A stretch of DNA of 60,551 bases from Patescibacteria group bacterium (lineage in GTDB: Bacteria > Patescibacteriota > JAHJAL01), in the NCBI GenBank assembly GCA_041648895.1, contig JBAZOB010000003.1, positions 1 to 60,551 of the forward strand. Direction: 5' to 3'. The notes beneath the pieces were generated by a model that saw nothing but the letters and a program-made list of their open reading frames with translations, ran no database searches and was not told the DNA's origin. The translations under genes and the position numbers were made by a program. How positions within the stretch are numbered: position 1 is the first letter of the stretch; each line of letters opens with the position of its first letter. Of this stretch, positions 1 through 60,551 are shown one piece after another.

Positions 1-599
1 TTAACCCAGACGGATTGATATTCGCCGGGGTTGAGAGTGATATTTTCATCACTTTGTGAATAAAAAGAGGCATGGTATCCGTCTTGGTTGTCATATTGCA
101 GATTGTCTTCAGCGGTGTTTTGGCTGGCGCCGGTCACTTCAATTTTCCAGAATACTCCCCAGTCTTCCATCCAGGTAATACCGTCAGCGACGGGTTGAAA
201 ATATTCTTGGTAGACGCCGTTTTCATTGGGAGCTTTGAGATAAAATTCGAAGGTGCCATATCCACCCGGTTTGACCTCGGTCTCTTTTAAGTTAGTGGTT
301 CGGTTGGCTGAAATCCAAGTGTGTTTGTAAAAGTTGGAGGTGCGATCAAGGGCGTGAGAGGTACCAAGGCGGATAGGATGATCGCCGGAATTGTACCAAG
401 TGGCGGTACCGGTATTTTTGAATTTAACCCAAACGGTGGTTATTTCCTCGGGACTGAGGTTTAAGTAAGTAGATTGTGAGTGCCAACTGGCGTGATAGTG
501 GGTGGGGTCCAGATCTGAATTATTAATTTTGGTGGTGGCGTGGGCGGTCAGGGGTAAAACGAGTAACATTGACAGTAGGGCGCCAAGTATTTTTTTCAT
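1..599 (-). CDS. Exported protein, N-terminal part only (ORF runs off the window edge); signal peptide plus tandem Ig/NBR1-like repeats
   Basis: Absent from the ORF track because there is no stop in the window. Manual translation from ATG 599-597 gives MKKILGALLSMLLVLPLTAHATTKINNSDLDPTHYHASWH... A second repeat starts ...DGYHASFYSQSDENITLNPGEYQSVWV. No in-frame stops were found in the hand-checked segments. The antisense ORF 72..290 is judged spurious. Confidence 0.6.
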   Translation of the reverse strand, partial: MKKILGALLSMLLVLPLTAHATTKINNSDLDPTHYHASWHSQSTYLNLSPEEITTVWVKFKNTGTATWYNSGDHPIRLGTSHALDRTSNFYKHTWISANRTTNLKETEVKPGGYGTFEFYLKAPNENGVYQEYFQPVADGITWMEDWGVFWKIEVTGASQNTAEDNLQYDNQDGYHASFYSQSDENITLNPGEYQSVWV

Positions 600-654
600 A
601 ATGCTCCTTTAGGTAATATTATTATTTATTTAATTTTATATTTTAAATTTAAAA

Positions 655-981
655 TTATTTCTTTGGTTTTTTCGTGCTAACGTCGATGATTTTTTCTTCA
701 GTTTGGGGTGGTTGATAATATTTTTTCAAGACCGATTCGGGGGTAAGTTTAACAATAAGATATGCACAGCCGGTCAAGACGGCGGCATCATCGATACTTC
801 CTAAAACTGGGATATAGTCGGTGATAAAATCAAAAGGTAATATTAGATAAAGGATAAAGGCGGTGATGGGTAGAAGTTTGGCTAGCCAAGGTACCTCTTT
901 GTCAAAGAGTAATTTAATGGGTAGGGCTAGGCTTTCAAAAAATTGGATGAATTGTGGTTTGACGGGTGGGTGGGAATTCAT
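655..981 (-). CDS. DUF1232 (YkvA-like) small membrane protein
   Basis: Motif LILPFDFITDYIPVLGSIDDAAVL is typical of DUF1232. Hydrophobic helices are present. The stop abuts the upstream gene. Confidence 0.7.
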   Translation of the reverse strand: MNSHPPVKPQFIQFFESLALPIKLLFDKEVPWLAKLLPITAFILYLILPFDFITDYIPVLGSIDDAAVLTGCAYLIVKLTPESVLKKYYQPPQTEEKIIDVSTKKPKK

Positions 982-3761
982 TATTGGACGGTTAGATTGA
1001 TACTTTTTTGTTTGGAATTACCAGCGTTATCAAAAGCGATGACTACAATGTTATAGTTGCCACTACCGGGGTAGGTCCAGGTGGTGGAAAATATATTGTT
1101 GGTGTGCGAACTGACCGTTGAGTAGGGAGTGGAATTAATTTTGTATTCAACCCGGTTGATACCGGTTTGATCGTCGGTGGCGGTGGCTTGGATAATATAG
1201 GGGAAATTGCTGGAACCGAGAGTGCCACCATTGGTGGGCGAATTTATGGTTAAGCTGGGGGCGCTAGTATCGGGTGTATTGGAAATGTTGATATCGACTG
1301 AATCGGAGGCGGATAGATCAAAGTTATCAATTAAATTGACGGCAAGGTGATGTTGGCCGGAATTGACGGAAGAAACATCGTATATCAACGAATATGGTTC
1401 CAAAGAGGTTTGGCCAATGGATGTGCCATCAAAATAGAATTCAATGGTTTTGACCCCGCCCGGGGCGTTGACGGTGGTGCTAATGTTTAGAATGCTATTG
1501 ATGGTCGAATTTTCCCCGGGGTAGGTGATGTTGATACTCGGTTTAATGGCGTCAAGAGTACATTTTTCGGTGGGTGGGGGGGAAGAAAGATTGGCACCGG
1601 CGGCCCAACCTTGGACTGGTTTTTCCCAGTTAGGGTCGTCGGGCATTTCGGAATGAATGACGCGGTAAACTTTTTCTTCGGTTAAATTGGCCGGAATACT
1701 ATCGTCGGCTAGTAAACCGTTGGATTTGCAGACGCGATAAATAGTCACGTCGCTGGAATATTCAGTTGGCTGGTGCCAGGAGGCGCCGAGGTCAGTATTG
1801 GTTGGTGAACCGGTGACCGGCTTCTGATTGGAGTATTTATCGACGCTGATACTAACGATGCCGTCGGGTTTATCAAATTGTTCAATCGGGGTATTGTCGA
1901 GAAGGTAATGCATGTATTCATTCCAGATGGGAGCGGCAATGTAGACGCCGGTTTCCCCGTACATGGAGGTATTGTCATTATTACCTGTCCAGACGCCGGT
2001 TACTACCGATGGGGTGTATCCCAATGTCCAACCATCTCGAAATTCATCGGTGGTACCGGTTTTGGCAGCTACCGGACGGTCACCAAGTTGCAGGGGACTA
2101 GTGGAGCCAAAAGTGGGGGTGCGGGCGACATTGTCGGATAAAACGTTGGTGATTAGATAGGCAACTGGTTCGGGAAATATTTCTTTTTGATTTTGATTCT
2201 TTTGTTCTTCCGTCCATTCCTCCAGAATATTGTTATTGGCATCGGTGATTTTTAAAATGCTAGAAACCGGATTATATTTACCTTTATTGGCGAGGGTAGC
2301 GTAGGCGTTGGTTAGTTCAAGTAATTTGACTTCACCGCCACCCAATACTAGAGATAATCCATAGCGGTCCGGGTCGTTCAAGGATTCGATACCCATGTCG
2401 TTGGCTATTTTGATAGTTTTTTCCAGACTGACCAAAGCCAGCATTTTGACGGCGGGGATATTGAGGGAGTTTTGCAGGGCGGTGCGGATGGTGACTGGTC
2501 CACGAGTGGCTTTGTCATAGTTATCGGGGGCGTAACCGCCACCAAAATCGGTTTTTAAGTCATAGAGAGTACTGCCGGGAAACCATTTATCCATAAAGCC
2601 AATCGCGTAAACAAATGGTTTAAATGATGATCCGGGCTGACGTTTGGCAGTGGCCACGTTGACGTTACCGTCGTTGTCGGTATCCCAGTAGTTTCGGGAG
2701 CCGACCATTACTAATATTTGGCCGGTTTTGGGGTCAATGGAAACGAGGGCGGCATTGTTGGCGTTGAAGTTAATCGCGTTGGCGTCGGCATGGCGGGTGA
2801 GAATTTCCTGTGCTTTGTTTTGTTTATCTAAGTCGAGGGTGGTAATAATGGTTAAACCGCTTTCTTCGATTTCCTTTTGGGTATATTTTTGTTCCAGCTG
2901 TTCCAGGACATAGAAGACAAAATGTGGGGCCTGAATATTTTCCTGGCGACGTTTGAATTGAATTTGTTCGCTTAGGGCTTCGTCGAGCTGTTGTTGATCA
3001 ATATAGCCGAGCTCGTGCATCTGTCCCAGAATCCAGTGGTGACGCTGTGATAGTTCGTCGGTGTGATTACCGTAGGGCGAATAGTATGATGGGGCTTGAA
3101 TAATGGCGGCCAAAACCGCGCCTTCAGCGATGGTCAAATCTTGGACATTCTTGTCGAAATATATTTCGCTGGCCGCTTGGACACCGTAGGCGGTACTACC
3201 AAAAGGAATTTCGTTGAGGTATATCTGCAATATTTCTTCTTTGGAGAGGCGCTGTTCGATTTCGATGGATAGGATTAGCTCTTTGATTTTGCGGGTATAT
3301 GTCTTTTCACTGGTTAGCATGGTGTTTTTTACTAGTTGTTGGGTAATGGTGCTGGCACCCTCACCATAGATATCGCGGTTGAGTAGATTATTGAGGACAG
3401 CGCCCAGGAAACGGCGGGGATTAAAACCAATATGTTGGTAAAAATCGCGATCTTCGGTTGTGATCATGGCATCTTTGAGATGCTTGGGCATATCGTCGAT
3501 GGATACTAGAGTCCGTTGGATGTCACCGTGAACTTCATAGAGCAACTTTTCATTACGGTCGTATATTTTGGTAGATTGAGCTATTTGTCTTTCCTGCAGC
3601 TTGGAGGGATCGGGGAGTTCTGATGATAAACTATAAAAAAGAATGGAGGTGGCTAAAATGGTCAGAGAAAACAGAAATAAGGCAATTTGCCACACCCATT
3701 TGAAGACGCTTGATACAATCATATATTTTTTATTCATATGGTTAATATTATCAATTTTCAT
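981..3761 (-). CDS. Class A penicillin-binding protein (PBP1A-type transglycosylase/transpeptidase) with C-terminal Ig-like repeats
   Basis: N-terminal TM anchor. GT51 motifs EDRDFYQHIGF and GASTITQQL. Transpeptidase motifs SSFKP (SxxK), SLN (SxN) and KTGTT (KTG). About 250 aa of repeated beta-rich C-terminal domains. Confidence 0.9.
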   Translation of the reverse strand: MKIDNINHMNKKYMIVSSVFKWVWQIALFLFSLTILATSILFYSLSSELPDPSKLQERQIAQSTKIYDRNEKLLYEVHGDIQRTLVSIDDMPKHLKDAMITTEDRDFYQHIGFNPRRFLGAVLNNLLNRDIYGEGASTITQQLVKNTMLTSEKTYTRKIKELILSIEIEQRLSKEEILQIYLNEIPFGSTAYGVQAASEIYFDKNVQDLTIAEGAVLAAIIQAPSYYSPYGNHTDELSQRHHWILGQMHELGYIDQQQLDEALSEQIQFKRRQENIQAPHFVFYVLEQLEQKYTQKEIEESGLTIITTLDLDKQNKAQEILTRHADANAINFNANNAALVSIDPKTGQILVMVGSRNYWDTDNDGNVNVATAKRQPGSSFKPFVYAIGFMDKWFPGSTLYDLKTDFGGGYAPDNYDKATRGPVTIRTALQNSLNIPAVKMLALVSLEKTIKIANDMGIESLNDPDRYGLSLVLGGGEVKLLELTNAYATLANKGKYNPVSSILKITDANNNILEEWTEEQKNQNQKEIFPEPVAYLITNVLSDNVARTPTFGSTSPLQLGDRPVAAKTGTTDEFRDGWTLGYTPSVVTGVWTGNNDNTSMYGETGVYIAAPIWNEYMHYLLDNTPIEQFDKPDGIVSISVDKYSNQKPVTGSPTNTDLGASWHQPTEYSSDVTIYRVCKSNGLLADDSIPANLTEEKVYRVIHSEMPDDPNWEKPVQGWAAGANLSSPPPTEKCTLDAIKPSINITYPGENSTINSILNISTTVNAPGGVKTIEFYFDGTSIGQTSLEPYSLIYDVSSVNSGQHHLAVNLIDNFDLSASDSVDINISNTPDTSAPSLTINSPTNGGTLGSSNFPYIIQATATDDQTGINRVEYKINSTPYSTVSSHTNNIFSTTWTYPGSGNYNIVVIAFDNAGNSKQKSINLTVQ

Positions 3762-3796
3762 TATACTATAATATGTAACGGGAGGATATTAACTTT

Positions 3797-3979
3797 AATT
3801 ACAAATTACAAATGACTAATTGCATTAGCCATATATCATTTATTTTAATTATTGGCAGCAAATGTATTGCCGGTGGTGTTAATGTGGATCTGTCTAATAA
3901 TGGTAAGTTTTATGGCTAGCCATATAATTAAAATAAATGATATATGGCTAATGCAATTAGTCATTTGTAATTTGTAATT
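3797..3979. repeat. Nested palindromic element, copy A (conserved core 3830..3946 inside a copy-specific perfect outer stem)
   Basis: The outer arms aattacaaattacaaatgactaattgcattagc / gctaatgcaattagtcatttgtaatttgtaatt are perfect complements. The core is near-identical to those at 5263..5380 and 57907..58023. Confidence 0.85.
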
Positions 3980-3996
3980 TGTCATTAATTATTTTT

Positions 3997-5217
3997 ATGA
4001 AAAAAATATTAGAATTAAAAAAATGGGTGGGGGAGCGGGCGGAACAAATTATTGGTTGGGATGAACTGGAAAAAAAGATTAAAGCTGGTCAGAAAATAAA
4101 GATTAAATATGGCGCTGATCCCAGCAAACCGGATTTGCATTTGGGACACGCGGTGGAGCTGCGAGTCATGCGTAAATTTCAAGATCTCTTGGACGCCGAG
4201 GTCCAGTTTTTGATTGGTGATTTCACGGGCCGGATTGGCGATCCGAGTGGCAAGTCCAAGGCGAGGCAAGTTTTGGATCAAACCGAAGTGAAAGCCAATG
4301 CTTTGTCCTACGCAGCGGCGGTGTTTAGGATTTTGGATTCAGACAAAACGTCAATCTGGGCCAATGGTACCAAATTGCCTTTTGTGAAAGATTGCCAGGG
4401 AGGCTGGTGGGATGAGATGAAATTGAATGATTTTTTGTCCTTGTTGACATTGGTGACTCACGCTAAATTGATTGATCGGGATATGTTTCAGGAGCGGATC
4501 AAAAATGGACAAGAAATTTACATGCATGAAATGATGTATCCCATTTTGCAAGGCTATGATTCAGTCATGATGGAATCTGATTTGACAATTGTGGGGACGG
4601 ATCAATTGTTTAACGAATTGATGGGCCGATTTTTCCAGGAAAAATTTGATCAAATTCCGCAAGCCATTATTACGGTGCCGTTACTGTTGGGGACGGATGG
4701 GCATGAAAAAATGAGTAAGTCACTGGGAAATTATATTGGTTTAGAAGATAAACCGAGCCAGATGTATGGCAAGGCGATGTCAATTCCGGATGAGTTGATA
4801 GTTGGTTGGGCCAAATTGGCGACTGATCTGGATTATAAATTGTTAGCCAAAGAGTTGGATCAGGGTTCAAACCCGCGTGATATTAAAGCGCGGGTGGCTT
4901 CCGATATTGTGCGACTATATTATAATGAAGACGAGGCGGAAATAGCAGCGACGGAGTTTAATCGGGTTTTTTCACGAAACGAAGAACCGGAAGAGATGTT
5001 GGAAATTAAGTTTTTGTCTGGTCAATCGATCAATTTGCTTGATTGTTTAACTGATCATAAATTGGTGGCATCGAAAACTGATGGGCGGCGGATGATTGAG
5101 CAGGGGGCGGTGAAAATTGATGGCGACAAAATCCTGGATGTGAATTATTCATTTGTTCCAGTCGATAAGAGTGTGCTGCGGGTGGGGAAAAGGCGTTGGG
5201 CGAGGTTTGTTTTATAA
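3997..5217 (+). CDS. tyrS: Tyrosyl-tRNA synthetase
   Basis: HIGH-type motif DLHLGHAV, KMSKS present, GTDQ motif, C-terminal S4-like domain (DGRRMIEQGAVKIDG). The ORF-track start 3979 is TTG and lies inside the palindrome, so the first ATG at 3997 is preferred. Confidence 0.85.
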   Translation: MKKILELKKWVGERAEQIIGWDELEKKIKAGQKIKIKYGADPSKPDLHLGHAVELRVMRKFQDLLDAEVQFLIGDFTGRIGDPSGKSKARQVLDQTEVKANALSYAAAVFRILDSDKTSIWANGTKLPFVKDCQGGWWDEMKLNDFLSLLTLVTHAKLIDRDMFQERIKNGQEIYMHEMMYPILQGYDSVMMESDLTIVGTDQLFNELMGRFFQEKFDQIPQAIITVPLLLGTDGHEKMSKSLGNYIGLEDKPSQMYGKAMSIPDELIVGWAKLATDLDYKLLAKELDQGSNPRDIKARVASDIVRLYYNEDEAEIAATEFNRVFSRNEEPEEMLEIKFLSGQSINLLDCLTDHKLVASKTDGRRMIEQGAVKIDGDKILDVNYSFVPVDKSVLRVGKRRWARFVL

Positions 5218-5432
5218 TTACGAATGAAAAATTACAAATTACAAATAATGAATTGCATTGGTCATATATCATTTATTTTAATTAATGGCAGCAAATGTTT
5301 GGCCGGGTGGTGTGAATGTGGAACTGTCTAATAATGGTAAGTTTTATGGCTAGCCATATAATTAAAATAAATGATATATGACCAATGCAATTCATTATTT
5401 GTAATTTGTAATTTTTCATTCGTAATTATAAA
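5211..5432. repeat. Nested palindromic element, copy B (core 5263..5380)
   Basis: The 52-nt outer arms (tttataattacgaatgaaaaattacaaattacaaataatgaattgcattggt and its reverse complement) are perfect. The element spans from the tyrS stop codon to 4 nt before the argS ATG. Confidence 0.85.
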
Positions 5433-5435
5433 TAT

Positions 5436-7163
5436 ATGAATTATATTTGGTCAAAATTTAGAACCGAAGTAGTTGATTATTTAAAGAAACAAGGAATAGC
5501 GGAAGACAAAATGGTGTTGGAAACGCCGCCGGCGGGGGTGCGGGGTCATTTGGCTTTTGCTTGTCATGTTTTGGCGCGGGAATATAAAAAGAATCCGGCG
5601 AACATCGCGGCCGAAATTGCTGGTAATTTTGCCAATACTAATGGTGGTTTGGTTGGTGAAGTGGTCGCGACTGGTCCTTATGTTAATTTTCTGGTTGACG
5701 GCCGGGTATTTTTGCCTTTTTTACAAACCGAATTGGATGCTGGTAAAGATATGTACGGTAGTCTACCGGCGCAGGGACAAAAAATTGGGATTGAGTTCGT
5801 GCAACCTAATACCAATAAAGCGCTGAGTATTGGCCATGCTCGCAATGCTTCTTTGGGTTGGAGCATGAGTCAGGTGTTGAAATTTGCTGGTTATGAGGTG
5901 GTGCGGATCAACTTGTTTAATGATCGAGGGGTACATATATGTAAATCAATGTTGGCCTATCAGAAATGGGGTAATAATTCGACACCAGCCGATGAGGGTT
6001 TAAAACCGGATCACTTTGTTGGTAAATATTATGCCATGTTTACCCAAAAATCAGTGGCCGACGAGTCTTTGGAAAAAGAGGCGCAGGTCATGTTGAAAAA
6101 ATGGGAAGAAGGTGATAATGAGGTGCTGGCGTTATGGAAAAAAATGACTAAATGGTTTTATGAAGGCGTGGAAGAAACTTTTCGGCGTTATGGGATAGAA
6201 TATGATCAAATCTATTATGAGTCCGATTTGTATCAACATGGTAAAGAGATTATCGAAAAGGCTCTAAAAAAGGGTTATTGCTATCGTCTGGCGGATGGAG
6301 CGATTGAGGTGGATTTGGAAGCGAAACAATTGGGTAAAAAAATTCTCCAGCGTCGGGACGGCACTTCAGTCTATATCGTGCAGGATCTGTATTTAGCCAA
6401 AAAGAAATTTGCTGATTTGCAGCTAGATTGGTCAATATATGTAGTGGCCGATGAGCAGAAATATCATTTTGATGTTTTGTTTGAGTTGTTGGATAAATTT
6501 GAGATTGTTGATCGCGAGAAGAATTACCATTTGGCTTACGGCATGGTCAATCTGAAAAGTGGTAAAATGAGTTCCCGCCGCGGTACGGTGGTTAAAATGG
6601 ATGATCTATTGGATGAGTTGCATATTTTGGCCAAAGAACAGATTGCTATTCGGGAAGCTGATTTGCCGGCGATGGAATTAGACAAGCGAGCGGAGAAAAT
6701 CGCGCAGGCAGCGATGAAATATAATCTTTTAAATCAAGATAAGAATCGAGTGATTCTGTTTAATAAAGAGGAAGCGATTAAATTTGAGGGAGATACCGGA
6801 CCTTACTTATTGTATACCTATGCCCGGGTGATGAGCATCTGGCAGAAATCTGGTTTGGATGCCTGGCCGGCGGTGGATTGGAGTCAATTTGTTGGTAGTG
6901 ATGAGTATCTGGAAATTATGACCCAGCTGGCGCGTTTTAGTACCGTCATCAAAAAAGTAGCCGAAGAATATAATCCGGCTATTTTAGCTAAATATTTGTA
7001 TACTCTGGCCCAATTGTACAACAGTTACTATCACCACCGGCGAATTTTAGATGCCAAGGATGAGATTGATCGGCAATCTGGTTTGGTTTTGTCTTTGGCG
7101 GTGGCGCAGATTTTGCGGATTGGGCTTTCTTTGATGGGAATTGAAGTAGTGGAAAAGATGTAA
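5436..7163 (+). CDS. argS: Arginyl-tRNA synthetase
   Basis: PNTNKALSIGHARN (HIGH region), MSSRRG (KMSKS equivalent), and a C-terminal DALR-type anticodon-binding region. The length of 575 aa is typical. Confidence 0.9.
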   Translation: MNYIWSKFRTEVVDYLKKQGIAEDKMVLETPPAGVRGHLAFACHVLAREYKKNPANIAAEIAGNFANTNGGLVGEVVATGPYVNFLVDGRVFLPFLQTELDAGKDMYGSLPAQGQKIGIEFVQPNTNKALSIGHARNASLGWSMSQVLKFAGYEVVRINLFNDRGVHICKSMLAYQKWGNNSTPADEGLKPDHFVGKYYAMFTQKSVADESLEKEAQVMLKKWEEGDNEVLALWKKMTKWFYEGVEETFRRYGIEYDQIYYESDLYQHGKEIIEKALKKGYCYRLADGAIEVDLEAKQLGKKILQRRDGTSVYIVQDLYLAKKKFADLQLDWSIYVVADEQKYHFDVLFELLDKFEIVDREKNYHLAYGMVNLKSGKMSSRRGTVVKMDDLLDELHILAKEQIAIREADLPAMELDKRAEKIAQAAMKYNLLNQDKNRVILFNKEEAIKFEGDTGPYLLYTYARVMSIWQKSGLDAWPAVDWSQFVGSDEYLEIMTQLARFSTVIKKVAEEYNPAILAKYLYTLAQLYNSYYHHRRILDAKDEIDRQSGLVLSLAVAQILRIGLSLMGIEVVEKM

Positions 7164-9263
7164 TTATTTTATAATGACTGAATATATTTTGTTATCAGCC
7201 AAGAGGTAGATGGTGTTTATTTTTTCATTGACGACAAAATAGTCGATATCACCCAGGTTATCACCAACGACTTGCTGAATGTATGAACCATCATCTTTTT
7301 TAAATTGTAAAATACGTTTGTTGTTGGGATCAGAGATATAGATAAAGTCGGAGTCTTCGTCGGTATAAATATGATTGGGATTAGATAGGGTGCTATATGG
7401 TTCAGGCAGGCCGGATAATTTATATTCGGATGCTTCCCCTTTGATGAATTTAATTATATTGCCGTCCGATTTGAGAACATATATCGCGCCATCGATGGCG
7501 AGTGAGGTGGCGTTGGAGAGGTCCAGGGCGCCGGCATTGACAATGTAATCACTGGCGGTGGAATAACTGGTGCCACCCAAGGTGGAATATTTAAAGATTT
7601 GATTGGCGGCGGGAGATAAAAGGTAGAGGTTGTCATAGTAGGTGGCGAGGCTAACGGCTGGTTGCCAGGCTGAATCGAGGGTGGAAATATCGATCAGGGT
7701 ATTGCCGCTGGGGTCAAACTTTTGCATCAGTCCCTGGTGGTAAAAGATTAGATTGGTCGAGTTGTTGGCTAGTGAAGCATCAACGAAGTTGTTGATGTCA
7801 AAGCCGGTGATGTTGGTGATTTTACCACTGGTAAAATTGATGCTGGCGATATCGTGGGCAAAACTATAGAGATTGTCATCGATCCGGAAGAGGCCATGGT
7901 ATTTTTCTTCAGAAATACTGCTTAGATCGGCCAATGGCTCATTGGTGTTGAGGCGGGATATCTGGTCAACTCCGTCAAGTTTGGAATAGATATTATTGTT
8001 GAGGGAAGTTATTTCTTCACTAAAAAATGGCGATGACTCAATTGATGCCAATAGTTCAAGGGCTTCTGAATATTTACTTTTAGCCCCATTGTTGTCGCCA
8101 ACAATCATGGCATTGTCGGCCTGGCTGGCTAGATCATCGGCTTGGGTCAGAATATTGTCAACGGAATTCTTTTTGTTGTTTAAATTTTGGCGGTTGCGAA
8201 TATAGGTAATACTGAAACCTAAAATGATAATTAGAATAATAATGGCGCCGGCAATATAGTATTGTTTTTGGCCGGGTTTTTGGTTTATTTTTTGGAGCAA
8301 GTTGGTTTTGGTATCGAGGCGGCGCGGAGTTTTAGTTGGTTTGCCGTGTTTAATCACGGGGGCTTTTTTGGGTTTTCTTTGATTGTGATTATCCTGATTT
8401 TCTGTTTTGGGTTGGGAGCGAGCAGCGATTTTTTTGGTGATTTTGTTGATAGAAGCGCCAATTTGAGCAAAGAAATTTCTTGCTTGTTCAGTAATGACGG
8501 AGAATTTAGTGCCTTCATTCTTTTTATCTTGAAGAATAACTTCTTCGGGTTGGGGTTTGACTACTTCTTTGGCTAGTTTTTCTTCAGTGGTGGCTTCCAT
8601 CATAATCGTACCAATGCTGCGAATGTTTTCTTGAGCCAGGATACGGGCAATCTCCGCCACACAAGTGGTAGGATTGTGTTGGACTGCTAAACGGCGTAGG
8701 CGATCGAGAGAGATATTATTGAACAGTTGCTCGGTGGAAATGATAATGCGATCGCCAAGAATCATTTTGCCGCTGGAGATGTTAACAAAAGTGTTCAGTG
8801 GGTGTTTATCTTCATTTTTATCTGACAAGCCTTCGGTAATGTGGCTGATAATTTTATTTCTTATCAAAAAAGCCTCACAAGTTCCGGTTTGGGTGAGGTG
8901 AATATCGTGATTGCTGACGACGGCGATGACGGCGTTAAGGTTGTCTATCCAATGAGAATTACCTTGTTCGGCAGCTTCGGCCAAACTTTCATTGACGTAG
9001 CGGAGAGCAATTTCTAAAGAAGTGAGTGGATCATCGAGATTCTTGTAGTAATTTTTGATAGTCGCTTCAACGATGGTATCAAATATTTTTTGGGAATCTT
9101 TTTGGGGGTGATGAATATCGAGGACGAAGAATAAACAACCATGGTTTTTTTGGGAGGTCTTACTGGGAACATAATGTTCAACATGAGTTAGGTGGTCCTG
9201 TCCGGATAACTTACTATAAAGTTTACCGATGCGAACAGTTTTATGTTCTGGTTGCTTTTTCAT
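7164..9263 (-). CDS. Membrane protein with a cytoplasmic PP2C/SpoIIE-like (degenerate) N-domain, one TM, and an extracytoplasmic beta-propeller-like C-domain
   Basis: The N-terminal segment (LNAVIAVVSNHDIHLTQTGTCEAFLIRN...GDRIIISTEQLF) resembles the PP2C fold. A K/R-rich linker is followed by a TM helix (YYIAGAIIILIIILGFSITYI). The C-terminal ~330 aa are repetitive and beta-rich. The call is tentative. Confidence 0.4.
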   Translation of the reverse strand: MKKQPEHKTVRIGKLYSKLSGQDHLTHVEHYVPSKTSQKNHGCLFFVLDIHHPQKDSQKIFDTIVEATIKNYYKNLDDPLTSLEIALRYVNESLAEAAEQGNSHWIDNLNAVIAVVSNHDIHLTQTGTCEAFLIRNKIISHITEGLSDKNEDKHPLNTFVNISSGKMILGDRIIISTEQLFNNISLDRLRRLAVQHNPTTCVAEIARILAQENIRSIGTIMMEATTEEKLAKEVVKPQPEEVILQDKKNEGTKFSVITEQARNFFAQIGASINKITKKIAARSQPKTENQDNHNQRKPKKAPVIKHGKPTKTPRRLDTKTNLLQKINQKPGQKQYYIAGAIIILIIILGFSITYIRNRQNLNNKKNSVDNILTQADDLASQADNAMIVGDNNGAKSKYSEALELLASIESSPFFSEEITSLNNNIYSKLDGVDQISRLNTNEPLADLSSISEEKYHGLFRIDDNLYSFAHDIASINFTSGKITNITGFDINNFVDASLANNSTNLIFYHQGLMQKFDPSGNTLIDISTLDSAWQPAVSLATYYDNLYLLSPAANQIFKYSTLGGTSYSTASDYIVNAGALDLSNATSLAIDGAIYVLKSDGNIIKFIKGEASEYKLSGLPEPYSTLSNPNHIYTDEDSDFIYISDPNNKRILQFKKDDGSYIQQVVGDNLGDIDYFVVNEKINTIYLLADNKIYSVIIK

Positions 9264-9378
9264 ATTCGAACAGCCCTCGTTGGTAGTATAAAATTATACA
9301 TTATAATTATATACATAAAACAACATAAAAGTTAAAGGTTAGCTAGATAATATTTTTACGCATGTGTTAATAATGGAC

Positions 9379-9469
9379 AAATAAATTATGAATTATAAAT
9401 GACAATATTGTAGGGGCGGGTTTGAAACCCGCCCCTACAATATTGTCATTTATAATTCATAATTTATTT
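9379..9469. repeat. 91-nt perfect palindrome: GC-rich hairpin tgtaggggcgggtttgaaacccgcccctaca nested in AT-rich arms
   Basis: The arms aaataaattatgaattataaatgacaatat and its complement are perfect. It overlaps the mutM stop codon and likely acts as a terminator for mutM. Confidence 0.85.
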
Positions 9470-10324
9470 TTGACAGTGGGGGCAGTAGTGGGTGCCACGG
9501 CCGGCAATTTTTATTTTTTTAATTTTGGCCTGATGGCAGGAGAGACAGATTTTTCCCTCTCGGCCGTAAACTTTCAGATGTTGGCTATAATTTCCTTTTG
9601 CTCCTTGGGAATCAACATAGTCACTGAAGGTGGTACCGCGATATTTGATGGCATATTTAATAATTTTATTGGCGGATAAAAATAATTTTTTGATTTCGGT
9701 GGCGGTTAGTTTATTGGTTGTTCGTTGGGGTTTAATTTTGGCCTCATGACAAATCTCGTCGGCGTAGATATTGCCAATGCCGGCGATATTTTTTTGGTTC
9801 AAAAGAGTGGTTTTGATGACGGTTTTTTTATTGGCGAGGGCTTTGGTCAGACTGGCCAGGGTAAAATTTTTCGCCAGGGGTTCAATGCCGTATTCATTGA
9901 CTATGGTTTGGAGTTGTCTATGGTTGACCGTATTCAAATATCCAAATTGACGTTGGTCGTTGAAAAATAATTGCGAATGATCAGCAAAGGTAAAAATGAT
10001 ATGTGAATATTGATTGGGTAAGCAAAGGCCTAGTGGGGGATAGTTGTGGCCGCCGGCGACGATGGTTTGGCAGTGCTGATAAATTAATTGTCCGGTCATT
10101 TTCAAATGAATCAGCAGGTATTTTTTATTATCAAGGGCAAATATCAGTAGTTTTCCCACCCGATTAATCTGGGTAATTTTATGGTGGTATAAATCTCGAC
10201 TAAAAGTTTTCAGGCTATTTTTTATTAATTTTTTTTTACCAATCACAATATCCACAATTTTTTTATTGATAATTGCTTTGGCTAAATCACGGCGGATTGT
10301 TTCGACTTCGGGTAGTTCGGGCAT
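9464..10324 (-). CDS. mutM: Formamidopyrimidine-DNA glycosylase
   Basis: N-terminal MPELPEVET catalytic motif, H2TH region, and C-terminal zinc finger CLSC...CPHC. Confidence 0.92.
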   Translation of the reverse strand: MPELPEVETIRRDLAKAIINKKIVDIVIGKKKLIKNSLKTFSRDLYHHKITQINRVGKLLIFALDNKKYLLIHLKMTGQLIYQHCQTIVAGGHNYPPLGLCLPNQYSHIIFTFADHSQLFFNDQRQFGYLNTVNHRQLQTIVNEYGIEPLAKNFTLASLTKALANKKTVIKTTLLNQKNIAGIGNIYADEICHEAKIKPQRTTNKLTATEIKKLFLSANKIIKYAIKYRGTTFSDYVDSQGAKGNYSQHLKVYGREGKICLSCHQAKIKKIKIAGRGTHYCPHCQK

Positions 10325-10329
10325 ATGAA

Positions 10330-11439
10330 TTATATTTCAATCCAACTCAATCGTTTGGAGCTGGGAGTGATATTGACTGGTTGGCCATTTTTGAGATAAA
10401 TGATGTCTTCCAGACGTAGGCCGCCCCAGCCGGGGAAATAGAGTCCGGGCTCGATGGAAAAAACCATGTTGTTGGTTAATTTGGTGGTAATTTTTGGTTT
10501 GAGAGAGGGGGCTTCGTGGATGGCTAAACCAATGCCGTGGCCGGTGCCATGGATAAAGTTCGATTCTAGATGATGTGGCTTGAGTGCTGAACGCACAAAA
10601 TTATCGATTTCGCCGCTAGTGGTGCCAGGCCTAATTTGTTTAATGGTTTTGTTTTGGATTTGCAGTAAGATTTGATAGCGGGTGGTGAATTCAGGGGATG
10701 GTTGTCCTAGGTAAATGGCGCGAGTCATATCACCACAGTATCCCTGGTATTTACACCCCAGATCGATGAGTAAAATATTACCATTTTTTATTTTAGTTTG
10801 ATTACTGTGATGATGCGGAATGGCGGAATTGCTTCCAAAAGCGACGATTGGTTCAAAACTATTGCCATCAGCGTACTGGAGAAAAAAGACACTGATGGCT
10901 CGACTGATTTCTATTTCAGTTATGCCGGGCCGAAGCAGCGAGAGGGCGTGTTTGTATCCCAAGGAGGTAATCTGAGCGGCTTTTTTGAGTAGTTTAATTT
11001 CAGTTTCGTCTTTAATGGTTCTGGCTAGATCGATGATCTCAGAGATGTCGGTAGTTAATTTAGGGTTAATGACTTGGTAAATTTGATTGAGGTCAAAATA
11101 GGAAATGTGTTGATATTCAAGACCGATCTGACCTTTGCCGGCGACGTTTTTGATAATATTGCCGATAGTATGGCCACTCGCGGGGGCGGGAATTTCTATA
11201 AAGGTAAAATCTTTATATTTTTTTAACTCTCTCTTTAGTCGAGAGTCGCCTAGTATATATTGTTGTTTTCGGTGGATAATAAGAAAAACTTCCGGATCGG
11301 ACATTGGTTGGATATTGCCCTCTATCTCTGGTGAAAAACCAGAGTAGTAGTATATGTTTTGTGGGTTGGCAATAAAAGCCAAATCAATTTTATTTTTGGA
11401 TAGGTCTTCTACTAATTGGTTTATTCGTTTTCGGTACAT
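10330..11439 (-). CDS. M24 family Xaa-Pro peptidase
   Basis: HGTGHGIGLAIHEAP and EPGLY metal-binding motifs. An N-terminal creatinase-like domain is present. Confidence 0.85.
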   Translation of the reverse strand: MYRKRINQLVEDLSKNKIDLAFIANPQNIYYYSGFSPEIEGNIQPMSDPEVFLIIHRKQQYILGDSRLKRELKKYKDFTFIEIPAPASGHTIGNIIKNVAGKGQIGLEYQHISYFDLNQIYQVINPKLTTDISEIIDLARTIKDETEIKLLKKAAQITSLGYKHALSLLRPGITEIEISRAISVFFLQYADGNSFEPIVAFGSNSAIPHHHSNQTKIKNGNILLIDLGCKYQGYCGDMTRAIYLGQPSPEFTTRYQILLQIQNKTIKQIRPGTTSGEIDNFVRSALKPHHLESNFIHGTGHGIGLAIHEAPSLKPKITTKLTNNMVFSIEPGLYFPGWGGLRLEDIIYLKNGQPVNITPSSKRLSWIEI

Positions 11440-11490
11440 AATTAATTACGAATTAAGAATTAAGAATATTCTTCTCTTATTTGTAATTAA

Positions 11491-11640
11491 AAAAGTCGGC
11501 CTAAAGTAACTCTCCTCGAACTCGATTTTCTGTATGATGAAGAATGGATCAAGAAGATGAATCAGGCCAAGAAGATACTCGAGGAGGTTTACGAGGAAGG
11601 AAACGTAAAACCGAAGGTCCCTATCCTCAACCTTTACTAA
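11491..11640 (+). other. Start-less 49-codon coding remnant, proposed as the alternative C-terminal extension of the recombinase in the excised circular form
   Basis: Open frame KSRPKVTLLELDFLYDEEWIKKMNQAKKILEEVYEEGNVKPKVPILNLY* with no start codon. It begins with the same in-frame AAA AGT CGG (K S R) that precedes the recombinase stop region at 18111..18119. Confidence 0.45.
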
Positions 11641-11681
11641 TTTATTATAATGGATAGGTAATAATAATTAAATCCAAGCTA

Positions 11682-11861
11682 ATGAGCGATGATATAAAGA
11701 CTGATCAAAATGAGGGGGAAGATAATTTGGGTAATGTATTAAATATAGTCAAAGAATCCGATGACTCTAAACTCGAAGATTATCAAACAAGAGATAGGCG
11801 TGGACGAAAAGTTATTCTGACAGAGCTAGAAGATGACAGCATTATGAATAAAGAGTTTTAA
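11682..11861 (+). CDS. Small acidic hypothetical protein (59 aa), below the ORF-track cutoff
   Basis: ATG 11682 to TAA 11859-11861: MSDDIKTDQNEGEDNLGNVLNIVKESDDSKLEDYQTRDRRGRKVILTELEDDSIMNKEF. No family was recognised. Confidence 0.3.
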   Translation: MSDDIKTDQNEGEDNLGNVLNIVKESDDSKLEDYQTRDRRGRKVILTELEDDSIMNKEF

Positions 11862-11905
11862 TATTAATAACAAGCTAAAAACGCTCGAACTATCACAAGC
11901 TACAC

Positions 11906-12631
11906 CTAAAGATTATTAGTTATATTCATTAATATCAATATGAGTCGAGAGGATAATTCTTTGTTAGCATAGTCAATTTTTCTTCCATGTAAAATATCAT
12001 TTCTAAATTCACCAAACACATCTTCAATTACATCAAATAATACCTTATTATTAGTAAACTCGTTCTCCTTTTTTGAAAGATATTGAATGATATTTCTAAT
12101 AGTTGGTTTTTGTCTTTGGTTTTTCTTTGCACATTCTTTACATAATTTGGTCATACATTCATCACAAATAGCAGTATAACCTTTGATATCTTTAGGAACA
12201 CTAATGTGAATCTCAAAAAATAAGCCATCTATTTGAGTTAATAGTACAGGTATGGATAGAATAAAATTAGTATCAAAGTGAGCTTGAACAGCTTTATTTA
12301 TAATGTGTTTTCTTTTATTTTTTTGTAGTTTCTTATTGAAAAAATTTTTTATTTTGCTCGCACTATATTGTGATTCCAGTAAATTACTGATTTTGATGTC
12401 TAAAATGCCATCATATTGCTCTTCTAACTTATCTAATTCATACCCTAAGCTCACAAGCGGATCAGTAAGATTTTTTATTGCCGTGCTTACCTCCTGTTCT
12501 CTTTTCTCATAATCTTTTAGAGTTTTGGCAAGTTCAGCAAGTTCCTTAGATGGCAAAATGTCATTTAAGTTATCAAAATATGCTTTGTAATTTCTAAAAT
12601 CAATACGATTATTATCCTTTGTTTTTTTCAT
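11906..12631 (-). CDS. HEPN-like (Rx4H) domain protein, candidate RNase/abortive-infection effector
   Basis: The C-terminal helical domain has FGEFRNDILHGRKIDY (R-N-x-x-x-H-G, the HEPN signature). An upstream helix reads AVQAHFDTNFILSIPVLLTQIDGLFFE. The N-terminal half is coiled-coil. It sits directly downstream of a PIN gene. Confidence 0.5.
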   Translation of the reverse strand: MKKTKDNNRIDFRNYKAYFDNLNDILPSKELAELAKTLKDYEKREQEVSTAIKNLTDPLVSLGYELDKLEEQYDGILDIKISNLLESQYSASKIKNFFNKKLQKNKRKHIINKAVQAHFDTNFILSIPVLLTQIDGLFFEIHISVPKDIKGYTAICDECMTKLCKECAKKNQRQKPTIRNIIQYLSKKENEFTNNKVLFDVIEDVFGEFRNDILHGRKIDYANKELSSRLILILMNITNNL

Positions 12632-12640
12632 ATTATTTAA

Positions 12641-13087
12641 TTAGCCGATATTTACTTTTTTTATATATTCCCCAATGTTATAAACTTCGAGATTGAGTTC
12701 TTTTGCTTTTTTATAAAGATGATTATCTTCAGTTATTAATGGAATTTTATCTTTATAAGCAATGCTTAATAATAAGCAATCACCCGCCTTTATATATGGC
12801 AATTTGGCATTAAAATATTTACGAAAAAATTCTTGGTTAATATCCAATGCATTTAGTTTTAATGCATTCTTTTCATTTATCCCTTTGTATTCTGTGCTCC
12901 CATTATGACGTTCTTGTTTTGAGCCGCTAGAAAATTCGAATATCGAAAATAATGTCACTGTAATTGTGATATTATTTTCTATTGCATACTCACCAATTTT
13001 CTTAGCTTTAGAATGCCGACTTCTATTCTTGAAGAATATGTCTAAAAGAACACACGTATCAACGACAATATTCATAGTATTACTCAA
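12641..13087 (-). CDS. PIN-domain nuclease (VapC-like)
   Basis: Acidic residues in PIN order: IVVDTCVLLD, IFEF, AGDCLLL, ITEDNH. There is no obvious small antitoxin gene upstream. The start overlaps the lipoprotein gene stop by 8 nt. Confidence 0.7.
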   Translation of the reverse strand: MSNTMNIVVDTCVLLDIFFKNRSRHSKAKKIGEYAIENNITITVTLFSIFEFSSGSKQERHNGSTEYKGINEKNALKLNALDINQEFFRKYFNAKLPYIKAGDCLLLSIAYKDKIPLITEDNHLYKKAKELNLEVYNIGEYIKKVNIG

Positions 13088-13607
13088 GTTCCCAAATCAC
13101 CTGTGTCGTGTCGACGAACGATAAAGGCTCATAGATGAACTCAAATTGGTTATTTGCCATGTCTGCGGGTACCTCATAGGCAACATATCCTTTTGCCTTT
13201 CTAGTGGGTTGTAGGGTGCCACTATTTAAGCTTGGATCAACGTCTGTAAATGCTGTATCATAACTAGCCCCATCTTTATCAACTAATTTGAAATTTAGCA
13301 TATTGTAGCTTGTTGAATCAGAAGAAACGTTTTCTATTTCTACCATGATAGCAAGATATGTGTGTCCATCTTTAGCTTTCATAAAATCATTACTAGATAC
13401 ATAGTCTTTGACCTCCGTGAGAGCAATCTTTTGTCCGTCAACTTCTACAACATCATTCAATTTATAAATCACAGGCTTTTTAACTTCTTCCTGTTTGTTT
13501 TGATTTTGTTCAGTTGACACCTTTCCAGTATTTACTTCTGTAGAAGGCAAACAACCGGCTAGTAACAAAATTGAAATTAGACTGGCAAATAAAATTGACT
13601 TTTTCAT
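13080..13607 (-). CDS. DUF4352-like lipoprotein
   Basis: Lipobox LLAGC after MKKSILFASLISI. The pattern DGHTYLAIMVEIENVS...KGYVAYEVP is typical of DUF4352. The start was moved to ATG 13607, which has GGAGA upstream. Confidence 0.6.
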   Translation of the reverse strand: MKKSILFASLISILLLAGCLPSTEVNTGKVSTEQNQNKQEEVKKPVIYKLNDVVEVDGQKIALTEVKDYVSSNDFMKAKDGHTYLAIMVEIENVSSDSTSYNMLNFKLVDKDGASYDTAFTDVDPSLNSGTLQPTRKAKGYVAYEVPADMANNQFEFIYEPLSFVDTTQVIWELE

Positions 13608-13624
13608 TTTTTTTCTCCAATAAA

Positions 13625-13906
13625 TTAAATACCATTTTCTTTTAAACATTTATAATACTGATCATTGAAATAATCGTTCATGCAGTCTTCAATTTCCGAA
13701 TCACTTTTTATTTCAGGTTTTTTCCATTCTGTTTGCATATAATCTAGTGGACTATTGTCACATTTAGTGTAACTATTTACTAACTCTTCGGCTCTCTGGC
13801 TACAGAATTTTTTGGTTTGGGATGGTCTGTACGCAAACCAATAGAAGGATAATCCGAAAATTATCAACAAAACCAAAGATAAAAATACTATATTATATTT
13901 CTTCAT
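13625..13906 (-). CDS. Small membrane-anchored hypothetical protein
   Basis: N-terminal TM helix (IVFLSLVLLIIFGLSFYWF) and a Cys-containing ectodomain. The start is likely MKKYN at 13906. Confidence 0.4.
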   Translation of the reverse strand: MKKYNIVFLSLVLLIIFGLSFYWFAYRPSQTKKFCSQRAEELVNSYTKCDNSPLDYMQTEWKKPEIKSDSEIEDCMNDYFNDQYYKCLKENGI

Positions 13907-13914
13907 AATGAATA

Positions 13915-14610
13915 TTAGCCACAAATATTCTCACATGGTACACCATCATTGTCTTGGTCCTTGTCACCACAACCAACATCATTGAGATACCAATATGCTT
14001 CCTGACAACTGATCATTTCATCACATCGCTTATCACAAGTCATGCTGGTAAATTCTTGTTTTGGTACTTTGAAAGCCGGTCCTTCATACGTCCAATTACT
14101 ATCCGTATTTTTTACTTTATTCATCTCATTTTCATCTGCCGTATAGAAATGATGAAGAAATACAGGGCTCCAAAAACGATAAACTGTCTCAGTTTCGACC
14201 GGACCACTATAGCTCAGAGGATATACATAGTATGCAATCCATTCATATTTCCAGTTTGAATCCGTGTCTTTGACTTTTACATATTCGTTATAATCAGAAG
14301 TGTAAAAATGACCATGAAATACATCTGACCAAAAACGATACAAGGGTTCAGTCCCCTCAACCTGGGTTTTATACGCGCTGAAAGCAACTTTCTCGTAGGT
14401 CCAGTTTGAATCGGTATTCTTGACTTTGGTCGCCTCATCAAAATCAATAGTGAAGAAATGACCATGAAATACATCGGACCAATAACGATATACATAATCA
14501 GCCTCTGTAGTCTCCTCCTGCGGTAAATTTGATGTCACCGCATAGGTGATACCACCTCCAACCAGACTAACCAGCAGAAGGGCAAACAGAATTGTTTTTA
14601 GTTTTTTCAT
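13915..14610 (-). CDS. Secreted protein with three DUF5648-type repeats and a C-terminal Excalibur calcium-binding domain
   Basis: Signal peptide. The repeat YRFWS[DP]VF.[GH]HF[YF]T.D..E...VK.TDSNW.YE occurs 3 times. The C-terminal GCGDKDQDNDGVPCE matches the Excalibur DxDxDGxxCE motif. Confidence 0.65.
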   Translation of the reverse strand: MKKLKTILFALLLVSLVGGGITYAVTSNLPQEETTEADYVYRYWSDVFHGHFFTIDFDEATKVKNTDSNWTYEKVAFSAYKTQVEGTEPLYRFWSDVFHGHFYTSDYNEYVKVKDTDSNWKYEWIAYYVYPLSYSGPVETETVYRFWSPVFLHHFYTADENEMNKVKNTDSNWTYEGPAFKVPKQEFTSMTCDKRCDEMISCQEAYWYLNDVGCGDKDQDNDGVPCENICG

Positions 14611-14849
14611 AATTCCTCTTATTAATAAAATTAAATAAAGTATATATTAATCAGATTAAGAATTTATTAAGACTATACAAAAATGGTCCTCCGACCAGAC
14701 GACAATCCCTTTCGAGATTGCCCCAAACTCTTTCGAGTGAGGACCTACGTGAATAAGTGTCGGTCATGAGGACCGTCTTCATTCACGTAGGTTTTAAAAA
14801 CCATACTTCAGTAAATTGAAGGTTAGGTTATTTGTCTAATATAATCGTA

Positions 14850-15302
14850 TTATACTTTGTTCTCGGCGGCAATTTTTGCTTGTCTTTCTTTTTCTTTAGC
14901 TTCAGCTACATGAGGACCAACAAACTGCGATCTTTCCATACCGAAGTGAACTATAATTCTTTCGTCATTAGCCATTTCTGGATTCTCTTTCCATCCGTAT
15001 CTATTCTTAAAATTAAAGCCCCATACCTTGGCATTAAAACCCTTTAACTTGCCCATCATGCCGTTAATACCCGCTTGCTCCCAAAATAATCTACATTGTC
15101 GCTTAGCCTTTGCTATTCTATCGGCCGGAAAATCATTTGGATATTTCTTCATATACGACTCAATTGTCTTATAGCTACAATCAGGAAAACATTCCTTTGA
15201 TAATCCTCCAGCTAGATGAGCACAATATTTTGAACAAAGCCCCTTGCGGGCCTTACTGGTTTTGTATTTAAGGGCGAATTGGTTATTCTGGTTATTAGTC
15301 AT
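14850..15302 (-). CDS. Phage terminase small subunit-like DNA-binding protein
   Basis: The pattern ...LAGGLSKECF...YKTIESYMKKYPNDF...FWEQAGINGMMGKLKGFNAKVWGFNFKNRYGWKE matches my recollection of the HTH plus FN..W.FN.KNR.GW signature of phage TerS proteins. Confidence 0.5.
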   Translation of the reverse strand: MTNNQNNQFALKYKTSKARKGLCSKYCAHLAGGLSKECFPDCSYKTIESYMKKYPNDFPADRIAKAKRQCRLFWEQAGINGMMGKLKGFNAKVWGFNFKNRYGWKENPEMANDERIIVHFGMERSQFVGPHVAEAKEKERQAKIAAENKV

Positions 15303-15309
15303 TTAAGTA

Positions 15310-15798
15310 TCATCTATCACAATGTTGTACTTTTCCTCTGTATACTTCTTTAATCTTGTCTTCGTACTGATTTGGAATAGTATACAAAGGAGAATATTTG
15401 CCAATATTCATGATCGCACCCGTCTGGTCTTTGTTGCTTTCTATGTGACGGTTTACTACATTCTCAACACAGATATACGGCTCATTTTCGAAAAAAATCC
15501 AATCTACTTCGATTTCATTATTAAAGGCATTTTGAATATTTGTCACCGCTTCCTGACGAGCTTCTTCACGACAAAAATCAATATCAAGAATTGCGCAATC
15601 TTTTCCCTCCTCTAATTGTTTCATTAGAGAGCTATAATGCTGACTCATGTTAAATGCGCTATCGTCATTTACAGCACCAGCCTTATAGTCATCAAATACA
15701 GAATAGCCCTGACTTGATAGTTCATTGACTATACTCGTTTTGCCTGAGCCAGGCAGACCTACAATAAACAAAATTTTTCTATCCATTGTTAACTCCAT
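15310..15798 (-). CDS. P-loop NTPase/kinase-like protein
   Basis: Walker A GLPGSGKT near the N-terminus. Small size (162 aa). The start overlaps the stop of the upstream gene. Confidence 0.55.
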   Translation of the reverse strand: MELTMDRKILFIVGLPGSGKTSIVNELSSQGYSVFDDYKAGAVNDDSAFNMSQHYSSLMKQLEEGKDCAILDIDFCREEARQEAVTNIQNAFNNEIEVDWIFFENEPYICVENVVNRHIESNKDQTGAIMNIGKYSPLYTIPNQYEDKIKEVYRGKVQHCDR

Positions 15799-16421
15799 TA
15801 ATTAATAATGAAACTAATATCGAAAAATGATATTACAATTAGTAATAACCCTATAATAAACAACCACGTGCATACGTCTGATACTTTTTGGAAAAAAATA
15901 CTTTCTTTAACTTCCAGAAGTTTTGTTTCAAGTTCTGCAAATTCATAGATCATGTATCTTCTTGTTTCCTCAGTAACTTCGGGCAATATTTTACGCTCTT
16001 TATTTTTTAGTAATAAATCAGTCTCCTTTTTTGATGACATTTTTATAAACTCTAATTTATCGCTAAGGCCATTATTTTCGGCTGAAATAATTTTATTAAG
16101 ATAAACTATACTAAGAATCATCTGGGTTAGCAGTAAAATCATGCCAATAAAAGTGATCTTTCTCATTGCAAAAATATCAGGGTACTGACTTACTAATGGC
16201 ACAATTGGGGCTAGAATTAATAATGAAAGTGTATCTAAATGAATTTGGTATTTTCTAATCCAATCTATATTTTTTATTGATAAATTTCTAACGACTTCAA
16301 TGCTGGTGTTTTTCCTGTTTATTGAATCCTTGACATTGTTAAGATAGTACTGATTAAACTGATTAATTTCTTGTTGTTTTGATCTATCATCTGTGTTTTC
16401 TGGTGAATTATTATTCTCCAT
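15798..16421 (-). CDS. Hypothetical membrane protein (3 predicted TM helices)
   Basis: Hydrophobic segments LSLLILAPIVPLV, ITFIGMILLLTQMILSIVYL and WLFIIGLLLIVISFF. No family was recognised. Confidence 0.4.
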   Translation of the reverse strand: MENNNSPENTDDRSKQQEINQFNQYYLNNVKDSINRKNTSIEVVRNLSIKNIDWIRKYQIHLDTLSLLILAPIVPLVSQYPDIFAMRKITFIGMILLLTQMILSIVYLNKIISAENNGLSDKLEFIKMSSKKETDLLLKNKERKILPEVTEETRRYMIYEFAELETKLLEVKESIFFQKVSDVCTWLFIIGLLLIVISFFDISFIIN

Positions 16422-16463
16422 ATTTTGTTATTAGTATAATTAAATCATAATCTAAAAAATAAA

Positions 16464-18134
16464 ATGCTCGAAAACATAAAAACCAGCGAGGACCTTGCGA
16501 ATCTATACAGAAAGATCAAAGAGATTGAGGAAATCGATATCACCAAGCTCCGTTTCGTCATGTATACCCGCAAATCTACCAAAGATGAAAAGCGACAAGC
16601 CAAATCTATACCCGATCAGATAACAGAATGCAAACAAACTGCTGAACGTCTCAATCTTAACATAACTGCTATTGTTAAGGAAAAAGAATCAGCCAAGGAA
16701 CCAAATATTCGGCCCAAATTTCGTCAAATGCTGAATGATATAAAAGCTGGGAAATATGATGCCGTGTTGGCGTGGCATCCAGATCGTCTCTCTCGCAACA
16801 TGATGGAGGCTGGAGAGATCATAGATATGCTGGATAAAAACCTTATCAAGAGCCTCAAATTTGCTAGTTTTGAATATACCAATGATGCTTCCGGTAAGAT
16901 GCTACTTGGTATAGCCTTTGTACTTTCAAAACAATATACAGACAAATTAAGTAAAGACGTGAGCAGAGGAATAAAACGAGGTATTGAGAGAGGCCAATAC
17001 TTGAACAAAGGAAAACATGGATATTACAAGGATATAAATCAATATTTACGACCGGAAGAGGTCCATTTTAACCTCTTGCAAAAAGCATGGTATTTGAGAG
17101 TAGAAGGCAATTCTCTCGATTATATTGCCAACTATATGAACGAGCACAACTACCAAAGACGATACAAAGGTACTCACAAATTAAAGAAATTCAAATTTGA
17201 TAAAAGACGACTATCTGAGCTATTTCGAGATCCTTTTTATTGCGGGGTATTAGTTTATGGTAAAGATACAGTTTGTAATCTAGGCGAGGTTTTGGATGAC
17301 TTTGTGCCGATGATAGACGTTTCTGTCTTTCTTAAAATAAATAAACTCAAAGGCGAAAAAGAGCTTTTTGCTCTAGCTAGAAAACATCGTGAAGATGTGC
17401 TAGCGGACCTGATGAGAGGAAAAATTATTTGTGGTCATTGCAATGAGCCCTACACTTCAGGAATCACTGTCAAATACAAAAAGGATAAAAAGGGAAAAGT
17501 AATATCCACGGAGCACAGATATTATTATCGTTGCGAAACTGTAAAATGCAAGATGAGAAACGAGTCTATACCACCAAGAACATATTTGGAGTTTGCCCAC
17601 GATCTATTTAGTGACAATTTGACATTAATCGAAAATAAAAAGGCATTTGATATATACGTTAAGCATGCAAAGAAAGCCATTAAATACAAGGTTAGAGAAT
17701 TGACTGATACTAGATATGGCTTATATAAAGAAGAAGCTCTGTTGAAGGAAAAAATTGAAGAAACAAAGAGGATAATCGTTGATCATAGGGATGATAAAAT
17801 TTTAGTTGAAGAATTTACCGAAGATCTAAAGAAACAAAAAGAAGAGCTTAAAACAGTATCAGATACGATCCAAAATATCACTGACGTATTAAAAGATACT
17901 GAAAAACTGATTTATTCCTATCCAGAGTTTCTCGAACTAATTGCGAAAATACCGTCTAGGATTAAAAAGACTAAAAATATGGCCGCACTCGACAAACTAA
18001 TGAAAAATATCTTCTCGAACTTTGTCATTAAAAATCGAAAAGTTGCTTCCTATGAACTAAAAGAACCCTTCAAACAAATTATGAAAGGTGCTCTTGACTC
18101 AAAAGTCCTAAAAAGTCGGGGATACCGGACTTGA
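16464..18134 (+). CDS. Large serine recombinase (integrase)
   Basis: Resolvase-type N-domain (MYTRKSTKDE with catalytic Ser, WHPDRLSRN), recombinase domain, Zn-ribbon CGHC...YYYRCETVKC, and a coiled-coil C-terminus. The last 19 nt overlap tRNA-Pro on the opposite strand. Confidence 0.85.
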   Translation: MLENIKTSEDLANLYRKIKEIEEIDITKLRFVMYTRKSTKDEKRQAKSIPDQITECKQTAERLNLNITAIVKEKESAKEPNIRPKFRQMLNDIKAGKYDAVLAWHPDRLSRNMMEAGEIIDMLDKNLIKSLKFASFEYTNDASGKMLLGIAFVLSKQYTDKLSKDVSRGIKRGIERGQYLNKGKHGYYKDINQYLRPEEVHFNLLQKAWYLRVEGNSLDYIANYMNEHNYQRRYKGTHKLKKFKFDKRRLSELFRDPFYCGVLVYGKDTVCNLGEVLDDFVPMIDVSVFLKINKLKGEKELFALARKHREDVLADLMRGKIICGHCNEPYTSGITVKYKKDKKGKVISTEHRYYYRCETVKCKMRNESIPPRTYLEFAHDLFSDNLTLIENKKAFDIYVKHAKKAIKYKVRELTDTRYGLYKEEALLKEKIEETKRIIVDHRDDKILVEEFTEDLKKQKEELKTVSDTIQNITDVLKDTEKLIYSYPEFLELIAKIPSRIKKTKNMAALDKLMKNIFSNFVIKNRKVASYELKEPFKQIMKGALDSKVLKSRGYRT

Positions 18135-18189
18135 ACCGGTGACCTCATGCACCCCATGCATGCGCGCTAGCCAACTGCGCTAATCCCCG
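18116..18189 (-). tRNA. tRNA-Pro (anticodon GGG)
   Basis: Hand-folded cloverleaf: CGGGGAT/ATCCCCG acceptor, GCGC D-stem, CATGC-ATGGGGT-GCATG anticodon arm, ACCGG-TTCAAGT-CCGGT T-arm. Length 74 nt. Confidence 0.85.
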
Positions 18190-18225
18190 AAAGATTTGAT
18201 CTTTGGTTGGAAACTAATATTAATT

Positions 18226-18368
18226 TTGGATGTTGATAAATTTTCAATTTTAAATTTCTAATTTTCAATGATTGAGTCGCTTCGCGACAATATTATATAT
18301 ATCCGTCGCCTTGGCGACACCTCCATTGAAAATTAGAAATTTAAAATTGAAAATATATCAACATCCAA
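18226..18368. repeat. 143-nt palindrome: 45-nt AT-rich arms enclosing two GC-rich mini-hairpins
   Basis: The arm ttggatgttgataaattttcaattttaaatttctaattttcaatg pairs with its complement with one mismatch. The loop contains gtcgcttcgcgac and gtcgccttggcgac. It lies just downstream of the M50 gene on the minus strand. Confidence 0.8.
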
Positions 18369-18389
18369 GGTGACTAATATTGTTTGTGT

Positions 18390-19037
18390 TCATGTAAATA
18401 TACTGACTGGCAGGCCACGGAGTAAATATTGAAAAATACCAAAGACAAAGATAAATAGCCACCAGAGAATAGGATACCAGATATGGATGATAAGGAGAAT
18501 AAAAAGAAGGCGCGGGCCCCAAATCATGTAGCGGCGGAGGGAAACAGGGTTTTTTATCAAGGCCATGACTAGTTTTGATCCATCAAGAGGGTAAATTGGT
18601 AGCAGATTAAATATTAACAACAAAAGGTTGGCGTTGAGAAGAATTTCCGTAAATTGGATGATGACATTGTTATCAATATTGTAGCCGAGGATAATAGCCA
18701 TGGTGCCCGGCAAGGAACTGAAGAAGGCGAGGATAAGATTGGCGGCTGGACCGGCGAGGGAAGTGATGGCAAAATCTATAGCCGGGCGGCGATAATGGCG
18801 AGGATCGGTTATAACCGGTTTTCCCCAACCAAAACCGGCAATTAGTAAAAAAATTGAACCGACGGGGTCGAGATGTGCCAGAGGATTAAGGGATATTCTG
18901 CCTTGTAATTTGGGAGTGGGGTCGCCCAGTTTATTGGCAGTCCAGGCATGTGAAAATTCATGAAAAGTAATGGCCACGATCAGGGCCAGAATAAATAGTA
19001 TTGTTTCGATTGGGTTTTGTAAAATATTGAGCAGCAT
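18390..19037 (-). CDS. M50 family (site-2 protease-like) membrane metalloprotease
   Basis: HEFSHAW (HExxH) and NLLPIYPLDG (NxxPxxxLDG) motifs. Polytopic. Confidence 0.85.
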   Translation of the reverse strand: MLLNILQNPIETILFILALIVAITFHEFSHAWTANKLGDPTPKLQGRISLNPLAHLDPVGSIFLLIAGFGWGKPVITDPRHYRRPAIDFAITSLAGPAANLILAFFSSLPGTMAIILGYNIDNNVIIQFTEILLNANLLLLIFNLLPIYPLDGSKLVMALIKNPVSLRRYMIWGPRLLFILLIIHIWYPILWWLFIFVFGIFQYLLRGLPVSIFT

Positions 19038-19118
19038 TATTAATGTTTATATTCACATATAAAGTAAGAACATGATACAATTGTAATGCTTATTTTTATT
19101 ATACCATTAGGAATATTT

Positions 19119-19304
19119 ATGTCTAAACAATGTGTGGAATGTGGTAAGGCGGCCATGTCGGGTAACAATGTCAGTCATTCACATCGAAGAACTAAGCGTA
19201 GTTTTAAAGTAAATTTGCAACTACGAAATATCCAGGTGGCCGGACAAAACAAAAAGGCTTTATTGTGTTCGCGTTGTATTAAATCATTGCATAAAGAACA
19301 ATAA
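19119..19304 (+). CDS. rpmB: 50S ribosomal protein L28
   Basis: [34 protein letters not shown]... is the typical L28 pattern. The start was moved from 19086 to ATG 19119. Confidence 0.9.
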
Positions 19305-19305
19305 A

Positions 19306-20259
19306 ATGAAGAGTGTAGATTGGAGTGGTATCATTGCTCATCGGAATATCACGGCTCGGCTTGATCGTTATATTAAGGATGACAACATCCCTCACGGGAT
19401 GATTTTTGTTGGTCAGGATGGAGTCGGGAAAAGAATGATAGCCATAAGATTGGCTCAGGCTTTGATGTGTCAGCGCGATGATTGGCCGTGCCAAGAGTGT
19501 TTTTCTTGTCGGTTGTGGAAAGATAATCTAGTCAATAACCGATTCTATTTATCTGGTAATGAGAAAATATCGATTGAGCAAGTGCGGCAAATAAAAAGTG
19601 AATTGTTAAAATCTGATATTATGTCCGGTTATCGGGTGGTGGTGATTGACGGTATTGAGCGGATGACCAGGGAAGCGGCTAATGCGATATTGAAATTATT
19701 GGAAGAACCGAAGCAAAAAATAGTTTTTATCGGTATTACAGTTGATATTAATAATGTATTACCGACCATTTCTTCCCGGAGTGTGATTTTGTATTTTAAT
19801 CGCCTGAGTTATTTGGAGTCGACTGAATTGCTGACTGATCTCTCCAGTCGTGATCAAATGGTTAAGGTGATGATGGGACGGCCGGGTTTGTACAAAAAAT
19901 ATCAGTTATTGAGTCGTGACCGACATATAAAAAATGTAATCGGGTTTTGGCGGTTATTTTTTGCTAGCTATGCTACTCGGGTCAATATGATTGCCAAACT
20001 GTCAAAAGTTGAGACTGATAAAATGGCTGGCTGGCTGACTTTTTGGGAAAGCTGTCTGCGTGATTATCTGTTGTGGCAAAGTGGATCAAATCAGTATCGT
20101 TGGTGGCAGGATCAGACGACGGATGATATTTACCCAAAAATAAAATTGCCGGCTTCCCGAGTGCTTGCTTTGTTGGCTAATTTGTCGTTTTTGCGTGACA
20201 ATATTGATCGGGGCTTAAACAAGAAATTGCAGCTGGTTGATTTTTTTATCAATAACTAA
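19306..20259 (+). CDS. holB: DNA polymerase III delta-prime subunit
   Basis: GQDGVGKRMIA P-loop-like motif, CQEC..C zinc module, AANAILKLLEEP, and the SRS sensor motif. Confidence 0.8.
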   Translation: MKSVDWSGIIAHRNITARLDRYIKDDNIPHGMIFVGQDGVGKRMIAIRLAQALMCQRDDWPCQECFSCRLWKDNLVNNRFYLSGNEKISIEQVRQIKSELLKSDIMSGYRVVVIDGIERMTREAANAILKLLEEPKQKIVFIGITVDINNVLPTISSRSVILYFNRLSYLESTELLTDLSSRDQMVKVMMGRPGLYKKYQLLSRDRHIKNVIGFWRLFFASYATRVNMIAKLSKVETDKMAGWLTFWESCLRDYLLWQSGSNQYRWWQDQTTDDIYPKIKLPASRVLALLANLSFLRDNIDRGLNKKLQLVDFFINN

Positions 20260-20302
20260 ATATTATATATTATAATGAATAATTAATAATTTTTTATATT
20301 TT

Positions 20303-21166
20303 GTGGAAAAAAATTTAGATAAAAAAAAGATTGTCGGAGTGCGGTTTATCTCTGGAGTCAAGATTTATCATTTTGATGCGTCCGGGTTCGATTTGAAACG
20401 TGGTGATTATGTAGTGGTGGAAAATCAGCAGGGGGAGGAGTTGGCGCGGGTGATTTATGAAAATGTGCATCCGGAAAAAGTGACGATCGATAAGGATAAT
20501 AAAGATGAGGAAAACAAGGTTGGTTTAGCCAAGGTTATTCGTTTGGCGTCGGCTGATGATAAAAAACTAACGATAAGTTTTCATCAGGGGAAACATGAGT
20601 ATATATCAGCGGCAACGGGTTTGGCCAATAAATTGCATGTAAAGGTGCGTTTTATTGATGTGACTCGTTCGTTGGACAAAACCACCCGTTTGTTGTTTAT
20701 GTTCGTGGCTGATGGCCGGGTAGATTTTCGAGAATTGCTGACTTTAATGTCGAAAAAGTTTAATTCTTCAATCCGTCTTTATCAGGTGGGTCCGCGAGAT
20801 GCAGCGAGAATAGTGGGTGGAGTGGGGGTTTGTGGACAGCAGTTGTGTTGTCGTCGTTTTTTGAATAAATTTGCTAGTATTACCATGGAAATGGCTCGGG
20901 AACAGGATTTGGTTAATGTTGGCAGCAATAAAATTTCTGGGGTATGTGGCAAATTGTTATGTTGTTTGGATTACGAATTGGAAATTTACAAAAAATTAAA
21001 AAAAGGTTTTCCCCGAGTGGGTGAAAACGCCAAAGTCAAAGGGGAAGTGGGGCGAATTATTGAGCGCAATGTTCTACTGCGGACGGTTTCATTGGTAATG
21101 GAAAATGGCTTGCGCCAGAATTTTTCGGTAGATGAGGTAGAAATTATCAAAGATAAATCCGAATAG
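20303..21166 (+). CDS. PSP1 domain protein (RicT/YaaT-like)
   Basis: GTG start. PSP1 C-terminal pattern with the Cys cluster GVCGQQLCCRRF...GVCGKLLCCL. It follows holB, as in many bacteria. Confidence 0.8.
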   Translation: MEKNLDKKKIVGVRFISGVKIYHFDASGFDLKRGDYVVVENQQGEELARVIYENVHPEKVTIDKDNKDEENKVGLAKVIRLASADDKKLTISFHQGKHEYISAATGLANKLHVKVRFIDVTRSLDKTTRLLFMFVADGRVDFRELLTLMSKKFNSSIRLYQVGPRDAARIVGGVGVCGQQLCCRRFLNKFASITMEMAREQDLVNVGSNKISGVCGKLLCCLDYELEIYKKLKKGFPRVGENAKVKGEVGRIIERNVLLRTVSLVMENGLRQNFSVDEVEIIKDKSE

Positions 21167-21176
21167 TTGACTATTT

Positions 21177-21240
21177 AATAATGAATAATGAATAATTGAT
21201 AATGAATAATTGATAATTTTATTATTCATTATTCATTATT
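21177..21240. repeat. AT-rich hairpin (20-bp perfect stem) downstream of the PSP1 gene; terminator-like
   Basis: aataatgaataatgaataat pairs with attattcattattcattatt. Confidence 0.6.
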
Positions 21241-21263
21241 AATTATTAATTATTAATTTTAAT

Positions 21264-21920
21264 ATGGTTGAATTATTAATAATATTGGTAATTACGGTAG
21301 TTTTGGTTTATGTAATTTGGCGTTTTACGCGGCCAAAGTCGGCTTCATATGGTATTGAAGTGGTGGCGGGAAAATCAAAAAAGAAAAATTATGATGAAAT
21401 ATCTGATCAGGGTGAATCTTTGGAAGAAGATAGTATTAATAAAGAACAACCAGTGGACAGCCGGATGATGGAGGAGAGTGAGGGCGATGGTCAGGCAGTG
21501 ATTGGTAAATTAAAATCTTCAACCGAGAAGGAGTGTATTGAATTAATTTATCAGAATCCAAAAGATATCAATGCTTATTTACGTCTTTGTGTTTATTATT
21601 TACAGCGACAGAAATGGAATGATGCTAAGGAGGTGTTGATGGAAGCTTTGAAGGTTGATCCGGATAATGATAAACTTTACAATAACCTGGGTATTGTTTG
21701 GTATCGGCTAAAAAGATATAATAATGCAGTTACGGCTTTTGAGAAAGCTATCAAATACAATGATAAAATTGCTCATCGATTTATGAATTTAGGGCTCTCT
21801 TTGGCGGCGTTGGGTGAAAATGAAAAAGCGTCGGAATGTTTTTCAAAAGCCATATCTTTAGATCCGGAAGCTAAGGTTTATCAGGATTTATTGTCGGAAG
21901 CGAAGAGTCTATTGGTTTAA
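21264..21920 (+). CDS. TM-anchored TPR repeat protein
   Basis: N-terminal TM helix. The C-terminal half has TPR-like repeats (W..A...L..AL..DP.N...Y.NLG). Confidence 0.65.
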   Translation: MVELLIILVITVVLVYVIWRFTRPKSASYGIEVVAGKSKKKNYDEISDQGESLEEDSINKEQPVDSRMMEESEGDGQAVIGKLKSSTEKECIELIYQNPKDINAYLRLCVYYLQRQKWNDAKEVLMEALKVDPDNDKLYNNLGIVWYRLKRYNNAVTAFEKAIKYNDKIAHRFMNLGLSLAALGENEKASECFSKAISLDPEAKVYQDLLSEAKSLLV

Positions 21921-21925
21921 TTGTT

Positions 21926-21998
21926 GCCACCCTAGCTCAATTGGTAGAGCTACTGTCTTGTAAACAGTGGGTTGTCGGTTCGAGTCCGACGGGTGGCT
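21926..21998 (+). tRNA. tRNA-Thr (anticodon UGU)
   Basis: Hand-folded: GCCACCC acceptor, anticodon arm ACTGT-CTTGTAA-ACAGT, T-arm GTCGG-TTCGAGT-CCGAC. Length 73 nt. Confidence 0.88.
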
Positions 21999-22008
21999 CT
22001 TGAGGGAA

Positions 22009-22072
22009 AAGGAACAAGGATCAAGATTCAAGTACTAAATACTTGAGAGTTGATCCTTGATACTTGATCCTT
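22009..22072. repeat. GATCAAG-word imperfect palindrome
   Basis: aaggaacaaggatcaagattcaagtact...acttgagagttgatccttgatacttgatcctt, lying between two tRNAs. Confidence 0.6.
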
Positions 22073-22080
22073 ATAAACAT

Positions 22081-22163
22081 GGGTAGGTAGCGAAGCGGTC
22101 AAACGCGACAGACTGTAAATCTGTTGGCTTATGCCTTCGGGGGTTCGAATCCCTCCCTGCCCA
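22081..22163 (+). tRNA. tRNA-Tyr (anticodon GUA), class II with long variable arm
   Basis: Hand-folded: anticodon arm ACAGA-CTGTAAA-TCTGT, variable arm TGGCTTATGCCTTC, T-arm GGGGG-TTCGAAT-CCCTC. Length 83 nt. The overlapping ORF 22028..22276 is spurious. Confidence 0.85.
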
Positions 22164-22253
22164 CTTACTTTAAAAAGGGATGAGAGGTTTACACCCTTCT
22201 TTATATGAGTCAATGTAGAGGGGGTGAATCCCTCCCTTTGTGGGGCCCCGGGG

Positions 22254-22304
22254 AAGTACCAAGGATCAAGTTTCAAGTTTCAAGTGGCTTGATCCTTGGT
22301 ACTT
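22254..22304. repeat. GATCAAG-word hairpin (17-bp stem) followed by a T-run
   Basis: aagtaccaaggatcaag pairs with cttgatccttggtactt, followed by gttttt. Confidence 0.7.
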
Positions 22305-22310
22305 GTTTTT

Positions 22311-22383
22311 GCCACCGTAGCTCAGTTGGTAGAGCGCATCCATGGTAAGGATGAGGTCACCAGTTCGATTCTGGTCGGTGGCT
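22311..22383 (+). tRNA. tRNA-Thr (anticodon GGU)
   Basis: Hand-folded: anticodon arm CATCC-ATGGTAA-GGATG, T-arm ACCAG-TTCGATT-CTGGT. Length 73 nt. A hairpin terminator aaaactgcttttgtaaaagcagtttt follows. Confidence 0.88.
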
Positions 22384-22484
22384 TTTTAAAAAACTGCTTT
22401 TGTAAAAGCAGTTTTTGTGTAGTATCTATAAAAGATGAAGATACTAATCTATATTTGGAGATTTCTAGATAGAAGAAGTGGGAA

Positions 22485-23378
22485 TTAGCTTTTTGTACTG
22501 GATTGATGTTTGCTAAATATAGTTTCTATTTCTCCAAGTAGTTTTAGGCCAGATTGTCTTTTTTGGGGATCACTTTCGGGAGCAGAGGTAAGAGAGAGTT
22601 TTTTTTCTGGCAATTGTTCTTTAACTAAAGTGTATTTTTCATTGGTGTGCCATGGCAAATATATTCCTCGGTAGTATTCTTGGGAAAATATTTCTTGGTC
22701 TTTTTTCTTGAAAAAGTCGTGAAAAGAAATAGAGATGTCGGGGTTGTCCAAGAATTGGTATTTAAAGGTATTGATAGCAATGTTACGTGAGCGTCCAGAT
22801 TCTACCCAATCATCTACAATCATGATTTTGTAATCAGTTTGATTTTTAGTTTTTTTGTCATCGTTGATGCTTTGTTTTAGTTTGCTAAAATATCCTTGAT
22901 CAATTAATTGTTTGTCGTATTTTTCCCAATAGTCTTTAAATTTTACTTTATCAGATTGTTCTATTTGAGATATCATTTTTTGGATTATATTACGGGTTCC
23001 TTCATTATTAATTTTATTCTTTTTTTTTATTAGATCTTCTTTTTCGTAACGTCGTTCAAATGTTTCATAACTTGTGACTTCTCGGTAATCATCCTTCATC
23101 ATATCTAATTTTTCTTGTCCGATATTAGTATATCTTATTTGGGGTAACTTCTTAGCTTTTGTTTTTTCAGTTTTTCCCCATGCCGCTTTGAGCATCCAGG
23201 ATATAGGTCGGGCGGATTTGTCCATGAAAATGAGCATATCAATTTTTTGGTCGGCAATTTTATCAACCAATTCGAATGTCCTTTGTCTAATGGCATCTAT
23301 TTTTTCGGGGGTGTCAAATAATTTTTCAGATCCGGATATATTTTCTTCTTCAAAATTTTTTGATTCAATATTTGACAT
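22485..23378 (-). CDS. Hypothetical protein, possibly phosphoribosyltransferase-like
   Basis: KIMIVDDWVESGRS resembles the PRPP-binding loop, and DMLIFMDKSARPISW resembles the first PRT strand/loop. A large K/E-rich insertion lies between them. Weak call. Confidence 0.3.
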   Translation of the reverse strand: MSNIESKNFEEENISGSEKLFDTPEKIDAIRQRTFELVDKIADQKIDMLIFMDKSARPISWMLKAAWGKTEKTKAKKLPQIRYTNIGQEKLDMMKDDYREVTSYETFERRYEKEDLIKKKNKINNEGTRNIIQKMISQIEQSDKVKFKDYWEKYDKQLIDQGYFSKLKQSINDDKKTKNQTDYKIMIVDDWVESGRSRNIAINTFKYQFLDNPDISISFHDFFKKKDQEIFSQEYYRGIYLPWHTNEKYTLVKEQLPEKKLSLTSAPESDPQKRQSGLKLLGEIETIFSKHQSSTKS

Positions 23379-23680
23379 TTTAACTTGTTAGTTAGTTAAT
23401 TGAATTATCATAGTATTGTATCATTATTAAACATAATATTCAATATATTCATTAAACATAATATTCAATATATTCAATGCTTGTTTTTCTATGTCATAGT
23501 CAATCAGATAGAGAAGTATTTCCTCCGATTAAAAAAGTTGCGAGAATAAGTTAAATCTAATAGAATGATAGAGTAATGTTTATTGATATTATTCTATGTT
23601 TTAATTTAATTTTTGAAAGAGTTAAGTTATTTGTACAGGAAGGAATTTGGAATTTATAATTATAAATCAGGGAGTTAGAT

Positions 23681-23854
23681 ATGGCTAAAGAAAGTCGAGA
23701 AGTAATAAATATGGAATGTAGTGGTTGCGGGCGCATAAATTATCAAACGGAAAAACGGGTTAAGCCGCGTAGTGGTGAGCAGATCACCAAGTTGGAGATA
23801 ACCAAATTTTGTAAGCATTGTCGGAAGAGATTGAAACATAAACAAACTAAGTAA
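23681..23854 (+). CDS. rpmG: 50S ribosomal protein L33 (57 aa; below the ORF-track cutoff)
   Basis: MAKESREVINMECSGCGRINYQTEKRVKPRSGEQITKLEITKFCKHCRKRLKHKQTK, with the CxxC...CxxC zinc-ribbon L33 pattern. GGAG lies upstream. Confidence 0.88.
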   Translation: MAKESREVINMECSGCGRINYQTEKRVKPRSGEQITKLEITKFCKHCRKRLKHKQTK

Positions 23855-23894
23855 GGATCAAGTATCAAGTAAATATTCTTGAAACTTGTATGTT

Positions 23895-23966
23895 GGGGGT
23901 ATAGTTCAACGGCTAGAATTTCGGTCTCCAAAACCGACGATCTCAGTTCGAATCTGAGTGCCCCCG
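23895..23966 (+). tRNA. tRNA-Trp (anticodon CCA)
   Basis: Hand-folded: anticodon arm TCGGT-CTCCAAA-ACCGA, T-arm CTCAG-TTCGAAT-CTGAG. Length 72 nt. A hairpin terminator follows. ORF 23743..23931 is spurious. Confidence 0.85.
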
Positions 23967-24100
23967 CTTGATAAACAGCTATATTTTTATGGCTGTTTTT
24001 TAGTTAATGATCAAGTATCAAGTGTTATATACTTGATCCTTGGAACTTGATCCTTGATCCTTTTTATTATGTTATATTATTAGTAGAATAATGTTACTTT

Positions 24101-25114
24101 ATGAAAAAAATATATTTATCGATTTTATCATATTTTTTGCTTATCCAGGTGGTTTACGCCGCGACTTTCAACGTAGTGGGCAGTGTTCGATATGGGGATT
24201 ATGAAGATTTGATTTCGGCCAACAGTATTGAAGTCAAGGTGCATAAACTGGGTAATGATCGGATTTGGCTGGGGGCTTTGAGTAAAGATGGCGATCGAGT
24301 CAATTTTAATTTTCCCGTTGATGATTTGGCTCGTAACGATCAATTAATCATTACCGGTGAAGTGCTGGATTCGGGTGATGATGTGGATAACGATAGTTAT
24401 TTTGGTGGCGTCACCACGGTGATAACTGACAATGAATTAAATAGCGGTTTGGTGGGTGATTTAATTTTAGAACTCAATCCGATTCCCCGGCCGGAATTTG
24501 ATAGTATGACGGAGGAGTCGATAAAAATGTGTTGGCGAGGTATGAACGATTTTTCAGTGGTGGGATATGATGTTTATCGCACCAGTGATCTTTTCGGTGA
24601 TTGGGAGAGTGTGGGTAAATCAGGTCAGAGTAGTGATAAGCAAGTTTGTTTTACGGATGTAAATTTGCCGGAAGCCGACAAATATTATTATCGAATCGCG
24701 GTTATGACTTCCTGGAGCGCGGGCGAGGGTCGAGAATTTTTTATCTCCCGGGCCATGTCGGCGGTCAGTGATGGGATAAGTTTGGGACAGGGAGTGGTGG
24801 ATAAAAGGAATAAGCCGACTACTCCGATAGAAACAGGTGGGGAGTCAGATTTGACGTTACTACCCGAAGTTGATAGCGCGGCCAAGCAAAATTTAAAAGG
24901 TTTTTGGAATTGGGCGGGGGAGGCGTGGGAGGTGACTGCGGCCAAAGTGGAAGCCAGTCATATTTCCTGGCAAACAGTAATTATTTTGGTCGTGTTGGCG
25001 ATATTGTTGTTGGTATTAATAATATTTTTTATTTCTATTTCATTGTCCAATACGACTTCGCGGGGAAGTCTGGTGTGGATGGAGGGGGATTTGGATTTGG
25101 ATAAAGATAAATAA
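24101..25114 (+). CDS. Exported, C-terminally membrane-anchored protein with an FN3-like domain
   Basis: Signal peptide (LLIQVVYA-AT). FN3-like stretch (SIKMCWRG...VVGYDVYRT...YYYRIAV). C-terminal TM helix IILVVLAILLLVLIIFFISI. Confidence 0.55.
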   Translation: MKKIYLSILSYFLLIQVVYAATFNVVGSVRYGDYEDLISANSIEVKVHKLGNDRIWLGALSKDGDRVNFNFPVDDLARNDQLIITGEVLDSGDDVDNDSYFGGVTTVITDNELNSGLVGDLILELNPIPRPEFDSMTEESIKMCWRGMNDFSVVGYDVYRTSDLFGDWESVGKSGQSSDKQVCFTDVNLPEADKYYYRIAVMTSWSAGEGREFFISRAMSAVSDGISLGQGVVDKRNKPTTPIETGGESDLTLLPEVDSAAKQNLKGFWNWAGEAWEVTAAKVEASHISWQTVIILVVLAILLLVLIIFFISISLSNTTSRGSLVWMEGDLDLDKDK

Positions 25115-25191
25115 TAAATTTCTAATTCCTAATTGATAATTATTTTTGTATACTAAACTCTAGTAAAATAAAAAAAGCGTATTTATAAAGT

Positions 25192-27264
25192 ATGAAAAAA
25201 GAGGGTTGGAAATATATTGTCGCTTTGGCGTCGTTGGTCGTGATGTTTGTGGGTGGGTTATTTTTGGTCCGGCCGTTTCCGTGGCTCTTGGCGCAAGAAG
25301 TCAAGTTAGAGGGTCAAGTGACGGTAAATGATCAGAACTATGATTTTACCGGTGAGCGGGCGTTGGTTATTGATAATATTCGTCATATTCGAGGTTTTGC
25401 CCAGAGTGAAAGTGGGGGCAAAATCTTTTTTGATACTTCAGGCGCGGAGGTCAAGGTGGATCAGCTGGGCTATTGGTATGGCAACTTGATGACTGAGGAA
25501 TATGGTTTGATTGAACTGGGTTTGGAATTGAATCGAAAAGTGCAGATTGGCGAAACTGGTCAATTGAATGGAAGTTTTGTGATTGATGATAATAAATTCA
25601 GCTGGCAGGGGCAGACATCCTGGCAGCCATATGAGCTGGCCGAAATTCAGGTGGCCGAGACGATGAAAGTGGATGTGGGTTCTAAATCAATGATTGATCC
25701 CAAAATATTGGGTTTGGGCGGACGGGATTTGTATGACGCGCAAGTGGTTTTTGAAAGTAAAAATGATCAGGTAACGGTGGATGAATATGGTTATGTGGAA
25801 GTAAAAAAAGAAGGAACCTATAAAAACGTGGTGGTGGTGACAGTCGGTGGGGAGCAAAAAGCGATTACGTTGCAAGCGACAGAAAGGGTGACGGATGTGA
25901 CGGTGACGCCCAAGGTGGTGGTGAGGGATACCAATCCTAGTTTGACAATTGAGGTTGAGCCGGCTAGTTTGGTGGGTGAGGTAAAAGCGGTAGCTTTGGT
26001 AAAAGGGGTGGATGAACTAATAGCTTGTCTTCCAAAACCAATTAATATTAGTGTCATAAATACAGCCACCGGAACGATTGAGGTTAACTGTAATTTGGCT
26101 GGTGAAGGGACTGGTAGTTGGAATCTGGTCTTGCAGATGGAAAGTGGTGAGGAATATGTTTTTACGGATAAATTGAATATTCTTGATTCCGAAAATCCTT
26201 TAAATTTAACCATGATTACCAAAGTGGAGAAACCAAATAGTGAGGGAACGGGATATGTGGATAGTGAGGGGATGACGGTGTTGACGGGTTACCGGGTTAG
26301 TTACAAAGTGTTGGTTGATTTGCCGAGTTTTCTGGAAGAATCGGAAATTAATGGTGGTGAATATACGGTGATATTTAATGGGCGGGGGCCGTCAACTCGA
26401 TGCGCGACGGATAAAAAAACAGATCCGATCCTGTTAAAAGGTAATTTTGTACCCAATGCTGATAACGAGGTTGATCTGGGTAGCGTGGTCTACACTGGTA
26501 CGATGCCGCAAGGTTGTGATCTGGTGGCTAAATTAAGTTTAAGTGATGTTAAATTTGATAACGGTTTGGCTGGCATTGGCGGGACGGCGGAAGCGAGTAA
26601 TGCGATCAAATCGGCCAAGCAGGTTTTGCTGCGGGGTGACGTGTTGGTACAGGAGGGTGATCTGAAGGTAGAGGCTCTGCATGAGAGTTCTAATATGTTT
26701 ACATTGGTGGCGGGGGATAATGTGGATGTTAGCGTCGGGGCGACGGGAGAAGGGAATGTGAGTGATTATGATGTGAGTGGCGACGCGCAATTTGATCAGG
26801 TGCTGAGTCAGATTGAAGAAAATATTCGTAAGTTGGTAATCGAACGGGCAGTGCCATCCAGCGGGGCGTTGGATGATATTGAAAACGAATTAAAAATATT
26901 TACGGCCGAACAGAAGTCTAAGAATCCGGAAGGACGAATTATTTATAACAATGATCCGGTGGGACCGTTGTTGCTTGGTGAGGGTGGTGATACTTGGGTT
27001 TGTGGCCCGGTCACATTAGTTATTGAGGGTCGGGACGTTGTTGTTCAGAACAATATCGTCAAAGCTCCTATGCAATATCCCTGTAGTGAGGAAGGGAATT
27101 TTGGCTTGATTGTGATTGGTGGTGATATCAAATTTAGCGGAGATGTGACGCAAGTGGAGGGTTATTATTTTACTACTGGCACTTTGTACACCGGTGAAAG
27201 TCACAATAAATTTACACTGCGCGGGGTGTCGATTGCTCATGATTATGTGCTGCAGAGATACTAA
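25192..27264 (+). CDS. Large N-terminally anchored extracellular protein, function unknown
   Basis: N-terminal TM helix followed by 690 aa of beta-rich sequence. No motif was recognised. Confidence 0.5.
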   Translation: MKKEGWKYIVALASLVVMFVGGLFLVRPFPWLLAQEVKLEGQVTVNDQNYDFTGERALVIDNIRHIRGFAQSESGGKIFFDTSGAEVKVDQLGYWYGNLMTEEYGLIELGLELNRKVQIGETGQLNGSFVIDDNKFSWQGQTSWQPYELAEIQVAETMKVDVGSKSMIDPKILGLGGRDLYDAQVVFESKNDQVTVDEYGYVEVKKEGTYKNVVVVTVGGEQKAITLQATERVTDVTVTPKVVVRDTNPSLTIEVEPASLVGEVKAVALVKGVDELIACLPKPINISVINTATGTIEVNCNLAGEGTGSWNLVLQMESGEEYVFTDKLNILDSENPLNLTMITKVEKPNSEGTGYVDSEGMTVLTGYRVSYKVLVDLPSFLEESEINGGEYTVIFNGRGPSTRCATDKKTDPILLKGNFVPNADNEVDLGSVVYTGTMPQGCDLVAKLSLSDVKFDNGLAGIGGTAEASNAIKSAKQVLLRGDVLVQEGDLKVEALHESSNMFTLVAGDNVDVSVGATGEGNVSDYDVSGDAQFDQVLSQIEENIRKLVIERAVPSSGALDDIENELKIFTAEQKSKNPEGRIIYNNDPVGPLLLGEGGDTWVCGPVTLVIEGRDVVVQNNIVKAPMQYPCSEEGNFGLIVIGGDIKFSGDVTQVEGYYFTTGTLYTGESHNKFTLRGVSIAHDYVLQRY

Positions 27265-27283
27265 CATTGTGTGTCATCATTCG

Positions 27284-27421
27284 TGTCATCCTCAACCCTA
27301 AGCGAGGAACGAGCGCTAGGGATTGGGGATCCAGTTATTAATTAACGGAAAGGAATATTAATAATTAGATAGGTGAGTGGGTCCTGGATAAGAAGCGCTG
27401 CGCTTTCTTTCCAGGATGACA
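27284..27421. mobile_element. MITE-like element, TGTCATCCT...AGGATGACA subfamily
   Basis: The left half is tgtcatcctcaaccctaagcgaggaacgagcgctagggattggggatccag and the right half is ggtcctggataagaagcgctgcgctttctttccaggatgaca. The terminal inverted repeats are shared with copies at 44750 and 45411. Confidence 0.65.
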
Positions 27422-27462
27422 AAATTATTTGATATTTGATATTTGTTTTTAAAATATTTTTT

Positions 27463-28113
27463 ATGCAAAAATTTGATCGTTTAAAAAAAGTGCTGTGGAT
27501 TTTTCTGTTGGCGGTGGTAGCGATTATCATTGTTACTTTTTTGATGTACATGACTTTTCCGGGGGGACTGCGGGATCGCCAGGCGGAAAATAATTTGGCG
27601 GAAAAAGTGGAAGAGATTGAGTTATCGGGGCAGGTGACTTTTCAGGATGAAAACAAGATTACTTTATTGGTGTCGGGTGGTTTGAGCCAGGATCTGGTTT
27701 TGGCCGACCAGGTGGTTTTCCAGGTGCGTAACCCGATGACCAATGATTATACCAATCTGGATACCGGTTATGATTTGACTGGACTATATGTCTTTGTGGA
27801 AACTAGTTATAACGGTCAGACCTATACGGCCAACAAGGTTAAAGCGGAGCAGGCCACGACTGTTTCGGGGCGGGTGGTCAGCGTGGGTGAATCTAGTTTT
27901 CAGATAGAAGATTATACGGGTGCGGTTTATGAGGTGTTAGTTACTGAGCATACTTCATATTTTATGGCTGGATCGACTGAACGTTTCAGTCTGGCGAATG
28001 TGGCGATTGACGACAATGTGGTGGCGACTTCGGCGTTGTTACTATCGACAGATAATAAAGTAGCGGCGGATTGGGTGGAGATTATTGATAGTAGTTTATT
28101 TGTGACCGAGTAA
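27463..28113 (+). CDS. Membrane-anchored hypothetical protein
   Basis: The start was moved to ATG 27463 (MQKFDRLKK). One TM helix, then a beta-rich ectodomain. Confidence 0.45.
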   Translation: MQKFDRLKKVLWIFLLAVVAIIIVTFLMYMTFPGGLRDRQAENNLAEKVEEIELSGQVTFQDENKITLLVSGGLSQDLVLADQVVFQVRNPMTNDYTNLDTGYDLTGLYVFVETSYNGQTYTANKVKAEQATTVSGRVVSVGESSFQIEDYTGAVYEVLVTEHTSYFMAGSTERFSLANVAIDDNVVATSALLLSTDNKVAADWVEIIDSSLFVTE

Positions 28114-28118
28114 TATTA

Positions 28119-28742
28119 ATGATTATGGCTGGCAGGACAAAAAAAATTATTGATGTGGTGAAGATGGCTGGTTTTTTGGTGCTGGGGATGTTATTGGTGT
28201 ATGCGATATTTGTGTTGGTGAATTTGAGTTTATTAAATAATACTAAGCAAGAAAAATTAGTGGAGGAATCAGAGGAAGTCGAGAGTAGTGAATTACATTT
28301 ATCGGATTATTCAGTAACTGGTCAATTACTTGCTGTATATGATGATCGAGTAGAATATTTTGATTCGGCTGGTGAAAAACAGATTATTAATGCGAATAAT
28401 CAATATAATGTATATAAAATTAATGGCGAAGACTCGGTTGAAATAAATATTAATGAAGTGTTGAACGAAGAAGTAAAATTTTATATTGTGAATAATAATC
28501 TTGAAGAGATTATTTATATTCCTTTTAATTATTACTATTCAGAGGTAGATAATATTGGTGATAATATAATAGAATTAAATAATGGTTTGAGTCTGGAAAT
28601 AAACGATGAAACAAAATTTGAGGGTTACGATGAATATAGTATTGAAGGTTTGACTTCATTGATCATTGGTGATTCGGTGTATGTAAGAACTTATAATAAA
28701 AGTAATTTGATTGATTATATTAGACTATTAGTTAGACATTAA
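28119..28742 (+). CDS. Membrane-anchored hypothetical protein
   Basis: One N-terminal TM helix, then an acidic N/E/I-rich ectodomain. The stop overlaps the start of the next gene. Confidence 0.45.
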   Translation: MIMAGRTKKIIDVVKMAGFLVLGMLLVYAIFVLVNLSLLNNTKQEKLVEESEEVESSELHLSDYSVTGQLLAVYDDRVEYFDSAGEKQIINANNQYNVYKINGEDSVEININEVLNEEVKFYIVNNNLEEIIYIPFNYYYSEVDNIGDNIIELNNGLSLEINDETKFEGYDEYSIEGLTSLIIGDSVYVRTYNKSNLIDYIRLLVRH

Positions 28743-30526
28743 TGAATATTAATATAAAAATTGTTTTAGTATCAGTATCATTTTTAATGATTATTTTAGT
28801 TGGTATTGCCAAAGGCGCTGATAATAAATATAAATCATTTGGTGATCGTGGTGTTTGCCAGCATGTTTCTGGTGATCCAATTTGTACATCTACTCCGCCA
28901 ACAATTTCGGCTAGTAAAACTTCGGCTGGTTTTAGTATTACTGCAACAACTAAGTATGGATCAAATAGTTTTAGTGCTCCATACCTGGATCCCAATGGCC
29001 CGGCGGATTGCTGCAGTGCAGATCTGGCTTGGAAAGCTGTAGTATATAGAGGATTTAATAGTTCAAATGAAACCACGTACACGTATAATGGGCATAACAT
29101 AAGAATTAGGTATGTTCCTTCATTTTATCATGACACGAATAGTGATTATATTGGCACTATTATCAAACCAGATCCTGTATTTAATTATGATGAAGCAAGA
29201 TTTAATTTTGCTGATTATGCTGGCAATAGTACTATTATTGCCACATGGATGGGAGTTCGAGCGGATGGCGTTTTGGTCAAAAATGCTATTACAGACAGTG
29301 ACGCTTCTTTGATTCTGTGCATTTATAAATCAACTAATCCGATAGGGTGTTTTGGTGGGGCTGCTAACCCTCGGCCGACAGCAGCGGAAATTACTTCATT
29401 TCGAAATTTTGTGAATGGTTTTGTGTCATCAGCAAGTGTTAATACAATTTTTTATCAAACAGTCTGGGAAAGTAATTGGGGTGGTGGGGAAGCATGTAAT
29501 TTTACTGGTCCCGCGATTAACAATTCATTCACTGGGACTATTAATAAAAATTATGTTTTTGATAGTAATCTAAAATATCGAATTGGATTACATGAACAAG
29601 TTGGTTCAGAGAATTGCATTGGTGATGAGGTTAATTCATTAGACAATTTTCGCTGGCGTACTCCTGTTGATTTACTTATAACTACTCCTCAACCTGGTCA
29701 GTGTGGTGAAGCCAATACTCATCATTTTGCATACAATGAAGCAACTTATACTTCTACATATGACCAATGTAATATAGGTAGTCCCAGCAGCACAGCTTTT
29801 CCGGCTCAGGGCAGTTCAGCGGCTTGGACTTGTAGCGGAGCAGATGGTGGTTCTCCAAGCGGTACTTGTACTGCTTATCGCGCAGCGGCACTAATAAATG
29901 GCGATTGTAGTTCTACGAAATATTTATGTGACGCAGGTGATGCTACTTCATCGTATGACACTATAGATTATTATAAATGGGATTGTATTGGTAGAAATGG
30001 CGGAACAAATGCTCAGTGTAGTATACCTAAGCCTGGTGATTGTGGTGGTGCGGCTACGTATTATACCGAAACAGCTTCATTTTTAACTGGCAGGGAGTGT
30101 GATATTGGTTCGGTGGTTGATAAATCTGTTAGTAATTTGAATCCTGCTCCTGGTGGACGGACGACTTGGCGTTGTCAGGTATTGCCGGGGGGTACGAAAA
30201 GTCCAACTTGCACGGCAACTAGGGAATTGATTGGGCGATGCGGTGTCGCGCAGGGTGAATATCTTGGTTCGGAATCAACATATCGTTCGCCATATTGTGC
30301 GGCGGGGACGGCGACAAGTTTGGATGTAAATGTTAATACCGGCCGACCTTTCCCTGATTTTGGCGATACGATTGATGAGGCTTGGAAATGTAATGGGGGT
30401 GCATATGGCGGGGCTAGCCCGACTTGTTCAGTCAGTCGCAAATCAATGGTGGATGGAGCGTGTCCGGAGTGTGGAACGAAGTATATGAATATTAGTATTA
30501 GCGTGCCTTTGGTAAGGTGTAGTTAA
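28742..30526 (+). CDS. Secreted Cys-rich protein with four tandem C-x-C...W-x-C-x-G-x-x-G-G...C repeats
   Basis: Signal/TM at the N-terminus. The repeats end AWTCSGADGGSPSGTCTA, YKWDCIGRNGGTNAQCSI, TTWRCQVLPGGTKSPTCTA and EAWKCNGGAYGGASPTCSV. Each is preceded by a G-x-C-G/S...C-x-x-G segment. Confidence 0.6.
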   Translation: MNINIKIVLVSVSFLMIILVGIAKGADNKYKSFGDRGVCQHVSGDPICTSTPPTISASKTSAGFSITATTKYGSNSFSAPYLDPNGPADCCSADLAWKAVVYRGFNSSNETTYTYNGHNIRIRYVPSFYHDTNSDYIGTIIKPDPVFNYDEARFNFADYAGNSTIIATWMGVRADGVLVKNAITDSDASLILCIYKSTNPIGCFGGAANPRPTAAEITSFRNFVNGFVSSASVNTIFYQTVWESNWGGGEACNFTGPAINNSFTGTINKNYVFDSNLKYRIGLHEQVGSENCIGDEVNSLDNFRWRTPVDLLITTPQPGQCGEANTHHFAYNEATYTSTYDQCNIGSPSSTAFPAQGSSAAWTCSGADGGSPSGTCTAYRAAALINGDCSSTKYLCDAGDATSSYDTIDYYKWDCIGRNGGTNAQCSIPKPGDCGGAATYYTETASFLTGRECDIGSVVDKSVSNLNPAPGGRTTWRCQVLPGGTKSPTCTATRELIGRCGVAQGEYLGSESTYRSPYCAAGTATSLDVNVNTGRPFPDFGDTIDEAWKCNGGAYGGASPTCSVSRKSMVDGACPECGTKYMNISISVPLVRCS

Positions 30527-30541
30527 TTTATCGCGTAACTT

Positions 30542-32737
30542 ATGAAAAAAAGTTTTTTATTGATTAATAGTGTTTTAGTATTGACTATTTTGTTGGTAAT
30601 AGCCTTAATTGGAATAAAAGTAGTCAAAGCCCAATTTCCGACCGGACCTTCCGGACCGGCCGGATGTTGGTGTGAACAAATTACCGGTAGTTGTGGTACT
30701 ACACCTATTAGTTGTCCGGCTGGTACAGTTGGGACGGCGGTAAGTCGTTGTCATAAGGTTAGTTATCGAAAAGTATGTTCGCCTGGTGCACCAAATCAAG
30801 TATTGAATTGTCCAGCTGCCAGTGAAACCTGGGAAGATGATTTTTCAGGTTGTCGAACAGTTTCAGGTACGATTTCGGCTAGTGGCACATGTAGCGGGAG
30901 TAGTCCGGCAGTTAATTTAACTTGGAATATTACCGGGGTTTCCAGTTGTTATGTATTTAGAGAAGGCCGGGGATCATCAATTTTTAGTACCAGTTGCAAT
31001 ACATCGTACACTGATAAAGATAGTAGTTTGAGACTTGGGACAAGTTATAACTATTATGTTTCTGATACTAGTAGTGGTGCCAATAGAATTGCCAGTGCTA
31101 GTGCTATTACCCCATCTTCTTGCGGTAGTCCGACGCCGAGTAATTTACCTTGTCAATCAAGTTGCACTGCAACTTCTCAATGTACCCAAGGTTTGACTTG
31201 TGTGGAAGGTAAGTGTGTTAATAATAATTGCGCGACTGACACAGATTGTGTTTGTGGTAATGTGCCATCCCAAACATACTCAGCAACATTAACTGGTCCG
31301 GTGGAGGTAAATGTCGGGCAGAGTTTTAATCTAAATTGGACCTGTTCTTCATCGATACAAGGAAGAAACTTGACGGCGGTAAGAATGGATGCATCACCCG
31401 CTCCAAGTGGATGGAACAGGGTAATGTCGACGACTGCCAACGGGGTGATATCGACTCAAATAAATGAGCCAACAGATTTTCATGTCTATTGTTTTTGGGG
31501 GATTGATATGGCAGAAGCAAGAAAGTCAGTTGGAATTATCGCGGCAGTGAATACTCCACCAACTGGCAGTCTGACTGTCAATGATTGTGGTCTGGTTACA
31601 GCCAATGTTTCTGATACCAACAATACTAGTGGTGGTAATATGACGGTCCGACTGTATGGTCGGGTGGAAGGTAGTAGTACGTTGCGTTTGATTACTTTGT
31701 CATCTCCTTATTCATCCGGCAGCATTCCGGCCAATCAAAGTGTAACTTTGTCTTTTGATCAAAATGCTTTTGCCCGAAGTTACGGATATGGAAGAACTTA
31801 TTTATATTTGGATACTAGGGATATATTGCCGAATGGTAGTGCCGGTTCATATGTCCGGGTGGTTGGCGGTAGCGCGGCCGATTCGTATGTAATTAATAAT
31901 CCAGCTACTTATTCTGGTCAGTGTGATGTTTCTTATAAATTATTGGTCAACGACGATGATAAAACTTGTCAGGTGGTTGGTAGTATAGTTAATCCCGATG
32001 GTTCTTGCCAATTGCCTGGAGCGAATAATTTTGTATGGAAAGCTCCTGTAAGAGAGTTTATGCAGGATTATGGCGGAGATATTAAGGTGAAAATGGTGGG
32101 CAATGCGAGATCTTATGCAAATACTGATAATGACAGGTGTAATGTACCAGAAACAGATGATGAACAAACATTTTTTGAAGATACATTTACACGCGAGTGT
32201 GCTATCCCGGATAGTATAAAGATTACAGATTTGTCAAATAATGAGGATGTTGATGGAGACAAGCCAGTTGTGATATATAGCCAGCCGGCGTTGGGGCAAC
32301 CGAGGTATGATGATGTGTTGGCTGAGGCTCAATGTACAGATGGAACATTATTTAATTTGGATGCTGCAAATATAATTGAGGGAAATAGTGGAAAGTGGGA
32401 ATATGGCGATTTGGCAGATTGCAGTTATAGTTCAGTCGATGGTTCTATTCCACCTTTTAATATTAAACGCCAATCAGGATTTGATATATATCGAATTACC
32501 GCCGGAGATAATGCTACTGATTGTGACGGTTCAGTTCGGGCAATAATTATTAATTATGTTTTGCTTGATCGGGGCGGTTCGGGAGAATTGGAATTTTGGG
32601 GACGGTTAACAGGTACGAAAACCGTTGAAGTGAAGGCGGGCGATCGGGTTTCGGAAGAGTTCAAATATACCGGTGATGTGATCACCAATCCACCGCCGGG
32701 GTTTGATAAGTTTATAGAGCCGTATGTTGGGGAATAA
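30542..32737 (+). CDS. Large secreted Cys-rich protein, function unknown
   Basis: N-terminal signal/TM and numerous Cys pairs in the first 240 aa. A hairpin+T terminator follows at about 32763..32795. Confidence 0.5.
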   Translation: MKKSFLLINSVLVLTILLVIALIGIKVVKAQFPTGPSGPAGCWCEQITGSCGTTPISCPAGTVGTAVSRCHKVSYRKVCSPGAPNQVLNCPAASETWEDDFSGCRTVSGTISASGTCSGSSPAVNLTWNITGVSSCYVFREGRGSSIFSTSCNTSYTDKDSSLRLGTSYNYYVSDTSSGANRIASASAITPSSCGSPTPSNLPCQSSCTATSQCTQGLTCVEGKCVNNNCATDTDCVCGNVPSQTYSATLTGPVEVNVGQSFNLNWTCSSSIQGRNLTAVRMDASPAPSGWNRVMSTTANGVISTQINEPTDFHVYCFWGIDMAEARKSVGIIAAVNTPPTGSLTVNDCGLVTANVSDTNNTSGGNMTVRLYGRVEGSSTLRLITLSSPYSSGSIPANQSVTLSFDQNAFARSYGYGRTYLYLDTRDILPNGSAGSYVRVVGGSAADSYVINNPATYSGQCDVSYKLLVNDDDKTCQVVGSIVNPDGSCQLPGANNFVWKAPVREFMQDYGGDIKVKMVGNARSYANTDNDRCNVPETDDEQTFFEDTFTRECAIPDSIKITDLSNNEDVDGDKPVVIYSQPALGQPRYDDVLAEAQCTDGTLFNLDAANIIEGNSGKWEYGDLADCSYSSVDGSIPPFNIKRQSGFDIYRITAGDNATDCDGSVRAIIINYVLLDRGGSGELEFWGRLTGTKTVEVKAGDRVSEEFKYTGDVITNPPPGFDKFIEPYVGE

Positions 32738-32797
32738 ATAGAATAATTTTTGATTAAATATAAAAACGTTTGTCGGATTTGGCAGACGTTTTTTGTT

Positions 32798-32871
32798 ACG
32801 CGTTACGTTTATTTTGAAAAAATACATTTGGTTTAAACGCGTAGAGACGTTGCATGCAACGTCTCTACGCG
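32798..32871. repeat. REP-like unit R1 (74 bp) containing the 28-nt perfect palindrome gtagagacgttgcatgcaacgtctctac
   Basis: Identical to 33632..33705 in direct orientation. It lies just 3' of the RAYT-like gene. Confidence 0.85.
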
Positions 32872-32927
32872 GGCAATTTTCCGTTATTGTTTGATATTTA
32901 TTGATGGCGTTTAAAAAAACGTAATAA

Positions 32928-33527
32928 TTACCGGATTCCATTATTTCGATCCCGATTCCATAAAACCGGATTATTTTGTATATAGGCATAAATTTTCTCA
33001 TATTCGATTTGGTTACGGATAATATGATCATGGTACAGTGATTGCCAACGAAAATCAGGATTGGTTTGGCAAATATTATTTGTACAGGCGGTTTTGTATG
33101 AACGGATAATGATCGGCAATGAATGTGGTTTGGGCGATATTTGTGACATTGTATAGACGTTGCATGCAACGTCTGTACGCGTGGCCATCGCGTTAATATT
33201 TGAATTGGACGTATCACGTTTATTTATCATCGAATATGACATTGACGGATTATTTATTATTTCCAGTATTCCATGCATATGATTGGGCATAATGACATGA
33301 ATGTGTGATATTGACAACGGAAAATGCTGGGGTATTTGTTGCCAGCAACGGTCGGCAATTTTCCCCATTTTGTTTAAATGCATGATTTTATTTTTTATGT
33401 GACCAAAATAATGTTGGCGCCGGTGGGTACAGACAGTGATAAAATAATATCCAGCGGTGCGGTAATTATGGCCCGATAAACGGGCGGATTGAATACGGTA
33501 TTTGTTTTGGTATAAATGGTTGGACAT
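32928..33527 (-). CDS. REP-associated tyrosine transposase-like (IS200/IS605-type Y1 HUH) protein
   Basis: N-terminal YQNKYRIQSARL..GYYFITVCT, HUH motif IMPNHMHGIL, C-terminal FRWQSLYHDHIIRN. The coding sequence contains an in-frame copy of the palindrome (TRTDVACNVYT, 33151..33202). Confidence 0.75.
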   Translation of the reverse strand: MSNHLYQNKYRIQSARLSGHNYRTAGYYFITVCTHRRQHYFGHIKNKIMHLNKMGKIADRCWQQIPQHFPLSISHIHVIMPNHMHGILEIINNPSMSYSMINKRDTSNSNINAMATRTDVACNVYTMSQISPKPHSLPIIIRSYKTACTNNICQTNPDFRWQSLYHDHIIRNQIEYEKIYAYIQNNPVLWNRDRNNGIR

Positions 33528-33631
33528 TTCATAAATTGATTATTTTATTTTAAGTTATCAATTACGAAATGATGGAAAAATAAATGATTGGTTATTTTTT
33601 GGTTAATTTGTTGTTTATTGGCGTTTGTTTG

Positions 33632-33726
33632 ACGCGTTACGTTTATTTTGAAAAAATACATTTGGTTTAAACGCGTAGAGACGTTGCATGCAACGTCTCT
33701 ACGCGCGGCCATCGCGTTAATATTTG
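33632..33726. repeat. REP-like unit R3 (74-bp unit plus a 21-bp tail)
   Basis: The 74 bp are identical to R1. The tail cggccatcgcgttaatatttg also follows the internal copy at 33181..33202. ORF 33545..33757 is a translation of this repeat and is spurious. Confidence 0.85.
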
Positions 33727-33833
33727 TGTATACCATTAACGTTTCAATGTTCCCCATATAAAATATTTTCTATATCATTGACATTTTCAATAAAGAAATG
33801 CTATAATGTACGGATTTATCAAATAATATCCAA

Positions 33834-34811
33834 ATGATCGATTCCTGTCCAAATGTTATCGGAATAGATATCTCGAGTAGCAGCGTCAAAGCGGTGTGCT
33901 TGGATAAAAATGGTATTTTAAAATCATATGGCGTGGCGGATTTACCGGCAGCGGCGACTGATACGGATGTGATCTTGGCGTTAAAAAGTGTGATTGGCGA
34001 AAAGTGCGGGGAATGTCGGGCCAATATTGGATTGCGCGGATTAGATGTTTTGACCAAGTCTTTGACGGTCAAATATGGCTCGGCGGTGGAGATTGAAAAG
34101 CAGGTGGAAGAGCATTTGTCAGAGTTTTTACCGGTAGAAAGAGAAGAAGTGGTAGTTAGCTGGGAGGTGGTGGGCAAAGAGAATAACCAGGTTAAGATGA
34201 TATTGATCGTTGTTCCCAAAAAAGTGTTGGAGAGATACAAACGTCTGATTGACGGAGTGGGAATTGCGGTCAACAATTACGAAATCAATGCTTTTTCTTT
34301 AAAAAGATCATTGGTGACTAATTCCAATAACAAAACAGTGATGGTGGCCGATATGCATAGTGATGAGACGGATATTGAGGTATTTGCCGGTGATGATTTG
34401 ATTTTGGACAAAACTATTCCCATTGGCGGTAAACGAATTACCAAGGAATTATCACAACGAAAGATGATTTCGATTGAGGAAGCGGAACGGGAAAAAAGAG
34501 CCAATAAAGAGATCGAGGAACAAATGGTCTATGAAATATACAAGCCTTTGCGTGATGATATTGTGAGTGAAATTGTCAAAGTGGCTTCCATGATTAGAAT
34601 CGAATACGGAATTGAGATTAATAAAATAGTTTTATCAGGTGGCGATTACAATTCCAGTCAATGGCGGGAATTGGTGCTAGAGGATTCGAGTAAATTAGCG
34701 ACCGTGGAAGTTAAAACACCAGAAGCAATTACCCAAAGTAGTGTACTTTTCAAGGAAGTGGGTGAGAAAATGCGCCTGGCCAATGCGGTGGGACTAGCTT
34801 TAAAGAAATAA
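33834..34811 (+). CDS. pilM: Type IV pilus assembly protein PilM (actin-like ATPase fold)
   Basis: N-terminal GIDISSSSVKAV phosphate-1 motif, length about 325 aa, first gene of the pilMNO order. Confidence 0.8.
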   Translation: MIDSCPNVIGIDISSSSVKAVCLDKNGILKSYGVADLPAAATDTDVILALKSVIGEKCGECRANIGLRGLDVLTKSLTVKYGSAVEIEKQVEEHLSEFLPVEREEVVVSWEVVGKENNQVKMILIVVPKKVLERYKRLIDGVGIAVNNYEINAFSLKRSLVTNSNNKTVMVADMHSDETDIEVFAGDDLILDKTIPIGGKRITKELSQRKMISIEEAEREKRANKEIEEQMVYEIYKPLRDDIVSEIVKVASMIRIEYGIEINKIVLSGGDYNSSQWRELVLEDSSKLATVEVKTPEAITQSSVLFKEVGEKMRLANAVGLALKK

Positions 34812-34843
34812 TTTAGTAAAAATAAATATAAATAATAAATAAG

Positions 34844-35497
34844 ATGGAAATTTCAATCGAATCAAAGCAGGGCGTGGAATTGGATCAATATCCGGTTTAT
34901 ACCATGCCGGTCATAGTCAGCTCAATCGTTGTTTTGTTGGTGACGCTAATAGTGGGTGGGGCTTTGATGTATATGGATTCATCACAAGCTAAGCAAACAG
35001 CCGCTCTCAATGATCAGATTGCTGTGATTGACGCCGATATCAAGAAGAAAGATGTCGAGGGTGAGGTGTTTAAACAGGCGGAAAGAATGACCAAAGCCAC
35101 CAAAATTTTTGACGATTATGTAGCTTATGGTTTGGATTGGGATAAATTTTTGACCAAGTTAGGCGATATTACCTTGAATGAAGTGACTTATTCTTCGTTT
35201 ATTGTCAATCGCTCTGATCGTTCATTTTCCATCGATGGGGTGGCGCCAAGTTATCGCGTAATTGCCGAACAATTGAATGTGTTTAAAAATGAGGTTGATT
35301 TTCAACAAGTAGTGCTAAAAACGGCTGTTTTGCGGCCCGACAGTGAGAGTGCCAGTCGAGTGGCTTTTAGTCTGGAACTGAAGCCGACCGCCGAGGCATT
35401 TAAGACAGAAGTTGTTGAGGAAGATGTGTTTAATTTAATATCAGGCGACGAGGAAGTAACCACTGATAACGCTGATATGACGGTGACAAGTAATTAA
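34844..35497 (+). CDS. pilN: PilN-like pilus assembly protein
   Basis: Single N-terminal TM helix and a coiled-coil then ferredoxin-like periplasmic part. The position after pilM supports the call. Confidence 0.6.
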   Translation: MEISIESKQGVELDQYPVYTMPVIVSSIVVLLVTLIVGGALMYMDSSQAKQTAALNDQIAVIDADIKKKDVEGEVFKQAERMTKATKIFDDYVAYGLDWDKFLTKLGDITLNEVTYSSFIVNRSDRSFSIDGVAPSYRVIAEQLNVFKNEVDFQQVVLKTAVLRPDSESASRVAFSLELKPTAEAFKTEVVEEDVFNLISGDEEVTTDNADMTVTSN

Positions 35498-35537
35498 CAG
35501 GTGAATTTAATAATTATTAAAAAAAATAAACATAAAC

Positions 35538-36107
35538 ATGAAAAAACAAGCCATAAAATTATACGAGAAAAAGCAAGTGCCAATGCTAGTTGGCGTTATG
35601 ACCGTACTAGCTGTGGCGTTGGTGATGAACTACTGGATCATGCCTCTTTGGGATACGGTGCGAAGTGGGCAACTGCGTTATGAAGCTGCCGGATCAGAAT
35701 TGGAGGCCAAACAGAAAGAACTGAACGCGGTGGAGAGATTTATGATTTTCTTAAACAAAGAAACTGACAAAATAAATTTACTAAATGATGTCGTTCCAGT
35801 TGAGGATAGTGTTGATGATATTATGATCCAGGTGGAACGGATGGCGGTCAATAATTCTTTGTTTGTCAAAAGTTTGTCAGTGGTGGAACCCGACAAAAAG
35901 GATGTAGTGGAGATTGATAACGCGGACGAGGTTAAAATTATGGTTCAACTTGAGGGAGAATATCCGGATTTGTTGAATTTTATCCAGGAGATGCAAAATA
36001 GTACCCGTTTGGTTTTGGTCAATAAATATAGTACGGCCAGTAATATTGAAGCGACTGATCAGGAAGTGGTACATACATTGGAGATGTCAGTACTTTATAA
36101 GAAATAA
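35538..36107 (+). CDS. pilO: PilO-like pilus assembly protein
   Basis: N-terminal TM helix, coiled-coil (LEAKQKELNAVE), position after pilN. ORF 35501..35683 is an alternative-frame artefact. Confidence 0.6.
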   Translation: MKKQAIKLYEKKQVPMLVGVMTVLAVALVMNYWIMPLWDTVRSGQLRYEAAGSELEAKQKELNAVERFMIFLNKETDKINLLNDVVPVEDSVDDIMIQVERMAVNNSLFVKSLSVVEPDKKDVVEIDNADEVKIMVQLEGEYPDLLNFIQEMQNSTRLVLVNKYSTASNIEATDQEVVHTLEMSVLYKK

Positions 36108-36127
36108 TATAAAATTATAATAAAAAT

Positions 36128-36382
36128 ATGAAAAAGTCTTGGATAATTGGTATCATCATTGTTTTGATCTACATGGCCGCTGCTCTCGGTGCTTCTTGGT
36201 ATTATAGTTTCCCGACTTTAACTGAACGGCAAGCGGTACATATTTTGCCCAAAGTGGTCAATGCCAATCCAATTACGGATGAAGCGATGAAGCAAATGAG
36301 TGAACGTCAAAAATATGGTGACTGGCCAATTCAGATTTCCGATGAGCGTTTGGGTCGGGCTAACCCGTTTAGGATTAAATAA
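36128..36382 (+). CDS. Small membrane-anchored protein in the pilus operon
   Basis: N-terminal TM helix (WIIGIIIVLIYMAAALG), 84 aa. No family was recognised. Confidence 0.45.
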   Translation: MKKSWIIGIIIVLIYMAAALGASWYYSFPTLTERQAVHILPKVVNANPITDEAMKQMSERQKYGDWPIQISDERLGRANPFRIK

Positions 36383-36392
36383 TTTTAAATTG

Positions 36393-38405
36393 ATGCAAGA
36401 ACTAATTCACAAAAACAGTTTTAAAGATTTTTTTGCCAGCGAATGTGGCTTAGAGACCGATGTGGTTAATCGACTGTTTGATGAGGTGTTGGCTAGTAAA
36501 AAATCAGTGGTTGATCTAGTTCTATCAAAGGGTCTGACCGATGAAACTAAATTGCGAGATTGTTTGGCCAGATTTGCCGGTTTGAAAGTGGGTGATGTGC
36601 CATATGGATTAGGTATAAAAACTTATCAGTTTATTAGTTACAAAATTTGTTATAAATATCGAGTAGTTACTTTTGAGGTTAATGCTGATTTGGTACGCGT
36701 AGCGACTGATAATCCGCTGGATTTGGAGTTGCGCGAAATATTGGATTTCCTCGGAAGAAGTCGAGGAGTGCGGGTGGAATTGTTTGTGGTGACTCGCTCG
36801 GAACTGGTTGATTTAATACATGCCTATCAACAAACATTATTAAAGGAAGGATTGGCGAGCCAGGAAGAAATTGATAATATTATCCAAAAATATGGTCAAT
36901 TGGGCACCAAAATTGATGACGCGCAAATAATTGTTGGGGGCACGCAGCAGCGTGGGGAGGGCACGCAGCAGCGTGCCCGTACGGATGCGGGCATGGATGC
37001 TGGTAGGGGCACGCTGCTGCGTGCCCATCCGGATAATGCCGAATCCGATATCCATCAATTAGAAAGCCAAGCCGTGGCCGAAGAGCGAGTGAAAGAGGTT
37101 AAAGAAAGTGAGGTTATAAATCAGGATTATTCCGAAGAACAAAAAAGCTGGCTAAACCTCTTGAAGCAAAAAGTGGAATCAGTCGATGAGTTAAAAAAGA
37201 TAATCAACACGCGCGATATCCCCAGGATTGTGGCCGCTTTTGTGAACTACGCTATCTACACCAAAGCGTCTGATATTCATATTGAAGCCATGACGGATAA
37301 AATTCGGGTGCGTTATCGAATTGACGGTGTATTGCAGGAGATTATGGAAATTGATAAATCTTTGCAACCAGCTTTGGTATCGCGGATTAAGATTTTGGCT
37401 CTTTTAAAAATTGATGAGCACCGTATTCCGCAAGATGGTCAATTTAGGGTAACTTTCGAAGGCCGGATGGTGGATTTGCGTATTTCCACCTTGCCGACTG
37501 TGCATGGGGAAAAAGTGGTTATTCGAATTTTGGATGTATCTTCGGGAAGGCTAACTTTGGACCAGCTGGGTTTACAAGGGGTGAATAAACAGAAAGTGGA
37601 GAAGAATATCCATCGTTCCAACGGCATGATTTTATCGACTGGCCCTACGGGTAGCGGTAAATCGACCACTCTATTTTCGATTCTGGGCATGGTGTCGGTG
37701 CCGGGCGTGAATGTGATCACACTGGAAGATCCAGTGGAGTATCATATTCCCGGTGTCAATCAGGTGCAGATCAAGCCCGATATTGACTTTACTTTTGCCC
37801 GGGGCTTGCGCAGTATCTTGCGTCAGGATCCCAATATTATCATGGTGGGTGAAATTCGTGACGGCGAGACGGCTGAATTGGCGGTACACGCCTCTTTGAC
37901 CGGTCACCTGGTTTTGTCGACTTTACATACCAACGACGCGCCATCAGCAGTACCAAGATTGATCGATATGGGCATCGAACCATTTTTAATCACTTCTTCC
38001 TTGGTATTGGTGATGGCTCAACGTTTGACCAGGCGGATTTGTGACCATTGTAAACAGGAGGTGAAGATTTCCGAGGAAAAAGTTAAACAAATCAAGGAAG
38101 AGCTTAAGCATGTTCCTCCCGAGCATTTTCAACTGTTAGGTATAGATATGACTAACATGAAGTTCTACAAAGGCTTGGGGTGTGATTATTGCCAGGACAC
38201 TGGTTACAAGGGGCGGGTGGCGATTTTTGAGGTGATGGAAATGTCGGAGACGATCCAGGATTTAGCCATTGCCAAATCATCCGGTATCGATATTTTTGCC
38301 CAAGCGGTTAAAGAAGGGATGATTACGATGCGAGAGGACGGGTTTGTCAAAGCGCTGCAAGGAATGACGACCCTGGATGAAGTGTATCGGGTAACAACAA
38401 AGTAA
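36393..38405 (+). CDS. pilB: Type IV pilus extension ATPase PilB (GspE family)
   Basis: Walker A GPTGSGKST, Asp box, Walker B IIMVGEIRD, His box GHLVLSTLHTN, tetracysteine CDHC...CDYC. The start was moved to ATG 36393 to avoid overlap with the preceding ORF. It contains a GC-rich palindromic insert at 36939..37026. Confidence 0.9.
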   Translation: MQELIHKNSFKDFFASECGLETDVVNRLFDEVLASKKSVVDLVLSKGLTDETKLRDCLARFAGLKVGDVPYGLGIKTYQFISYKICYKYRVVTFEVNADLVRVATDNPLDLELREILDFLGRSRGVRVELFVVTRSELVDLIHAYQQTLLKEGLASQEEIDNIIQKYGQLGTKIDDAQIIVGGTQQRGEGTQQRARTDAGMDAGRGTLLRAHPDNAESDIHQLESQAVAEERVKEVKESEVINQDYSEEQKSWLNLLKQKVESVDELKKIINTRDIPRIVAAFVNYAIYTKASDIHIEAMTDKIRVRYRIDGVLQEIMEIDKSLQPALVSRIKILALLKIDEHRIPQDGQFRVTFEGRMVDLRISTLPTVHGEKVVIRILDVSSGRLTLDQLGLQGVNKQKVEKNIHRSNGMILSTGPTGSGKSTTLFSILGMVSVPGVNVITLEDPVEYHIPGVNQVQIKPDIDFTFARGLRSILRQDPNIIMVGEIRDGETAELAVHASLTGHLVLSTLHTNDAPSAVPRLIDMGIEPFLITSSLVLVMAQRLTRRICDHCKQEVKISEEKVKQIKEELKHVPPEHFQLLGIDMTNMKFYKGLGCDYCQDTGYKGRVAIFEVMEMSETIQDLAIAKSSGIDIFAQAVKEGMITMREDGFVKALQGMTTLDEVYRVTTK

Positions 38406-38412
38406 TGGCGTG

Positions 38413-38517
38413 TGTCATCCCGCACAGAAAGCGAAGCGCTTCTGATGTCGGGATCTCATCATTAAGGCGTTTATAAATGACTTGATAATGAGATCCCCGC
38501 TCAAGGCGGGGATGACA
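38413..38517. mobile_element. MITE-like element, TGTCATCCC...GGGATGACA family
   Basis: It has terminal inverted repeats, an internal left hairpin, a central hairpin atctcatca...tgataatgagat, and a right hairpin ccccgctcaaggcgggg. Confidence 0.75.
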
Positions 38518-38554
38518 GGAAAAAAATAAATATATAAACAAATAATATACAACT

Positions 38555-39643
38555 ATGCTTAATCAACAACAATCTTTTAGTGACGACAATCAACTAATTG
38601 AAAAATTACTTGATATTACAATTAAACAGGACGCTTCCGATTTGCATATCGTGGCGGAGAATTGTCCGGTGATTCGGGTGGATGGCGATCTGAAATATTT
38701 GGAAGAATATGGGAAGTTGTCTTCATCACAAACGGCGCAGTTGTGTTACTCCCTGATGGATGAACGACAAAGAGAAAGATTGATTCAGATTCGGGAAATT
38801 GATTTTTCTTTTCCCTATAAAGACGGTTTTCGTTTCCGGGCCAATGTTTTTTACCAAAAAGGGACAATTTCCGCGGCGCTGCGGTTAATCAAGTCAATGG
38901 AAAAGACGTTTGAAGAATTGGGCATGCCGCCGATTATTGAAAGATTCACCAAGATATCTCACGGGTTGGTGCTGGTGACGGGGCCGACCGGTAGTGGTAA
39001 ATCAACCACCTTGGCTTCTTTGATCAATACGATCAATCAAAATCGTCGTGATCATATTGTGACGATTGAGGATCCGATTGAGCATATTTTCAACAGCAAT
39101 AAGAGCTTGATCGAGCAACGGGAGGTGCCACATGATAGTAAGGATTTCGCGGCGGCGCTGCGGGCAGCGCTTCGTCAGGATCCGGATGTGGTACTGATTG
39201 GTGAAATGCGTGATTTGGAAACAATTTCAGCGGCGCTTACCGTGGCGGAAACGGGTCACCTGGTGTTTGGCACTTTGCATACCAATGACGCGGCCCAGAC
39301 GGCTGATCGAATTATCAACGTTTTTCCTTCTCATCAACAACAACAAGTGCGAACTATTCTGGCTAATGTGATCGAGGGGGTAGTTTCCCAACGATTATTG
39401 AAAAAGAAAGGTGGAGGCCGAATTGGGGCTTGTGAAATTATGACCGGTAGTATGGCGGTGCGTTCACTGATCCGAGAAGGCAAGGCGCATCAACTGCAAG
39501 GCGTGATTCAAACCAGCGCGGCTGATGGTATGATTACTCTGGATAAATCATTGGCCGATTATGTCCGACGGGGCGTGGTGGATTTGGACGAAGCCCTGTC
39601 TTGGGCGATTGATCCGGATAATTTGAAGACTTTAATTGTATAA
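38555..39643 (+). CDS. pilT: Type IV pilus retraction ATPase PilT
   Basis: 362 aa. GPTGSGKSTT, ALRQDPDVVLIGEMRD, GHLVFGTLHTNDA. It lacks the GspE N-domain and the Zn module. Confidence 0.88.
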   Translation: MLNQQQSFSDDNQLIEKLLDITIKQDASDLHIVAENCPVIRVDGDLKYLEEYGKLSSSQTAQLCYSLMDERQRERLIQIREIDFSFPYKDGFRFRANVFYQKGTISAALRLIKSMEKTFEELGMPPIIERFTKISHGLVLVTGPTGSGKSTTLASLINTINQNRRDHIVTIEDPIEHIFNSNKSLIEQREVPHDSKDFAAALRAALRQDPDVVLIGEMRDLETISAALTVAETGHLVFGTLHTNDAAQTADRIINVFPSHQQQQVRTILANVIEGVVSQRLLKKKGGGRIGACEIMTGSMAVRSLIREGKAHQLQGVIQTSAADGMITLDKSLADYVRRGVVDLDEALSWAIDPDNLKTLIV

Positions 39644-39725
39644 AAGGATCAAGTATCAAGTTTCAAGTATCAAGTACTTGATCCTTGATCCTTGAAACTT
39701 GATACTTAGTAATTGATCCTTGAAA
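39644..39725. repeat. GATCAAG-word palindrome
   Basis: aaggatcaagtatcaagtttcaagtatcaagtacttgatccttgatccttgaaacttgatactt. Confidence 0.75.
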
Positions 39726-39745
39726 ACAAATAATAAATATAAAAA

Positions 39746-40948
39746 ATGAAAACATATCTTTTTGAGGCCAAAAACGTGAGTGGAGAGAAGATCGCCGGTA
39801 GTCTGGAAGCGGAGGACATGAAGCAGGCGTTGGAGCTACTCAAGCAACAAAAATACACCCCACTGCGGCTGGAAAAACAGCGCAATGTGATGGATTCACT
39901 GTTGTCGGTTTTAGACCGGGTGAGCGTGGGCGAGATGGCGATTTTTGCCCGACAGCTGGCGATCATGGTGGAAGCGGGTTTCCCGCTGATTCAGGCCATG
40001 AAGACCTCGGTCAATCAGACCAAAAATACTAAATTGAAAGAGACTCTAGCCTTGATTGCCATGGATTTGGAATCAGGTTTGTCACTGTCCATGTCGGCGG
40101 CCAAACATCCGGAGGTTTTTTCGCGGTTTATTGTCAACATGGTTCGTTCGGGTGAGGAAACTGGTCAGTTGAATAAAGTGTTGCGGGAAGTGGCCGAGGA
40201 AATTGAGAAGCAGAAATCACTCCAATCTAAGATCAATAGTGTACTGATGTACCCAATTTTTGTGGTGGTGATGATGATCGCGGCCATGGTGGTGGTGATG
40301 GTCTATGTGATCCCGCAGCTGAAGGCCCTGTTTGATGACGTGGGGGCGCAACTGCCTTTGGCGACCAGAATCTTGATTGCTCTCTCTGATTTCTTTATCA
40401 ATTATTGGTATCTTGTCATTATTGGTTCAGTCATATTGATTTTTGGATTATACAGTTTCTTTACCAGTGACTATGGCCGGGCCTGGCGCGACAAATATAT
40501 TCTCAAGATTCCGGTGGTGGGTCATTTGATTCTCATGTCTTCCATGATGCGTTTTTCTCGCACTTTTGGCATGTTGGTGGAAGGTGGTATTCCCATCTTG
40601 GACGCGATTGAAATTACGGCCGGAGTGATGGATAATTCTGTTTTCAAAAAATCTATTCGCGATTGTTCGCCCTATGTGGAAAAAGGTATTCCTTTTTCCA
40701 CACCATTGAAACGCGATCAGCTTTTTCCCACGGTGGTTGGTCAGATGGTGGCGGTCGGGGAACAGTCGGGACAATTGGGCAAAGCCATGAGTAACCTGTC
40801 CACCTATTTTGAAGAAGAAACGGATATGTTGGTCAAAGGCATCTTTTCTTTGTTTGAGCCAATCATGTTGGTAGTTGTTGGTCTGGGTGTGGCGGGTCTG
40901 GTGTTCGCGGTGCTGCTGCCGGTATTTCAGGTATCGCAAGTCTTATAA
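39746..40948 (+). CDS. pilC: Type IV pilus platform protein PilC (GspF family)
   Basis: 400 aa with two T2SSF repeats and 3 TM helices. The antisense ORF 40448..40939 is spurious. Confidence 0.88.
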   Translation: MKTYLFEAKNVSGEKIAGSLEAEDMKQALELLKQQKYTPLRLEKQRNVMDSLLSVLDRVSVGEMAIFARQLAIMVEAGFPLIQAMKTSVNQTKNTKLKETLALIAMDLESGLSLSMSAAKHPEVFSRFIVNMVRSGEETGQLNKVLREVAEEIEKQKSLQSKINSVLMYPIFVVVMMIAAMVVVMVYVIPQLKALFDDVGAQLPLATRILIALSDFFINYWYLVIIGSVILIFGLYSFFTSDYGRAWRDKYILKIPVVGHLILMSSMMRFSRTFGMLVEGGIPILDAIEITAGVMDNSVFKKSIRDCSPYVEKGIPFSTPLKRDQLFPTVVGQMVAVGEQSGQLGKAMSNLSTYFEEETDMLVKGIFSLFEPIMLVVVGLGVAGLVFAVLLPVFQVSQVL

Positions 40949-40949
40949 T

Positions 40950-41021
40950 AAGTATCAAGGATCAAGTTTCAAGTACCAAGTGACTTGATCCTTGAAACTT
41001 GATCCTTGATTCTTGATCCTT
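40950..41021. repeat. GATCAAG-word palindrome
   Basis: aagtatcaaggatcaagtttcaagtaccaagtgacttgatccttgaaacttgatccttgattcttgatcc. Confidence 0.75.
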
Positions 41022-41108
41022 ATATTTTATATTTTACGTTGGTCGAACGTGAGTTATAATATAAAAGTAAATATTAAAAATAAATTTTTCTTTCAAAGGA
41101 GAAAAAAG

Positions 41109-41525
41109 ATGAGAAAAGAACTTTTAGAGCGCTCTAAAGGTTTCACCTTGGTTGAGCTGATGGTGGTGATTGCAATTATTGGTATTTTGGCCGTCGTGGC
41201 TTTGGGCATTGTGCGTGGTGCTCAGCAACGGGCCAAAGATGCCAGCTTGCAAGCTACCGGCGCCAACCTGAGTACCGCGTTGGAGACTTATTACACCATA
41301 CAAGGAGAATATCCAGATGATATTGGTTTATTAGAAACTACAGTTTTGGATCAACTGCCAACTCTTCCTTCTGGTTGTGGTGAAATCAATAGTCCAACTC
41401 CTACTTGTGGTATTTCTTACACACAGAACAGCACGGAATCTTTTACGCTGACTATCGAATATGTCAGTGATACGGCTGGTCGAAATGCTAGCGGTACAGA
41501 AGAAATACAAGGTGGAACGTTATAA
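41109..41525 (+). CDS. Type IV pilin (candidate major pilin)
   Basis: Prepilin signal MRKELLERSKG-FTLVELMVVIAIIGIL. AAGGAGAAAAAAG lies before the ATG at 41109. A strong terminator follows. 138 aa. Confidence 0.85.
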   Translation: MRKELLERSKGFTLVELMVVIAIIGILAVVALGIVRGAQQRAKDASLQATGANLSTALETYYTIQGEYPDDIGLLETTVLDQLPTLPSGCGEINSPTPTCGISYTQNSTESFTLTIEYVSDTAGRNASGTEEIQGGTL

Positions 41526-41540
41526 TAATTGTTATTTAAA

Positions 41541-41590
41541 AAGACCAAGGGGAGAGCGCGGCCGCAGGTTCGGCGCCCCCTTGGTTTTTT
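41541..41590 (+). terminator. Rho-independent terminator after the pilin gene
   Basis: The stem accaagggg...ccccttggt has a GC-rich interior and is followed by tttttt. Confidence 0.8.
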
Positions 41591-41728
41591 AGAATTTTAA
41601 ATTTCTAAATGTCTAAATTTTAAAACAGACACGAAGACAAAGTCGTTTTAGCTTTTAAAATTTGATCATTTAAAATTATTTTTAAATTTAAAATTTAAAA
41701 TTTAAAATTCTAAAAAAACAAACACAAA

Positions 41729-42484
41729 ATGAACATTCCCATTTTTATCTTCGGTTTATTTCTCGGCAGCTTTTTGAATAGTTTTATCTGGCGGTGGCGG
41801 GAGAATAATCTAAAATCAATATTAACGGAGCGTTCGGTGTGTCCGCATTGTAAGCATATGTTAAGTACATATGATTTGATTCCGCTGATCAGTTTTATCA
41901 CTCTGGGTGGACAGTGTCGCTACTGTGGACGGCCGATCAGTTGGCAGTATCCAATGATTGAACTGTTTTACGCGCTCTTAGCGCTCTTATTGTATTGGCA
42001 CTATGGTTCGGGTTTACTATTTGTTATTGCTTTAATAATTGCTTTTTTCCTCTCGGCTCTGCTGGCGATCGATGCTTTGGATGGAATTTTGCCCAATATG
42101 CTGATGGTCTGGGCGATGGTGGCGATTTTACTGTTAATGATCTTTGGACAGATAAGCACAGTGGAGTGGTTTGAAGCGATCATTGGTTCGTTGGTTGGTT
42201 TTAGTTTCTTCCTGGCGTTGTGGCTGGTGACGCTGGGGCAGGGGATTGGGATAGGGGATATCAAGCTGGCTTTGGTGCTGGGCCTATTGATCGGCGTCCC
42301 GGGTACATATTATTTGATCATGTTGTCCTTTATTGTTGGTGCTCTCTATGTTTTGCCGCTAATATTGATGGGTAAGACTACCTGGCGGCAAAAAATAGCT
42401 TTCGGTCCGTTTATGATTTTGGCCTACTATCTGGTTTTCTTTTTGTCAAGGCAGTTAAATTGGTTAGTGGAATGGTATATGTAA
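41729..42484 (+). CDS. pilD: Prepilin peptidase (A24 family) PilD
   Basis: CPHCKHML...DLIPLISF..LGGQCRYCGRPIS.QYP.IE N-terminal Zn motif. Polytopic. GIGDIKL aspartyl motif. Confidence 0.88.
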   Translation: MNIPIFIFGLFLGSFLNSFIWRWRENNLKSILTERSVCPHCKHMLSTYDLIPLISFITLGGQCRYCGRPISWQYPMIELFYALLALLLYWHYGSGLLFVIALIIAFFLSALLAIDALDGILPNMLMVWAMVAILLLMIFGQISTVEWFEAIIGSLVGFSFFLALWLVTLGQGIGIGDIKLALVLGLLIGVPGTYYLIMLSFIVGALYVLPLILMGKTTWRQKIAFGPFMILAYYLVFFLSRQLNWLVEWYM

Positions 42485-42490
42485 CCTATA

Positions 42491-42606
42491 TGTCATCCCC
42501 GACCGGAAACGAAGCGTAGCGAAGTGCTCCGGCTATCGGGGATCTCATCAGTAAGGCGTTTAAAAAGTACTTGATGAGTAGATCCCCGCTCAAGGCGGGG
42601 ATGACA
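42491..42606. mobile_element. MITE-like element, TGTCATCCCC...GGGGATGACA family (full length)
   Basis: 10-bp terminal inverted repeats. The left 60 nt are identical to 45465..45524. Confidence 0.8.
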
Positions 42607-42664
42607 GGGAGAAAGCAGTGGGGACTAGGGAAGAGTGGTAAAGGAATAGAAAAAAAATTTAATA

Positions 42665-43873
42665 ATGAATAAAATATTTAAAAATCAATCCGGTTTCACT
42701 CTCGTCGAGCTCCTGATTGCCATTGCCATTATGGTCATGCTATTGGGTGCGGCGATCACCTATCTGCCGGCCTATCGTAACCAGCAGGTGTTGCGACAGG
42801 GTTCACTGGATGTGAACAATAGTTTGCGCCAGGCGCAGACACTGGCGTTTGCGCCGGATGAAAATAATGTTGATTATTATGTTTGGGAAATTTTGGACAA
42901 TGGCGCCGACGTTGGTTGTTTGACCGAAAATTATATTTCGGTGTGGGCGGGTTTAAAACCCGCCCCTACAGAACCCGCCCACACGACATGCCTTGATGAC
43001 AAAATTTTAATCGATTTTGTGGACGGTGTGGATAAATTGTATTTCCAGGTGCAAACGGGTAAAATTTTTGCCGATGATGCCCTGAGTGTTCCGGCCTACG
43101 GTCAGATTGAGGTCAAACATACCGCCATGCAAGATGTGGACGATTATTATTACAATATTGGGATCTACAATGATTCGTTTGATTTATTAAATTCTACCGT
43201 GGGTGAGCCGAGGGAATTGCCGGCCGAGCAGACAGTGACGGTGCCGCCCCCTTTAAATAATGGTGGAGAAGAGACACCGCTGGTAACCGATGAAGGGGCG
43301 AGCTATGGCGGATGCAATACTGACGCGGATTGTCAGACCGGATTTGAGTGTGTGATTTCGGCTTCGCAGGTAAAATATTGCGCTCCGTTGCCGGTTTGTG
43401 GAAATGGTACAATAGAGACTGGCGAACAATGTGGCGAACCAGGCTTGCAATGTTTAACGAATCAGAATTGTGACCAATGTGTTTGCGTGGCTAAAACAGC
43501 TAAATGTCCAGATGGCGGTTGTGATGCTAATGAAAATAGTGATTCCTGTCCGAGTGATTGTCCAGTGCGGCCAGATGATGGATATTGTGATACCAATAGT
43601 GGAGAAAATTATTGGAACGCTCCCCAGGATTGCGAAGCGCCGCCGATTGATTCGAAATGCAGCAAAGTGAGTTTTTGTACGAGCAATACACAGTGTCTGG
43701 GCGGTACTTGTCTTAATTATCGATGTGATTGTACTCGACCGGCAAATCCTGATTTAAAAAATAATGGGTCCAGTTGTGAGGTGGGTAGTGAGTGCGCGAC
43801 GGGTTATTGTGTGTTGGGTTATTGTAGTGGGAATGATTATATTTGTCGGTATTTGCCGCAGTATTGTACTTAA
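42665..43873 (+). CDS. Pseudopilin with a large Cys-rich C-terminal domain
   Basis: Prepilin motif NQSG-FTLVELLIAIAIM. The C-terminus contains CGNGTIETGEQCGEPGLQC (a Myxococcus-type Cys-rich repeat) and further CxxxC modules. There is an in-frame GC hairpin at 42941..42984. Confidence 0.8.
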   Translation: MNKIFKNQSGFTLVELLIAIAIMVMLLGAAITYLPAYRNQQVLRQGSLDVNNSLRQAQTLAFAPDENNVDYYVWEILDNGADVGCLTENYISVWAGLKPAPTEPAHTTCLDDKILIDFVDGVDKLYFQVQTGKIFADDALSVPAYGQIEVKHTAMQDVDDYYYNIGIYNDSFDLLNSTVGEPRELPAEQTVTVPPPLNNGGEETPLVTDEGASYGGCNTDADCQTGFECVISASQVKYCAPLPVCGNGTIETGEQCGEPGLQCLTNQNCDQCVCVAKTAKCPDGGCDANENSDSCPSDCPVRPDDGYCDTNSGENYWNAPQDCEAPPIDSKCSKVSFCTSNTQCLGGTCLNYRCDCTRPANPDLKNNGSSCEVGSECATGYCVLGYCSGNDYICRYLPQYCT

Positions 43874-43875
43874 AA

Positions 43876-44004
43876 TGTCATCCCGCACGGGAAGCGATAG
43901 CGCTCCCGATGTCGGGATCTCATCCGTAATGCTTTGAGATAAACTTAAAGGATGAGATCCCCGCTCAAGGCGGGGATGACAGGGGGAAAGAGGCGGGGAT
44001 GACA
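43876..44004. mobile_element. MITE-like element (full length plus a duplicated right terminus)
   Basis: tgtcatcccgcacgggaagcgatagcgctcccgatgtcgggatctcatcc...gatgagatccccgctcaaggcggggatgaca, then aggcggggatgaca repeated. Confidence 0.78.
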
Positions 44005-44041
44005 GAAGAGTTGGTAGAGATAATAAGAATAGTAATTAATA

Positions 44042-44590
44042 ATGAAAAAATTACATAACAATCAATCCGGTTTCGGTCTCATCGAAGTCATCATTGGCAT
44101 CACCATGCTTTTGATTACTTCCACGGCGGCTCTTAGTCTTTCACACACGGTGACGACCGCCGAACGTCTGAATGAAAAGCGGGTAGTGGCTTACAACCTG
44201 GCCCAACAGGTCATAGAGGAAATTCGGCGCAAGCGGGATAGTAATTGGGATGACCTTAAAGCCGAGACACGCTGGGAAGACAGTGATATTTTGGATGATT
44301 TAAATAACTACTACGCGACGACCGGTAGTGAATGCGAGGTGCAAAGTACCAGCGAAATTGTGTGCGATATTGATAATACGGAGTACACTGTTACCAAAAA
44401 TATTGATGAATTAACTGACGACAATATTTCCGGTCTGCATGATATTGCAAATGACGATCGTGGTTCATATATTTCCGGCACTTTAGCCAAACGGGTGGAG
44501 GTGGTGGTGGAGTGGTTTGATAAAGGCGAGCCGCAGGATCTATCACTGGTGACCATGCTCTCGGACTGGAGTTCGATTAGTTATCAATAA
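44042..44590 (+). CDS. Pseudopilin (prepilin-type N-terminal cleavage/methylation domain)
   Basis: NQSG-FGLIEVIIGITMLLI. Confidence 0.8.
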   Translation: MKKLHNNQSGFGLIEVIIGITMLLITSTAALSLSHTVTTAERLNEKRVVAYNLAQQVIEEIRRKRDSNWDDLKAETRWEDSDILDDLNNYYATTGSECEVQSTSEIVCDIDNTEYTVTKNIDELTDDNISGLHDIANDDRGSYISGTLAKRVEVVVEWFDKGEPQDLSLVTMLSDWSSISYQ

Positions 44591-44627
44591 AAGAGAACTT
44601 TTAAATAAGTGGAGCGTATTGCCAAAA

Positions 44628-44795
44628 TGTCATCCCCGACCGAAAGCGAGTCAGCGAGCGCTTCGGCCATCGGGGATCTCATCCATAACGTGTTTAGTGG
44701 AGCTTGAGGATGAGATCCCCGCTCAAGGCGGGGATGACAGGCAGGCAGTTGTCATCCTCAACAGAAAGCGATAGCGTTTCTGATTGGGGATCCAG
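44628..44795. mobile_element. MITE-like elements: one full copy (44628..44739) plus an adjacent left half of the CCT subfamily (44750..44795)
   Basis: Same termini and hairpins as the other copies. Confidence 0.75.
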
Positions 44796-44804
44796 AAAAT
44801 AATT

Positions 44805-45350
44805 ATGAAAAAAACATATAAAAATCAATCCGGTTTCACTCTTGTCGAGATTCTCATCGCGGCGATGATTTTCATGTTGTCTTCCATCATGTTCATGGGT
44901 GTTTTTTCCATGGTGTCCAACGCTACTTTGCGGGTGGAAAATGAGCGGTTTGCGCAGCAGGACGCGCGCTACGCGATTGAGCAAGTTTCGCGCGAGATTA
45001 GGGGCGGATGGGATTTTGAGACGGCGGACGGGGGCAAGACTTTGGAATACAAGAGTTTGTCGGTGGACGGAGACCTGATGGATTGTTCAATGTATTTTGA
45101 ATTGATGGATGAAGGTACGGATAATGCCAAGGGGGTGATCAATAAACAATGTGATCTTTTGAGCGGCGTGCAGCAGCTTTCCAGCGGCGTGATCAATGTG
45201 GAAGACTTTGAGTTCGCGGTGATCCAGCCGGCCAATGAATACGCCAGTGTGGAACTGCGGATGAAGGTGAAACGGCAAGACTTCAATAAGTTAGCTAAAT
45301 CGGTGGAACTTAGTACACGGGTGACTTCGCGGATGCGGAGTTATGAATAA
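44805..45350 (+). CDS. Pseudopilin (prepilin-type N-terminal domain)
   Basis: The start was moved to ATG 44805 (MKKTYKNQSG-FTLVEILIAAMIF). The ORF-track start 44784 lies inside the MITE. Confidence 0.8.
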   Translation: MKKTYKNQSGFTLVEILIAAMIFMLSSIMFMGVFSMVSNATLRVENERFAQQDARYAIEQVSREIRGGWDFETADGGKTLEYKSLSVDGDLMDCSMYFELMDEGTDNAKGVINKQCDLLSGVQQLSSGVINVEDFEFAVIQPANEYASVELRMKVKRQDFNKLAKSVELSTRVTSRMRSYE

Positions 45351-45410
45351 AAGGATCAAGTGTCAAGGATCAAGGATCAAGTAAGATAGCATCGGACAAC
45401 ATAATTTACC

Positions 45411-45526
45411 TGTCATCCTGGAGGCGGAAGCGAGTATTTTAGAAGAATGGATATTTACTTTTAATGTCATCCCCGACCGGAAACGAAGCGTAGCGAAGTG
45501 CTCCGGCTATCGGGGATCTCATCATC
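45411..45526. mobile_element. MITE fragments (a CCT-type terminus at 45411 and a left half at 45465..45524)
   Basis: 45465..45524 is identical to 42491..42550. ORF 45439..45873 (-) is spurious. Confidence 0.7.
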
Positions 45527-45552
45527 AAGAATGCAAATAAAGCCTTACATAA

Positions 45553-46593
45553 ATGAAATCTATTTATCAGAAAATTAAATCTATCCTCTCCGACGACTCC
45601 GGCTCGGCCATCATCATGGCCCTGATTATAATCGCCGGCCTCGCCGGCACCGGTCTTGGTGCTGCTCGTCTGTCGCGGTCCAACATTAGCCAGACCAACC
45701 AATTTGAAGACTCGCTGAAGGCTTTCTACGCGGCGGAAGCGGGCGTGGAAGCGGCGCTGCTGGAATGGCGGTTTGATCATGATGTGGAGTTTTGGGATCA
45801 GCAGGCGGCCAACGACTGCTATGATTCCGGCGGTACGGATGTCGATCGCTGCGCGGCGGCCACTCCGGCACACTATGTGACGCTGGATGATCAGACTTCG
45901 GCTTTTATGGGGCAGGATCTGGTGAGGAATTTGAGTGAAACTGAGGTGGAGGCGGGGGTGGTGCCCAAGAATCAGGCGTGGTATGAACTCCGGATTTATT
46001 ATCGGGATCCGAAGAATCCGTTTTTGGGGAATTATAATGGGTTTAATCCGGCGGTGGATAAAGAGGTGAGGATAAATAAAGATGAGACGCTGGAGATTAG
46101 GTTCCCGGAGAAGGATGAAGTAAAGGGTTTTAGTTTAAGATGGGCTCCTGATGGTATTGTGACTGGTAGTGATGAGTTTGTGCAATTAATGGTGCATCCG
46201 GTAGCAAAAGATGTGGATACAGGTGATACAGATCTTGTGTCTCCTCGTGGTAAAGAATATTTTACTGACAAAAACTGGAGAAATAATCAGCAGGGCGCAT
46301 TATATAATATTGAAAATGTATCTTCACTTGGAACTGGCAATTATGATTATGTATATAGTTTGCGAGTAAAGTGTTTAACAAATAATGAAAGTGGTAGTGC
46401 GGTGGTAGCGCTTTGGGCTTTTGATGGTGCTAATAATCCTATTCATGTGCCGCTTGATTTCATAACTATTGAATCAGTTGGACACTACAATGATGTTGAG
46501 AGGAAGGTTGTATATGAAATTGATAGAGAGAGTGGCACGATAATGGATATATTTGATCACGGTGTGTTTTCAGAACAAACACTGAGAAAGTAA
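45553..46593 (+). CDS. PilX-like minor pilin / pseudopilin
   Basis: N-terminal DDSGSAIIMALIIIAGLAGTGLGA hydrophobic helix typical of PilX_N. 346 aa. Last gene of the pilus block. Confidence 0.6.
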   Translation: MKSIYQKIKSILSDDSGSAIIMALIIIAGLAGTGLGAARLSRSNISQTNQFEDSLKAFYAAEAGVEAALLEWRFDHDVEFWDQQAANDCYDSGGTDVDRCAAATPAHYVTLDDQTSAFMGQDLVRNLSETEVEAGVVPKNQAWYELRIYYRDPKNPFLGNYNGFNPAVDKEVRINKDETLEIRFPEKDEVKGFSLRWAPDGIVTGSDEFVQLMVHPVAKDVDTGDTDLVSPRGKEYFTDKNWRNNQQGALYNIENVSSLGTGNYDYVYSLRVKCLTNNESGSAVVALWAFDGANNPIHVPLDFITIESVGHYNDVERKVVYEIDRESGTIMDIFDHGVFSEQTLRK

Positions 46594-46620
46594 TTAGTAA
46601 AAAATACCCCAATAAATCAC

Positions 46621-46652
46621 GAAAGACCGAAGCTTTTATGCGTCGGTCTTTC
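46621..46652. terminator. Bidirectional hairpin terminator between convergent genes
   Basis: gaaagaccga agcttttatgcg tcggtctttc (10-bp stem). Confidence 0.7.
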
Positions 46653-46727
46653 GCTTACGTTCTAAATAAAGAATCAAAACGTAAACGATATAGATTTTTT
46701 GATTTTGCTTATGTTTTGATTTTTATT

Positions 46728-48338
46728 TTAGAACGAAAATACTTCCCAGCGTCGAGGTGGATCGGCGAAATATACGAGGTAGTTGTTGCTGAAATCTCCA
46801 CCTCCTGGAGCCCATCCTGTAGGTAGGATTATGTCACACATACGTGTGGACGTCGTTCCTTCTACCAGGAATAGACTTTCCATTGCATTACCGGTGCCGG
46901 TGTCGCCGTCAGAGAATATTGCAGTTTTTCCGTTTTTTTTGGTAGAGCACAAAAAATTACTGTTATTTTGGCTCCATTCTGCAATATATGTTCCGCTGGA
47001 ATTGTATTTTGTGATCTTATCGCTTTCAGAACTGGCAACATAGAAGTTACCGTCTTCATCAGAAATAAGATCTTGCGGCCTTGCTGATAAATTTATTTTT
47101 GTGGAAGGATTCGAACCATCAAGGTCAAATTGCATAACAGTAGATGATGATCCACCGTTATCATCCACAAAAAATATTTTACTGGGAAGGAGTGGGTTAT
47201 ATGTTACCCCATTTCCTTGCCCAGAGAAAGGAGCGCCGGGAAAAGATGTTGGACCACTTGAGAAATCTATTGGAAAATAACATGCTGTTGTACCTGTCGG
47301 TAAGTACAGCCTGTTATTTCCTGGATGGAGGCCGATATATCCCAATCCAAGCGAGGTACTGCTTGTGTTATTTTCGGTCAATGCTGGAAAAGATACGTCT
47401 CTGATGATGTTCCAGCTTAAATCGTAAGCGTATACCTTGTTTCCAGTTTGATCGAATACCAGGTCCCAAATACCCCAGCCAGCGGTGTCTTTTGAGATGT
47501 CGTCCCTATATTTATAGACGACGAAATCCTTCTCGACGGATCCGCTGGTATTTTCTATCTTTATTGTCGTAAAACCTTGTCCGAATACGTAGGTTTCACT
47601 GACAATATTGAATGAGATCAAACCGTCGTTTTGGGTTATGACACCCAATGACTGGTCTGTCCCGTTTATTTTCACTGAACAGCTGCCCAGATTACTGCCT
47701 ACAATGGTTACTTCCGTTCCCTCGGGTCCACCCGAGGGGGCAACTAATGTCACCACCGGTGTCGGCACCGCGGTCGCCGTAGCGGTGGCGGTCGGGGTAG
47801 GCGTAAACGTCGCCCCAGGAATTGGGGTCGACGTGGGGACCAACGTTGGACTTGGTGTCCACGTTGGCGTACCTGGCCCGGGCGTCGGGGGTAGGGTAGG
47901 GGTCGCCGTTGCGGTTCCTGTGGAGTAGTCGTCTGTGTACGACTCTCCACTGAGCGACACTTGTCGCTCAACTATTGGGTTTGTACCACCTTGTTGGTAG
48001 ATACCAATGAGGTACTCACCCTTGTTGACTTCAGAAAAGCCATCTCCATTCGAGTCCAAATTGAACCCAAATGGAATAGCTTGACTTCCGTCAATTTGAC
48101 TCCCAGTAGTTATTGGATTTCCCTCGACTCGGCCGTTGGCCTCGTCTGACAAGACTCTGTATATTGTCTTGTCAGGGCCACTGGGGGTAGGAAAAGTGAT
48201 GTTTGTGGGGACCGATGTGGGGTCCGAGGGCACCCCTGGAAGTCCGCCTCCACCACAGCCTATCAACAATGACAAAATAAGGATGGTTGAGGTAAATTTA
48301 AAAAATTTCGTTCTGAACAAATTGATCAATCCTTTCAA
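46728..48338 (-). CDS. Lipoprotein with a P/T-rich linker, an IPT/TIG domain and a beta-propeller (NHL-like) C-domain
   Basis: Lipobox LLIGC. Linker TATPTLPPTPGPGTPTWTPSPTLVPTSTP. IPT-like VVTLVAPSGGPEGTEVTIVGSNLG. Repetitive C-terminal half. Confidence 0.6.
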   Translation of the reverse strand: MKGLINLFRTKFFKFTSTILILSLLIGCGGGGLPGVPSDPTSVPTNITFPTPSGPDKTIYRVLSDEANGRVEGNPITTGSQIDGSQAIPFGFNLDSNGDGFSEVNKGEYLIGIYQQGGTNPIVERQVSLSGESYTDDYSTGTATATPTLPPTPGPGTPTWTPSPTLVPTSTPIPGATFTPTPTATATATAVPTPVVTLVAPSGGPEGTEVTIVGSNLGSCSVKINGTDQSLGVITQNDGLISFNIVSETYVFGQGFTTIKIENTSGSVEKDFVVYKYRDDISKDTAGWGIWDLVFDQTGNKVYAYDLSWNIIRDVSFPALTENNTSSTSLGLGYIGLHPGNNRLYLPTGTTACYFPIDFSSGPTSFPGAPFSGQGNGVTYNPLLPSKIFFVDDNGGSSSTVMQFDLDGSNPSTKINLSARPQDLISDEDGNFYVASSESDKITKYNSSGTYIAEWSQNNSNFLCSTKKNGKTAIFSDGDTGTGNAMESLFLVEGTTSTRMCDIILPTGWAPGGGDFSNNYLVYFADPPRRWEVFSF

Positions 48339-48531
48339 ATAAATTTTGATCTGCTATTTCTTGCAGATCGTCTTTTCTGGTTTCTACCGTTCTTCTTTCG
48401 TTTTTTTCAAATGTAATCTCGCGGCATACTGATGTGCTAATGTATGGTTTATTTCCGCCGCCGCAAAACAAAATGAAAAAAAAGAAAATTGTCATTAATA
48501 TTGCTTTTCCGATTTTCCTCAATAAAATCAC
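48298..48531 (-). CDS. Small lipoprotein
   Basis: The lipobox ILFCGGG follows a hydrophobic N-terminus. 77 aa. Confidence 0.45.
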   Translation of the reverse strand: MILLRKIGKAILMTIFFFFILFCGGGNKPYISTSVCREITFEKNERRTVETRKDDLQEIADQNLFERIDQFVQNEIF

Positions 48532-48879
48532 CTCACTTTTATTTTTTTTAAAATTTATTATAAATTTTTATAAAATATTATTTAAACTTTTTGATTTCCT
48601 TTATTTTCAACAAGGAAACCAATCTAAACTAAGCAAGGAGTAGGGCACAGTAGTTACTGTTGCCTAGCTTAGTTTGATTTCCTTTTTGAGTGTTGTTAAA
48701 GAGCGCATACTTTCCCATCTCTATTATATATCTTATTTAGTCAACCTTGAATCGTTGACAAATATAAATAATATTGTTTGATAATGAATGAGAAATATGT
48801 TTCACTAAACACGCGTTGCAGCGTATCAAACTATCGCATACGTGACAAGCCTTTATCATTGTTTGTTTGTGCAGTTTTT

Positions 48880-48915
48880 AAAAAGAAATAGACCGCCACT
48901 TTTTTTGTGACGGCC
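48880..48915 (-). terminator. Rho-independent terminator (minus strand)
   Basis: The minus strand reads ggccgtcac-aaaaaaa-gtggcggtc followed by tatttcttttt. There are two G-U pairs in the stem. Confidence 0.55.
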
Positions 48916-48957
48916 TAAATTATGGGAGAGGGGATTTATGGTCAGTTAGTTAACAGA

Positions 48958-49374
48958 CTATTCGTAAAAGTTTACAGTCTGTTTGTGGTCGGTACCATCG
49001 TTGAAATGGACTACGAAGTACCATTCACAACCCTTAGGCTCTATGTGGTCGATGACCGTTAGATCTTTGGGTACCAACGTTCCATGTCTGTAGGGTTTTG
49101 TTGCACTGGATGTGAACAAGGGGTTTTTTGGCGAGGGCCAAAGGTCGTAAGAAACCGAATTCTCGGGGCTTACGAAGGAAATGTAGTTTCCAAGGTCGGG
49201 TGGCAAATCTGATCCCGCCGGAGCGGGTTTAAACAGATTTTCTGGGCCACCACAACCAAACCCAGTAAGTAATCCCAGAAGGATTAGTGCAAGAAAAATG
49301 GAGGAGACAAGAAAACGTGTTCGCAGAACAAACACCTCCTTAGGTCGTAAGATATCCCTTCTCCCAAAGGGCAA
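48958..49374 (-). CDS. Small lipoprotein, function unknown
   Basis: The lipobox LTGFGC follows a hydrophobic segment. The true start may be internal. Confidence 0.45.
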   Translation of the reverse strand: MPFGRRDILRPKEVFVLRTRFLVSSIFLALILLGLLTGFGCGGPENLFKPAPAGSDLPPDLGNYISFVSPENSVSYDLWPSPKNPLFTSSATKPYRHGTLVPKDLTVIDHIEPKGCEWYFVVHFNDGTDHKQTVNFYE

Positions 49375-49692
49375 ATCTTTTATTTTTGGTTTTGATTTAC
49401 AAGAGATACAATACCAAATCCACTCGCAAATACAATCATTTCTTCACCCTCACTTTCCCAAAACACCCATAACTAAAACTATCCTGCCAAATATATTTTA
49501 AGCGGGAGATTTAATTAAAATTTAATGAGAAATTATTGGTTATTTTAATGTTTTGTTAATTTTTGCTTAAGCTGAAATTAATAACTGTTTGTGTAAAATA
49601 CAAATTAGAAATGGCTGTGTATAAGTACTATAGTGTTAGTTTGACAGTTATGTTAAATTGGTTGTGGACGTATTTTTTTAATTCAAATTTTA

Positions 49693-50553
49693 ATGAAGAC
49701 GATCGGAATAATTGCTCCTTCAAGACATCTTGGAGAGTATAAAGATATATTTAATTTTGGTGTTGATAGATTAAGGAGAGAGGGATTTAATATTGTAATG
49801 GCACCAAATGTCTATGAAGTTGATAATAATTCTGCGGGTAGTATTGAACAGAGAATAGCTGGTTTGGATCAGATTTTACTAAATGACGATATTGACGTTG
49901 TGATGTGTACTTTGGGCGGAGATAGTGCCAATCATTTACTTGATCGAATTGATTGGAGTGTTTATTCAAAATTAAATAAGATTTTGATTGGCTATAGTGA
50001 TGTTACTCATTTGCTGTTGGCGTTTCAAAAAAAGACAGATCTAAAATTGTATTATGGCCCTCATATTAAAGATATTTCTAGTTTAACCAATGAATCTTTT
50101 GGAGTTTTAACTACTTTTATTGATACTGGTGGGTTGCTCTGGCCTGATGATTTTCAAGTGGTAAGATCTGGAAAGGTGATTGGTGAGTTGTATGGAGGTA
50201 ATTTGTTTGTGGTGAATAATATGTTGGCTACGGATTATGTTGATGATTTTTCTGGAAGAGTATTATTTTGGGAAGATGTTGATGATGGATTATCGGCAGT
50301 TGAGTATCAATTGTATCAGATGAGATTGCACGGGGTATTTAGCAGAATAAAGGGGATGATGGTTGGCAATGTAGTGGGTGACGATATTGATAACAATAAT
50401 TTGGCTGAAATTATTTTGGATGCGGCAAGAGGGTTCGATTTTCCGATTGTAAAGGTGGATTGGTTTGGACATGAGGTGAATGATTTTCGGGTAGTGCCCT
50501 ACGGGGGTAAGGTGATGATTGATATTGTTGAGGATAAATTGGAATTAATGTAA
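49693..50553 (+). CDS. S66 family LD-carboxypeptidase / MccF-like serine peptidase
   Basis: IGIIAPS N-terminus, nucleophile elbow IGYSDVTHL, later FWED and FGHE consistent with a Ser-Glu-His triad. Confidence 0.75.
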   Translation: MKTIGIIAPSRHLGEYKDIFNFGVDRLRREGFNIVMAPNVYEVDNNSAGSIEQRIAGLDQILLNDDIDVVMCTLGGDSANHLLDRIDWSVYSKLNKILIGYSDVTHLLLAFQKKTDLKLYYGPHIKDISSLTNESFGVLTTFIDTGGLLWPDDFQVVRSGKVIGELYGGNLFVVNNMLATDYVDDFSGRVLFWEDVDDGLSAVEYQLYQMRLHGVFSRIKGMMVGNVVGDDIDNNNLAEIILDAARGFDFPIVKVDWFGHEVNDFRVVPYGGKVMIDIVEDKLELM

Positions 50554-50653
50554 TTTTTTTTTAGTTGTAATTAACAGATCTATTAAGATATTTAAATATA
50601 TTTTAATTGTTCTTTAATAATTAAATGATTTGAATGTAAGGAGGGGGATATAC

Positions 50654-51559
50654 ATGATCAGTGCGATCGATGTAGTAATAAAGTATTCAAAGGAAGTGAT
50701 AGATGGTGCGTCTTTCACAATTATGGACGGAGACAAGATTGGTATTGTTGGGCCTAACGGAGCTGGTAAATCCACCTTATTCAGGGCGATAATGGGTGAT
50801 ATCAAGCCCAGCTCGGGCAGGATTGAAATAGCAAAAAACACTCGACTGGGGTTTTTGCCCCAGGTTATATACGATGATTATTCTGTTATGGATAGTACGA
50901 TATATGATTATTTTATGTCTGTTCATAACTTAAAGGAATTGGAAGATGAATTGAATCAGATTTGTGAGGCTATGGAGGATGGAGTCGATGTTGAGAAGAA
51001 GATGGATAAATACATAGTTTTACAAGACAGGTTTCAGATGCTGGGCGGATATGAACTTGAAGGTAGACTGAAAAAAGTTATAAAAGGTCTTGGTGCGGAA
51101 GATTTTGATTTGCAAAGAAAGATGTGGAGTTTGTCTGGTGGAGAAAAATCAAAAATAGCTTTGGCGAGACTGATTTTTTCTGAGCCAGATGTGATGTTGA
51201 TGGACGAACCTACCAACCACTTAGATAAAGATATGTTGAGGTGGGTGGTTGATTTTCTGAAGAAGTACAAAAAGGCATTGGTCATTATTTCTCATGATCA
51301 GACTTTTTTGGATGAGGTTGTAAATCGAATATATTACGTTTCTCATGAGAATTTAGAGATTTATCATGGGAATTATTCGAAATTTGTAGAGCAGAAAAAG
51401 GAAAGAGATGACACTTTGCAGAGGGTAGAGAAAAACCGTGAGAGAGAAGAAAAACGTATTTTAGATTATGTAAATAAAATGCAGAATATATCGGGAAGAA
51501 GAAAAAGACAGGTAAAGAGTAGGATGAAGCAACTTGATCGCTTGAGTGAAAGAAAATAG
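50654..51559 (+). CDS. ABC-F ATPase, N-terminal part (NBD1 plus K/R/E-rich interdomain linker)
   Basis: Walker A GPNGAGKST, signature LSGGEKSKIALARL, Walker B VMLMDEPTNHLD, linker EKNREREEKRILDYVNKMQNISGRRKRQVKSRMKQLDRLSERK. No TM domain. The start was moved to ATG 50654, after AGGAGGGGG. Confidence 0.8.
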   Translation: MISAIDVVIKYSKEVIDGASFTIMDGDKIGIVGPNGAGKSTLFRAIMGDIKPSSGRIEIAKNTRLGFLPQVIYDDYSVMDSTIYDYFMSVHNLKELEDELNQICEAMEDGVDVEKKMDKYIVLQDRFQMLGGYELEGRLKKVIKGLGAEDFDLQRKMWSLSGGEKSKIALARLIFSEPDVMLMDEPTNHLDKDMLRWVVDFLKKYKKALVIISHDQTFLDEVVNRIYYVSHENLEIYHGNYSKFVEQKKERDDTLQRVEKNREREEKRILDYVNKMQNISGRRKRQVKSRMKQLDRLSERK

Positions 51560-51573
51560 AGATAAAAGATGAA

Positions 51574-52245
51574 ATGAAAAGAGTAAGATTATCTCTAGAT
51601 AATTTCACGGATTGTGGTAAGTTGCCGTTGGATATTGAGAAGTTGGAATTTTCATATCCAGGTTCCGAGCCGATAATTTCTGGTCTGAGTTTTGAAGTTT
51701 TACCGGAAGAAAAGTTTTTGATTGTTGGGAAAAATGGAGTAGGCAAGACTACCTTGATGAGGATATTAGCGGGGAGGATTGGGGGTTACTTGGGTAGTCT
51801 TCGTTATAATCCTAAAGTTGAATTAGCGTATTATTCTCAAGAACATGAGGATTTATGTCTTGAGAATAAGGTGATTGATGAGATATTAAATGTTACGGAC
51901 TGGAGCCATGGAACAGTAAGAAACTATTTGGCTAGATTCTTGTTTAATCAGGAAAAGGTTTTTCAAGAAGTTGAGACTCTTTCTCCTGGTGAGCGAAGTA
52001 GACTAGCACTAGCCAAAATGATTGTGTCTCCATCGAATTTTTTAGTTCTTGATGAACCAACTAATCATTTGGATTTTCAGACCAGAGATGTTTTGGCTGA
52101 TGCTCTGAATGAAAGTGGTAAGACGATGATAATTGTTTCCCACGAGATTAAGTTTCTTGAGAGACTCGAAATTGATCGGATGTTGATTTTGCCTGAGAAA
52201 ATAGTTGATTACTATGATTCTCAGGTAGTTTTGGAAAGGAAGTGA
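51574..52245 (+). CDS. ABC-F ATPase, C-terminal part (NBD2); separate frame from the N-terminal part
   Basis: Walker A GKNGVGKTT, signature LSPGERSRLALAKM, Walker B LVLDEPTNHLD. This frame is open from 51550, so a 1-nt shift in gaaagaaaa (51548..51556) would fuse the two parts. Confidence 0.8.
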   Translation: MKRVRLSLDNFTDCGKLPLDIEKLEFSYPGSEPIISGLSFEVLPEEKFLIVGKNGVGKTTLMRILAGRIGGYLGSLRYNPKVELAYYSQEHEDLCLENKVIDEILNVTDWSHGTVRNYLARFLFNQEKVFQEVETLSPGERSRLALAKMIVSPSNFLVLDEPTNHLDFQTRDVLADALNESGKTMIIVSHEIKFLERLEIDRMLILPEKIVDYYDSQVVLERK

Positions 52246-52251
52246 TATGTT

Positions 52252-53331
52252 ATGCACAGGGAGTGTTTGTTGCAGATAAAGCCGGTGGGTTCTTCATGCA
52301 ATATGAATTGTTCATATTGTTATGTTGAGCCTTTTAAGAAAAAGAAGATAAACAGAATGACTCTAAAATTGCTTGAAAAAGTGGTGAGTAAATATTCTGA
52401 ATTGGATATTGAAAACCCGACTTTCAGTTGGCATGGGGGAGAACCACTGCTTTTTGGTCTGGAGAATATGGAAAAAGCAATGGATTTGCAGAAAAAATAT
52501 TTTAATGGAAGAGGTGTAGTTAATCTTGTTCAGACGAATGGTACTTTGATTAATCTTGATATGGCCACCTTTCTTGCAGAAAATAATTTTATAGTAAGCG
52601 TTAGCTTAGATGGTTCTGCTGAAGTGCATGATAGGAATCGCAAGTTTGGCGAAAACGGATCATTTGGTCGAGTAATGGCTGGGGTGGATGTTTTGCGTAG
52701 TGTAGGCTTGAACACAAGTGTGATAGCGACTGTCACGAAGGAAAATCTGGAGTTTTCTAAAGAGGTTTTTACTTTTTTGGTAAACCAAGGTTTTACTTCA
52801 ATAAAATATAGCCCGGTCTATGATTCTAATAGGGATGCCTTTAGTATCTCTTCGGACGAATGGTTCAATTATTTGTCTGAGGTATTTGACTTATGGATGG
52901 GTTTGGCTAGTACTGGCATAAGAGTCAGGGAATTGGACGAAGTTATTGTTTGGCTAAAAAAGGATCGACTAAACCTTTGTGCCACAACAGGTGGTTGTTC
53001 AAAATGGATGTCAGTTGATCCGGAAGGGAATATTTATCCATGTGAATATTTACGGAGTAAATTTTCGTATGGAAATATTCTTTGTCAAAATTTTTGCCAG
53101 ATCATGACTTCGAGTGAGTTCGTTGAGTTTGGGAGACTGGTATCAGTTCCTAATATTCAATGTTCAGAATGTGAATTCTATGACTTTTGTGGAAATGGTT
53201 GTCCGGCCACAAGAGTTGATTTTGAGGGCAATATTTCTTACTCCGGGCAATATATTTATTGCAACCAGAGGAAGAGATTATATCAGAAAATAAAAACAGA
53301 TTTTGAAAAAATATTAGGTCATGGAATCTAA
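52252..53331 (+). CDS. Radical SAM / SPASM-domain enzyme (anSME-like peptide-modifying maturase)
   Basis: CNMNCSYCY (CxxxCxxC) at residues 16-24, WHGGEPLL, QTNGTL. C-terminal auxiliary-cluster cysteines CATTGGC...YPCEY...CSECEFYDFCGNGCPA. The start is 6 nt after the ABC-F stop. Confidence 0.85.
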   Translation: MHRECLLQIKPVGSSCNMNCSYCYVEPFKKKKINRMTLKLLEKVVSKYSELDIENPTFSWHGGEPLLFGLENMEKAMDLQKKYFNGRGVVNLVQTNGTLINLDMATFLAENNFIVSVSLDGSAEVHDRNRKFGENGSFGRVMAGVDVLRSVGLNTSVIATVTKENLEFSKEVFTFLVNQGFTSIKYSPVYDSNRDAFSISSDEWFNYLSEVFDLWMGLASTGIRVRELDEVIVWLKKDRLNLCATTGGCSKWMSVDPEGNIYPCEYLRSKFSYGNILCQNFCQIMTSSEFVEFGRLVSVPNIQCSECEFYDFCGNGCPATRVDFEGNISYSGQYIYCNQRKRLYQKIKTDFEKILGHGI

Positions 53332-53352
53332 AAAACAAAGGAGGTGAAAGCA

Positions 53353-53430
53353 GTGCAAGAATTTGTTTGGACAATATTAAATACCGACTCCGAGTGGAGT
53401 GGATCAGCTGCTCAATGGATTAAGTGTTAA
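53353..53430 (+). CDS. Candidate RiPP precursor peptide 1 (25 aa)
   Basis: AAGGAGGTG lies 6 nt before GTG 53353. Sequence VQEFVWTILNTDSEWSGSAAQWIKC*. Paralogous to peptide 2. Not in the ORF track. Confidence 0.6.
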   Translation: MQEFVWTILNTDSEWSGSAAQWIKC

Positions 53431-53463
53431 ACACTTGATCTGCCGGGCGAAGGAGGTGAAAAT

Positions 53464-53550
53464 ATGTCTGACATTCAAAATTTTGTCACTGCAGTGCTTA
53501 GTGAAAGTTCAGAATGGCAGGGGTCAGTTGCGTCCTGGACGAAGTGCTAG
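53464..53550 (+). CDS. Candidate RiPP precursor peptide 2 (28 aa)
   Basis: AAGGAGGTG lies 5 nt before ATG 53464. Sequence MSDIQNFVTAVLSESSEWQGSVASWTKC*. Not in the ORF track. Confidence 0.65.
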   Translation: MSDIQNFVTAVLSESSEWQGSVASWTKC

Positions 53551-53565
53551 GTGAGTAGTGCGCCT

Positions 53566-53600
53566 AAAAAAGACCGTGAGGTAAAACTCGCGGTCTTTTG
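53566..53600 (+). terminator. Rho-independent terminator closing the rSAM-peptide operon
   Basis: agaccgtgag-gtaaaa-ctcgcggtct followed by tttt. Confidence 0.75.
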
Positions 53601-53733
53601 TCATATTATGGTTAATTTTTTTGCATAATAATAGTTATAGTAGTATGTTAATGATATCTTTTTCTTAATGATAATTTTTTAATTAGTTTTTATGAAACCA
53701 GAGCTGTTAAGTATTACTAATAATAATTAGATT

Positions 53734-54183
53734 ATGAACATAGAATCCAAGAACCAATCCTTCTCCTGCGAAAACTGCGGCGCTGCTGTTTCCGGCCCTG
53801 GGGAAATTAGCACCAAACATCGTAATCATTGCCCGGTATGTTTATTTTCCAAACATGTCGATTTGAACATATCCGGTGACCGGCAGGCCAAGTGTGGCGC
53901 ATTGATGAAGCCAATTGGTTTAACATTTAAACAGGAAGGACAGGATAAATATGGGAAAGTACGGACGGGAGAGTTGATGCTGGTGCACGAGTGCGTGGGT
54001 TGCGGACGGGTTTCGATCAATCGGATTGCGGCTGACGATGATCCGGAAAGTATCTTGGCGGTTTTTGATCAGTCGCTAGATTTATCAATCAGGAAAAAAG
54101 ATGATTTGCAAAAAATGGGTATTCGGATCTTAACTGAGTCTGATAAGGCAGAGGTAAAAAAGCAGCTTTTTGGAAAATATTAA
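53734..54183 (+). CDS. RNHCP domain protein
   Basis: It contains the eponymous RNHCPVCLFSKHVD motif plus CENC and CVGC zinc-ribbon pairs. Confidence 0.75.
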   Translation: MNIESKNQSFSCENCGAAVSGPGEISTKHRNHCPVCLFSKHVDLNISGDRQAKCGALMKPIGLTFKQEGQDKYGKVRTGELMLVHECVGCGRVSINRIAADDDPESILAVFDQSLDLSIRKKDDLQKMGIRILTESDKAEVKKQLFGKY

Positions 54184-54232
54184 AAAGGGTCAAGAGTCTT
54201 TGTATTTTTTACTGGAAAATTTGGGGAGTGAG

Positions 54233-54343
54233 ATGTTGCGGTTGACCAAGAAAGTGGAGATTACTGTATCGTACAAAACTTTTCGGAGTCTGGAGGAACG
54301 GGTGGATAAGTTGGAAATGACTTTTGATGGCCGGATAAATTAG
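54233..54343 (+). CDS. Possible 36-aa ORF downstream of the RNHCP gene
   Basis: MLRLTKKVEITVSYKTFRSLEERVDKLEMTFDGRIN*. A hairpin cgggaattaaattccg plus a T-rich tract follows. Weak support. Confidence 0.25.
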   Translation: MLRLTKKVEITVSYKTFRSLEERVDKLEMTFDGRIN

Positions 54344-54436
54344 ACGGGAATTAAATTCCGGGCGTTTTTATTTCCACATTATTTCGAAAATAGTAAAATA
54401 GGACATAGATATAATTAATATCCATGGAGGTGGATC

Positions 54437-54655
54437 ATGACTAAAACAACGATTGATGATTTGTCAAAGATAATGAGCGATGAAGTATCGTTATTGGACG
54501 AGAGATTGACAAAATTGGAAGAGCGGATGCTGGTAATGGAGATGAATATGCGTGATCTGGGCCATTCCAATGAGGCGACGCAATATTTTTTGCGAACGGT
54601 GACTAGTGATGTAGTGGCCATCAAGCAGTATCAGAATATTAGTAATCGATATTAA
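54437..54655 (+). CDS. Small coiled-coil hypothetical protein
   Basis: 72 aa. GGAGGTG lies upstream of the ATG. The stop overlaps the start of the next RNHCP gene. Confidence 0.45.
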   Translation: MTKTTIDDLSKIMSDEVSLLDERLTKLEERMLVMEMNMRDLGHSNEATQYFLRTVTSDVVAIKQYQNISNRY

Positions 54656-54957
54656 TGCCAAATAAGAAATTTCAACGTTGCCAAGAAGATTTTACTTGCG
54701 ATAATTGCGGGAAAGAGGTGATCGGCAATGGTTACACCAACCATTGCCCATATTGTTTGTATAGCAAACATGTTGATATTAACCCGGGCGATCGAGCGGC
54801 GGAGTGTGGAGGGTTAATGTGCCCGGTGGGAGTAGAAATTAAACGAGGCCAATATATTGTGCGACATCGGTGCGCAAAATGTGGACATGAGAAACCAAAT
54901 CGGATTGATGAGGCGGATGATATGGAGGTGGTGATTGAAATTGCCCGACATCGTTAA
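54655..54957 (+). CDS. RNHCP domain protein (short paralog)
   Basis: CDNC...TNHCPYCLYSKHVD...CAKC. It aligns with 53734..54183 apart from a missing internal loop. Confidence 0.75.
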   Translation: MPNKKFQRCQEDFTCDNCGKEVIGNGYTNHCPYCLYSKHVDINPGDRAAECGGLMCPVGVEIKRGQYIVRHRCAKCGHEKPNRIDEADDMEVVIEIARHR

Positions 54958-55050
54958 ATGAGCCTGACATATGGATTAACTTTTTTTGTTTATTCATATC
55001 TGATAATATGAGGGAGAGGGAATTTATCAATATTTAGATAACGATTTATT

Positions 55051-56250
55051 ATGAAAAAATTATTAAGTTGGCTATTTTCGACGGTGTTATTATTTAATCT
55101 GTTTTTGCCGGTTTCCGCCTATGCCAAAGTGGATTTTCGTGGCGGTGAAGAGTTAAATCTGGCGAATGAAAATTTTCCCGACGATCTGATGGCGGCGGGA
55201 GCATTGTTGGATGGTGAGCTTGAGGTAGCGGGTGATACATATCTGGCTGGTAGTATGATTGATATATCGGGTAATTTTTCAGATGATTTAAATGTCGCTG
55301 GTAGTCAGGTGACTTTAGCTGGTCAAGCGGCTGATAATCTACGGGCGGCGGGAGCCGATGTCACAGTTGCCATGCAGATAGGTGGCAATGCCATGTTGGC
55401 CGGAGCCCAGGTTACTATCGATAAAAATACGGTAATTGATGGTGATCTATATGTGGCCGGAGCCAATGTGGTGTTAAATGGTCATGTTTTGGGCGATGTC
55501 TATGTGACTGGAGCGCGGGTAGTGTTGGATGGTCAGTTTGATGGCAATGTCAAGATTGACGCGGAAGAGGTGAGTTTGGGTGAACAAGCCAAGATTGCCG
55601 GTAATTTTGACTATACTTCAACTGAAGAATTGGATAACACTGTGACCGGGCAGGTCGGGGGAGCGATTCACTTTGCCAAATATCAACCGTCAGACGATCA
55701 AGTTATTGTTGATAGTTGGGGAGCAATGAGTTTGTTTAGTCGAGTCAGTAGTTTTATTGTCGGGTTAATTATGTTGTTGGTGGTGGGGTTAGTTTTAGTT
55801 TTAATCGCGCCCAAGTTTAGTGATCAAACCAATAATTATTTTATTAAACGGATGGGATGGAGTTTGTTACTGGGGATAGTGGTAATTATTGTCTGGTTTA
55901 CCGTGAGTGTATTTTTGTTATTTACTCTAATCGGTATTCCGCTGGCAATTATTTCTTTGGCTCTGTTTGGGGTGGTGATGTATCTAGCCAAAGTGCTGGC
56001 TGGTTTCTCCATTGGTTCGGTTTTGATCGGGCGGCAAAAAACTAGCTGGATAGTCATGCTTTCGGCTTTAGCGCTTGGGCTATTGGTTTATGAAATAATA
56101 GCGATTATTCCATTTATTGGCTGGATTTTTAATATGGTTTTTGTGGCCACCGCCGTGGGGGCAATGATGTGGTATTTATATGATTTACGTTTAGGTAATA
56201 AGGAATCCAAGCCAATCAAGGCGAATGCCGCAGCCGAAATTAAAAAATAA
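55051..56250 (+). CDS. Exported beta-helix repeat (bactofilin/polymer-forming-like) domain fused to a polytopic membrane domain
   Basis: Signal peptide. About 150 aa of repeats of the type L-A-G-x-x-V-x-(I/L)-x-G. Four or five C-terminal TM helices. Confidence 0.45.
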   Translation: MKKLLSWLFSTVLLFNLFLPVSAYAKVDFRGGEELNLANENFPDDLMAAGALLDGELEVAGDTYLAGSMIDISGNFSDDLNVAGSQVTLAGQAADNLRAAGADVTVAMQIGGNAMLAGAQVTIDKNTVIDGDLYVAGANVVLNGHVLGDVYVTGARVVLDGQFDGNVKIDAEEVSLGEQAKIAGNFDYTSTEELDNTVTGQVGGAIHFAKYQPSDDQVIVDSWGAMSLFSRVSSFIVGLIMLLVVGLVLVLIAPKFSDQTNNYFIKRMGWSLLLGIVVIIVWFTVSVFLLFTLIGIPLAIISLALFGVVMYLAKVLAGFSIGSVLIGRQKTSWIVMLSALALGLLVYEIIAIIPFIGWIFNMVFVATAVGAMMWYLYDLRLGNKESKPIKANAAAEIKK

Positions 56251-56281
56251 TGTAGGGGCGGGTTTTAAACCCGCCCGTACG
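56251..56281. repeat. GC-rich hairpin of the ggggcgggtt-N-aacccgcccc family
   Basis: tgtaggggcgggttttaaacccgcccgtacg lies immediately after the stop codon. It belongs to the same family as 9410..9440 and 42941..42970. Confidence 0.8.
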
Positions 56282-56323
56282 AATAAATAATAAATAAAAT
56301 TAAATAATTTGGAGGAAATAATA

Positions 56324-56641
56324 ATGGTAAAAATAATTGAGTTGGACAATAAAGAAGATTTTGATAGCACCATCAAAACCGGGACTACTTTAGTTGATTT
56401 TTACGCGCAGTGGTGTGGACCGTGTCAGGCGATGAAGCCGGTGGTTGATCGAGTTTCGGAAGAAATCGATGGAGTTAAATTTTTATCGGTTGATGTGGAT
56501 AAATTTTCCGATATTGCTCAGACTTATCAGGTCATGAGTATTCCGACTTTTGTGATTATTAAAGACAGTGAGGTCAAGTCGGTGAAAAATGGGGCGATGT
56601 CTGAAAGTGATTTTAAAACTTGGGTAGAAAAGAATAAATAA
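56324..56641 (+). CDS. trxA: Thioredoxin
   Basis: WCGPC active site. 105 aa. The start was moved to ATG 56324, with GGAGGA 8 nt upstream. Confidence 0.9.
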   Translation: MVKIIELDNKEDFDSTIKTGTTLVDFYAQWCGPCQAMKPVVDRVSEEIDGVKFLSVDVDKFSDIAQTYQVMSIPTFVIIKDSEVKSVKNGAMSESDFKTWVEKNK

Positions 56642-56646
56642 TTTTT

Positions 56647-57411
56647 ATGGCAGAAAAGAAACTAATTGTAGGTAATTGGAAAATGAATACTGACGTGGGA
56701 ACGGCTGAGGATTTGATAATGGATATTTCTGAGGGCCATATTGATGATTCGCTGGCGGAAGTGGTGATTTGTCCGCCGCATGTTTTTTTGGAACAACTGC
56801 ATTTAATTTTAGCCGACAATAAGGATAATCAGTTGAAACTGGGAGTACAAAATTTATCTTGGGAGGAGACAGGGGCGATTACGGGTGATATTTCAGTTTT
56901 AATGGTTAAAGATTGGGCACAATATGCAATTATTGGTCACAGTGAAAGACGGAAATATTTTGCGGAGACCAATGTTTTGATCAATAAAAAGATTAAATTG
57001 TGTTTGAAGTATAATTTGATACCGATTCTATGTGTGGGTGAAAGTCGTTTGTTGACTGGTGATGTGGTGGAATTGGGTCGGGATTTGAATGAGGGCCTGG
57101 TCGGTTTGACTCAGGATGAATTGAAGCGGGTAGTGGTAGCCTATGAGCCGATTTGGGCGATTGGAACGGGTAACCCGGCGACGCCGCACTATGCCAATAA
57201 AGTGATGGGTAATATTCGTAATTGGCTAAAGGATGAATTTGGTTTCGATGTGGCGGAAAATATTCGTATTCTATATGGCGGCAGTGTTGATGATAAAAAC
57301 GCGGGTGATTTTTTGCATGAAGAACATATTGACGGTTTATTGGTGGGCGGGGCGAGTTTGAAGGCTAAGACCTTTGTCAAAATAGTAAATTCGTGTAAAA
57401 TTAATAATTAG
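56647..57411 (+). CDS. tpiA: Triosephosphate isomerase
   Basis: VGNWKMN, IIGHSERR, AYEPIWAIGTG. Confidence 0.92.
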   Translation: MAEKKLIVGNWKMNTDVGTAEDLIMDISEGHIDDSLAEVVICPPHVFLEQLHLILADNKDNQLKLGVQNLSWEETGAITGDISVLMVKDWAQYAIIGHSERRKYFAETNVLINKKIKLCLKYNLIPILCVGESRLLTGDVVELGRDLNEGLVGLTQDELKRVVVAYEPIWAIGTGNPATPHYANKVMGNIRNWLKDEFGFDVAENIRILYGGSVDDKNAGDFLHEEHIDGLLVGGASLKAKTFVKIVNSCKINN

Positions 57412-57422
57412 GAATCGTTTAA

Positions 57423-57494
57423 GGCCCCTTCGTCTAGTGGTTAGGACGTGAGATTTTCAATCTTAAAACAGGAGTTCGATTCTCCTAGGGGCTA
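57423..57494 (+). tRNA. tRNA-Glu (anticodon UUC)
   Basis: Hand-folded: GGCCCCT acceptor, anticodon arm TGAGA-TTTTCAA-TCTTA, T-arm AGGAG-TTCGATT-CTCCT. Length 72 nt. Confidence 0.85.
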
Positions 57495-57504
57495 TTTTTT
57501 GGTT

Positions 57505-57873
57505 ATGAAAAAAAATATTTATAAAATATTAATGTTTCTTACGGCAACAACGGTTTTCTCTGGATGTTGGCTTTTGGATTTCAACGCTCGTCTAGCCTCG
57601 GATTTGATACCTGGTTTGGAACATAACAATGAAGTGTTGTTTACCGAGGCTAAGTCATTGTTTATGGAAAAGAGAAATACTTATTCCGGGGCGGAATGGG
57701 TTAAGGGTCCGTGTTTGGGTTGGTTGAATGATGAATGGGTGGTGGATATTTCGCATAGTCCCAGACAGCCGATTGATGATGATATTAATAATCAGTGTCA
57801 GCAATATTATAATGGCGAAGCTAAACATTTTATTGAGATCAGCCCGGAAGGGGAGATTTTAAATTATAAGTAA
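57505..57873 (+). CDS. Small lipoprotein, function unknown
   Basis: The start was moved to ATG 57505 because the ORF-track start lies inside the tRNA. The lipobox VFSGC follows MKKNIYKILMFLTATT. Confidence 0.55.
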   Translation: MKKNIYKILMFLTATTVFSGCWLLDFNARLASDLIPGLEHNNEVLFTEAKSLFMEKRNTYSGAEWVKGPCLGWLNDEWVVDISHSPRQPIDDDINNQCQQYYNGEAKHFIEISPEGEILNYK

Positions 57874-58062
57874 AATTACGAATGACGAATTACGGATATA
57901 ATTAGTCATATATCATTTATTTTAATTAATGGCAGCAAATGTATTGCCGGAGGTGTTATGGTGGATCTGTCTAATAATGGTAAGTTTTATGGCTAGCCAT
58001 ATAATTAAAATAAATGATATATGACTAATTATATCCGTAATTCGTCATTCGTAATTTTACTT
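57868..58062. repeat. Nested palindromic element, copy C (core 57907..58023)
   Basis: The outer arms aagtaaaattacgaatgacgaattacggatataattagt and its complement are perfect. They contain the stop codons of both convergent genes. Confidence 0.85.
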
Positions 58063-58533
58063 TTTGTCATAATAAATCTGTAAAGCGAACAGATATGTCG
58101 ATAACCGGTTCATAAACGGAATAATACTGCTATCATCTGGTTTTTGTTGGACGATCGATCGTTCAGCGCGACGGCAGATGGTACGAGTAATATTGATAAA
58201 AGTGGGGATTTCTTTGTGGCCGGGAATGAAAAATTGATTGTCATATGTAAACTTGCTATTTAGTAAGTTTATTTTTTGTTCCAGTTCGGTCAAAGTGACA
58301 TATTGCTCTTGGTGAGGGTAATTAGCCAAGCTGGCGGCAAATGTTTGTAATTGTTTTTGAATATTCGTGATGAATTCTTTATCTTCTTTGACAATGTATT
58401 TGACTAGACCAAGGTAGGCAATCAGCTCGTCAATATCACCGAGAGCATTGGTTAAACAATCACCTTTTTTTTGCCGATTATTTGCGAAGTCATTGGTATA
58501 GCCTGAATCACCGGGGTGGAGTTTTTTGCTCAT
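58057..58533 (-). CDS. PduO-type ATP:cob(I)alamin adenosyltransferase-like protein
   Basis: GDSGYT...NALGDIDELIAYLGLV N-terminal signature and a helical-bundle length of 158 aa. Confidence 0.7.
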   Translation of the reverse strand: MSKKLHPGDSGYTNDFANNRQKKGDCLTNALGDIDELIAYLGLVKYIVKEDKEFITNIQKQLQTFAASLANYPHQEQYVTLTELEQKINLLNSKFTYDNQFFIPGHKEIPTFINITRTICRRAERSIVQQKPDDSSIIPFMNRLSTYLFALQIYYDKK

Positions 58534-58592
58534 GATTGATGCTTAGTTTATTTTATTATATCATGGAGCTAGACTATATTTTGGAGAAATAA

Positions 58593-60434
58593 ATGAGCGG
58601 TCTTTTTGGCTATCTCGGACAGCGGCCATGCTTACCGATTTTGGTTCAGGGATTAAAGTTGATGCAGGGTTATAGTTTTGATTCGGGTGGTGTGTTGCTA
58701 AAAGGACCGGAAAAGTTTTTTGTGCGTAAAGTTTTAGGATCGCATGACGAATTAGAAAAAAGTGTTCTTGATTATAATGGCAATGAAGTGCTTGGTGGTG
58801 TGCATTTGCGGTGGGCGACTCATGGTGAGGTGGCCGAGAAGAATATTCATCCGGTTTTCAGTTGTGATGGCAAGGTCGCGGTAATGCACAAAGGTTTAAT
58901 ATCTAATTATAAACAGCTTAAGGAATTATTGCTGGCGGAAGGGCATGTTTTTAAAACTGATACTGATACTGAAGTAATTGCTCATCTGATTGAAAAGTAT
59001 TACCTTGGTGATCTGACGGTGGCGGTAAGAAGAGCATTATTGGAGGTAGATGGCACCTATGCATTATTGGTATTTTATATGGATGAATTAGTCGAAATGG
59101 TGATGGCCAATGCGGGGATGGGGACAATGATTGGTCTAGGTGACAGCGAGTATTGGGTGTCAATGAGTAAGCGAGTGATCTACCCTTTCACTGATCGGGT
59201 GGTTTATTTGAATGATGGTGAAATGGCCCATATTACGCCCAAGGGTTTTGTTACTTCAGTGATTGCTGGGGGTAGTATTAATGTGGTCAATAAATATATT
59301 GAAACTTTAAAAGAATCAACTAGTGGGATTGATGAATATTTTAACCGGATTGAGATGGAAATAGCCAACCAGCCGGAAATGGTACGCAATATTATTGCCG
59401 GGCGACTTGATTTTAAACAGGCTTCCACCCATTTTGGTGGTTTGAGTAGCTATGTTGATTTATTTCGAGAAGTTAAGCGACTTAATTTTATTGGCTCTGG
59501 TAGTTCATATTATGCGGCCTTGATGGCCAAGGTGATGATTGAAAATACTCTGCCAATTACCGTGGCTGCATATTCGGGTATGGATTTTGTGAATAAAAAG
59601 CATTATTTTAATGAAATGAAATCAGCTCTGTTTATAATTAGTCAATCTGGTCGAACTCCTGATACTTTGGCGGCGATGCGGGAAGCGAAACAGTTGGGTT
59701 TGCCGGTATTTGGTATTACCAATACGGTTGGAGGGGCGGTGGCTAGGAATACCGACGCAGGTATATTCCTTCATTCAGGACCAACATTGGGCATGCCATC
59801 AACCAAGTCATTTGTGTCACAATTGATTGCGATTGTGATGTTAACTATATATTTGGGTAGGTTGCTGGGAACAACACCCGGATTTGCCCTGGATGTTTTA
59901 CATGCTTTAGATAATCTGCCCAATAATTTATCGGCGGTAATCAATAATTCCCATGTTTATCGAAATTTAGTAAAACGTTATATAAATTACTCCGATTATG
60001 TCGTTGTTGGTAGTAAATTTGGTTATCCGATCGCTAAGGAAGTTGCACTTTTACTATGCGAGATTGCCAATATCAAAGCGGAGAGTCTGGATTATAGTGA
60101 GATAAAGTATGGCTTGATTAATCGAGTTAATCAGAATTCTTTGTTTTTGTTTATGTTGTCGCCCGACAAATATTTTTTTGATGAAGGAATTAAATTGGCG
60201 ATGGAAATTAAAAAAAGAGGGGGAAAAGTGGTCGGGATTACCAGTCAAACTGCCCAATTTTCGGCGGGGGTTTTTAGTGATTTAATTCAAGTTCCTGATA
60301 CTCACGCCATGATTTTACCGATATTGTTTTTAACTACTTTACAAATGTGGGCTTTTTATTTGGGTAAGGAAAGAAATCTTATTCCCGATCAGACTGATGA
60401 TCAAGTGTTACCGGAAGCGGGATATTATTGGTAA
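58593..60434 (+). CDS. GlmS-like protein (class II amidotransferase domain plus two SIS domains) with non-canonical active-site residues
   Basis: HLRWATHG, TDTDTEVIAHL, GSGSSYYA and SQSGRTPDT match the GlmS architecture. However, it starts MSGLFGY (Ser where the Cys nucleophile is expected), has HKG instead of HNG, and lacks the KSVTVE C-terminus. Confidence 0.65.
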   Translation: MSGLFGYLGQRPCLPILVQGLKLMQGYSFDSGGVLLKGPEKFFVRKVLGSHDELEKSVLDYNGNEVLGGVHLRWATHGEVAEKNIHPVFSCDGKVAVMHKGLISNYKQLKELLLAEGHVFKTDTDTEVIAHLIEKYYLGDLTVAVRRALLEVDGTYALLVFYMDELVEMVMANAGMGTMIGLGDSEYWVSMSKRVIYPFTDRVVYLNDGEMAHITPKGFVTSVIAGGSINVVNKYIETLKESTSGIDEYFNRIEMEIANQPEMVRNIIAGRLDFKQASTHFGGLSSYVDLFREVKRLNFIGSGSSYYAALMAKVMIENTLPITVAAYSGMDFVNKKHYFNEMKSALFIISQSGRTPDTLAAMREAKQLGLPVFGITNTVGGAVARNTDAGIFLHSGPTLGMPSTKSFVSQLIAIVMLTIYLGRLLGTTPGFALDVLHALDNLPNNLSAVINNSHVYRNLVKRYINYSDYVVVGSKFGYPIAKEVALLLCEIANIKAESLDYSEIKYGLINRVNQNSLFLFMLSPDKYFFDEGIKLAMEIKKRGGKVVGITSQTAQFSAGVFSDLIQVPDTHAMILPILFLTTLQMWAFYLGKERNLIPDQTDDQVLPEAGYYW

Positions 60435-60462
60435 TTTGTTTTTAGCTTGATATAATTTTTAT

Positions 60463-60551
60463 ATGATTAATAATTGGCAAATTTGGAGATATTTAGTGGT
60501 TTTGTTGTTGATTTTGGGAGCCTTCTATTTAGGTATGGCTTACACGACGGC
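60463..60551 (+). CDS. Start of a membrane protein (truncated by the window end)
   Basis: MINNWQIWRYLVVLLLILGAFYLGMAYTT... Only 29 codons are visible. Confidence 0.3.
   Translation, partial: MINNWQIWRYLVVLLLILGAFYLGMAYTT

Follow-up and report, generated by a model that had tools for sequence, protein, structure and literature searches.

REPIN hairpins, among the closest described systems, commonly carry compensatory changes (PMC3116915), and Correia elements (CREE) may give rise to promoters that face outward and to substrates of RNase III (PMC2649163). Transposition of the IS200/IS605 type uses single-stranded DNA, namely the template of the lagging strand (PMC3333891), and IS1397, ISPpu9/10 and IS621 integrate specifically inside intergenic palindromes (PMC1525189, PMC12288879). 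Template switching is a process that homogenises and expands the arms of inverted repeats (PMC8604942, PMC13100816, PMC8794818). The window analysed here, a stretch of 60,551 nucleotides from a Patescibacteria group bacterium, holds three copies of a palindromic element; we give about an even chance to the reading that it is a lineage-specific, non-coding, non-autonomous palindromic repeat (MITE/REPIN-like) whose arm symmetry is made at the DNA level by template switching.

The three copies lie on the plus strand exactly where an earlier note on this DNA, made from the sequence, had placed them, and each is a palindrome with 100% complementary arms: copy 1 at 3797-3979 (183 bp; arms 3797-3852 and 3924-3979, 56 nt, spacer 71 nt), copy 2 at 5211-5432 (222 bp; arms 5211-5284 and 5359-5432, 74 nt, spacer 74 nt) and copy 3 at 57868-58062 (195 bp; arms 57868-57928 and 58002-58062, 61 nt, spacer 73 nt). 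The shared core of about 117 nt that the note described was recovered, with 117 nt in copies 1 (3830-3946; nhmmer E = 4e-36) and 3 (57907-58023) and 118 nt in copy 2 (5263-5380), which has one additional G in the centre. The 22-bp stem reported for it is a terminal inverted repeat (TIR), CATATATCATTTATTTTAATTA / TAATTAAAATAAATGATATATG in the three window copies (3830-3851 and 3925-3946 in copy 1, around an asymmetric centre at 3852-3924), which is perfect and the same in all 12 copies described below save for one mirrored T>C / A>G change. The core as a whole comprises this 22-bp AT-rich TIR, a 5-bp extension and a 63-nt asymmetric centre; the extension, claimed earlier as an extra ATGGC/GCCAT pairing, is present in copies 2 and 3 and missing from copy 1, where TTGGC gives a 23rd base pair instead. 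Differences among the window cores, the 1-nt indel included, are confined to the centre, as had been stated. Outside the core the perfect helices measure 33, 52 and 39 bp, within the 33-52 bp given before; in copy 1 the left arm (3797-3829) reads as heptads AATTACA, AATTACA, AATGACT and AATTGCA followed by TTAGC, pairs perfectly over 33 bp with the right arm (3947-3979) and aligns in register with the arms of other copies. A chance origin of the copies is excluded, because a 32-mer and a TIR 15-mer are confined to the window copies (shuffle expectation 0.00 and 1.23 matches, respectively) and the RNA fold of copy 1 (-91.4 kcal/mol) has a z-score of -14.

A core 21-mer search retrieved nine further copies from one metagenome (Ga0265297), spread over eight other contigs, which brings the family to at least 12 intergenic sites on 9 contigs of one Patescibacteria-like genome. 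Every copy is full length (12/12 intact, 169-231 bp), degenerate copies are absent by nhmmer, and the minimal unit of ~169 bp (L007, L008) consists of the 117-nt core plus at least 26 bp of inverted heptads per side. The copies are flanked by different single-copy housekeeping genes (murC-like, gyrB, ftsK, nusA, hisS, relA, dciA, metK and others) and are spaced roughly regularly, at ~1 per 20 kb of recovered contigs. The element would have spread to these sites and is probably mobile. Beyond this genome, the core 21-mer had no match in viral contigs or in the contigs of species-representative genomes, the TIR 22-mer matched no viral contig and, across 185,579 species genomes, had one single-ended chance hit, no copy turned up in phages or plasmids by blastn, and nhmmer found no core at the loci of relatives. 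Searches of genome and viral contigs likewise returned no partner element with the same TIR, the 60-kb window encodes no transposase, and tblastn with the IS200-type Y1 protein of a relative (L010, which carries the gene for this transposase) found nothing in ~137 kb (the window plus the other loci). Neither the core nor the whole palindrome is surrounded by a visible direct target-site duplication, and inside the palindrome a duplication that is itself palindromic (TA, ATAT or AATT) would not show. We regard the element as non-coding because an ORF of 31 codons in the core is broken by stops or a frameshift in 3/12 copies; substitutions in this ORF are mostly non-synonymous, and a small protein or type I toxin was rejected on the same two grounds.

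The earlier view that the arms are entirely different between copies does not survive the wider sample. All 12 copies align gap-free outward from the core, with 2-9 pairwise differences (mean ~5) in the first 26 nt, and their arms share a consensus of in-register heptads, (KACRAAT)n on the left and (ATTYGTM)n on the right (right arm ACYAATNNAATTNGTMATTYGTMATT), over at least 26-33 nt at ~80% identity. Variation is limited to periodic positions of the 7-nt repeat, ~2 per heptad, the heptads keep one phase with respect to the core in 12/12 copies, and only the outermost 0-24 bp are copy-specific. The proposed inversion of the MITE pattern, conserved inside and unrelated outside, thus gives way to a conserved unit that runs at least 26 bp past the core and is nearer to an ordinary palindromic repeat with long TIRs. 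Further copies with conserved outer arms, named beforehand as evidence that the element was an ordinary MITE, were found as far as the shared heptads reach, though not in the copy-specific ends.

The outer arms, 26-57 bp long, are flawless in 11/11 complete copies and then end abruptly. Across a 48-bp outer helix, 528/528 cells are Watson-Crick, with no G-U and no mismatch; among the 53 pairs examined, 14 show a change in both partners (37 cells) and none in a single partner (99.8% of cells paired), and the paired changes are mostly transversion-type pair swaps. Since all arm changes are two-sided and Watson-Crick, with no G-U, DNA-level copying is favoured over selection on RNA. Under such copying, intrastrand template switching would homogenise and extend the arms, an arm mutation of any kind would be converted into a mirrored pair, and the palindrome would lengthen at the expense of the local flanks, up to the point where it meets coding or promoter sequence that the cell needs. 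Symmetrisation is not uniform over all palindromes, because simple core-less heptad palindromes in the same genome are just 81-91% complementary. Variation in the arms does not track variation in the core (Mantel r = -0.13); this misfits simple co-inheritance of arms with core, which we rejected on this test, and requires fast heptad turnover or recombination among copies. Arm similarity shows no gradient with distance from the core, whereas simple co-conversion tracts should have produced one. Where core and arm meet, local 9-bp hairpins (ATGACYAAT NNA ATTNGTCAT) were also considered and set aside, the central pair being complementary in only 3/12 copies.

The claim that two copies bracket tyrS and that one abuts argS was borne out. 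Copy 1 lies between a divergent PBP1 gene (981-3761, minus strand) and tyrS (3997-5217), with start-codon gaps of 35 and 17 nt, and copy 2 occupies the whole spacer between tyrS and argS (5436-7163), overlapping the stop-codon end of tyrS by 7 nt and stopping 3 nt short of the argS ATG. Copy 3 sits between convergent genes with gaps of -6 and -6, so placed that the last codon and stop of both genes (AAG TAA / TTA CTT) are mirrored within the outer 6 nt of each arm; mirrored stop codons lie within the arms in both convergent cases of the family. The palindromes start at or within the upstream stop codon, and the stop-codon-side gaps of the 12 copies range from -19 to +19 nt and are negative in 8/12. 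The tyrS-argS spacer measures 218 nt here versus 3, 5 or 63 nt in relatives, which lack a palindrome at this site; the whole 222-bp palindrome is therefore extra DNA at tyrS-argS, and not a core dropped into an old palindrome. At several gene ends of the host genome, heptad arrays or palindromes directly follow the stop codon, and in relatives heptad arrays after stop codons are kept as a feature with a differing sequence flavour. The conserved right half of the core contains an invariant outward TATAAT, and the element may affect its flanking genes, either through this motif or through a long RNA hairpin at their 3' ends. A sigma-70 promoter in the core (TGGTAA-16-TATAAT) has a score of 9 out of 12, failed the criteria of the scan and stays a mere possibility. 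An intrinsic-terminator scan had no match over the element, T-richness 3' of the stem is only slightly higher on the sense side by hand count, and a T-box or other aminoacyl-tRNA synthetase leader was rejected because the same core also occurs between convergent genes and beside gyrB, ftsK, nusA, metK and others.

An alternative interpretation, which develops the earlier suggestion of a module nested in pre-existing palindromes, is that only the 117-nt core is mobile, as a small MITE that inserts site-specifically in the centre or loop of existing heptad palindromes or terminator hairpins, the arms being host DNA. The nested architecture itself stands, and the outermost arm segments of some copies, L005 and L004a among them, look like local hairpins or invaded terminators, being stems of non-heptad sequence with T-rich tracts behind them. 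Core-less heptad arrays and palindromes are common in this genome and its relatives (11441-11490, 21170-21268, 39644-39707 and 40950-41014 in the window; L005 3780-3810), one of them at the orthologous PBP-tyrS site (L012 5106-5232); another module, a GTAG-tagged GC hairpin, lies within arms of the same flavour at 9379-9469; the lack of correlation between core and arm variation would be expected; and the core ends could conceal a palindromic ATAT or TA duplication. We nevertheless consider this interpretation rather unlikely because no empty ATTRGTCAT...ATGACYAAT palindrome occurs outside the copies in ~137 kb of the same genome, the relatives are palindrome-free at tyrS-argS, core-bearing arms are perfect in 11/11 cases whereas core-less palindromes are not, the heptad phase is fixed relative to the core, and neither a cognate transposase nor a TIR-bearing partner was found in the contigs and loci searched.

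The orientation of the copies follows replication. The core strand agrees with the sign of the local GC skew in 11/12 copies (core on the G-rich strand), and in 10/10 when the weak-skew contig L004 is left aside; the skew is replication-driven, since minus-strand chromosomal genes keep values of +0.19 to +0.28. We infer that the element we take to be a mobile palindromic repeat passes through a single-stranded, replication-coupled intermediate, and the lagging-strand, single-stranded DNA chemistry of REPIN-type mobilisation would fit the observed orientation bias.

A second alternative, also raised earlier as a structured RNA whose basal stem needs only to pair, is a transcribed RNA in which pairing is held by selection, the duplex being an RNase III site, a 3'-end stabiliser or a terminator and the apical region a small RNA or a platform for protein. 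It would account for the very strong stem covariation, the sense orientation of the element in 7/8 co-directional gene contexts and the invariant right half of the core centre, and it has a precedent in the RNase III and promoter effects of Correia elements (PMC2649163); with arms that start from stop codons, the upstream mRNA would include the 5' arm at the least. Covariation under RNA selection would, however, include G-U intermediates, whereas the 528 cells contain no G-U pair and no mismatch, and the swaps are mostly of the transversion type. The 63-nt centre shows no covariation (0/16 predicted pairs), for which reason a structured apical RNA domain was rejected; the Rfam check proposed for the core gave no family, nothing in Rfam 15 reaching its gathering score over the element, and at E<=10 the models recovered were plant miRNA precursors alone (33-54 bits versus cut-offs of 100-230), matches generic to long hairpins, so that a known RNA family was dismissed too. 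Moreover, all four copies in convergent or divergent contexts (4/4) keep to the replication strand, palindromy extends into copy-specific sequence and stop codons, and flanks counted by hand have no consistent U-tract 3' of the stem. We therefore disfavour this alternative and judge it unlikely.

The core is constrained. Seventeen of its 19 variable columns fall in columns 23-65 (17/19, P = 2.6e-6), the right half of the centre does not vary, 11/45 site pairs fail the four-gamete test, and 7/9 singleton substitutions lie in the variable block (P = 0.014). The scarcity of singletons in the TIR and in the right half of the centre hints at selection in place, as for a host function, and not at pure selfish turnover. 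A third interpretation is a host cis-acting DNA site, with inverted arrays of 7-bp protein-binding heptads around a replication-oriented core, serving chromosome organisation, fork priming or pausing, or the insulation of gene boundaries. The omega ribbon-helix-helix repressor of pSM19035 binds WATCACW heptads, which we take the heptads of the element to resemble. The invariance of all but ~2 positions per heptad, the intactness of 12/12 copies, their orientation locked to the replication strand and their roughly regular spacing suit such a site, as do the arrays kept after stop codons in relatives with changed flavour. Duplex binding, however, needs no exact mirror identity at degenerate positions, several heptad flavours coexist within one genome, no candidate binding protein emerged, and the core is missing from relatives, so that we find a host site quite improbable. 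Perfect palindromes are a known class of assembly or amplification artefact, for example through chimeric fold-back reads, but the chance of this is next to nil, given that the twelve copies are all internal to their nine contigs and have intact genes on their flanks, and that they differ in their arms and by point changes in the core yet keep a consistent orientation.

If the preferred reading of a mobile, template-switched palindromic repeat is right, the element joins the repeat or mobile-DNA families of Patescibacteria-type genomes, of which to our knowledge few have been described; Patescibacteria are thought to be poor in mobile elements. It would also offer a natural multicopy system in which hairpin arm-to-arm copying is displayed directly, through 14 mirrored substitutions and zero intermediates, and such copying bears on the origin and persistence of perfect hairpins, terminators and microRNA-like stems. 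The replication-strand bias would provide a handle on single-strand-DNA mobility in a setting where no transposase is known. Elements of this kind take up entire spacers, run over stop codons and may bring promoters with them, and are therefore expected to affect gene calling and operon prediction in such genomes. A bolder reading, which we entertain tentatively and rather doubt, is an undescribed kind of hairpin DNA element, locked to one strand of the fork, that builds and enlarges its perfect stem itself, copying one flank into the other at insertion or continuously, and overwrites the last codons and the stop codons of its neighbours, or else, instead of a parasite, a chromosomal site with a replication-linked orientation in a streamlined CPR bacterium.

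Compared with REPINs and BIMEs, the element is likewise dispersed, intergenic, non-coding, ~100-200 bp long and able to form one long hairpin in single-stranded DNA or RNA, with no visible target-site duplication, and its 14 two-sided pairs recall the compensatory changes of REPIN hairpins. It differs in that REPINs, which are hairpin-forming REP doublets moved by Y1 transposases of the RAYT type, have conserved ends (GTAG/CGTC-tagged REPs, short GC-rich imperfect palindromes) around a variable spacer, whereas conservation in the present element lies in the centre and inner stem and variation in the outer stem; its TIR is AT-rich and lacks a GTAG tag, no RAYT was found in ~137 kb, and copy-specific perfect extension into the flanks is not a REPIN feature. 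A separate family of GTAG-tagged GC hairpins is also present in the window. Foldback (FB) elements of Drosophila have long inverted arms of short tandem repeats, the number of which varies between copies; the arm design is alike, but FB elements are eukaryotic, of kilobase scale and not perfectly mirrored, and nothing indicates relatedness to the present element. REP-loop-targeting insertion sequences provide a precedent for the nested layout of an element in a hairpin, but they are autonomous and encode a transposase, unlike a 117-nt non-coding insert for which no empty target palindromes were found. PATE, derived from IS200/IS605, share the strand bias relative to replication (11/12 here) but have subterminal imperfect hairpins, no TIR and insertion 3' of a fixed tetra- or pentanucleotide, whereas the TIR here is long and perfect and the left flank of the core, ATTRGT / ATTAGC, is mirrored on the right. 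The template-switch (quasipalindrome) process explains arm identity, paired multinucleotide changes and outward growth (PMC8604942, PMC13100816, PMC8794818, PMC7202029), but it is a mutational process and not an element family, and it usually involves short repeats whereas recurrent action on 48-79-bp stems would be needed here. CREE/NEMIS, RUP and ERIC MITEs are similarly small, non-coding and intergenic near gene ends, with 20-26 bp TIRs around a conserved core, although a TA or other target-site duplication is not detectable here, the sequences searched gave no cognate transposase, the sequences themselves are not similar, and ordinary MITE copies lack copy-specific perfect mirror flanks. 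The element thus has the TIRs and the small, non-coding, multicopy and dispersed character of a MITE, the sequences searched containing no autonomous element or transposase that shares its TIR, and arms that differ from copy to copy yet mirror one another exactly argue for a novel form of small mobile palindromic DNA, symmetrised through DNA copying, and not for a new RNA gene.

The best-supported reading of the three-copy palindrome is a non-autonomous palindromic element, the stem of which was symmetrised by DNA-level arm copying. An inverted-repeat scan recovered all three copies where the earlier note had placed them, with arms that are 100% complementary over 56 nt in copy 1 (3797-3852 / 3924-3979), 74 nt in copy 2 (5211-5284 / 5359-5432) and 61 nt in copy 3 (57868-57928 / 58002-58062), separated in each by 71-74 nt. 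The core, which starts with CATATATCATTTATTTTAATTA and ends with TAATTAAAATAAATGATATATG, is 117 nt long (118 in copy 2). As claimed earlier, differences among the window copies are confined to its centre and the neighbouring genes are indeed tyrS (3997-5217) and argS (5436-7163). A TIR 15-mer and a 32-mer from the centre matched only the three copies in the window (1.23 and 0.00 matches expected in shuffles), and the element folds 14 standard deviations below shuffled sequence; an Rfam search with it, proposed in the earlier note, returned zero matching families.

Nine more copies, none overlapping the window, were found with a 21-mer drawn from the centre's invariant part on eight contigs (L001-L008), all in metagenome Ga0265297; the same 21-mer had zero matches in viral contigs and in one genome for each of 185,579 species. 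The sole match of the TIR 22-mer, single-ended and in a Bacilli MAG, is attributed to chance, and phage and plasmid collections held no match to the element. Genes beside the nine copies, including the housekeeping genes Mur ligase, gyrB, ftsK, nusA, hisS, relA/spoT, dciA, SpoU methylase, purD and metK, are all different and single-copy, with no duplicates of window genes; therefore, all 12 copies most likely come from a single genome, at ~1 copy per 20 kb of recovered contigs. Among 5.8 billion proteins, no TyrRS relative exceeded 72% identity, and the named relatives are Patescibacteria.

Contrary to what had been supposed, arms of different copies are related: all 12 right arms share a gap-free alignment and, outward from the core, fit ACYAATNNAATTNGTMATTYGTMATT(YGTMATT). 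Their first 26 nt show 2-9 differences between pairs of copies, with variable positions recurring at period 7 (~2 in each heptad), and copy-specific sequence begins only past ~33 nt. Outer arms are further heptads in window copy 2, L001, L006 and one of the two copies on L004 (L004b), and unique sequence in L005 (GGGTTTTAAGCATTTACC) and the other L004 copy (L004a; GGTTAGATAAATAAC). Arms are shortest in L007 and L008, at exactly 26 bp, giving a minimal unit of ~169 bp. Outside the core, the arms are perfect over 26-57 bp (461 bp in total across 11 complete copies), and pairing ends abruptly beyond them, except in L001 and L008, where one or two mismatches precede several more pairs. Palindromes start at or within the neighbouring gene's stop codon (stop-side gaps of the 12 copies: -7, -6, -6, +2, +19, -6, -19, -9, -8, -8, 0, +14) and lie 3-96 nt from start codons. 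Where the genes converge, at window copy 3 and in L006, both genes' last codon and stop are mirrored within the arms' outer 6-8 nt, the outermost pairs of the palindrome being Lys-stop (AAG TAA, AAA TGA; window 57868-57873 / 58057-58062, L006 3782-3789 / 3989-3996). These arm ends and mirrored stops fit arms copied or extended outward until meeting sequence under selection.

PBP1/tyrS/argS synteny is kept in relatives (TyrRS identity 60-72%), and the core is absent from all of their syntenic loci. Their tyrS-argS spacers measure 3, 5 or 63 nt and hold no palindrome, so the 222-bp palindrome there in the window is extra DNA. Between PBP and tyrS, the relative's locus L012 has an imperfect palindrome with the heptad flavour of the window element and without the core, and the palindrome in L016 and L017 is of a different flavour; in L012 and L015, one-sided heptad arrays directly follow the stop codon of argS. 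Heptad arrays thus characterise the clade, and the core family is confined to this genome. The earlier proposal of a module inserted in the loops of pre-existing palindromes may hold for some sites, with the core alone inserting, but it is contradicted at tyrS-argS and by the lack of empty target palindromes in ~137 kb of this genome.

Heptad arrays or palindromes of AAGGATC-, AATAATG-, AAATTTT- and AATTACR-type flavours occur in several intergenic spacers in the window (11441-11490, 21170-21268, 22009-22065, 22254-22305, 39644-39707, 40950-41014 and 41581-41721) and in other loci (L005 3780-3810, L012 8251-8283, L015 3031-3067 and L016 9900-9990). Several start directly after a stop codon, as read from the sequence rather than systematically counted, and in relatives at 66-72% TyrRS identity, comparable sites carry arrays with other repeat sequences. 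We know of no description of intergenic heptad arrays of this sort; AATKACR looks similar to omega-repressor heptads (WATCACW). An ACT-domain gene that the window lacks separates tyrS from argS in several relatives (L010, L018), and one relative has two tandem tyrS paralogues (L018 10001-12404). In relative GCA_036848155.1, an IS200-type Y1 transposase with small GC hairpins on either side (L010 16399-16830) lies ~5 kb downstream of the tyrS-argS locus; searches of the window and its sister contigs found no counterpart.

In an alignment of the core plus 26 bp of arm (53 pairs), 99.8% is paired. Both-sided changes occur in 14 pairs (37 cells), with one mirrored T>C / A>G within the TIR, and there are zero one-sided changes among the 53 pairs, and therefore zero G-U pairs; alternative pairs are mainly transversion-type swaps such as UA/AU, CG/GC and GC/UA. 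Selection at the RNA level normally leaves, and tolerates, G-U intermediates. Exclusive Watson-Crick mirroring is the product expected of copying one arm from the other, and the arm pairing is DNA-like. Published work documents arm homogenisation, arm expansion and spacer inversion by template switching between inverted-repeat arms (PMC8604942, PMC13100816, PMC8794818, PMC7202029).

The asymmetric centre follows the sign of local GC skew in 11/12 copies; the single exception is on L004, where skew is weak (0.03-0.18), and agreement is 10/10 with L004 left out. The core is sense to co-directional flanking genes in 7/8 cases, and all four copies in convergent or divergent contexts are oriented with skew. 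Skew here reflects replication rather than coding strand, because minus-strand chromosomal genes of the window keep a plus-strand skew of +0.19 to +0.28; it is negative in the window only at a probable island (11.9-18.1 kb). Plus-strand genes average +0.30, skew being very strong and strand-wide in the window and L001-L008, and unusually weak on L004 (hisS-relA-...-nusA, every gene on the C-rich strand). The G-rich strand is the lagging-strand template, on which IS200/IS605-type single-strand transposition acts (PMC3333891). Both the pairing statistics and orientation speak against the earlier suggestion of a structured RNA with a stem needing only to pair, and pairing kept by RNA-level selection is disfavoured.

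Variable core columns are strongly clustered, 17/19 lying within columns 23-65 (P = 2.6e-6), as do 7/9 singleton changes (P = 0.014), so the TIRs and the centre's right half are under constraint; this half carries a 12-bp palindrome ATGGCTAGCCAT and an outward TATAAT. All four gametes occur in 11/45 informative site pairs, indicating that copies recombined or underwent conversion, or that mutations recurred. No fold in the 63-nt centre has covariation support. The core is non-coding: the 31-codon ORF seen in copy 3 is cut short by premature stops in L007 and L003, and a frameshift breaks it in copy 2. A host protein-binding, replication-oriented site is an unlikely alternative, favoured by indications that selection acts in place.

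Other repeats occur nearby. A REP-like, GTAG-tagged GC-rich hairpin, TGTAGGGGCGGGTTTnAAACCCGCCCCTACA, has three copies (9379-9469, 42941-42969 and 56252-56280), one within a perfect 45-bp palindrome whose arms have the heptad flavour found around the 117-nt core. A second nested-palindrome family (window 18226-18368, L005 3846-3982) has AATTTYM-heptad arms ending TTTTCAATG(A), paired over 44/45 and 33/33 bp, around unrelated centres of 53 and ~66-68 nt; two small GTCGC...GCGAC hairpins lie in the window copy. Low GC (0.34) and reversed GC skew mark 11906-18189, probably an integrated element, with a PIN-domain gene, a LOOT RNA (14701-14829; 72 bits) and a 556-aa large serine recombinase (16464-18134), the 3' end of which overlaps tRNA-Pro (18115-18189). 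Repeated ~100-nt blocks (38450-38547, 42477-42636, 43914-44011, 44657-44744 and 45451-45536), containing two hairpins, GGGATCTCATC...GATGAGATCCCC and CCCCGCTCAAGGCGGGG, are found upstream of various type IV pilin genes of a pilus cluster (33.8-46.6 kb); they had no Rfam match at the gathering threshold and may be leader or regulatory RNA. A 1-kb region with only doubtful ORFs (32790-33726) holds three GTAG-tagged palindromes GCGTAGAGACGTTGCATGCAACGTCTCTACGCG and an 82-nt direct repeat.

As a non-autonomous palindromic element, it would most likely propagate via a single-stranded hairpin at the fork, with one arm copied from the other at the DNA level into a symmetric stem, which such copying would probably also extend. 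Counting against this reading, no TSD is visible around the element, searches detected neither a transposase in the window nor a Y1 gene in the window or loci, and core and arm variation are uncorrelated. The element's working is most like that of REPINs and of MITEs such as Correia elements. Unlike MITEs, it has no visible TSD, and no cognate transposase was found in the window; unlike REPINs, it lacks REP ends, with no RAYT found in the DNA covered, its topology is reversed, conserved inside and variable outside, and it bears a copy-specific perfect extension.

Follow-up and report, generated by a model that had tools for sequence, protein, structure and literature searches.

A tRNA-Pro integrative island with its attachment site inside the large serine recombinase gene

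Results

An island bounded by a core repeat at tRNA-Pro

The DNA analysed here, a single stretch of 60.5 kb (the window), contains at positions 11496-18119 what we take, with a probability of roughly 0.8, to be a 6.6-kb integrative island of a Patescibacteria-like genome, inserted by a large serine recombinase (LSR) at the extreme 3' end of tRNA-Pro(GGG) and carrying attP inside its integrase (int) open reading frame; this reading includes the proposals, developed below, that the enzyme reads the tRNA T-loop and that its C-terminus depends on the state of the element. The attP-in-int layout is a family trait and no accident of this locus, recurring in dozens of sampled elements of ultra-small (CPR) bacteria. 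No published account of an LSR gene with attP within it was found, as the earlier note had suspected, nor was any found of tRNA T-loop targeting by LSRs.

The 10-mer AAAAAGTCGG, previously noticed as a repeat overlapping the tRNA, occurs exactly twice in the window (0.15 matches expected by chance), and two matches were obtained in 1 of 100 shuffles. The two copies bracket an island of 6,620 bp that contains the LSR gene. By the ARAGORN call the right copy shares 5 nt with the tRNA; taking the discriminator base (18116) as the tRNA end reduces this to 4 nt. The interior is AT-richer, as had been claimed (GC 0.27–0.38 versus 0.35–0.47 in the flanks), and its GC skew runs counter to that of the flanks, both of which are strongly positive. 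The predicted attP junction of the island reads ...CCTAAAAAGTCGGCCTAAAGTAACTC... and its reconstructed attB ...TAATTAAAAAAGTCGGGGATACCGG...; a search for this empty site and circular junction, which the earlier note had proposed, detected neither in the metagenome and viral contig collections searched.

A related element, L005, lies in a syntenic genome, likewise at tRNA-Pro(GGG), and its recombinase is 73% identical to that of the window. Similarity between the two starts exactly at the left core and stops exactly at the right core while the left host flanks differ, which identifies the segment as a bounded foreign element. These boundaries and the common core TCGG support the initial proposal of an integrated element with its attachment site in the recombinase gene. 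A 10-nt repeat picked post hoc is weak by itself, and the region might have been ordinary chromosome beside a resident recombinase gene; this explanation is effectively refuted by boundaries that are base-exact against both L005 and a second relative, L105, by the foreign composition and by the family-wide occurrence of attL/attR pairs, tails and the shifted hexamer described below.

Table 1. Coordinates of the features of the island and its target in the window
Feature	Position	Strand	Remarks
attL host-side left arm (B arm)	11460..11489	.	Separates the start of the pepP-like gene from the core; holds small palindrome AAGAATATTCTT and an A-run; no similarity to the matching flank of L005 or L105
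attL core copy, 10-nt AAAAAGTCGG	11490..11499	+	Crossover probably in TCGG (11496-11499); common core of attL/attR in window and L005 is TCGG
Orphan recombinase tail, start-less 49-codon frame (KSR + 46 aa + stop)	11491..11640	+	In the circle, would continue the recombinase after codon 549
attP element-side right arm (P' arm), today within attL	11500..11530	+	30/31 nt the same in window and L005
T-loop mimic TCGAAC in P' arm	11516..11521	+	Distance to the core exceeds that of the real T-loop (tRNA arm) by 5 bp; encodes conserved Glu-Leu of ..LLELD..
Acidic small ORF, 59 aa, conserved	11682..11861	+	41 nt past the tail stop; L005 and L105 have homologous ORFs in the same place
Cargo ORF, 241 aa	11906..12631	-	No confident family
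Cargo PIN-domain protein, 148 aa	12641..13087	-	PF01850, E = 3e-13
Cargo DUF4352 protein, 189 aa, predicted lipoprotein-like N-terminus	13080..13649	-	PF11611, E = 4e-22; phrog_806
Cargo ORF, 99 aa, hydrophobic N-terminus	13625..13924	-	
Cargo secreted DUF5648 repeat protein with Excalibur domain, 231 aa	13915..14610	-	Homologue in L005 and L105
Cargo ORF, 150 aa	14850..15302	-	No family match
Cargo small P-loop NTPase or kinase-like protein, 162 aa	15310..15798	-	Weak matches only
Cargo ORF, 207 aa, predicted membrane protein	15798..16421	-	No family match
LSR gene, integrated form, 556 aa	16464..18134	+	Codons 1-552 element-derived; codons 553-556 (GYRT) and stop from antisense tRNA-Pro
attP element-side left arm (P arm)	18080..18109	+	Within the recombinase coding sequence, codons about 540-549
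attR core copy, 10-nt AAAAAGTCGG	18110..18119	+	Codons K550, S551, R552
tRNA-Pro(GGG), integration target	18115..18189	-	Body is the host-side right arm (B'); T-loop antisense TTGAAC at 18131-18136

Integration exchanges the C-terminus of the recombinase

The integrated gene, which encodes Resolvase, Recombinase and Zn-ribbon domains, borrows its last four codons and its TGA stop from the antisense acceptor and T arms of the tRNA. The ending ...VLKSR-GYRT*, the final 19 nt antisense to the tRNA and the start-less left frame beginning with KSR were all found as first read. The stop (18132-18134) sits within the antisense T-loop hexamer. The crossover core (TCGG within AAAAAGTCGG, where the exchange probably takes place) lies in codons 550-552, and attP is therefore inside the int gene. 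At the left end, the frame opens right after a TAA (11488-11490) and reads KSR-PKVTLLELDFLYDEEWIKKMNQAKKILEEVYEEGNVKPKVPILNLY* up to 11640; no ORF of at least 40 aa is listed on its opposite strand.

From this gene layout, the excised circle would encode a 598-aa recombinase with a 46-aa C-terminal tail, which integration strands, start-less, at the far end of the island. We infer rather than observe the circular form of this subfamily, because no full-length recombinase with the tail subtype of the window is present among 1.84 billion representative proteins. Of the earlier idea that circularization rebuilds a tailed recombinase, what stands is backed by tail homologues in L005 and L105 and by relatives with an intact attP; the circle of this particular element was not found in the contig collections searched.

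Full-length genes do occur where attP is intact. One is encoded by a 4,929-bp contig (L003) with a 30-nt terminal overlap, whose recombinase (P0081, 577 aa) carries a tail; the contig is apparently circular, a conclusion that rests on reading the overlap, as we do, as k-1 of an assembler run with k=31. At another locus (L001) two related elements lie in tandem, and the inner recombinase (P0092, 592 aa) reads over the junction into the left end of the next element. The tails of these more distant homologues match the orphan tail in length, in their ..T.LEL.. start and in their hydrophobic or aromatic end. The AF2 model of P0092 matches the full-length LSR structures of the SPbeta, phiC31, Bxb1 and LI integrases; its tail is modelled with low confidence (pLDDT <65) and so gives no structural hint of a role.

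The orphan tail is conserved

According to the earlier note, a peptide from 11491-11640 unlike the C-termini of all homologous recombinases would have spoken against the proposal; the resemblance is clear, the orphan tail of L005 being 79% identical and that of L105, at a different attL, 62%, with the tails of P0081 and P0092 alike. Changes in the DNA of both orphan tails are mostly synonymous. Tail dN/dS was 0.13 for window versus L005, 0.07 for L032 versus L033 and 0.21 for L037 versus L048; for the recombinase body the latter two pairs gave 0.10 and 0.08, dS being saturated between window and L005. By this measure (dN/dS 0.13) the orphan tail is under purifying selection, part of its conservation not being at the protein level, as the start of the tail is also under DNA-level constraint from the T-loop mimic.

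These values bear on whether loss of the tail inactivates the recombinase and locks the integrated copies, as proposed for SSV-type integrases of Thermococcales, with the orphan tails merely recent. No free or empty-site form of the window subfamily was found in the collections searched, and decayed remnants of an upstream recombinase lie beside some tails (L033, L026, left end of L001), both in favour of such suicidal integration. However, three diverged subfamily members (62–79% tail identity, pS 0.5) still have complete orphan tails on which purifying selection acts, and this requires repeated passage through the attP state; the recombinase genes are intact in most integrated loci and, unlike in SSV, only a short C-terminal appendix is lost and no catalytic part. 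We consider this alternative improbable.

The layout across the family

A total of 611 recombinase homologues were found, mostly of about 540–560 aa, many with C-termini that are antisense-tRNA translations. Among 68 sampled homologous gene copies, almost all from Patescibacteria, at least 52 stop within the antisense 3' end of a tRNA (13 isoacceptor types by ARAGORN) and four more run into tRNA-like DNA; the codon phase at the junction is kept in 43 of the 52. An in-frame tail of 34–60 codons is opened by 24 of 51 upstream core matches, against 7 and 4 in the other two frames, and by 5/29 and 7/35 in control regions; these 51 matches provide the only unbiased count, the curated attL set having been picked partly for the presence of a tail. 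Such family-level controls show that the repeat with its open frame is not a product of chance.

Orphan tails of 38–52 codons lie in frame at the far end of many loci from many lineages; upstream of the core, the frames are closed within 1–18 codons in most loci. A functionally neutral tail, with attP placed at the 3' end of int in a compact element, the 46 residues a tolerated read-through and the isoforms alike, would fit several observations: an attP of about 50 bp suffices for LSRs, all catalytic and DNA-binding domains are upstream of the core, the integrated forms end in arbitrary residues, 3 to about 40 of them, supplied by the tRNA, so that variation is tolerated, and the model of the tail is of low confidence. 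We regard it as unlikely, since the tail extends for about 140 nt, far past a 25–30-bp half-site, its length is kept across those lineages, its dN/dS is in the range of the enzyme body where computable, though it is start-less when integrated, and its hydrophobic or aromatic C-terminal end recurs between subfamilies (..NLY, ..IIY, ..YVL, ..VKL).

A T-loop copy in the element-side arm

Each of the 22 sites examined has, in its element-side arm, a copy of the T-loop hexamer (TYGAAC) displaced outward by exactly 5 bp relative to the real T-loop (positions 23–28 in 22/22 P' arms versus 18–23 in the tRNA arm). This copy co-varies with the tRNA: Gly tRNAs with TCTAAC are matched by P' arms with TCAAAC or TTAAAC. 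It doubles as the codons for ..LEL.., ..LKL.. or ..FE.. at the start of the tail. Comparison of the left half-sites (P versus B arms) revealed no clear motif shifted by 5 bp. The offset on the right matches that of the LI/A118 integrase, for which the zinc-ribbon motif of attP is 5 bp more distal than that of attB (PMC3783163). The pattern suggests that, for this family, the universally conserved tRNA T-loop (antisense TYGAAC) serves as the motif that the zinc-ribbon domain reads in the host-side half-site.

Discussion

To our knowledge, attP lies outside the int gene in the LI/A118, phiC31, Bxb1 and SPbeta systems. These canonical LSRs share with the window family the domain order (catalytic N-terminal domain, recombinase domain, zinc ribbon with inserted coiled coil), a short core and the zinc-ribbon offset (PMC3783163); the structural matches of the AF2 model agree with this. 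Unlike the window family, they target protein-coding genes or intergenic sites, and they depend on a separate RDF protein for directionality. As of 2014, according to the Islander paper, no serine integrase was known to use a tRNA gene as its target.

The nearest parallels involve tyrosine recombinases. For myxophage Mx8, the account in PMC4383910, citing Tojo et al. 1996, describes an attP in the 3' part of the integrase gene (IntP/IntX), a tRNA target and a prophage isoform with a replaced C-terminus. The window element resembles it in all three respects, but its enzyme is an LSR, different in fold, chemistry and att-site logic, and its layout recurs in dozens of the members sampled from a family of hundreds of homologues. 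In the SSV-type ('suicidal') integrases of archaeal viruses and plasmids, the recombination site is likewise within the integrase ORF; integration splits this ORF and excision restores it (PMC7253208). Essential parts of those archaeal tyrosine recombinases are separated into two pseudogenes, whereas here only an appendix of 38–52 aa is detached and the catalytic and DNA-binding domains all stay in one ORF.

Our preferred reading is that a state-dependent C-terminus biases the reaction. The tail would be a functional peptide, translated only where attP is intact (in a circle or at a tandem junction), and the element would yield different integrase isoforms in its free and inserted states. Of these, the full-length form would be able to carry out attP x attB integration, and the tRNA-capped short form would differ in direction or stability. 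Engineered phiC31 integrase-RDF fusions, as reported in PMC5737554, offer a possible analogy, their C-terminal extension setting the direction catalysed; those are artificial and use a known RDF, while the present extension is natural, is on the form expected to integrate and has a putative effect.

The tail might instead be a stability signal, a degron or stabilizer, by analogy with mycobacteriophage integration-dependent immunity (Broussard et al. 2013; PMC8092301), where attP is inside the repressor gene and integration removes an ssrA-like C-terminal degradation tag. There too free and integrated C-termini differ, the stop comes from host or tRNA-adjacent sequence and the isoform reports the topological state; the principle is documented, in repressor genes served by tyrosine integrases, while here the split gene is that of the integrase itself. 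The conserved hydrophobic or aromatic tail ends would suit such a signal, but they are not ssrA-like (-AA), and 45 residues are long for a tag. We hold a stability signal to be doubtful.

The acidic 59-aa ORF is a candidate cofactor; in the circle it would come immediately after the full-length recombinase gene, in the same orientation, and analogous small ORFs follow the tail in L001, L003, L004, L020, L023, L025 and L053. Among the cargo, the DUF4352 gene was found also in L005 and in the L004 contig.

Island boundaries and the split recombinase gene

Exact searching found the 10-mer AAAAAGTCGG at two sites only in the window, one at each end of the island beside tRNA-Pro(GGG) (see table). 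The sole long plus-strand ORF between these repeats is that of the recombinase and ends in ..VLKSR-GYRT, where the repeat supplies KSR, and GYRT and the TGA stop derive from the tRNA, read antisense through its acceptor and T arms. At the left repeat, an open frame starts immediately 3' of a TAA, reads KSR-PKVTLLELDF...ILNLY and then stops (the tail). Fusion of 16464-18119 to 11500-11640 produces an ORF of 598 aa. Repeat, ORF end, antisense overlap and left frame had all been pointed out in the earlier note, and each held when its coordinates were rechecked. The junctions predicted for this element, reconstructed from sequence, are CAAAAGTCCTAAAAAGTCGGCCTAAAGTAACTCTCC (attP) and TTTGTAATTAAAAAAGTCGGGGATACCGGACTTG (attB). 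Neither a second recombinase nor a second tail occurs within the window.

The AT-rich interior described earlier is borne out by a GC content lower than that of the flanks. GC skew is also opposite, negative over 11750-16500 and strongly positive (0.2-0.4) in both flanks, although the flanking genes at 7164-11439 share their strand with the island genes. The flanks carry housekeeping genes (M24 peptidase, MutM, M50 protease, HolB and PSP1).

Two further features of the host DNA were observed. Between 5000 and 25000 its positive skew (0.2-0.4) is unusually strong whatever the gene orientation, turning negative only in the island and briefly at ∼22750-23500, near tRNA-Thr and tRNA-Trp, a patch in which GC goes down to 0.26-0.30. 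Between tRNA-Pro and the M50 protease gene, on the host side, lies a large inverted repeat with 66-nt arms, 85% complementary and spaced by 33 nt. The 30-nt core of its arm has no other copy in the window, and the repeat is missing at the syntenic locus L005; a MITE-like insertion and a regulatory hairpin are both candidates.

Coordinates of features in the window and on contigs carrying related elements
Feature	Sequence	Position	Strand	Remark
TAA before the tail	Window	11488-11490
Core repeat, left	Window	11490-11499
Tail	Window	11491-11640		Start-less frame
TCGAAC	Window	11516-11521		P' arm (element-side right half-site)
Small ORF	Window	11682-11861
Recombinase ORF	Window	16464-18134	Plus	556 aa
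Core repeat, right	Window	18110-18119
tRNA-Pro(GGG)	Window	18115-18189	Minus	ARAGORN
TTGAAC	Window	18131-18136		tRNA arm
Inverted repeat	Window	18215-18379
Small ORF	L005	1933-2112
Small ORF	L105	521-697
Small ORF	L001	7877-8086 and 11796-12011
Small ORF	L003	4794-4919
Small ORF	L023	8680-8871
Small ORF	L020	5942-6196
ATPase gene	L003	118-1821		567 aa
Copies of recombinase 3' end	L001	7694-7721 and 11612-11639		28 nt
Recombinase remnant	L033	∼2960-3365		134 codons
Recombinase remnant	L026	∼3300-3398		30 codons
Match to window P' arm	L103	8692-8712		Soil metagenome
Match to window P' arm	L104	7433-7453		Soil metagenome

The enzyme is a large serine recombinase

The window protein contains a resolvase-type catalytic domain (PF00239, E = 4e-24, residues 32-178) and a Recombinase domain (PF07508, E = 9e-9), and its PDB sequence matches are to the N-terminal domain of TP901-1 integrase. 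Among 28 homologues, Y34 and R36 of the nucleophile motif Y-x-R-x-S are invariant, with K37 and S38 at least 90% conserved. The zinc ribbon (PF13408) scored 24.2 bits, slightly below the 25.3 cut-off; C323, C326, C357 and C362, invariant in the same 28 sequences, form a four-Cys zinc ribbon.

Architecture was assessed on the AF2 model of a homologue, P0092 (mean pLDDT 82), in place of the window protein. The model comprises catalytic, recombinase and zinc-ribbon domains, a long coiled coil (390-477, helices 390-438 and 442-477) and a final beta-hairpin (514-529). Its best Foldseek/PDB matches are the full-length SPbeta, phiC31, Bxb1 and LI integrases (E = 3e-17 to 1e-9), so the tail would emerge just after the zinc-ribbon domain. 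The tail itself is modelled as a low-confidence helix, which gives no structural clue to its role. By its catalytic domain, recombinase and zinc-ribbon region, the coiled coil predicted in its homologue and its right att half-sites, the window protein classes as a large serine recombinase (LSR).

The orphan tail is under purifying selection

The closest homologue of the window recombinase, P0002 (73% identity), is encoded on L005 in a syntenic gene order: mutM, island, tRNA-Pro(GGG), M50, L28, holB and PSP1. At the right junction the similarity between the two recombinases extends to ..AAAAGTCGG, followed by the tRNA, and at the left junction it begins at TCGG followed by CCTGAAGTAACTCTCCTCGAACTCGATTTTCT; the host flank to the left on L005 is unrelated to that of the window and lacks pepP. 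These limits narrow the shared core to TCGG, the complement of the discriminator and the first three acceptor base pairs.

The left end of the L005 element encodes R-PEVTLLELDFLYDEEWVRKMNQAKKILEEVFEDKKTKPKFPILNLY and a stop, a tail 79% identical to that of the window with many synonymous differences. When the 49-aa tail was searched with phmmer against 1.84 billion representative proteins, a single match was returned, P0121 (62% identity), a third orphan tail located on L105, where a host terminator hairpin immediately precedes it and the same small ORF comes next. The comparison with homologues suggested in the earlier note therefore yields two orphan relatives of the tail, and no full-length recombinase with this tail subtype was present among the 1.84 billion proteins.

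Nei-Gojobori estimates were obtained for tail and recombinase body. Between the window and L005, the tail has pS 0.50, pN 0.10 and dN/dS 0.13, the dS of the body being saturated. Two other pairs of related loci gave 0.07 for the tail versus 0.10 for the body (L032 and L033) and 0.21 versus 0.08 (L037 and L048). The tail is thus under purifying selection. Since the frame has no start of its own, it must be translated elsewhere, and the rejoined attP is the only context available.

Recurrence across the family

The reconstructed 598-aa protein retrieved 611 homologues, mostly from Patescibacteria and most of 540-560 aa. Many of their C-termini are translations of antisense tRNA, for example ..SRGAGN (then a stop), ..GTRTRDLSRDR.. 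and ..ARYQLRYSP. A sorting of 120 protein C-termini by regular expressions was too crude and was dropped.

We examined 80 loci from species-representative genomes, nearly all Patescibacteria, together with the loci collected earlier and the window. Of the 68 gene copies whose C-terminus could be aligned, 52 have their stop inside or at an antisense tRNA called by ARAGORN, the types being Pro, Asp, Val, Leu, Ala, Gly, Glu, Ser, Ile, His, Met, Lys and Gln; 43 of these 52 share one codon phase at the junction. Among the other 16 copies, four enter tRNA-like DNA and about five run off the contig. A search for at least 8 nt of the junction in the 10 kb upstream of each gene gave 51 repeat candidates, 24 of which open a 34-60-codon frame in the recombinase phase, compared with 7 and 4 in the other two phases. 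Downstream, the same search yielded such frames for 5 of 29 candidates, and on the reverse complement for 7 of 35. Tails span 38-52 codons across loci and tend to finish in a hydrophobic or aromatic residue, and their frame usually closes 1-18 codons upstream of the core. Judged from the sequences of these loci, the family comprises LSRs that integrate at tRNA 3' ends with attP inside their own ORF. The reading proposed from the window was correct, and the pattern is more general than a single locus could reveal.

At many attB sites, the left arm on the host side consists of a GC-rich hairpin with a T-run after it, terminator-like and abutting the tRNA 3' end (attL flanks of L021, L023, L032, L037, L048, L049 and L105), so these elements insert between terminator and tRNA.

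Full-length genes at intact attP sites

Recombinases with an attached tail were found exactly where predicted, at intact attP. P0081 (577 aa) comes from L003, a Logan contig of 4,929 bp that begins and ends with the same 30 nt, an overlap that we take to be the product of a k=31 assembler; the contig is apparently circular. Its ORF spans ..CGGTGGGCG and TAAGCATACCACGCTCGAAC.. without a break and ends with a 45-aa tail. A similar case is P0019 (583 aa) on L004, with a 23-nt overlap, and L022 and L046, too, resemble attP forms. A Berkelbacteria genome contig (L001) has a tandem pair of related elements, 3.9 kb each, at tRNA-Pro(TGG): the recombinase of the outer element enters the tRNA, that of the inner element (P0092, 592 aa) crosses the boundary between the two into the neighbouring left end, and a third, orphan tail lies at the far left. 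The longer isoform would accordingly be made only from the free form or an intact attP.

On the same contig, a 28-nt stretch left of the outermost tail is identical to the 3' terminus of the gene for the inner recombinase, and remnants of a recombinase C-terminus also lie upstream of the tail in L033 and L026. LSR integration does not regenerate attB, yet in these tandem arrays a second element stands beside an occupied tRNA.

For the exact element of the window, neither the empty site nor the circular junction sought by the earlier note was found in metagenome and viral contigs, where the 32-mer of the P' arm had no exact match. A shorter 21-mer matched only L103 and L104, which carry an identical stretch ..AACTCTCCTCGAACTCGATTTTC.. 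followed by a non-homologous frame, with tRNA genes ∼0.6-2.4 kb off. This stretch may represent a coincidental match or what is left of a decayed attL, and because of the non-homologous frame both contigs were rejected as informative relatives. The IMG/VR relatives L087 and L088 are integrated at tRNA-Gly and add no further free form.

A T-loop hexamer shifted by 5 bp in the right half-sites

With index 0 set at the initial base of the antisense CCA, the T-loop hexamer (TTGAAC, TCGAAC or TCTAAC) occupies indices 18-23 of the tRNA arm. Of the 22 arms examined on the element side, taken from attL or intact attP, every one has a like hexamer at 23-28, a displacement of +5. The shared cores of all pairs intersect at indices 3-5, where the crossover is predicted to lie, across the discriminator and the initial two acceptor base pairs. 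The left arms of P and B sites gave no peak for a motif shifted by 5 bp.

The zinc-ribbon motif of LI integrase lies at positions 16-24 of attP and 11-19 of attB half-sites, a 5-bp shift (Rutherford et al., PMC3783163). The right half-site pattern fits this rule, which suggests that the zinc-ribbon domain reads the tRNA T-loop. Moreover, tRNA-Gly(GCC) of Saccharibacteria has an unusual T-loop, with antisense TCTAAC in place of TYGAAC (L017, L018 and L021), and elements at Gly tRNAs carry TCAAAC or TTAAAC in the mimic position; the mimic thus apparently co-varies with its target.

In translation, the mimic yields the conserved ..LEL.., ..LKLF.. or ..FE.. among the tail's first residues. The 5-bp shift puts the hexamer of the tRNA arm in a different frame, and integrated C-termini fall into two classes because TTGAAC gives a TGA stop and TCGAAC is read through (..TRT..).

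Relation to known systems and possible function

Integrases extending across attP have been noted for Mx8 and SSV, both with tyrosine recombinases, and serine-family integrases were not known to target tRNA genes according to the same Islander paper (PMC4383910). In Mx8 (intP to intX), attP likewise lies within the int ORF and integration alters the C-terminus; the mechanism is alike, but Mx8 Int is a tyrosine recombinase and the window enzyme a serine one. The ‘suicidal' SSV-type integrases split their own gene (PMC7253208), leaving two non-functional fragments of an archaeal tyrosine recombinase, whereas here, in a bacterium, the 556-aa ORF retains every recognised domain and integration detaches no more than the last 46 codons. 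In integration-dependent immunity, attP sits within a repressor gene (PMC8092301) and a degradation tag is lost; here, the split gene is that of the recombinase, and domain and PHROGs scans detected no repressor-like protein in the island. A large LSR survey makes no mention of tRNA targets (Durrant et al., PMC10083194), and in a tycheposon preprint an LSR is reported for a minority of the elements, with no such detail. Within the library searched, literature on serine integrases or recombinases in combination with attP in the gene, Patescibacteria or Saccharibacteria yielded nothing relevant, in keeping with the earlier note, to which no description of this feature for LSRs was known.

The two isoforms may differ in function. 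With a probability of about 0.3, the C-terminal swap might be a built-in switch of direction or state that dispenses with a separate RDF decision, the T-loop motif being kept during retargeting among at least 13 tRNAs. The full-length protein, made only from the intact attP of the circle, would be the integration enzyme; the tRNA-capped short protein, made only from attR, would have a different directional preference (excision-competent or integration-incompetent). During retargeting among at least 13 tRNA species, the zinc-ribbon motif (universal T-loop) would stay constant and the inner half-site alone would vary.

For inserting DNA irreversibly, serine integrases are the principal tools. 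What sets their direction is a central question, to which, to our knowledge, separate RDF proteins have so far been the sole answer. A family found in nature, in which recombination rewrites the gene of the enzyme that catalyses it, provides a directly testable alternative. We know of no short DNA motif in biology more conserved than the tRNA T-loop; the family appears to use it as an outer recognition element, which would explain the spread of related enzymes over 13 tRNA types and also suggests a path to predictable retargeting. The assumption that tyrosine integrases alone target tRNA genes is overturned, and island finders resting on it would miss these elements. Mobile elements of Patescibacteria (CPR) are poorly known, and a widespread class of small mobile islands is identified here.

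Cargo and an associated small ORF

Encoded in the cargo are proteins with PIN, DUF4352 (lipoprotein-like) and DUF5648/Excalibur (secreted) domains, together with a small P-loop NTPase, membrane proteins and several unknowns. When the cargo was scanned with PHROGs and PADLOC, no capsid, terminase, virion, replication or conjugation/transfer genes and no confident defence system came up, nor did these scans support a 150-aa ORF as terminase-small-subunit-like. The element is best called a small integrative island.

In several subfamilies, the tail is followed on its strand by a small ORF (∼40-84 aa), which in most loci overlaps the tail end or lies within ∼40 nt of it. Its N-terminus is acidic or polar, a shared ..G-x-[IV]-x-L-[TG]-[ED].. 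motif stands near its end, and it has no Pfam or PHROG match. No RDF was identified for the window element, this ORF being a candidate only: in the circle it would come directly after the full-length int, and may thus be a cofactor or RDF.

The main cargo of the apparently circular 4.9-kb element L003 is an AAA_15/AAA_21 ATPase, of an OLD/ABC-like family often found in defence systems.

Follow-up and report, generated by a model that had tools for sequence, protein, structure and literature searches.

A probable RiPP-type cassette of a radical SAM/SPASM enzyme and W-x-K-C peptides, with PoxtA-like ABC-F and S66 peptidase genes, in a Patescibacteria group bacterium

The window analysed here (the whole stretch of DNA, 60,551 nucleotides) contains a block of forward-strand genes which a preliminary description had read as a candidate RiPP locus made up of an S66 peptidase, an ABC-F ATPase, a radical SAM (rSAM)/SPASM enzyme, two mini-ORFs and a terminator; all of these elements are present where it had placed them. 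Upstream of the S66 gene, the AT-rich intergenic region (49375..49692, forward strand), which separates this gene from a divergent ORF on the minus strand (48958-49374), is the presumed promoter region; only weak sigma-70-like matches occur there. The S66 gene (49693..50553) and the ABC-F gene (50654..52245) are spaced by 100 nt, and the rSAM/SPASM gene (52252..53331) starts 6 nt 3' of the end of the latter. After the two mini-ORFs, the operon is closed by an intrinsic-terminator-like hairpin of 13 bp with a 6-nt loop and a U-rich tail (53568..53607, forward strand). The hairpin proper (53568-53599, followed by UUUUGU) has a folding energy of -22.2 kcal/mol (z = -3.7), and none of 200 shuffled sequences folded as well. 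Two RNHCP-domain proteins are encoded further downstream on the same strand, a zinc-ribbon protein of 149 aa (53734..54183; Pfam PF12647, E 2.7e-26) and a second one of 100 aa (54655..54957; PF12647, E 2.8e-28). They are possibly accessory genes of the cassette, to which their link is weak.

The first gene encodes a serine peptidase of the LD-carboxypeptidase/MccF family (286 aa; Pfam Peptidase_S66, E 5e-29, and S66C, E 2e-19), in which the catalytic triad positions GYSD, ED and GH (Ser, Glu, His) align. Among solved structures it comes closest to MccF immunity proteins (E 1.5e-25), with LdcA behind (4e-17); the only NCBIfam match is LdcA, far under its cutoff. The second gene encodes a PoxtA-like ABC-F ATPase with two NBDs and a linker (two ABC_tran and one ABC_tran_Xtn by Pfam) and no membrane domain. 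It had been described as split, and it does read as two ORFs in the window (50654-51559 and 51574-52245), but the split is not a design feature. The interruption is a 1-nt deletion, a single missing A, in an A-run (51549-51551), and an independent ENA contig (L063), which is the same over 6861 bp save one extra A (99.985% identical), encodes an intact ABC-F of 530 aa. The fused reading is colinear with the orthologues. The intact allele scores 409 bits on NF000355 ('ribosomal protection-like ABC-F', cutoff 380) and thus passes; intact ABC-Fs of related loci reach 403-430 bits on the same model, with that of L004 just under the cutoff at 373. The best PDB match is PoxtA (7P7Q, 328 bits) and the next is YbiT (240 bits), and by sequence the protein resembles the resistance-type PoxtA more than the housekeeping EttA, Uup and YbiT.

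The rSAM/SPASM gene encodes a predicted peptide maturase of 359 aa with an anSME-like fold. The cysteines of its CxxxCxxC motif are C16, C20 and C23; a public gene call (P0001, 324 aa) begins at M36 and would drop this motif, but the alignment of orthologues supports the start at 52252, which is therefore the correct one. The domain search returned no PqqD/RRE match, in line with the earlier view that the enzyme has no such N-terminal domain. Its eight SPASM cysteines each correspond to one Aux I or Aux II ligand in anSMEcpe, so that no open iron site is obvious. An AF2 model (pLDDT 92) matched anSMEcpe (TM 0.85) and the cyclophane synthase ChlB (TM 0.84-0.85) in Foldseek. In the profile HMM classification the enzyme scores below every NCBIfam cutoff. 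The best model is anSME (253 bits, cutoff 349, and under all three anSME cutoffs) and the second best is the dynobactin maturase DynA (214, cutoff 450); GrrM/OscB (134/310), DarE (104/650) and WgkB (77/650) score less, XyeB scores lower than GrrM/OscB, and the cutoffs of YhhB, AmcB and FxsB are likewise not reached. The model of the ranthipeptide maturase PapB gives 144-160 bits. Identity to annotated anSMEs is 27-32%, and the anSME residues Asp277 (catalytic) and Tyr24 are replaced by Glu and Val, respectively.

The two mini-ORFs encode the candidate precursor peptides. Precursor 1 (MQEFVWTILNTDSEWSGSAAQWIKC, 25 aa, 53353..53430, forward strand) has a GTG start behind the Shine-Dalgarno site AAGGAGGTGAAA (53338..53349), and precursor 2 (MSDIQNFVTAVLSESSEWQGSVASWTKC, 28 aa, 53464..53550, forward strand) has an ATG start behind the same site at 53450..53461. 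For precursor 1 the GTG at 53353 is most plausibly the start, because the GTG at 53344 falls within the Shine-Dalgarno site. An amphipathic N-terminal leader (type K-K-E-F-V-L-x-V-L) is followed in both peptides by the core W-x-G-x4-W-x-K-C-COOH at the C-terminus. They match no family and no source names them, which agrees with the initial impression that the motif lies outside the named RiPP families; we found no publication on this cassette or peptide.

Sixty-two related loci were compared, from Saccharibacteria, Bacilli, Clostridia, Erysipelotrichaceae, Alphaproteobacteria and metagenomes. As the RiPP reading had anticipated, a conserved mini-ORF lies beside orthologous rSAM genes (39-51% identity), and it does so in five bacterial groups or more. 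At 49 of the 62 loci there is an ORF of 22-47 aa whose end is W-x-[K/R]-C-stop, next to the rSAM gene or, in three cases (L005, L006, L008), just 3' of the ABC-F gene, and this recurrence places the locus far beyond chance. Upstream of the peptide ORF, essentially all orthologous loci have an AGGAGG-type site. Alignment of 22 diverse peptides shows W(-4), K(-2) and the C-terminal C to be invariant; Lys is replaced by Arg in the peptides of L031 and L032, and the peptides of a sister clade end in W-L-[Q/R]-N. Differences at third codon positions (4081) are about two times as frequent as at first (2167) or second (1937) ones, the invariant Lys and the invariant Cys are each encoded by both codons, and any of the three stop codons can follow the terminal Cys. 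This synonymous codon turnover shows the peptide ORF to be coding, and both short precursors are, judging from the comparison, evidently translated. Their tandem duplication is seen only in this window among the loci compared.

The neighbouring genes also recur. A PoxtA-like ABC-F gene adjoins the rSAM gene in 12-14 of 20 rSAM lineages, usually directly 5' of it and in the same operon, and an S66 gene, mostly transcribed convergently, adjoins the cassette in 9-10 of the 20. Orientations and arrangements of both vary among lineages; one large clade carries a methyltransferase and a GNAT in their place, and the largest clade has neither ABC-F nor S66. The rSAM and ABC-F proteins show correlated pairwise identities (Spearman 0.69), and the peptide tracks both genes. 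RNHCP genes lie just 5' of the rSAM gene in four loci (L022, L024, L025, L062). No conserved exporter or dedicated leader peptidase was found near the cassette in the related loci. The distribution is patchy and crosses phyla, and decayed copies exist, which looks like an accessory trait. We read the locus as a member of a RiPP cassette that is conserved and has spread horizontally, widespread but unnamed.

The maturase-peptide pairing kept across these loci strongly supports the RiPP reading of the preliminary description, and we are confident that the rSAM and the mini-ORFs form a real maturase-substrate pair of the RiPP type. As to the reaction, we tentatively propose, as the most likely chemistry and by analogy with the W-x-K rings of darobactin and the xenorceptides, that the enzyme makes a Trp-Lys cyclophane, a proposal to which we give slightly less than even weight. 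Since the enzyme has no RRE, it would bind the leader directly, as ChlB does, and it would modify the invariant C-terminal W-x-K-C motif. In a three-residue cyclophane reaction, the 5'-deoxyadenosyl radical would take a hydrogen from the beta-carbon of Lys (or Arg), the resulting carbon radical would attack the indole of the Trp that lies two residues before it, and the electron would be taken up by the two fully ligated auxiliary clusters. The net change would be -2 Da and the ring would be like the W-S/T-K/R ring of darobactin and the xenorceptides, in which W-x-K/R rings joining Trp-C6 to C-beta are documented (bioRxiv 10.1101/2024.12.16.628070). The Arg of L031 and L032 and the W-L-[Q/R]-N end of the sister clade fit C-beta chemistry at position +2 better than a reaction specific for a Lys amine or a Cys thiol. 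The complete set of auxiliary-cluster cysteines, the fold match to ChlB, which equals that to anSMEcpe, and the second-best score for DynA also suit such chemistry. The terminal Cys could serve as a recognition element, as a second modification site or as a residue removed later. Against the cyclophane, the enzyme is nearer in sequence to anSME than to any named cyclophane synthase, although the full-length sequence of DarE is likewise nearest to anSME and yet DarE makes cyclophanes (PMC10288494). Also, a Trp-Lys ring leaves the terminal Cys unexplained, and this Cys could be the true reaction site.

Action of the rSAM on the C-terminal Cys, rather than formation of a Trp-Lys ring, is in our opinion unlikely. 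Variants of this chemistry would be a thioether joining the Cys sulfur with Trp, Lys or some other residue (of the kind in sacti- and ranthipeptides, or a tryptathionine-like link), oxidation to formylglycine or a thioaldehyde in the manner of anSME, or an MftC-like oxidative decarboxylation of the terminal residue. It is true that the Cys never varies and never has a residue after it, that anSME, an oxidiser of Cys or Ser, comes out nearest in HMM, sequence and structural comparisons, and that PapB has the score given above. But the thioether synthase CteB binds its substrate Cys through an open Aux I iron, and all eight auxiliary-cluster ligands are present here; the replacement of Asp277 and Tyr24 and the absence of the anSME substrate motif C/S-x-P/A-x-R speak against anSME-type oxidation, and the sister clade keeps W-x-[Q/R] with a terminal Asn, not Cys.

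The ABC-F and S66 genes had raised the speculative idea that the product targets translation. Their recurrence in independent lineages strengthens it, and we infer that the product probably does so. On this view the product would harm translation in the producing cell itself; its ribosomes would be shielded by the PoxtA-like ABC-F, the modified C-terminus would be cut or made harmless by the carboxypeptidase-type S66 enzyme, and the methyltransferase and GNAT would play an equivalent part in other lineages. Self-protection of this kind seems to us evenly poised. An antibiotic that is secreted would not usually lack an exporter and a leader peptidase, housekeeping and regulatory functions are also known for ABC-F proteins, the S66, methyltransferase and GNAT could be tailoring or processing enzymes instead of immunity proteins, and the largest clade does without ABC-F and S66. 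The whole explanation, a RiPP cassette with cyclophane-type chemistry and a translation-directed product with self-protection, is one we favour by a little; the cassette points to a modified peptide that would be new and that may target protein synthesis.

That the accessory genes are instead biosynthetic helpers, with a product target unrelated to translation, we judge improbable. The S66 would then trim the modified C-terminus or remove the leader, and the ABC-F would be a dedicated translation factor or regulator, which might relieve stalling on W-x-K-C-stop or signal like LmrC. The cassette has no other conserved protease, the L-Lys/mDAP-D-Ala end of the canonical S66 substrate resembles the Lys-Cys C-terminus, and the usual ABC-F position would suit a helper; a regulatory role in a producer is documented for the ABC-F LmrC (PMC8546547). 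But ABC-F, S66, or methyltransferase and GNAT occupy the same place in different lineages, for which alternative protection or tailoring is an easier explanation than one essential helper, and both the mostly convergent transcription of S66 and the greater closeness of the ABC-F to PoxtA than to the housekeeping proteins count against helpers.

Far less probable is a peptide that serves as precursor of a small redox cofactor or metabolite (an analogue of PQQ, mycofactocin or a Trp-quinone) and not of an antibiotic. PQQ and mycofactocin are themselves made by rSAM/SPASM enzymes, from residues at the C-terminal end of a small peptide, and the C-terminal modification site, the lack of an exporter and the often adjacent peptidase, which would release the modified fragment, suit this reading; against it, no oxidoreductase or cofactor-pathway genes were found conserved nearby in the related loci, the distribution looks like that of an accessory trait, and the ABC-F association is left unexplained. 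An ordinary anaerobic sulfatase-maturating enzyme beside chance mini-ORFs, with virtually no probability left, is refuted by the comparative data in spite of the top HMM and structural matches to anSME, given the sub-cutoff scores, the low identity to annotated anSMEs and a mini-ORF whose amino acids are conserved between phyla while its codons turn over synonymously. A scan of 29 window ORFs with family libraries, which covered about half of the long ones, found no sulfatase, and the tight grouping with anSMEs that would have counted against the preliminary description is not seen.

Among known systems, microcin C offers MccF, which acts on the modified C-terminal residue of a translation-targeting RiPP; the S66 of this locus is shorter by about 50 residues, with about 30 residues missing from the MccF loop region, and its cassette has no MccB-type adenylating enzyme. 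Like the ARE-type PoxtA, with which it is colinear over residues 13-525, the ABC-F has two NBDs and a linker, but it falls under the cutoff of every specific resistance family (OptrA 252/1450, Sal 271/725). As with the producer proteins OleB, CarA and LmrC, it is encoded within a biosynthetic-type cluster; we found no precedent in the literature for a fixed association of an ABC-F with an rSAM RiPP. The anSMEs (anSMEcpe, AslB, ChuR; TIGR03942), the best match throughout, have the same length, no RRE and all 11 cluster cysteines aligning one-to-one, but identity to them is 26-32% and the partner here is a conserved 25-47 aa peptide, not a sulfatase. The streptide and WGK RaS-RiPP enzymes (StrB, WgkB) also are rSAM/SPASM proteins and join Lys and Trp carbon-to-carbon in a short peptide, at motifs (K-x3-W, W-G-K) which differ from W-x-K-C; these systems are RRE-dependent, controlled by Rgg/SHP quorum sensing and carry exporters. 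From the triceptides and daropeptides (XyeB/XncB, GrrM/OscB, ChlB, DarE, DynA, xenorceptides) the cassette differs in an rSAM under the cutoff of every named family, a core ending in an invariant Cys with free C-terminus instead of S-F, the absence of the W-x-W ether motif, ABC-F and/or S66 in place of exporter and protease genes, and hosts that are CPR, gut Firmicutes and Alphaproteobacteria MAGs and not Enterobacterales. It shares with them an rSAM/SPASM enzyme next to a small precursor and a core with an aromatic-x-x motif, which in darobactin and the xenorceptides is a W-[S/T]-[K/R] near the C-terminus that forms the Trp-C6 to C-beta ring, and ChlB and DynA are, like the enzyme described here, RRE-less.

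The operon elements named in the preliminary description were all confirmed from the ORF list and the raw sequence. They lie on the + strand in the order S66 peptidase (49693-50553; Pfam Peptidase_S66 and S66C), a gap of 100 nt, ABC-F ATPase (50654-52245; two ABC_tran domains and an ABC_tran_Xtn linker), radical SAM (rSAM)/SPASM enzyme (52252-53331, starting 6 nt past the ABC-F) and, 3' of the latter, two mini-ORFs, each with AAGGAGGTGAAA ahead of it. A 13-bp hairpin with a U-tract closes the operon on the same strand (53568-53607; -22.2 kcal/mol, z = -3.7). The most plausible start of precursor 1 is the GTG at 53353, which gives MQEFVWTILNTDSEWSGSAAQWIKC, and precursor 2 starts at the ATG at 53464, which gives MSDIQNFVTAVLSESSEWQGSVASWTKC. 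In the public annotation the rSAM gene (P0001, 324 aa) begins at Met36, so that the CxxxCxxC motif would be lost; by orthologue alignment, where the N-terminus is conserved from Q8 on, the start is the upstream ATG at 52252. Folding of the 100-nt gap between the S66 and ABC-F genes shows no significant structure (z = -0.44) and so gives no support for an attenuator or structured leader there. A known defence system was also rejected, since PADLOC returned just generic ABC, rSAM and methyltransferase domains.

The window (40% G+C) is otherwise ordinary chromosome, encoding TyrRS, ArgRS, PBP1A, HolB, GlmS, a type IV pilus set (PilB, PilT and PilC) and six tRNAs, a content that would be compatible with the presumed CPR origin. 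Large ORFs of 340-730 aa with no Pfam or NCBIfam match are found at 24092-32737, 7164-9293 and 45553-46593, and a 691-aa ORF (25189-27264) has just four distant, unnamed homologues among 5.8 billion proteins. A serine recombinase gene (16440-18134; Resolvase, Recombinase and Zn_ribbon_recom) ends in or abuts a minus-strand tRNA-Pro (18115-18189), a junction that could mark where an integrated element ends. A predicted lipoprotein of 536 aa (46728-48338, minus strand), which has a long Pro/Thr-rich linker and matches no family, lies a short way upstream of the cassette region. Just 3' of the cassette there are two zinc-ribbon paralogues with an RNHCP domain (PF12647; 53734-54183 and 54655-54957). 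RNHCP genes are also found 250-500 nt 5' of the rSAM in four loci of one other lineage (L022 4478-4753, L024 168-434, L025 4476-4742 and L062 3307-3582), and could be a further accessory gene of the cassette.

With an E-value limit of 1e-20, a protein search with the rSAM returned 416 relatives; the top 120 of these, at 41-51% identity and 260-400 aa, carry either no label or 'radical SAM protein', 'hypothetical protein' or 'uncharacterized protein'. For comparison, 62 loci were collected by scanning metagenome contigs and contigs from one genome per species, those from genomes being MAGs that bear the labels Saccharibacteria, Bacilli, Clostridia, Erysipelotrichaceae, Alphaproteobacteria and Rickettsiales. 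A peptide ORF of 22-47 aa that ends in W-x-[K/R]-C followed by the stop codon is present in 49 of the 62, with an AGGAGG-type ribosome-binding site ahead of it and almost always directly 3' of the rSAM gene. The peptide-free loci are mostly contig ends or truncated rSAM genes, the exceptions being L002, which has full flanks, and L048, with about 250 nt of downstream flank. At one locus (L017, 6063-6251) the precursor ORF runs past ...NWIKC into QSQNLIAGAGQNSDQTNP..., either through loss of a stop codon or as a variant with follower sequence. Tandem precursor copies are seen in the window alone among the loci compared.

In the alignment of 22 diverse peptides, W(-4), K(-2) and the C-terminal Cys never vary. 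At least 90% of the peptides have a second Trp, seven residues upstream in a W-[R/S/Q]-[G/A] context; its W-x-G is ruled out as an essential site, being missing from four loci (L015, L016, L049 and L053). In the same alignment the N-terminus has a leader-like helix of the K-K-E-F-V-L-x-V-L type and the C-terminus is core-like. Codon differences among 36 core sequences number 4081 at the third position versus 2167 and 1937 at the first and second, and both AAA and AAG encode the invariant Lys, and both TGT and TGC the invariant Cys; this third-position excess and the use of both codons indicate that selection acts on the protein sequence of the peptide. The preliminary description had read a maturase followed by mini-ORFs as a RiPP layout, a reading that would fall if orthologous rSAM genes lacked a conserved mini-ORF. 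The same pairing recurs in the 49 loci, with a coding signature, so the layout holds and the objection does not. An encoded precursor co-localised and co-conserved with its enzyme, the criterion for a RiPP, is what we find from sequence, and modification of the peptide is predicted. Searches of the peptides against NCBIfam and Pfam matched no named family even at E up to 10, and a profile search recovered 31 peptide clusters, all unnamed or 'hypothetical'; in the preliminary description, too, the motif had not been recognised as any named RiPP family.

Among 1.84 billion representatives at 50% identity, the rSAM family is reduced to two full-length members (358 and 349 bits), followed after a gap by two sister-clade proteins, P0122 (272 bits, 39% identity) and P0123 (256 bits, 37%), and, under 231 bits, by a continuum of anSME-like proteins (anSME, anaerobic sulfatase-maturating enzyme). 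Both sister-clade loci have a small ORF right after the rSAM (L064 1219-1320 and L065 1394-1495), encoding MKKKLFAEKALAKALRHANQPASVSWKDHGWLQN and MKSKFVKMVLTNLTKKAEQSASVCWKDSGWLRN, which end in ...SWKD[H/S]GWL[Q/R]N. These sequences indicate that the sister clade keeps the leader style and a W-x-[Q/R] motif, with an Asn end instead of Cys. Some MAGs of gut Bacilli and Alphaproteobacteria contain decayed cassettes. In L018 (5001-5449) an internal deletion leaves the rSAM with about 110 codons, while the adjoining peptide gene and ABC-F are intact; the rSAM is truncated in L020 (2032-2307) and frameshifted in L019 (5001-6024).

The enzyme itself belongs to the rSAM superfamily, with a CxxxCxxC motif (C16, C20 and C23) and Pfam Radical_SAM and SPASM domains. 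The closest solved sequence is the sulfatase-maturating enzyme anSMEcpe (E 1.5e-41), with which the three SAM-cluster and eight auxiliary-cluster cysteines correspond one to one; the eight invariant SPASM cysteines align with anSMEcpe C255, C261, C276, C330 and C317, C320, C326, C348. An AF2 model (pLDDT 92, pTM 0.90) superimposes in Foldseek on anSMEcpe (4K37) with a TM of 0.85 and equally on ChlB (9GM3 and 9GMC; TM 0.84-0.85), a 'radical SAM multiple cyclophane synthase' crystallised with its precursor leader (PMC12912966). The earlier statement that the enzyme carries no RRE was borne out: its rSAM domain begins at about residue 8, PqqD is unmatched in Pfam and NCBIfam, the AF2 model has no extra N-terminal domain, and there is no RRE gene among the conserved neighbours.

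Classification against the NCBIfam rSAM-SPASM families, a check proposed from the outset, places the enzyme below the cutoff of every named maturase and of anSME. Its two best matches are anSME (TIGR03942, 252.7 bits, cutoff 349.45) and DynA (NF041298, 213.6, cutoff 450), with PRK13745 and PRK13758 at 179.5 against 484 and 174.5 against 441; below DynA come PapB, YhhB, GrrM/OscB, AmcB, DarW and DarE, all far under their cutoffs. The 3-CyFE families are not reached (GrrM/OscB 134 of 310, YhhB 137 of 445, AmcB 122 of 425, FxsB 92 of 370, with XyeB outside the top matches of the window protein), and neither are the daropeptide and dynobactin cutoffs (DarE, NF038005, 103.8 of 650, in addition to DynA). 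The rSAM orthologues score 260-277 on the anSME model, under the cutoff as well, and three orthologues and both sister-clade enzymes give a pattern like that of the window enzyme. A tight grouping with sulfatase-maturating enzymes, which would have spoken against a peptide maturase, was not seen, given these scores and the 27-32% identity to true anSMEs in a plasmid collection, where nothing exceeds 32%. Scanning 29 ORFs of the window, with about half of its long ORFs covered, revealed no sulfatase (C/S-x-P/A-x-R substrate); the conserved neighbour of the enzyme is the W-x-K-C peptide. Of the proposed catalytic residues of anSMEcpe, Asp277 is replaced by Glu265 (motif YPCEYL), a Glu conserved in at least 90% of the family that might substitute for the anSME Asp, and Tyr24 aligns with Val25. 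In the catalytic-site scheme of PMC10288494, position 1 is Y24 and positions 5-6 are E265 and Y266.

The preliminary description had the ABC-F as a split, double-NBD protein. The double-NBD assignment stands; the split does not. The two halves lie in different frames with an A-rich stretch between them, and once fused they align without gaps to ten intact orthologues. A near-identical contig (L063; ENA assembly ERZ27247363, contig k141_2804480; 99.985% identity over 6861 bp, one gap) differs from the window in the A-run, with GTGAAAGAAAATAG in the window versus GTGAAAAGAAAATAG there, and encodes an intact 530-aa ABC-F, which is so called in its public annotation too. Since that contig reads one A more and keeps the gene intact, we place a one-base deletion in the run at 51549-51551, and the split is, on this comparison, an assembly error or a strain polymorphism rather than a feature of the system. 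A programmed or otherwise biological split is ruled out by the same contig, and an alternative genetic code by the nature of the change, a frameshift and not an in-frame TGA, with ordinary stop usage.

Besides its two NBDs and linker, the ABC-F has no membrane domain, and its sequence shows the DE pair of both Walker B motifs. The intact allele of L063 scores 409.2 on NF000355 'ribosomal protection-like ABC-F', above the cutoff of 380 bits; the intact orthologues score 403-430 (373 in L004), and the frameshifted halves of the window 229 and 179. Its best solved relative is PoxtA, a resistance ABC-F (328 bits), colinear over residues 13-525 including the linker, and the housekeeping proteins YbiT, Uup, YheS and EttA lie below it at 225-240 bits. 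By the profile cutoff the protein is a predicted ribosomal-protection-like ABC-F.

Among solved structures, the S66 peptidase is closest to MccF immunity proteins (E about 1e-25), followed by LdcA (4e-17 and weaker), and the only NCBIfam match is LdcA, far below cutoff. The GYSD, ED and GH positions of the Ser-Glu-His triad align with those of MccF. Query residues 125-149 stand opposite MccF 138-192, so that about 30 loop residues are missing, and the window protein lacks the extended loop with which MccF recognises the nucleotide moiety. Canonical S66 substrates have an L-Lys/mDAP-D-Ala end, and by analogy the peptidase could plausibly take off or uncover the last residue of a Lys-Cys terminus; such an action could plausibly be either detoxification or maturation.

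In order to describe the neighbours of the cassette, we combined tblastn with the window proteins and all-against-all clustering of ORFs over all loci. About 25 loci have an ABC-F next to the cassette, usually co-directional and immediately upstream; L005, L006 and L008 have it downstream, and there the peptide follows the ABC-F rather than the rSAM, and L016 and L028 encode it on the opposite strand. Fourteen loci have an S66 peptidase gene next to the cassette, mostly convergent. When the rSAM sequences are grouped at 65% identity or more, 12-14 of the 20 resulting lineages have the ABC-F (two of these matches being weak or distant) and 9-10 the S66, and four lineages besides that of the window have both. 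Across pairs of loci, rSAM identity correlates with ABC-F identity (Spearman 0.69 for all pairs, 0.55 when the rSAM identity is under 60%, with some noise from one mis-picked ABC protein in L001), which fits their inheritance as a unit. The largest clade (21 loci, with Saccharibacteria MAGs among them) has neither gene; directly 3' of the peptide it encodes a class-I SAM methyltransferase resembling UbiE/UbiG, followed by a GNAT acetyltransferase (L014, L030, L036-L038, L041-L045, L050, L054 and L058; for example L037 1618-2451 and L043 7118-7540), which could be tailoring enzymes or alternative self-protection genes. Other small groups carry an alpha/beta hydrolase in one case and a second methyltransferase in another, and an Erysipelotrichaceae/Clostridia lineage has an antisense methyltransferase gene of 300-390 aa between rSAM and ABC-F (L005 2537-3454, L006 6121-7284, L008 6132-7052 and L051 1291-2178). 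A conserved exporter, RRE or dedicated leader peptidase was not found among the neighbour clusters of all loci.

From these observations we propose that the rSAM would bind the leader helix of the precursor directly and modify the C-terminal motif. The aromatic-X-X core motif, the 3-CyFE criterion, is found as W-x-[K/R] at -4 to -2 and as W-L-[Q/R] in the sister clade; the peptides do not contain W-x-W, the daropeptide ether motif. The chemistry that we favour is a three-residue cyclophane from Trp(-4) to the C-beta of Lys(-2), whose C(sp2)-C(sp3) bond would give a predicted change of -2 Da. We favour it because xenorceptides and darobactin close W-[S/T]-[K/R] into such a ring by a bond from Trp-C6 to C-beta (bioRxiv 10.1101/2024.12.16.628070), because some family members have Arg in place of Lys and the sister clade has Gln or Arg at that position, because every ligand of the auxiliary clusters is kept, and because cyclophane synthases are the peptide-modifying enzymes that come nearest by HMM and structure. 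The closeness to anSME is no argument against such a ring, since DarE, whose full-length sequence is also nearest anSME, yet makes Trp-Lys and Trp-Trp cross-links (PMC10288494). The main rival is a reaction centred on the terminal Cys, whose invariance a Trp-Lys cyclophane leaves unexplained; we regard it as rather unlikely, though a serious contender.

Whether as a cyclophane or otherwise modified, the product may act on translation, an idea based on the identity and recurrence of the ABC-F, with the MccF-like peptidase as supporting evidence. The presence of alternative protection or tailoring genes at one position across lineages fits a toxic product. A more far-reaching, tentative reading, to which we give clearly less than even credence, is that of a family of ribosome-targeting cyclophane-type RiPPs, the first of its kind, in which an RRE-less, anSME-like rSAM would act on a W-x-K-C-terminated peptide and a PoxtA-like ABC-F and MccF-like S66 would provide natural self-immunity; as part of the same reading, the cassette would have spread horizontally among CPR bacteria, gut or groundwater Firmicutes and Alphaproteobacteria.

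If true, a branch of the ARE ABC-F resistance proteins would gain both a natural origin and a physiological ligand, and the cassette could show what proteins such as PoxtA evolved against in nature. To our knowledge, very few natural products are known from Saccharibacteria (CPR), gut Bacilli and Clostridia; if the inference holds, these would be among many uncultured lineages that make uncharacterised modified peptides. The pairing with a resistance-type ABC-F or an MccF-like peptidase leads to a testable prediction of the target, the translation machinery. The enzyme would also widen the peptide-modifying chemistry of the anSME-like, RRE-less rSAM/SPASM branch, and a minimal four-residue C-terminal motif as predicted substrate site is attractive for peptide engineering.

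Literature searches on rSAM with ABC-F and RiPP, the WxKC motif, Saccharibacteria/Patescibacteria with rSAM, MccF with rSAM, and ABC-F self-resistance with RiPP returned no description of the cassette. Existing censuses of rSAM RiPPs filter by RRE association or by co-localised ABC transporters (PMC10288494); having neither RRE nor membrane transporter, the family may have been overlooked by an RRE-based census, or it may have been swept in by a filter on the ABC_tran domain. We classify the cassette as a RiPP type modified by an rSAM/SPASM enzyme, with an undescribed precursor family and maturase subfamily and an unusual accessory set: it resembles a triceptide or daropeptide system, yet lies under the cutoffs of all named maturase families and of anSME.
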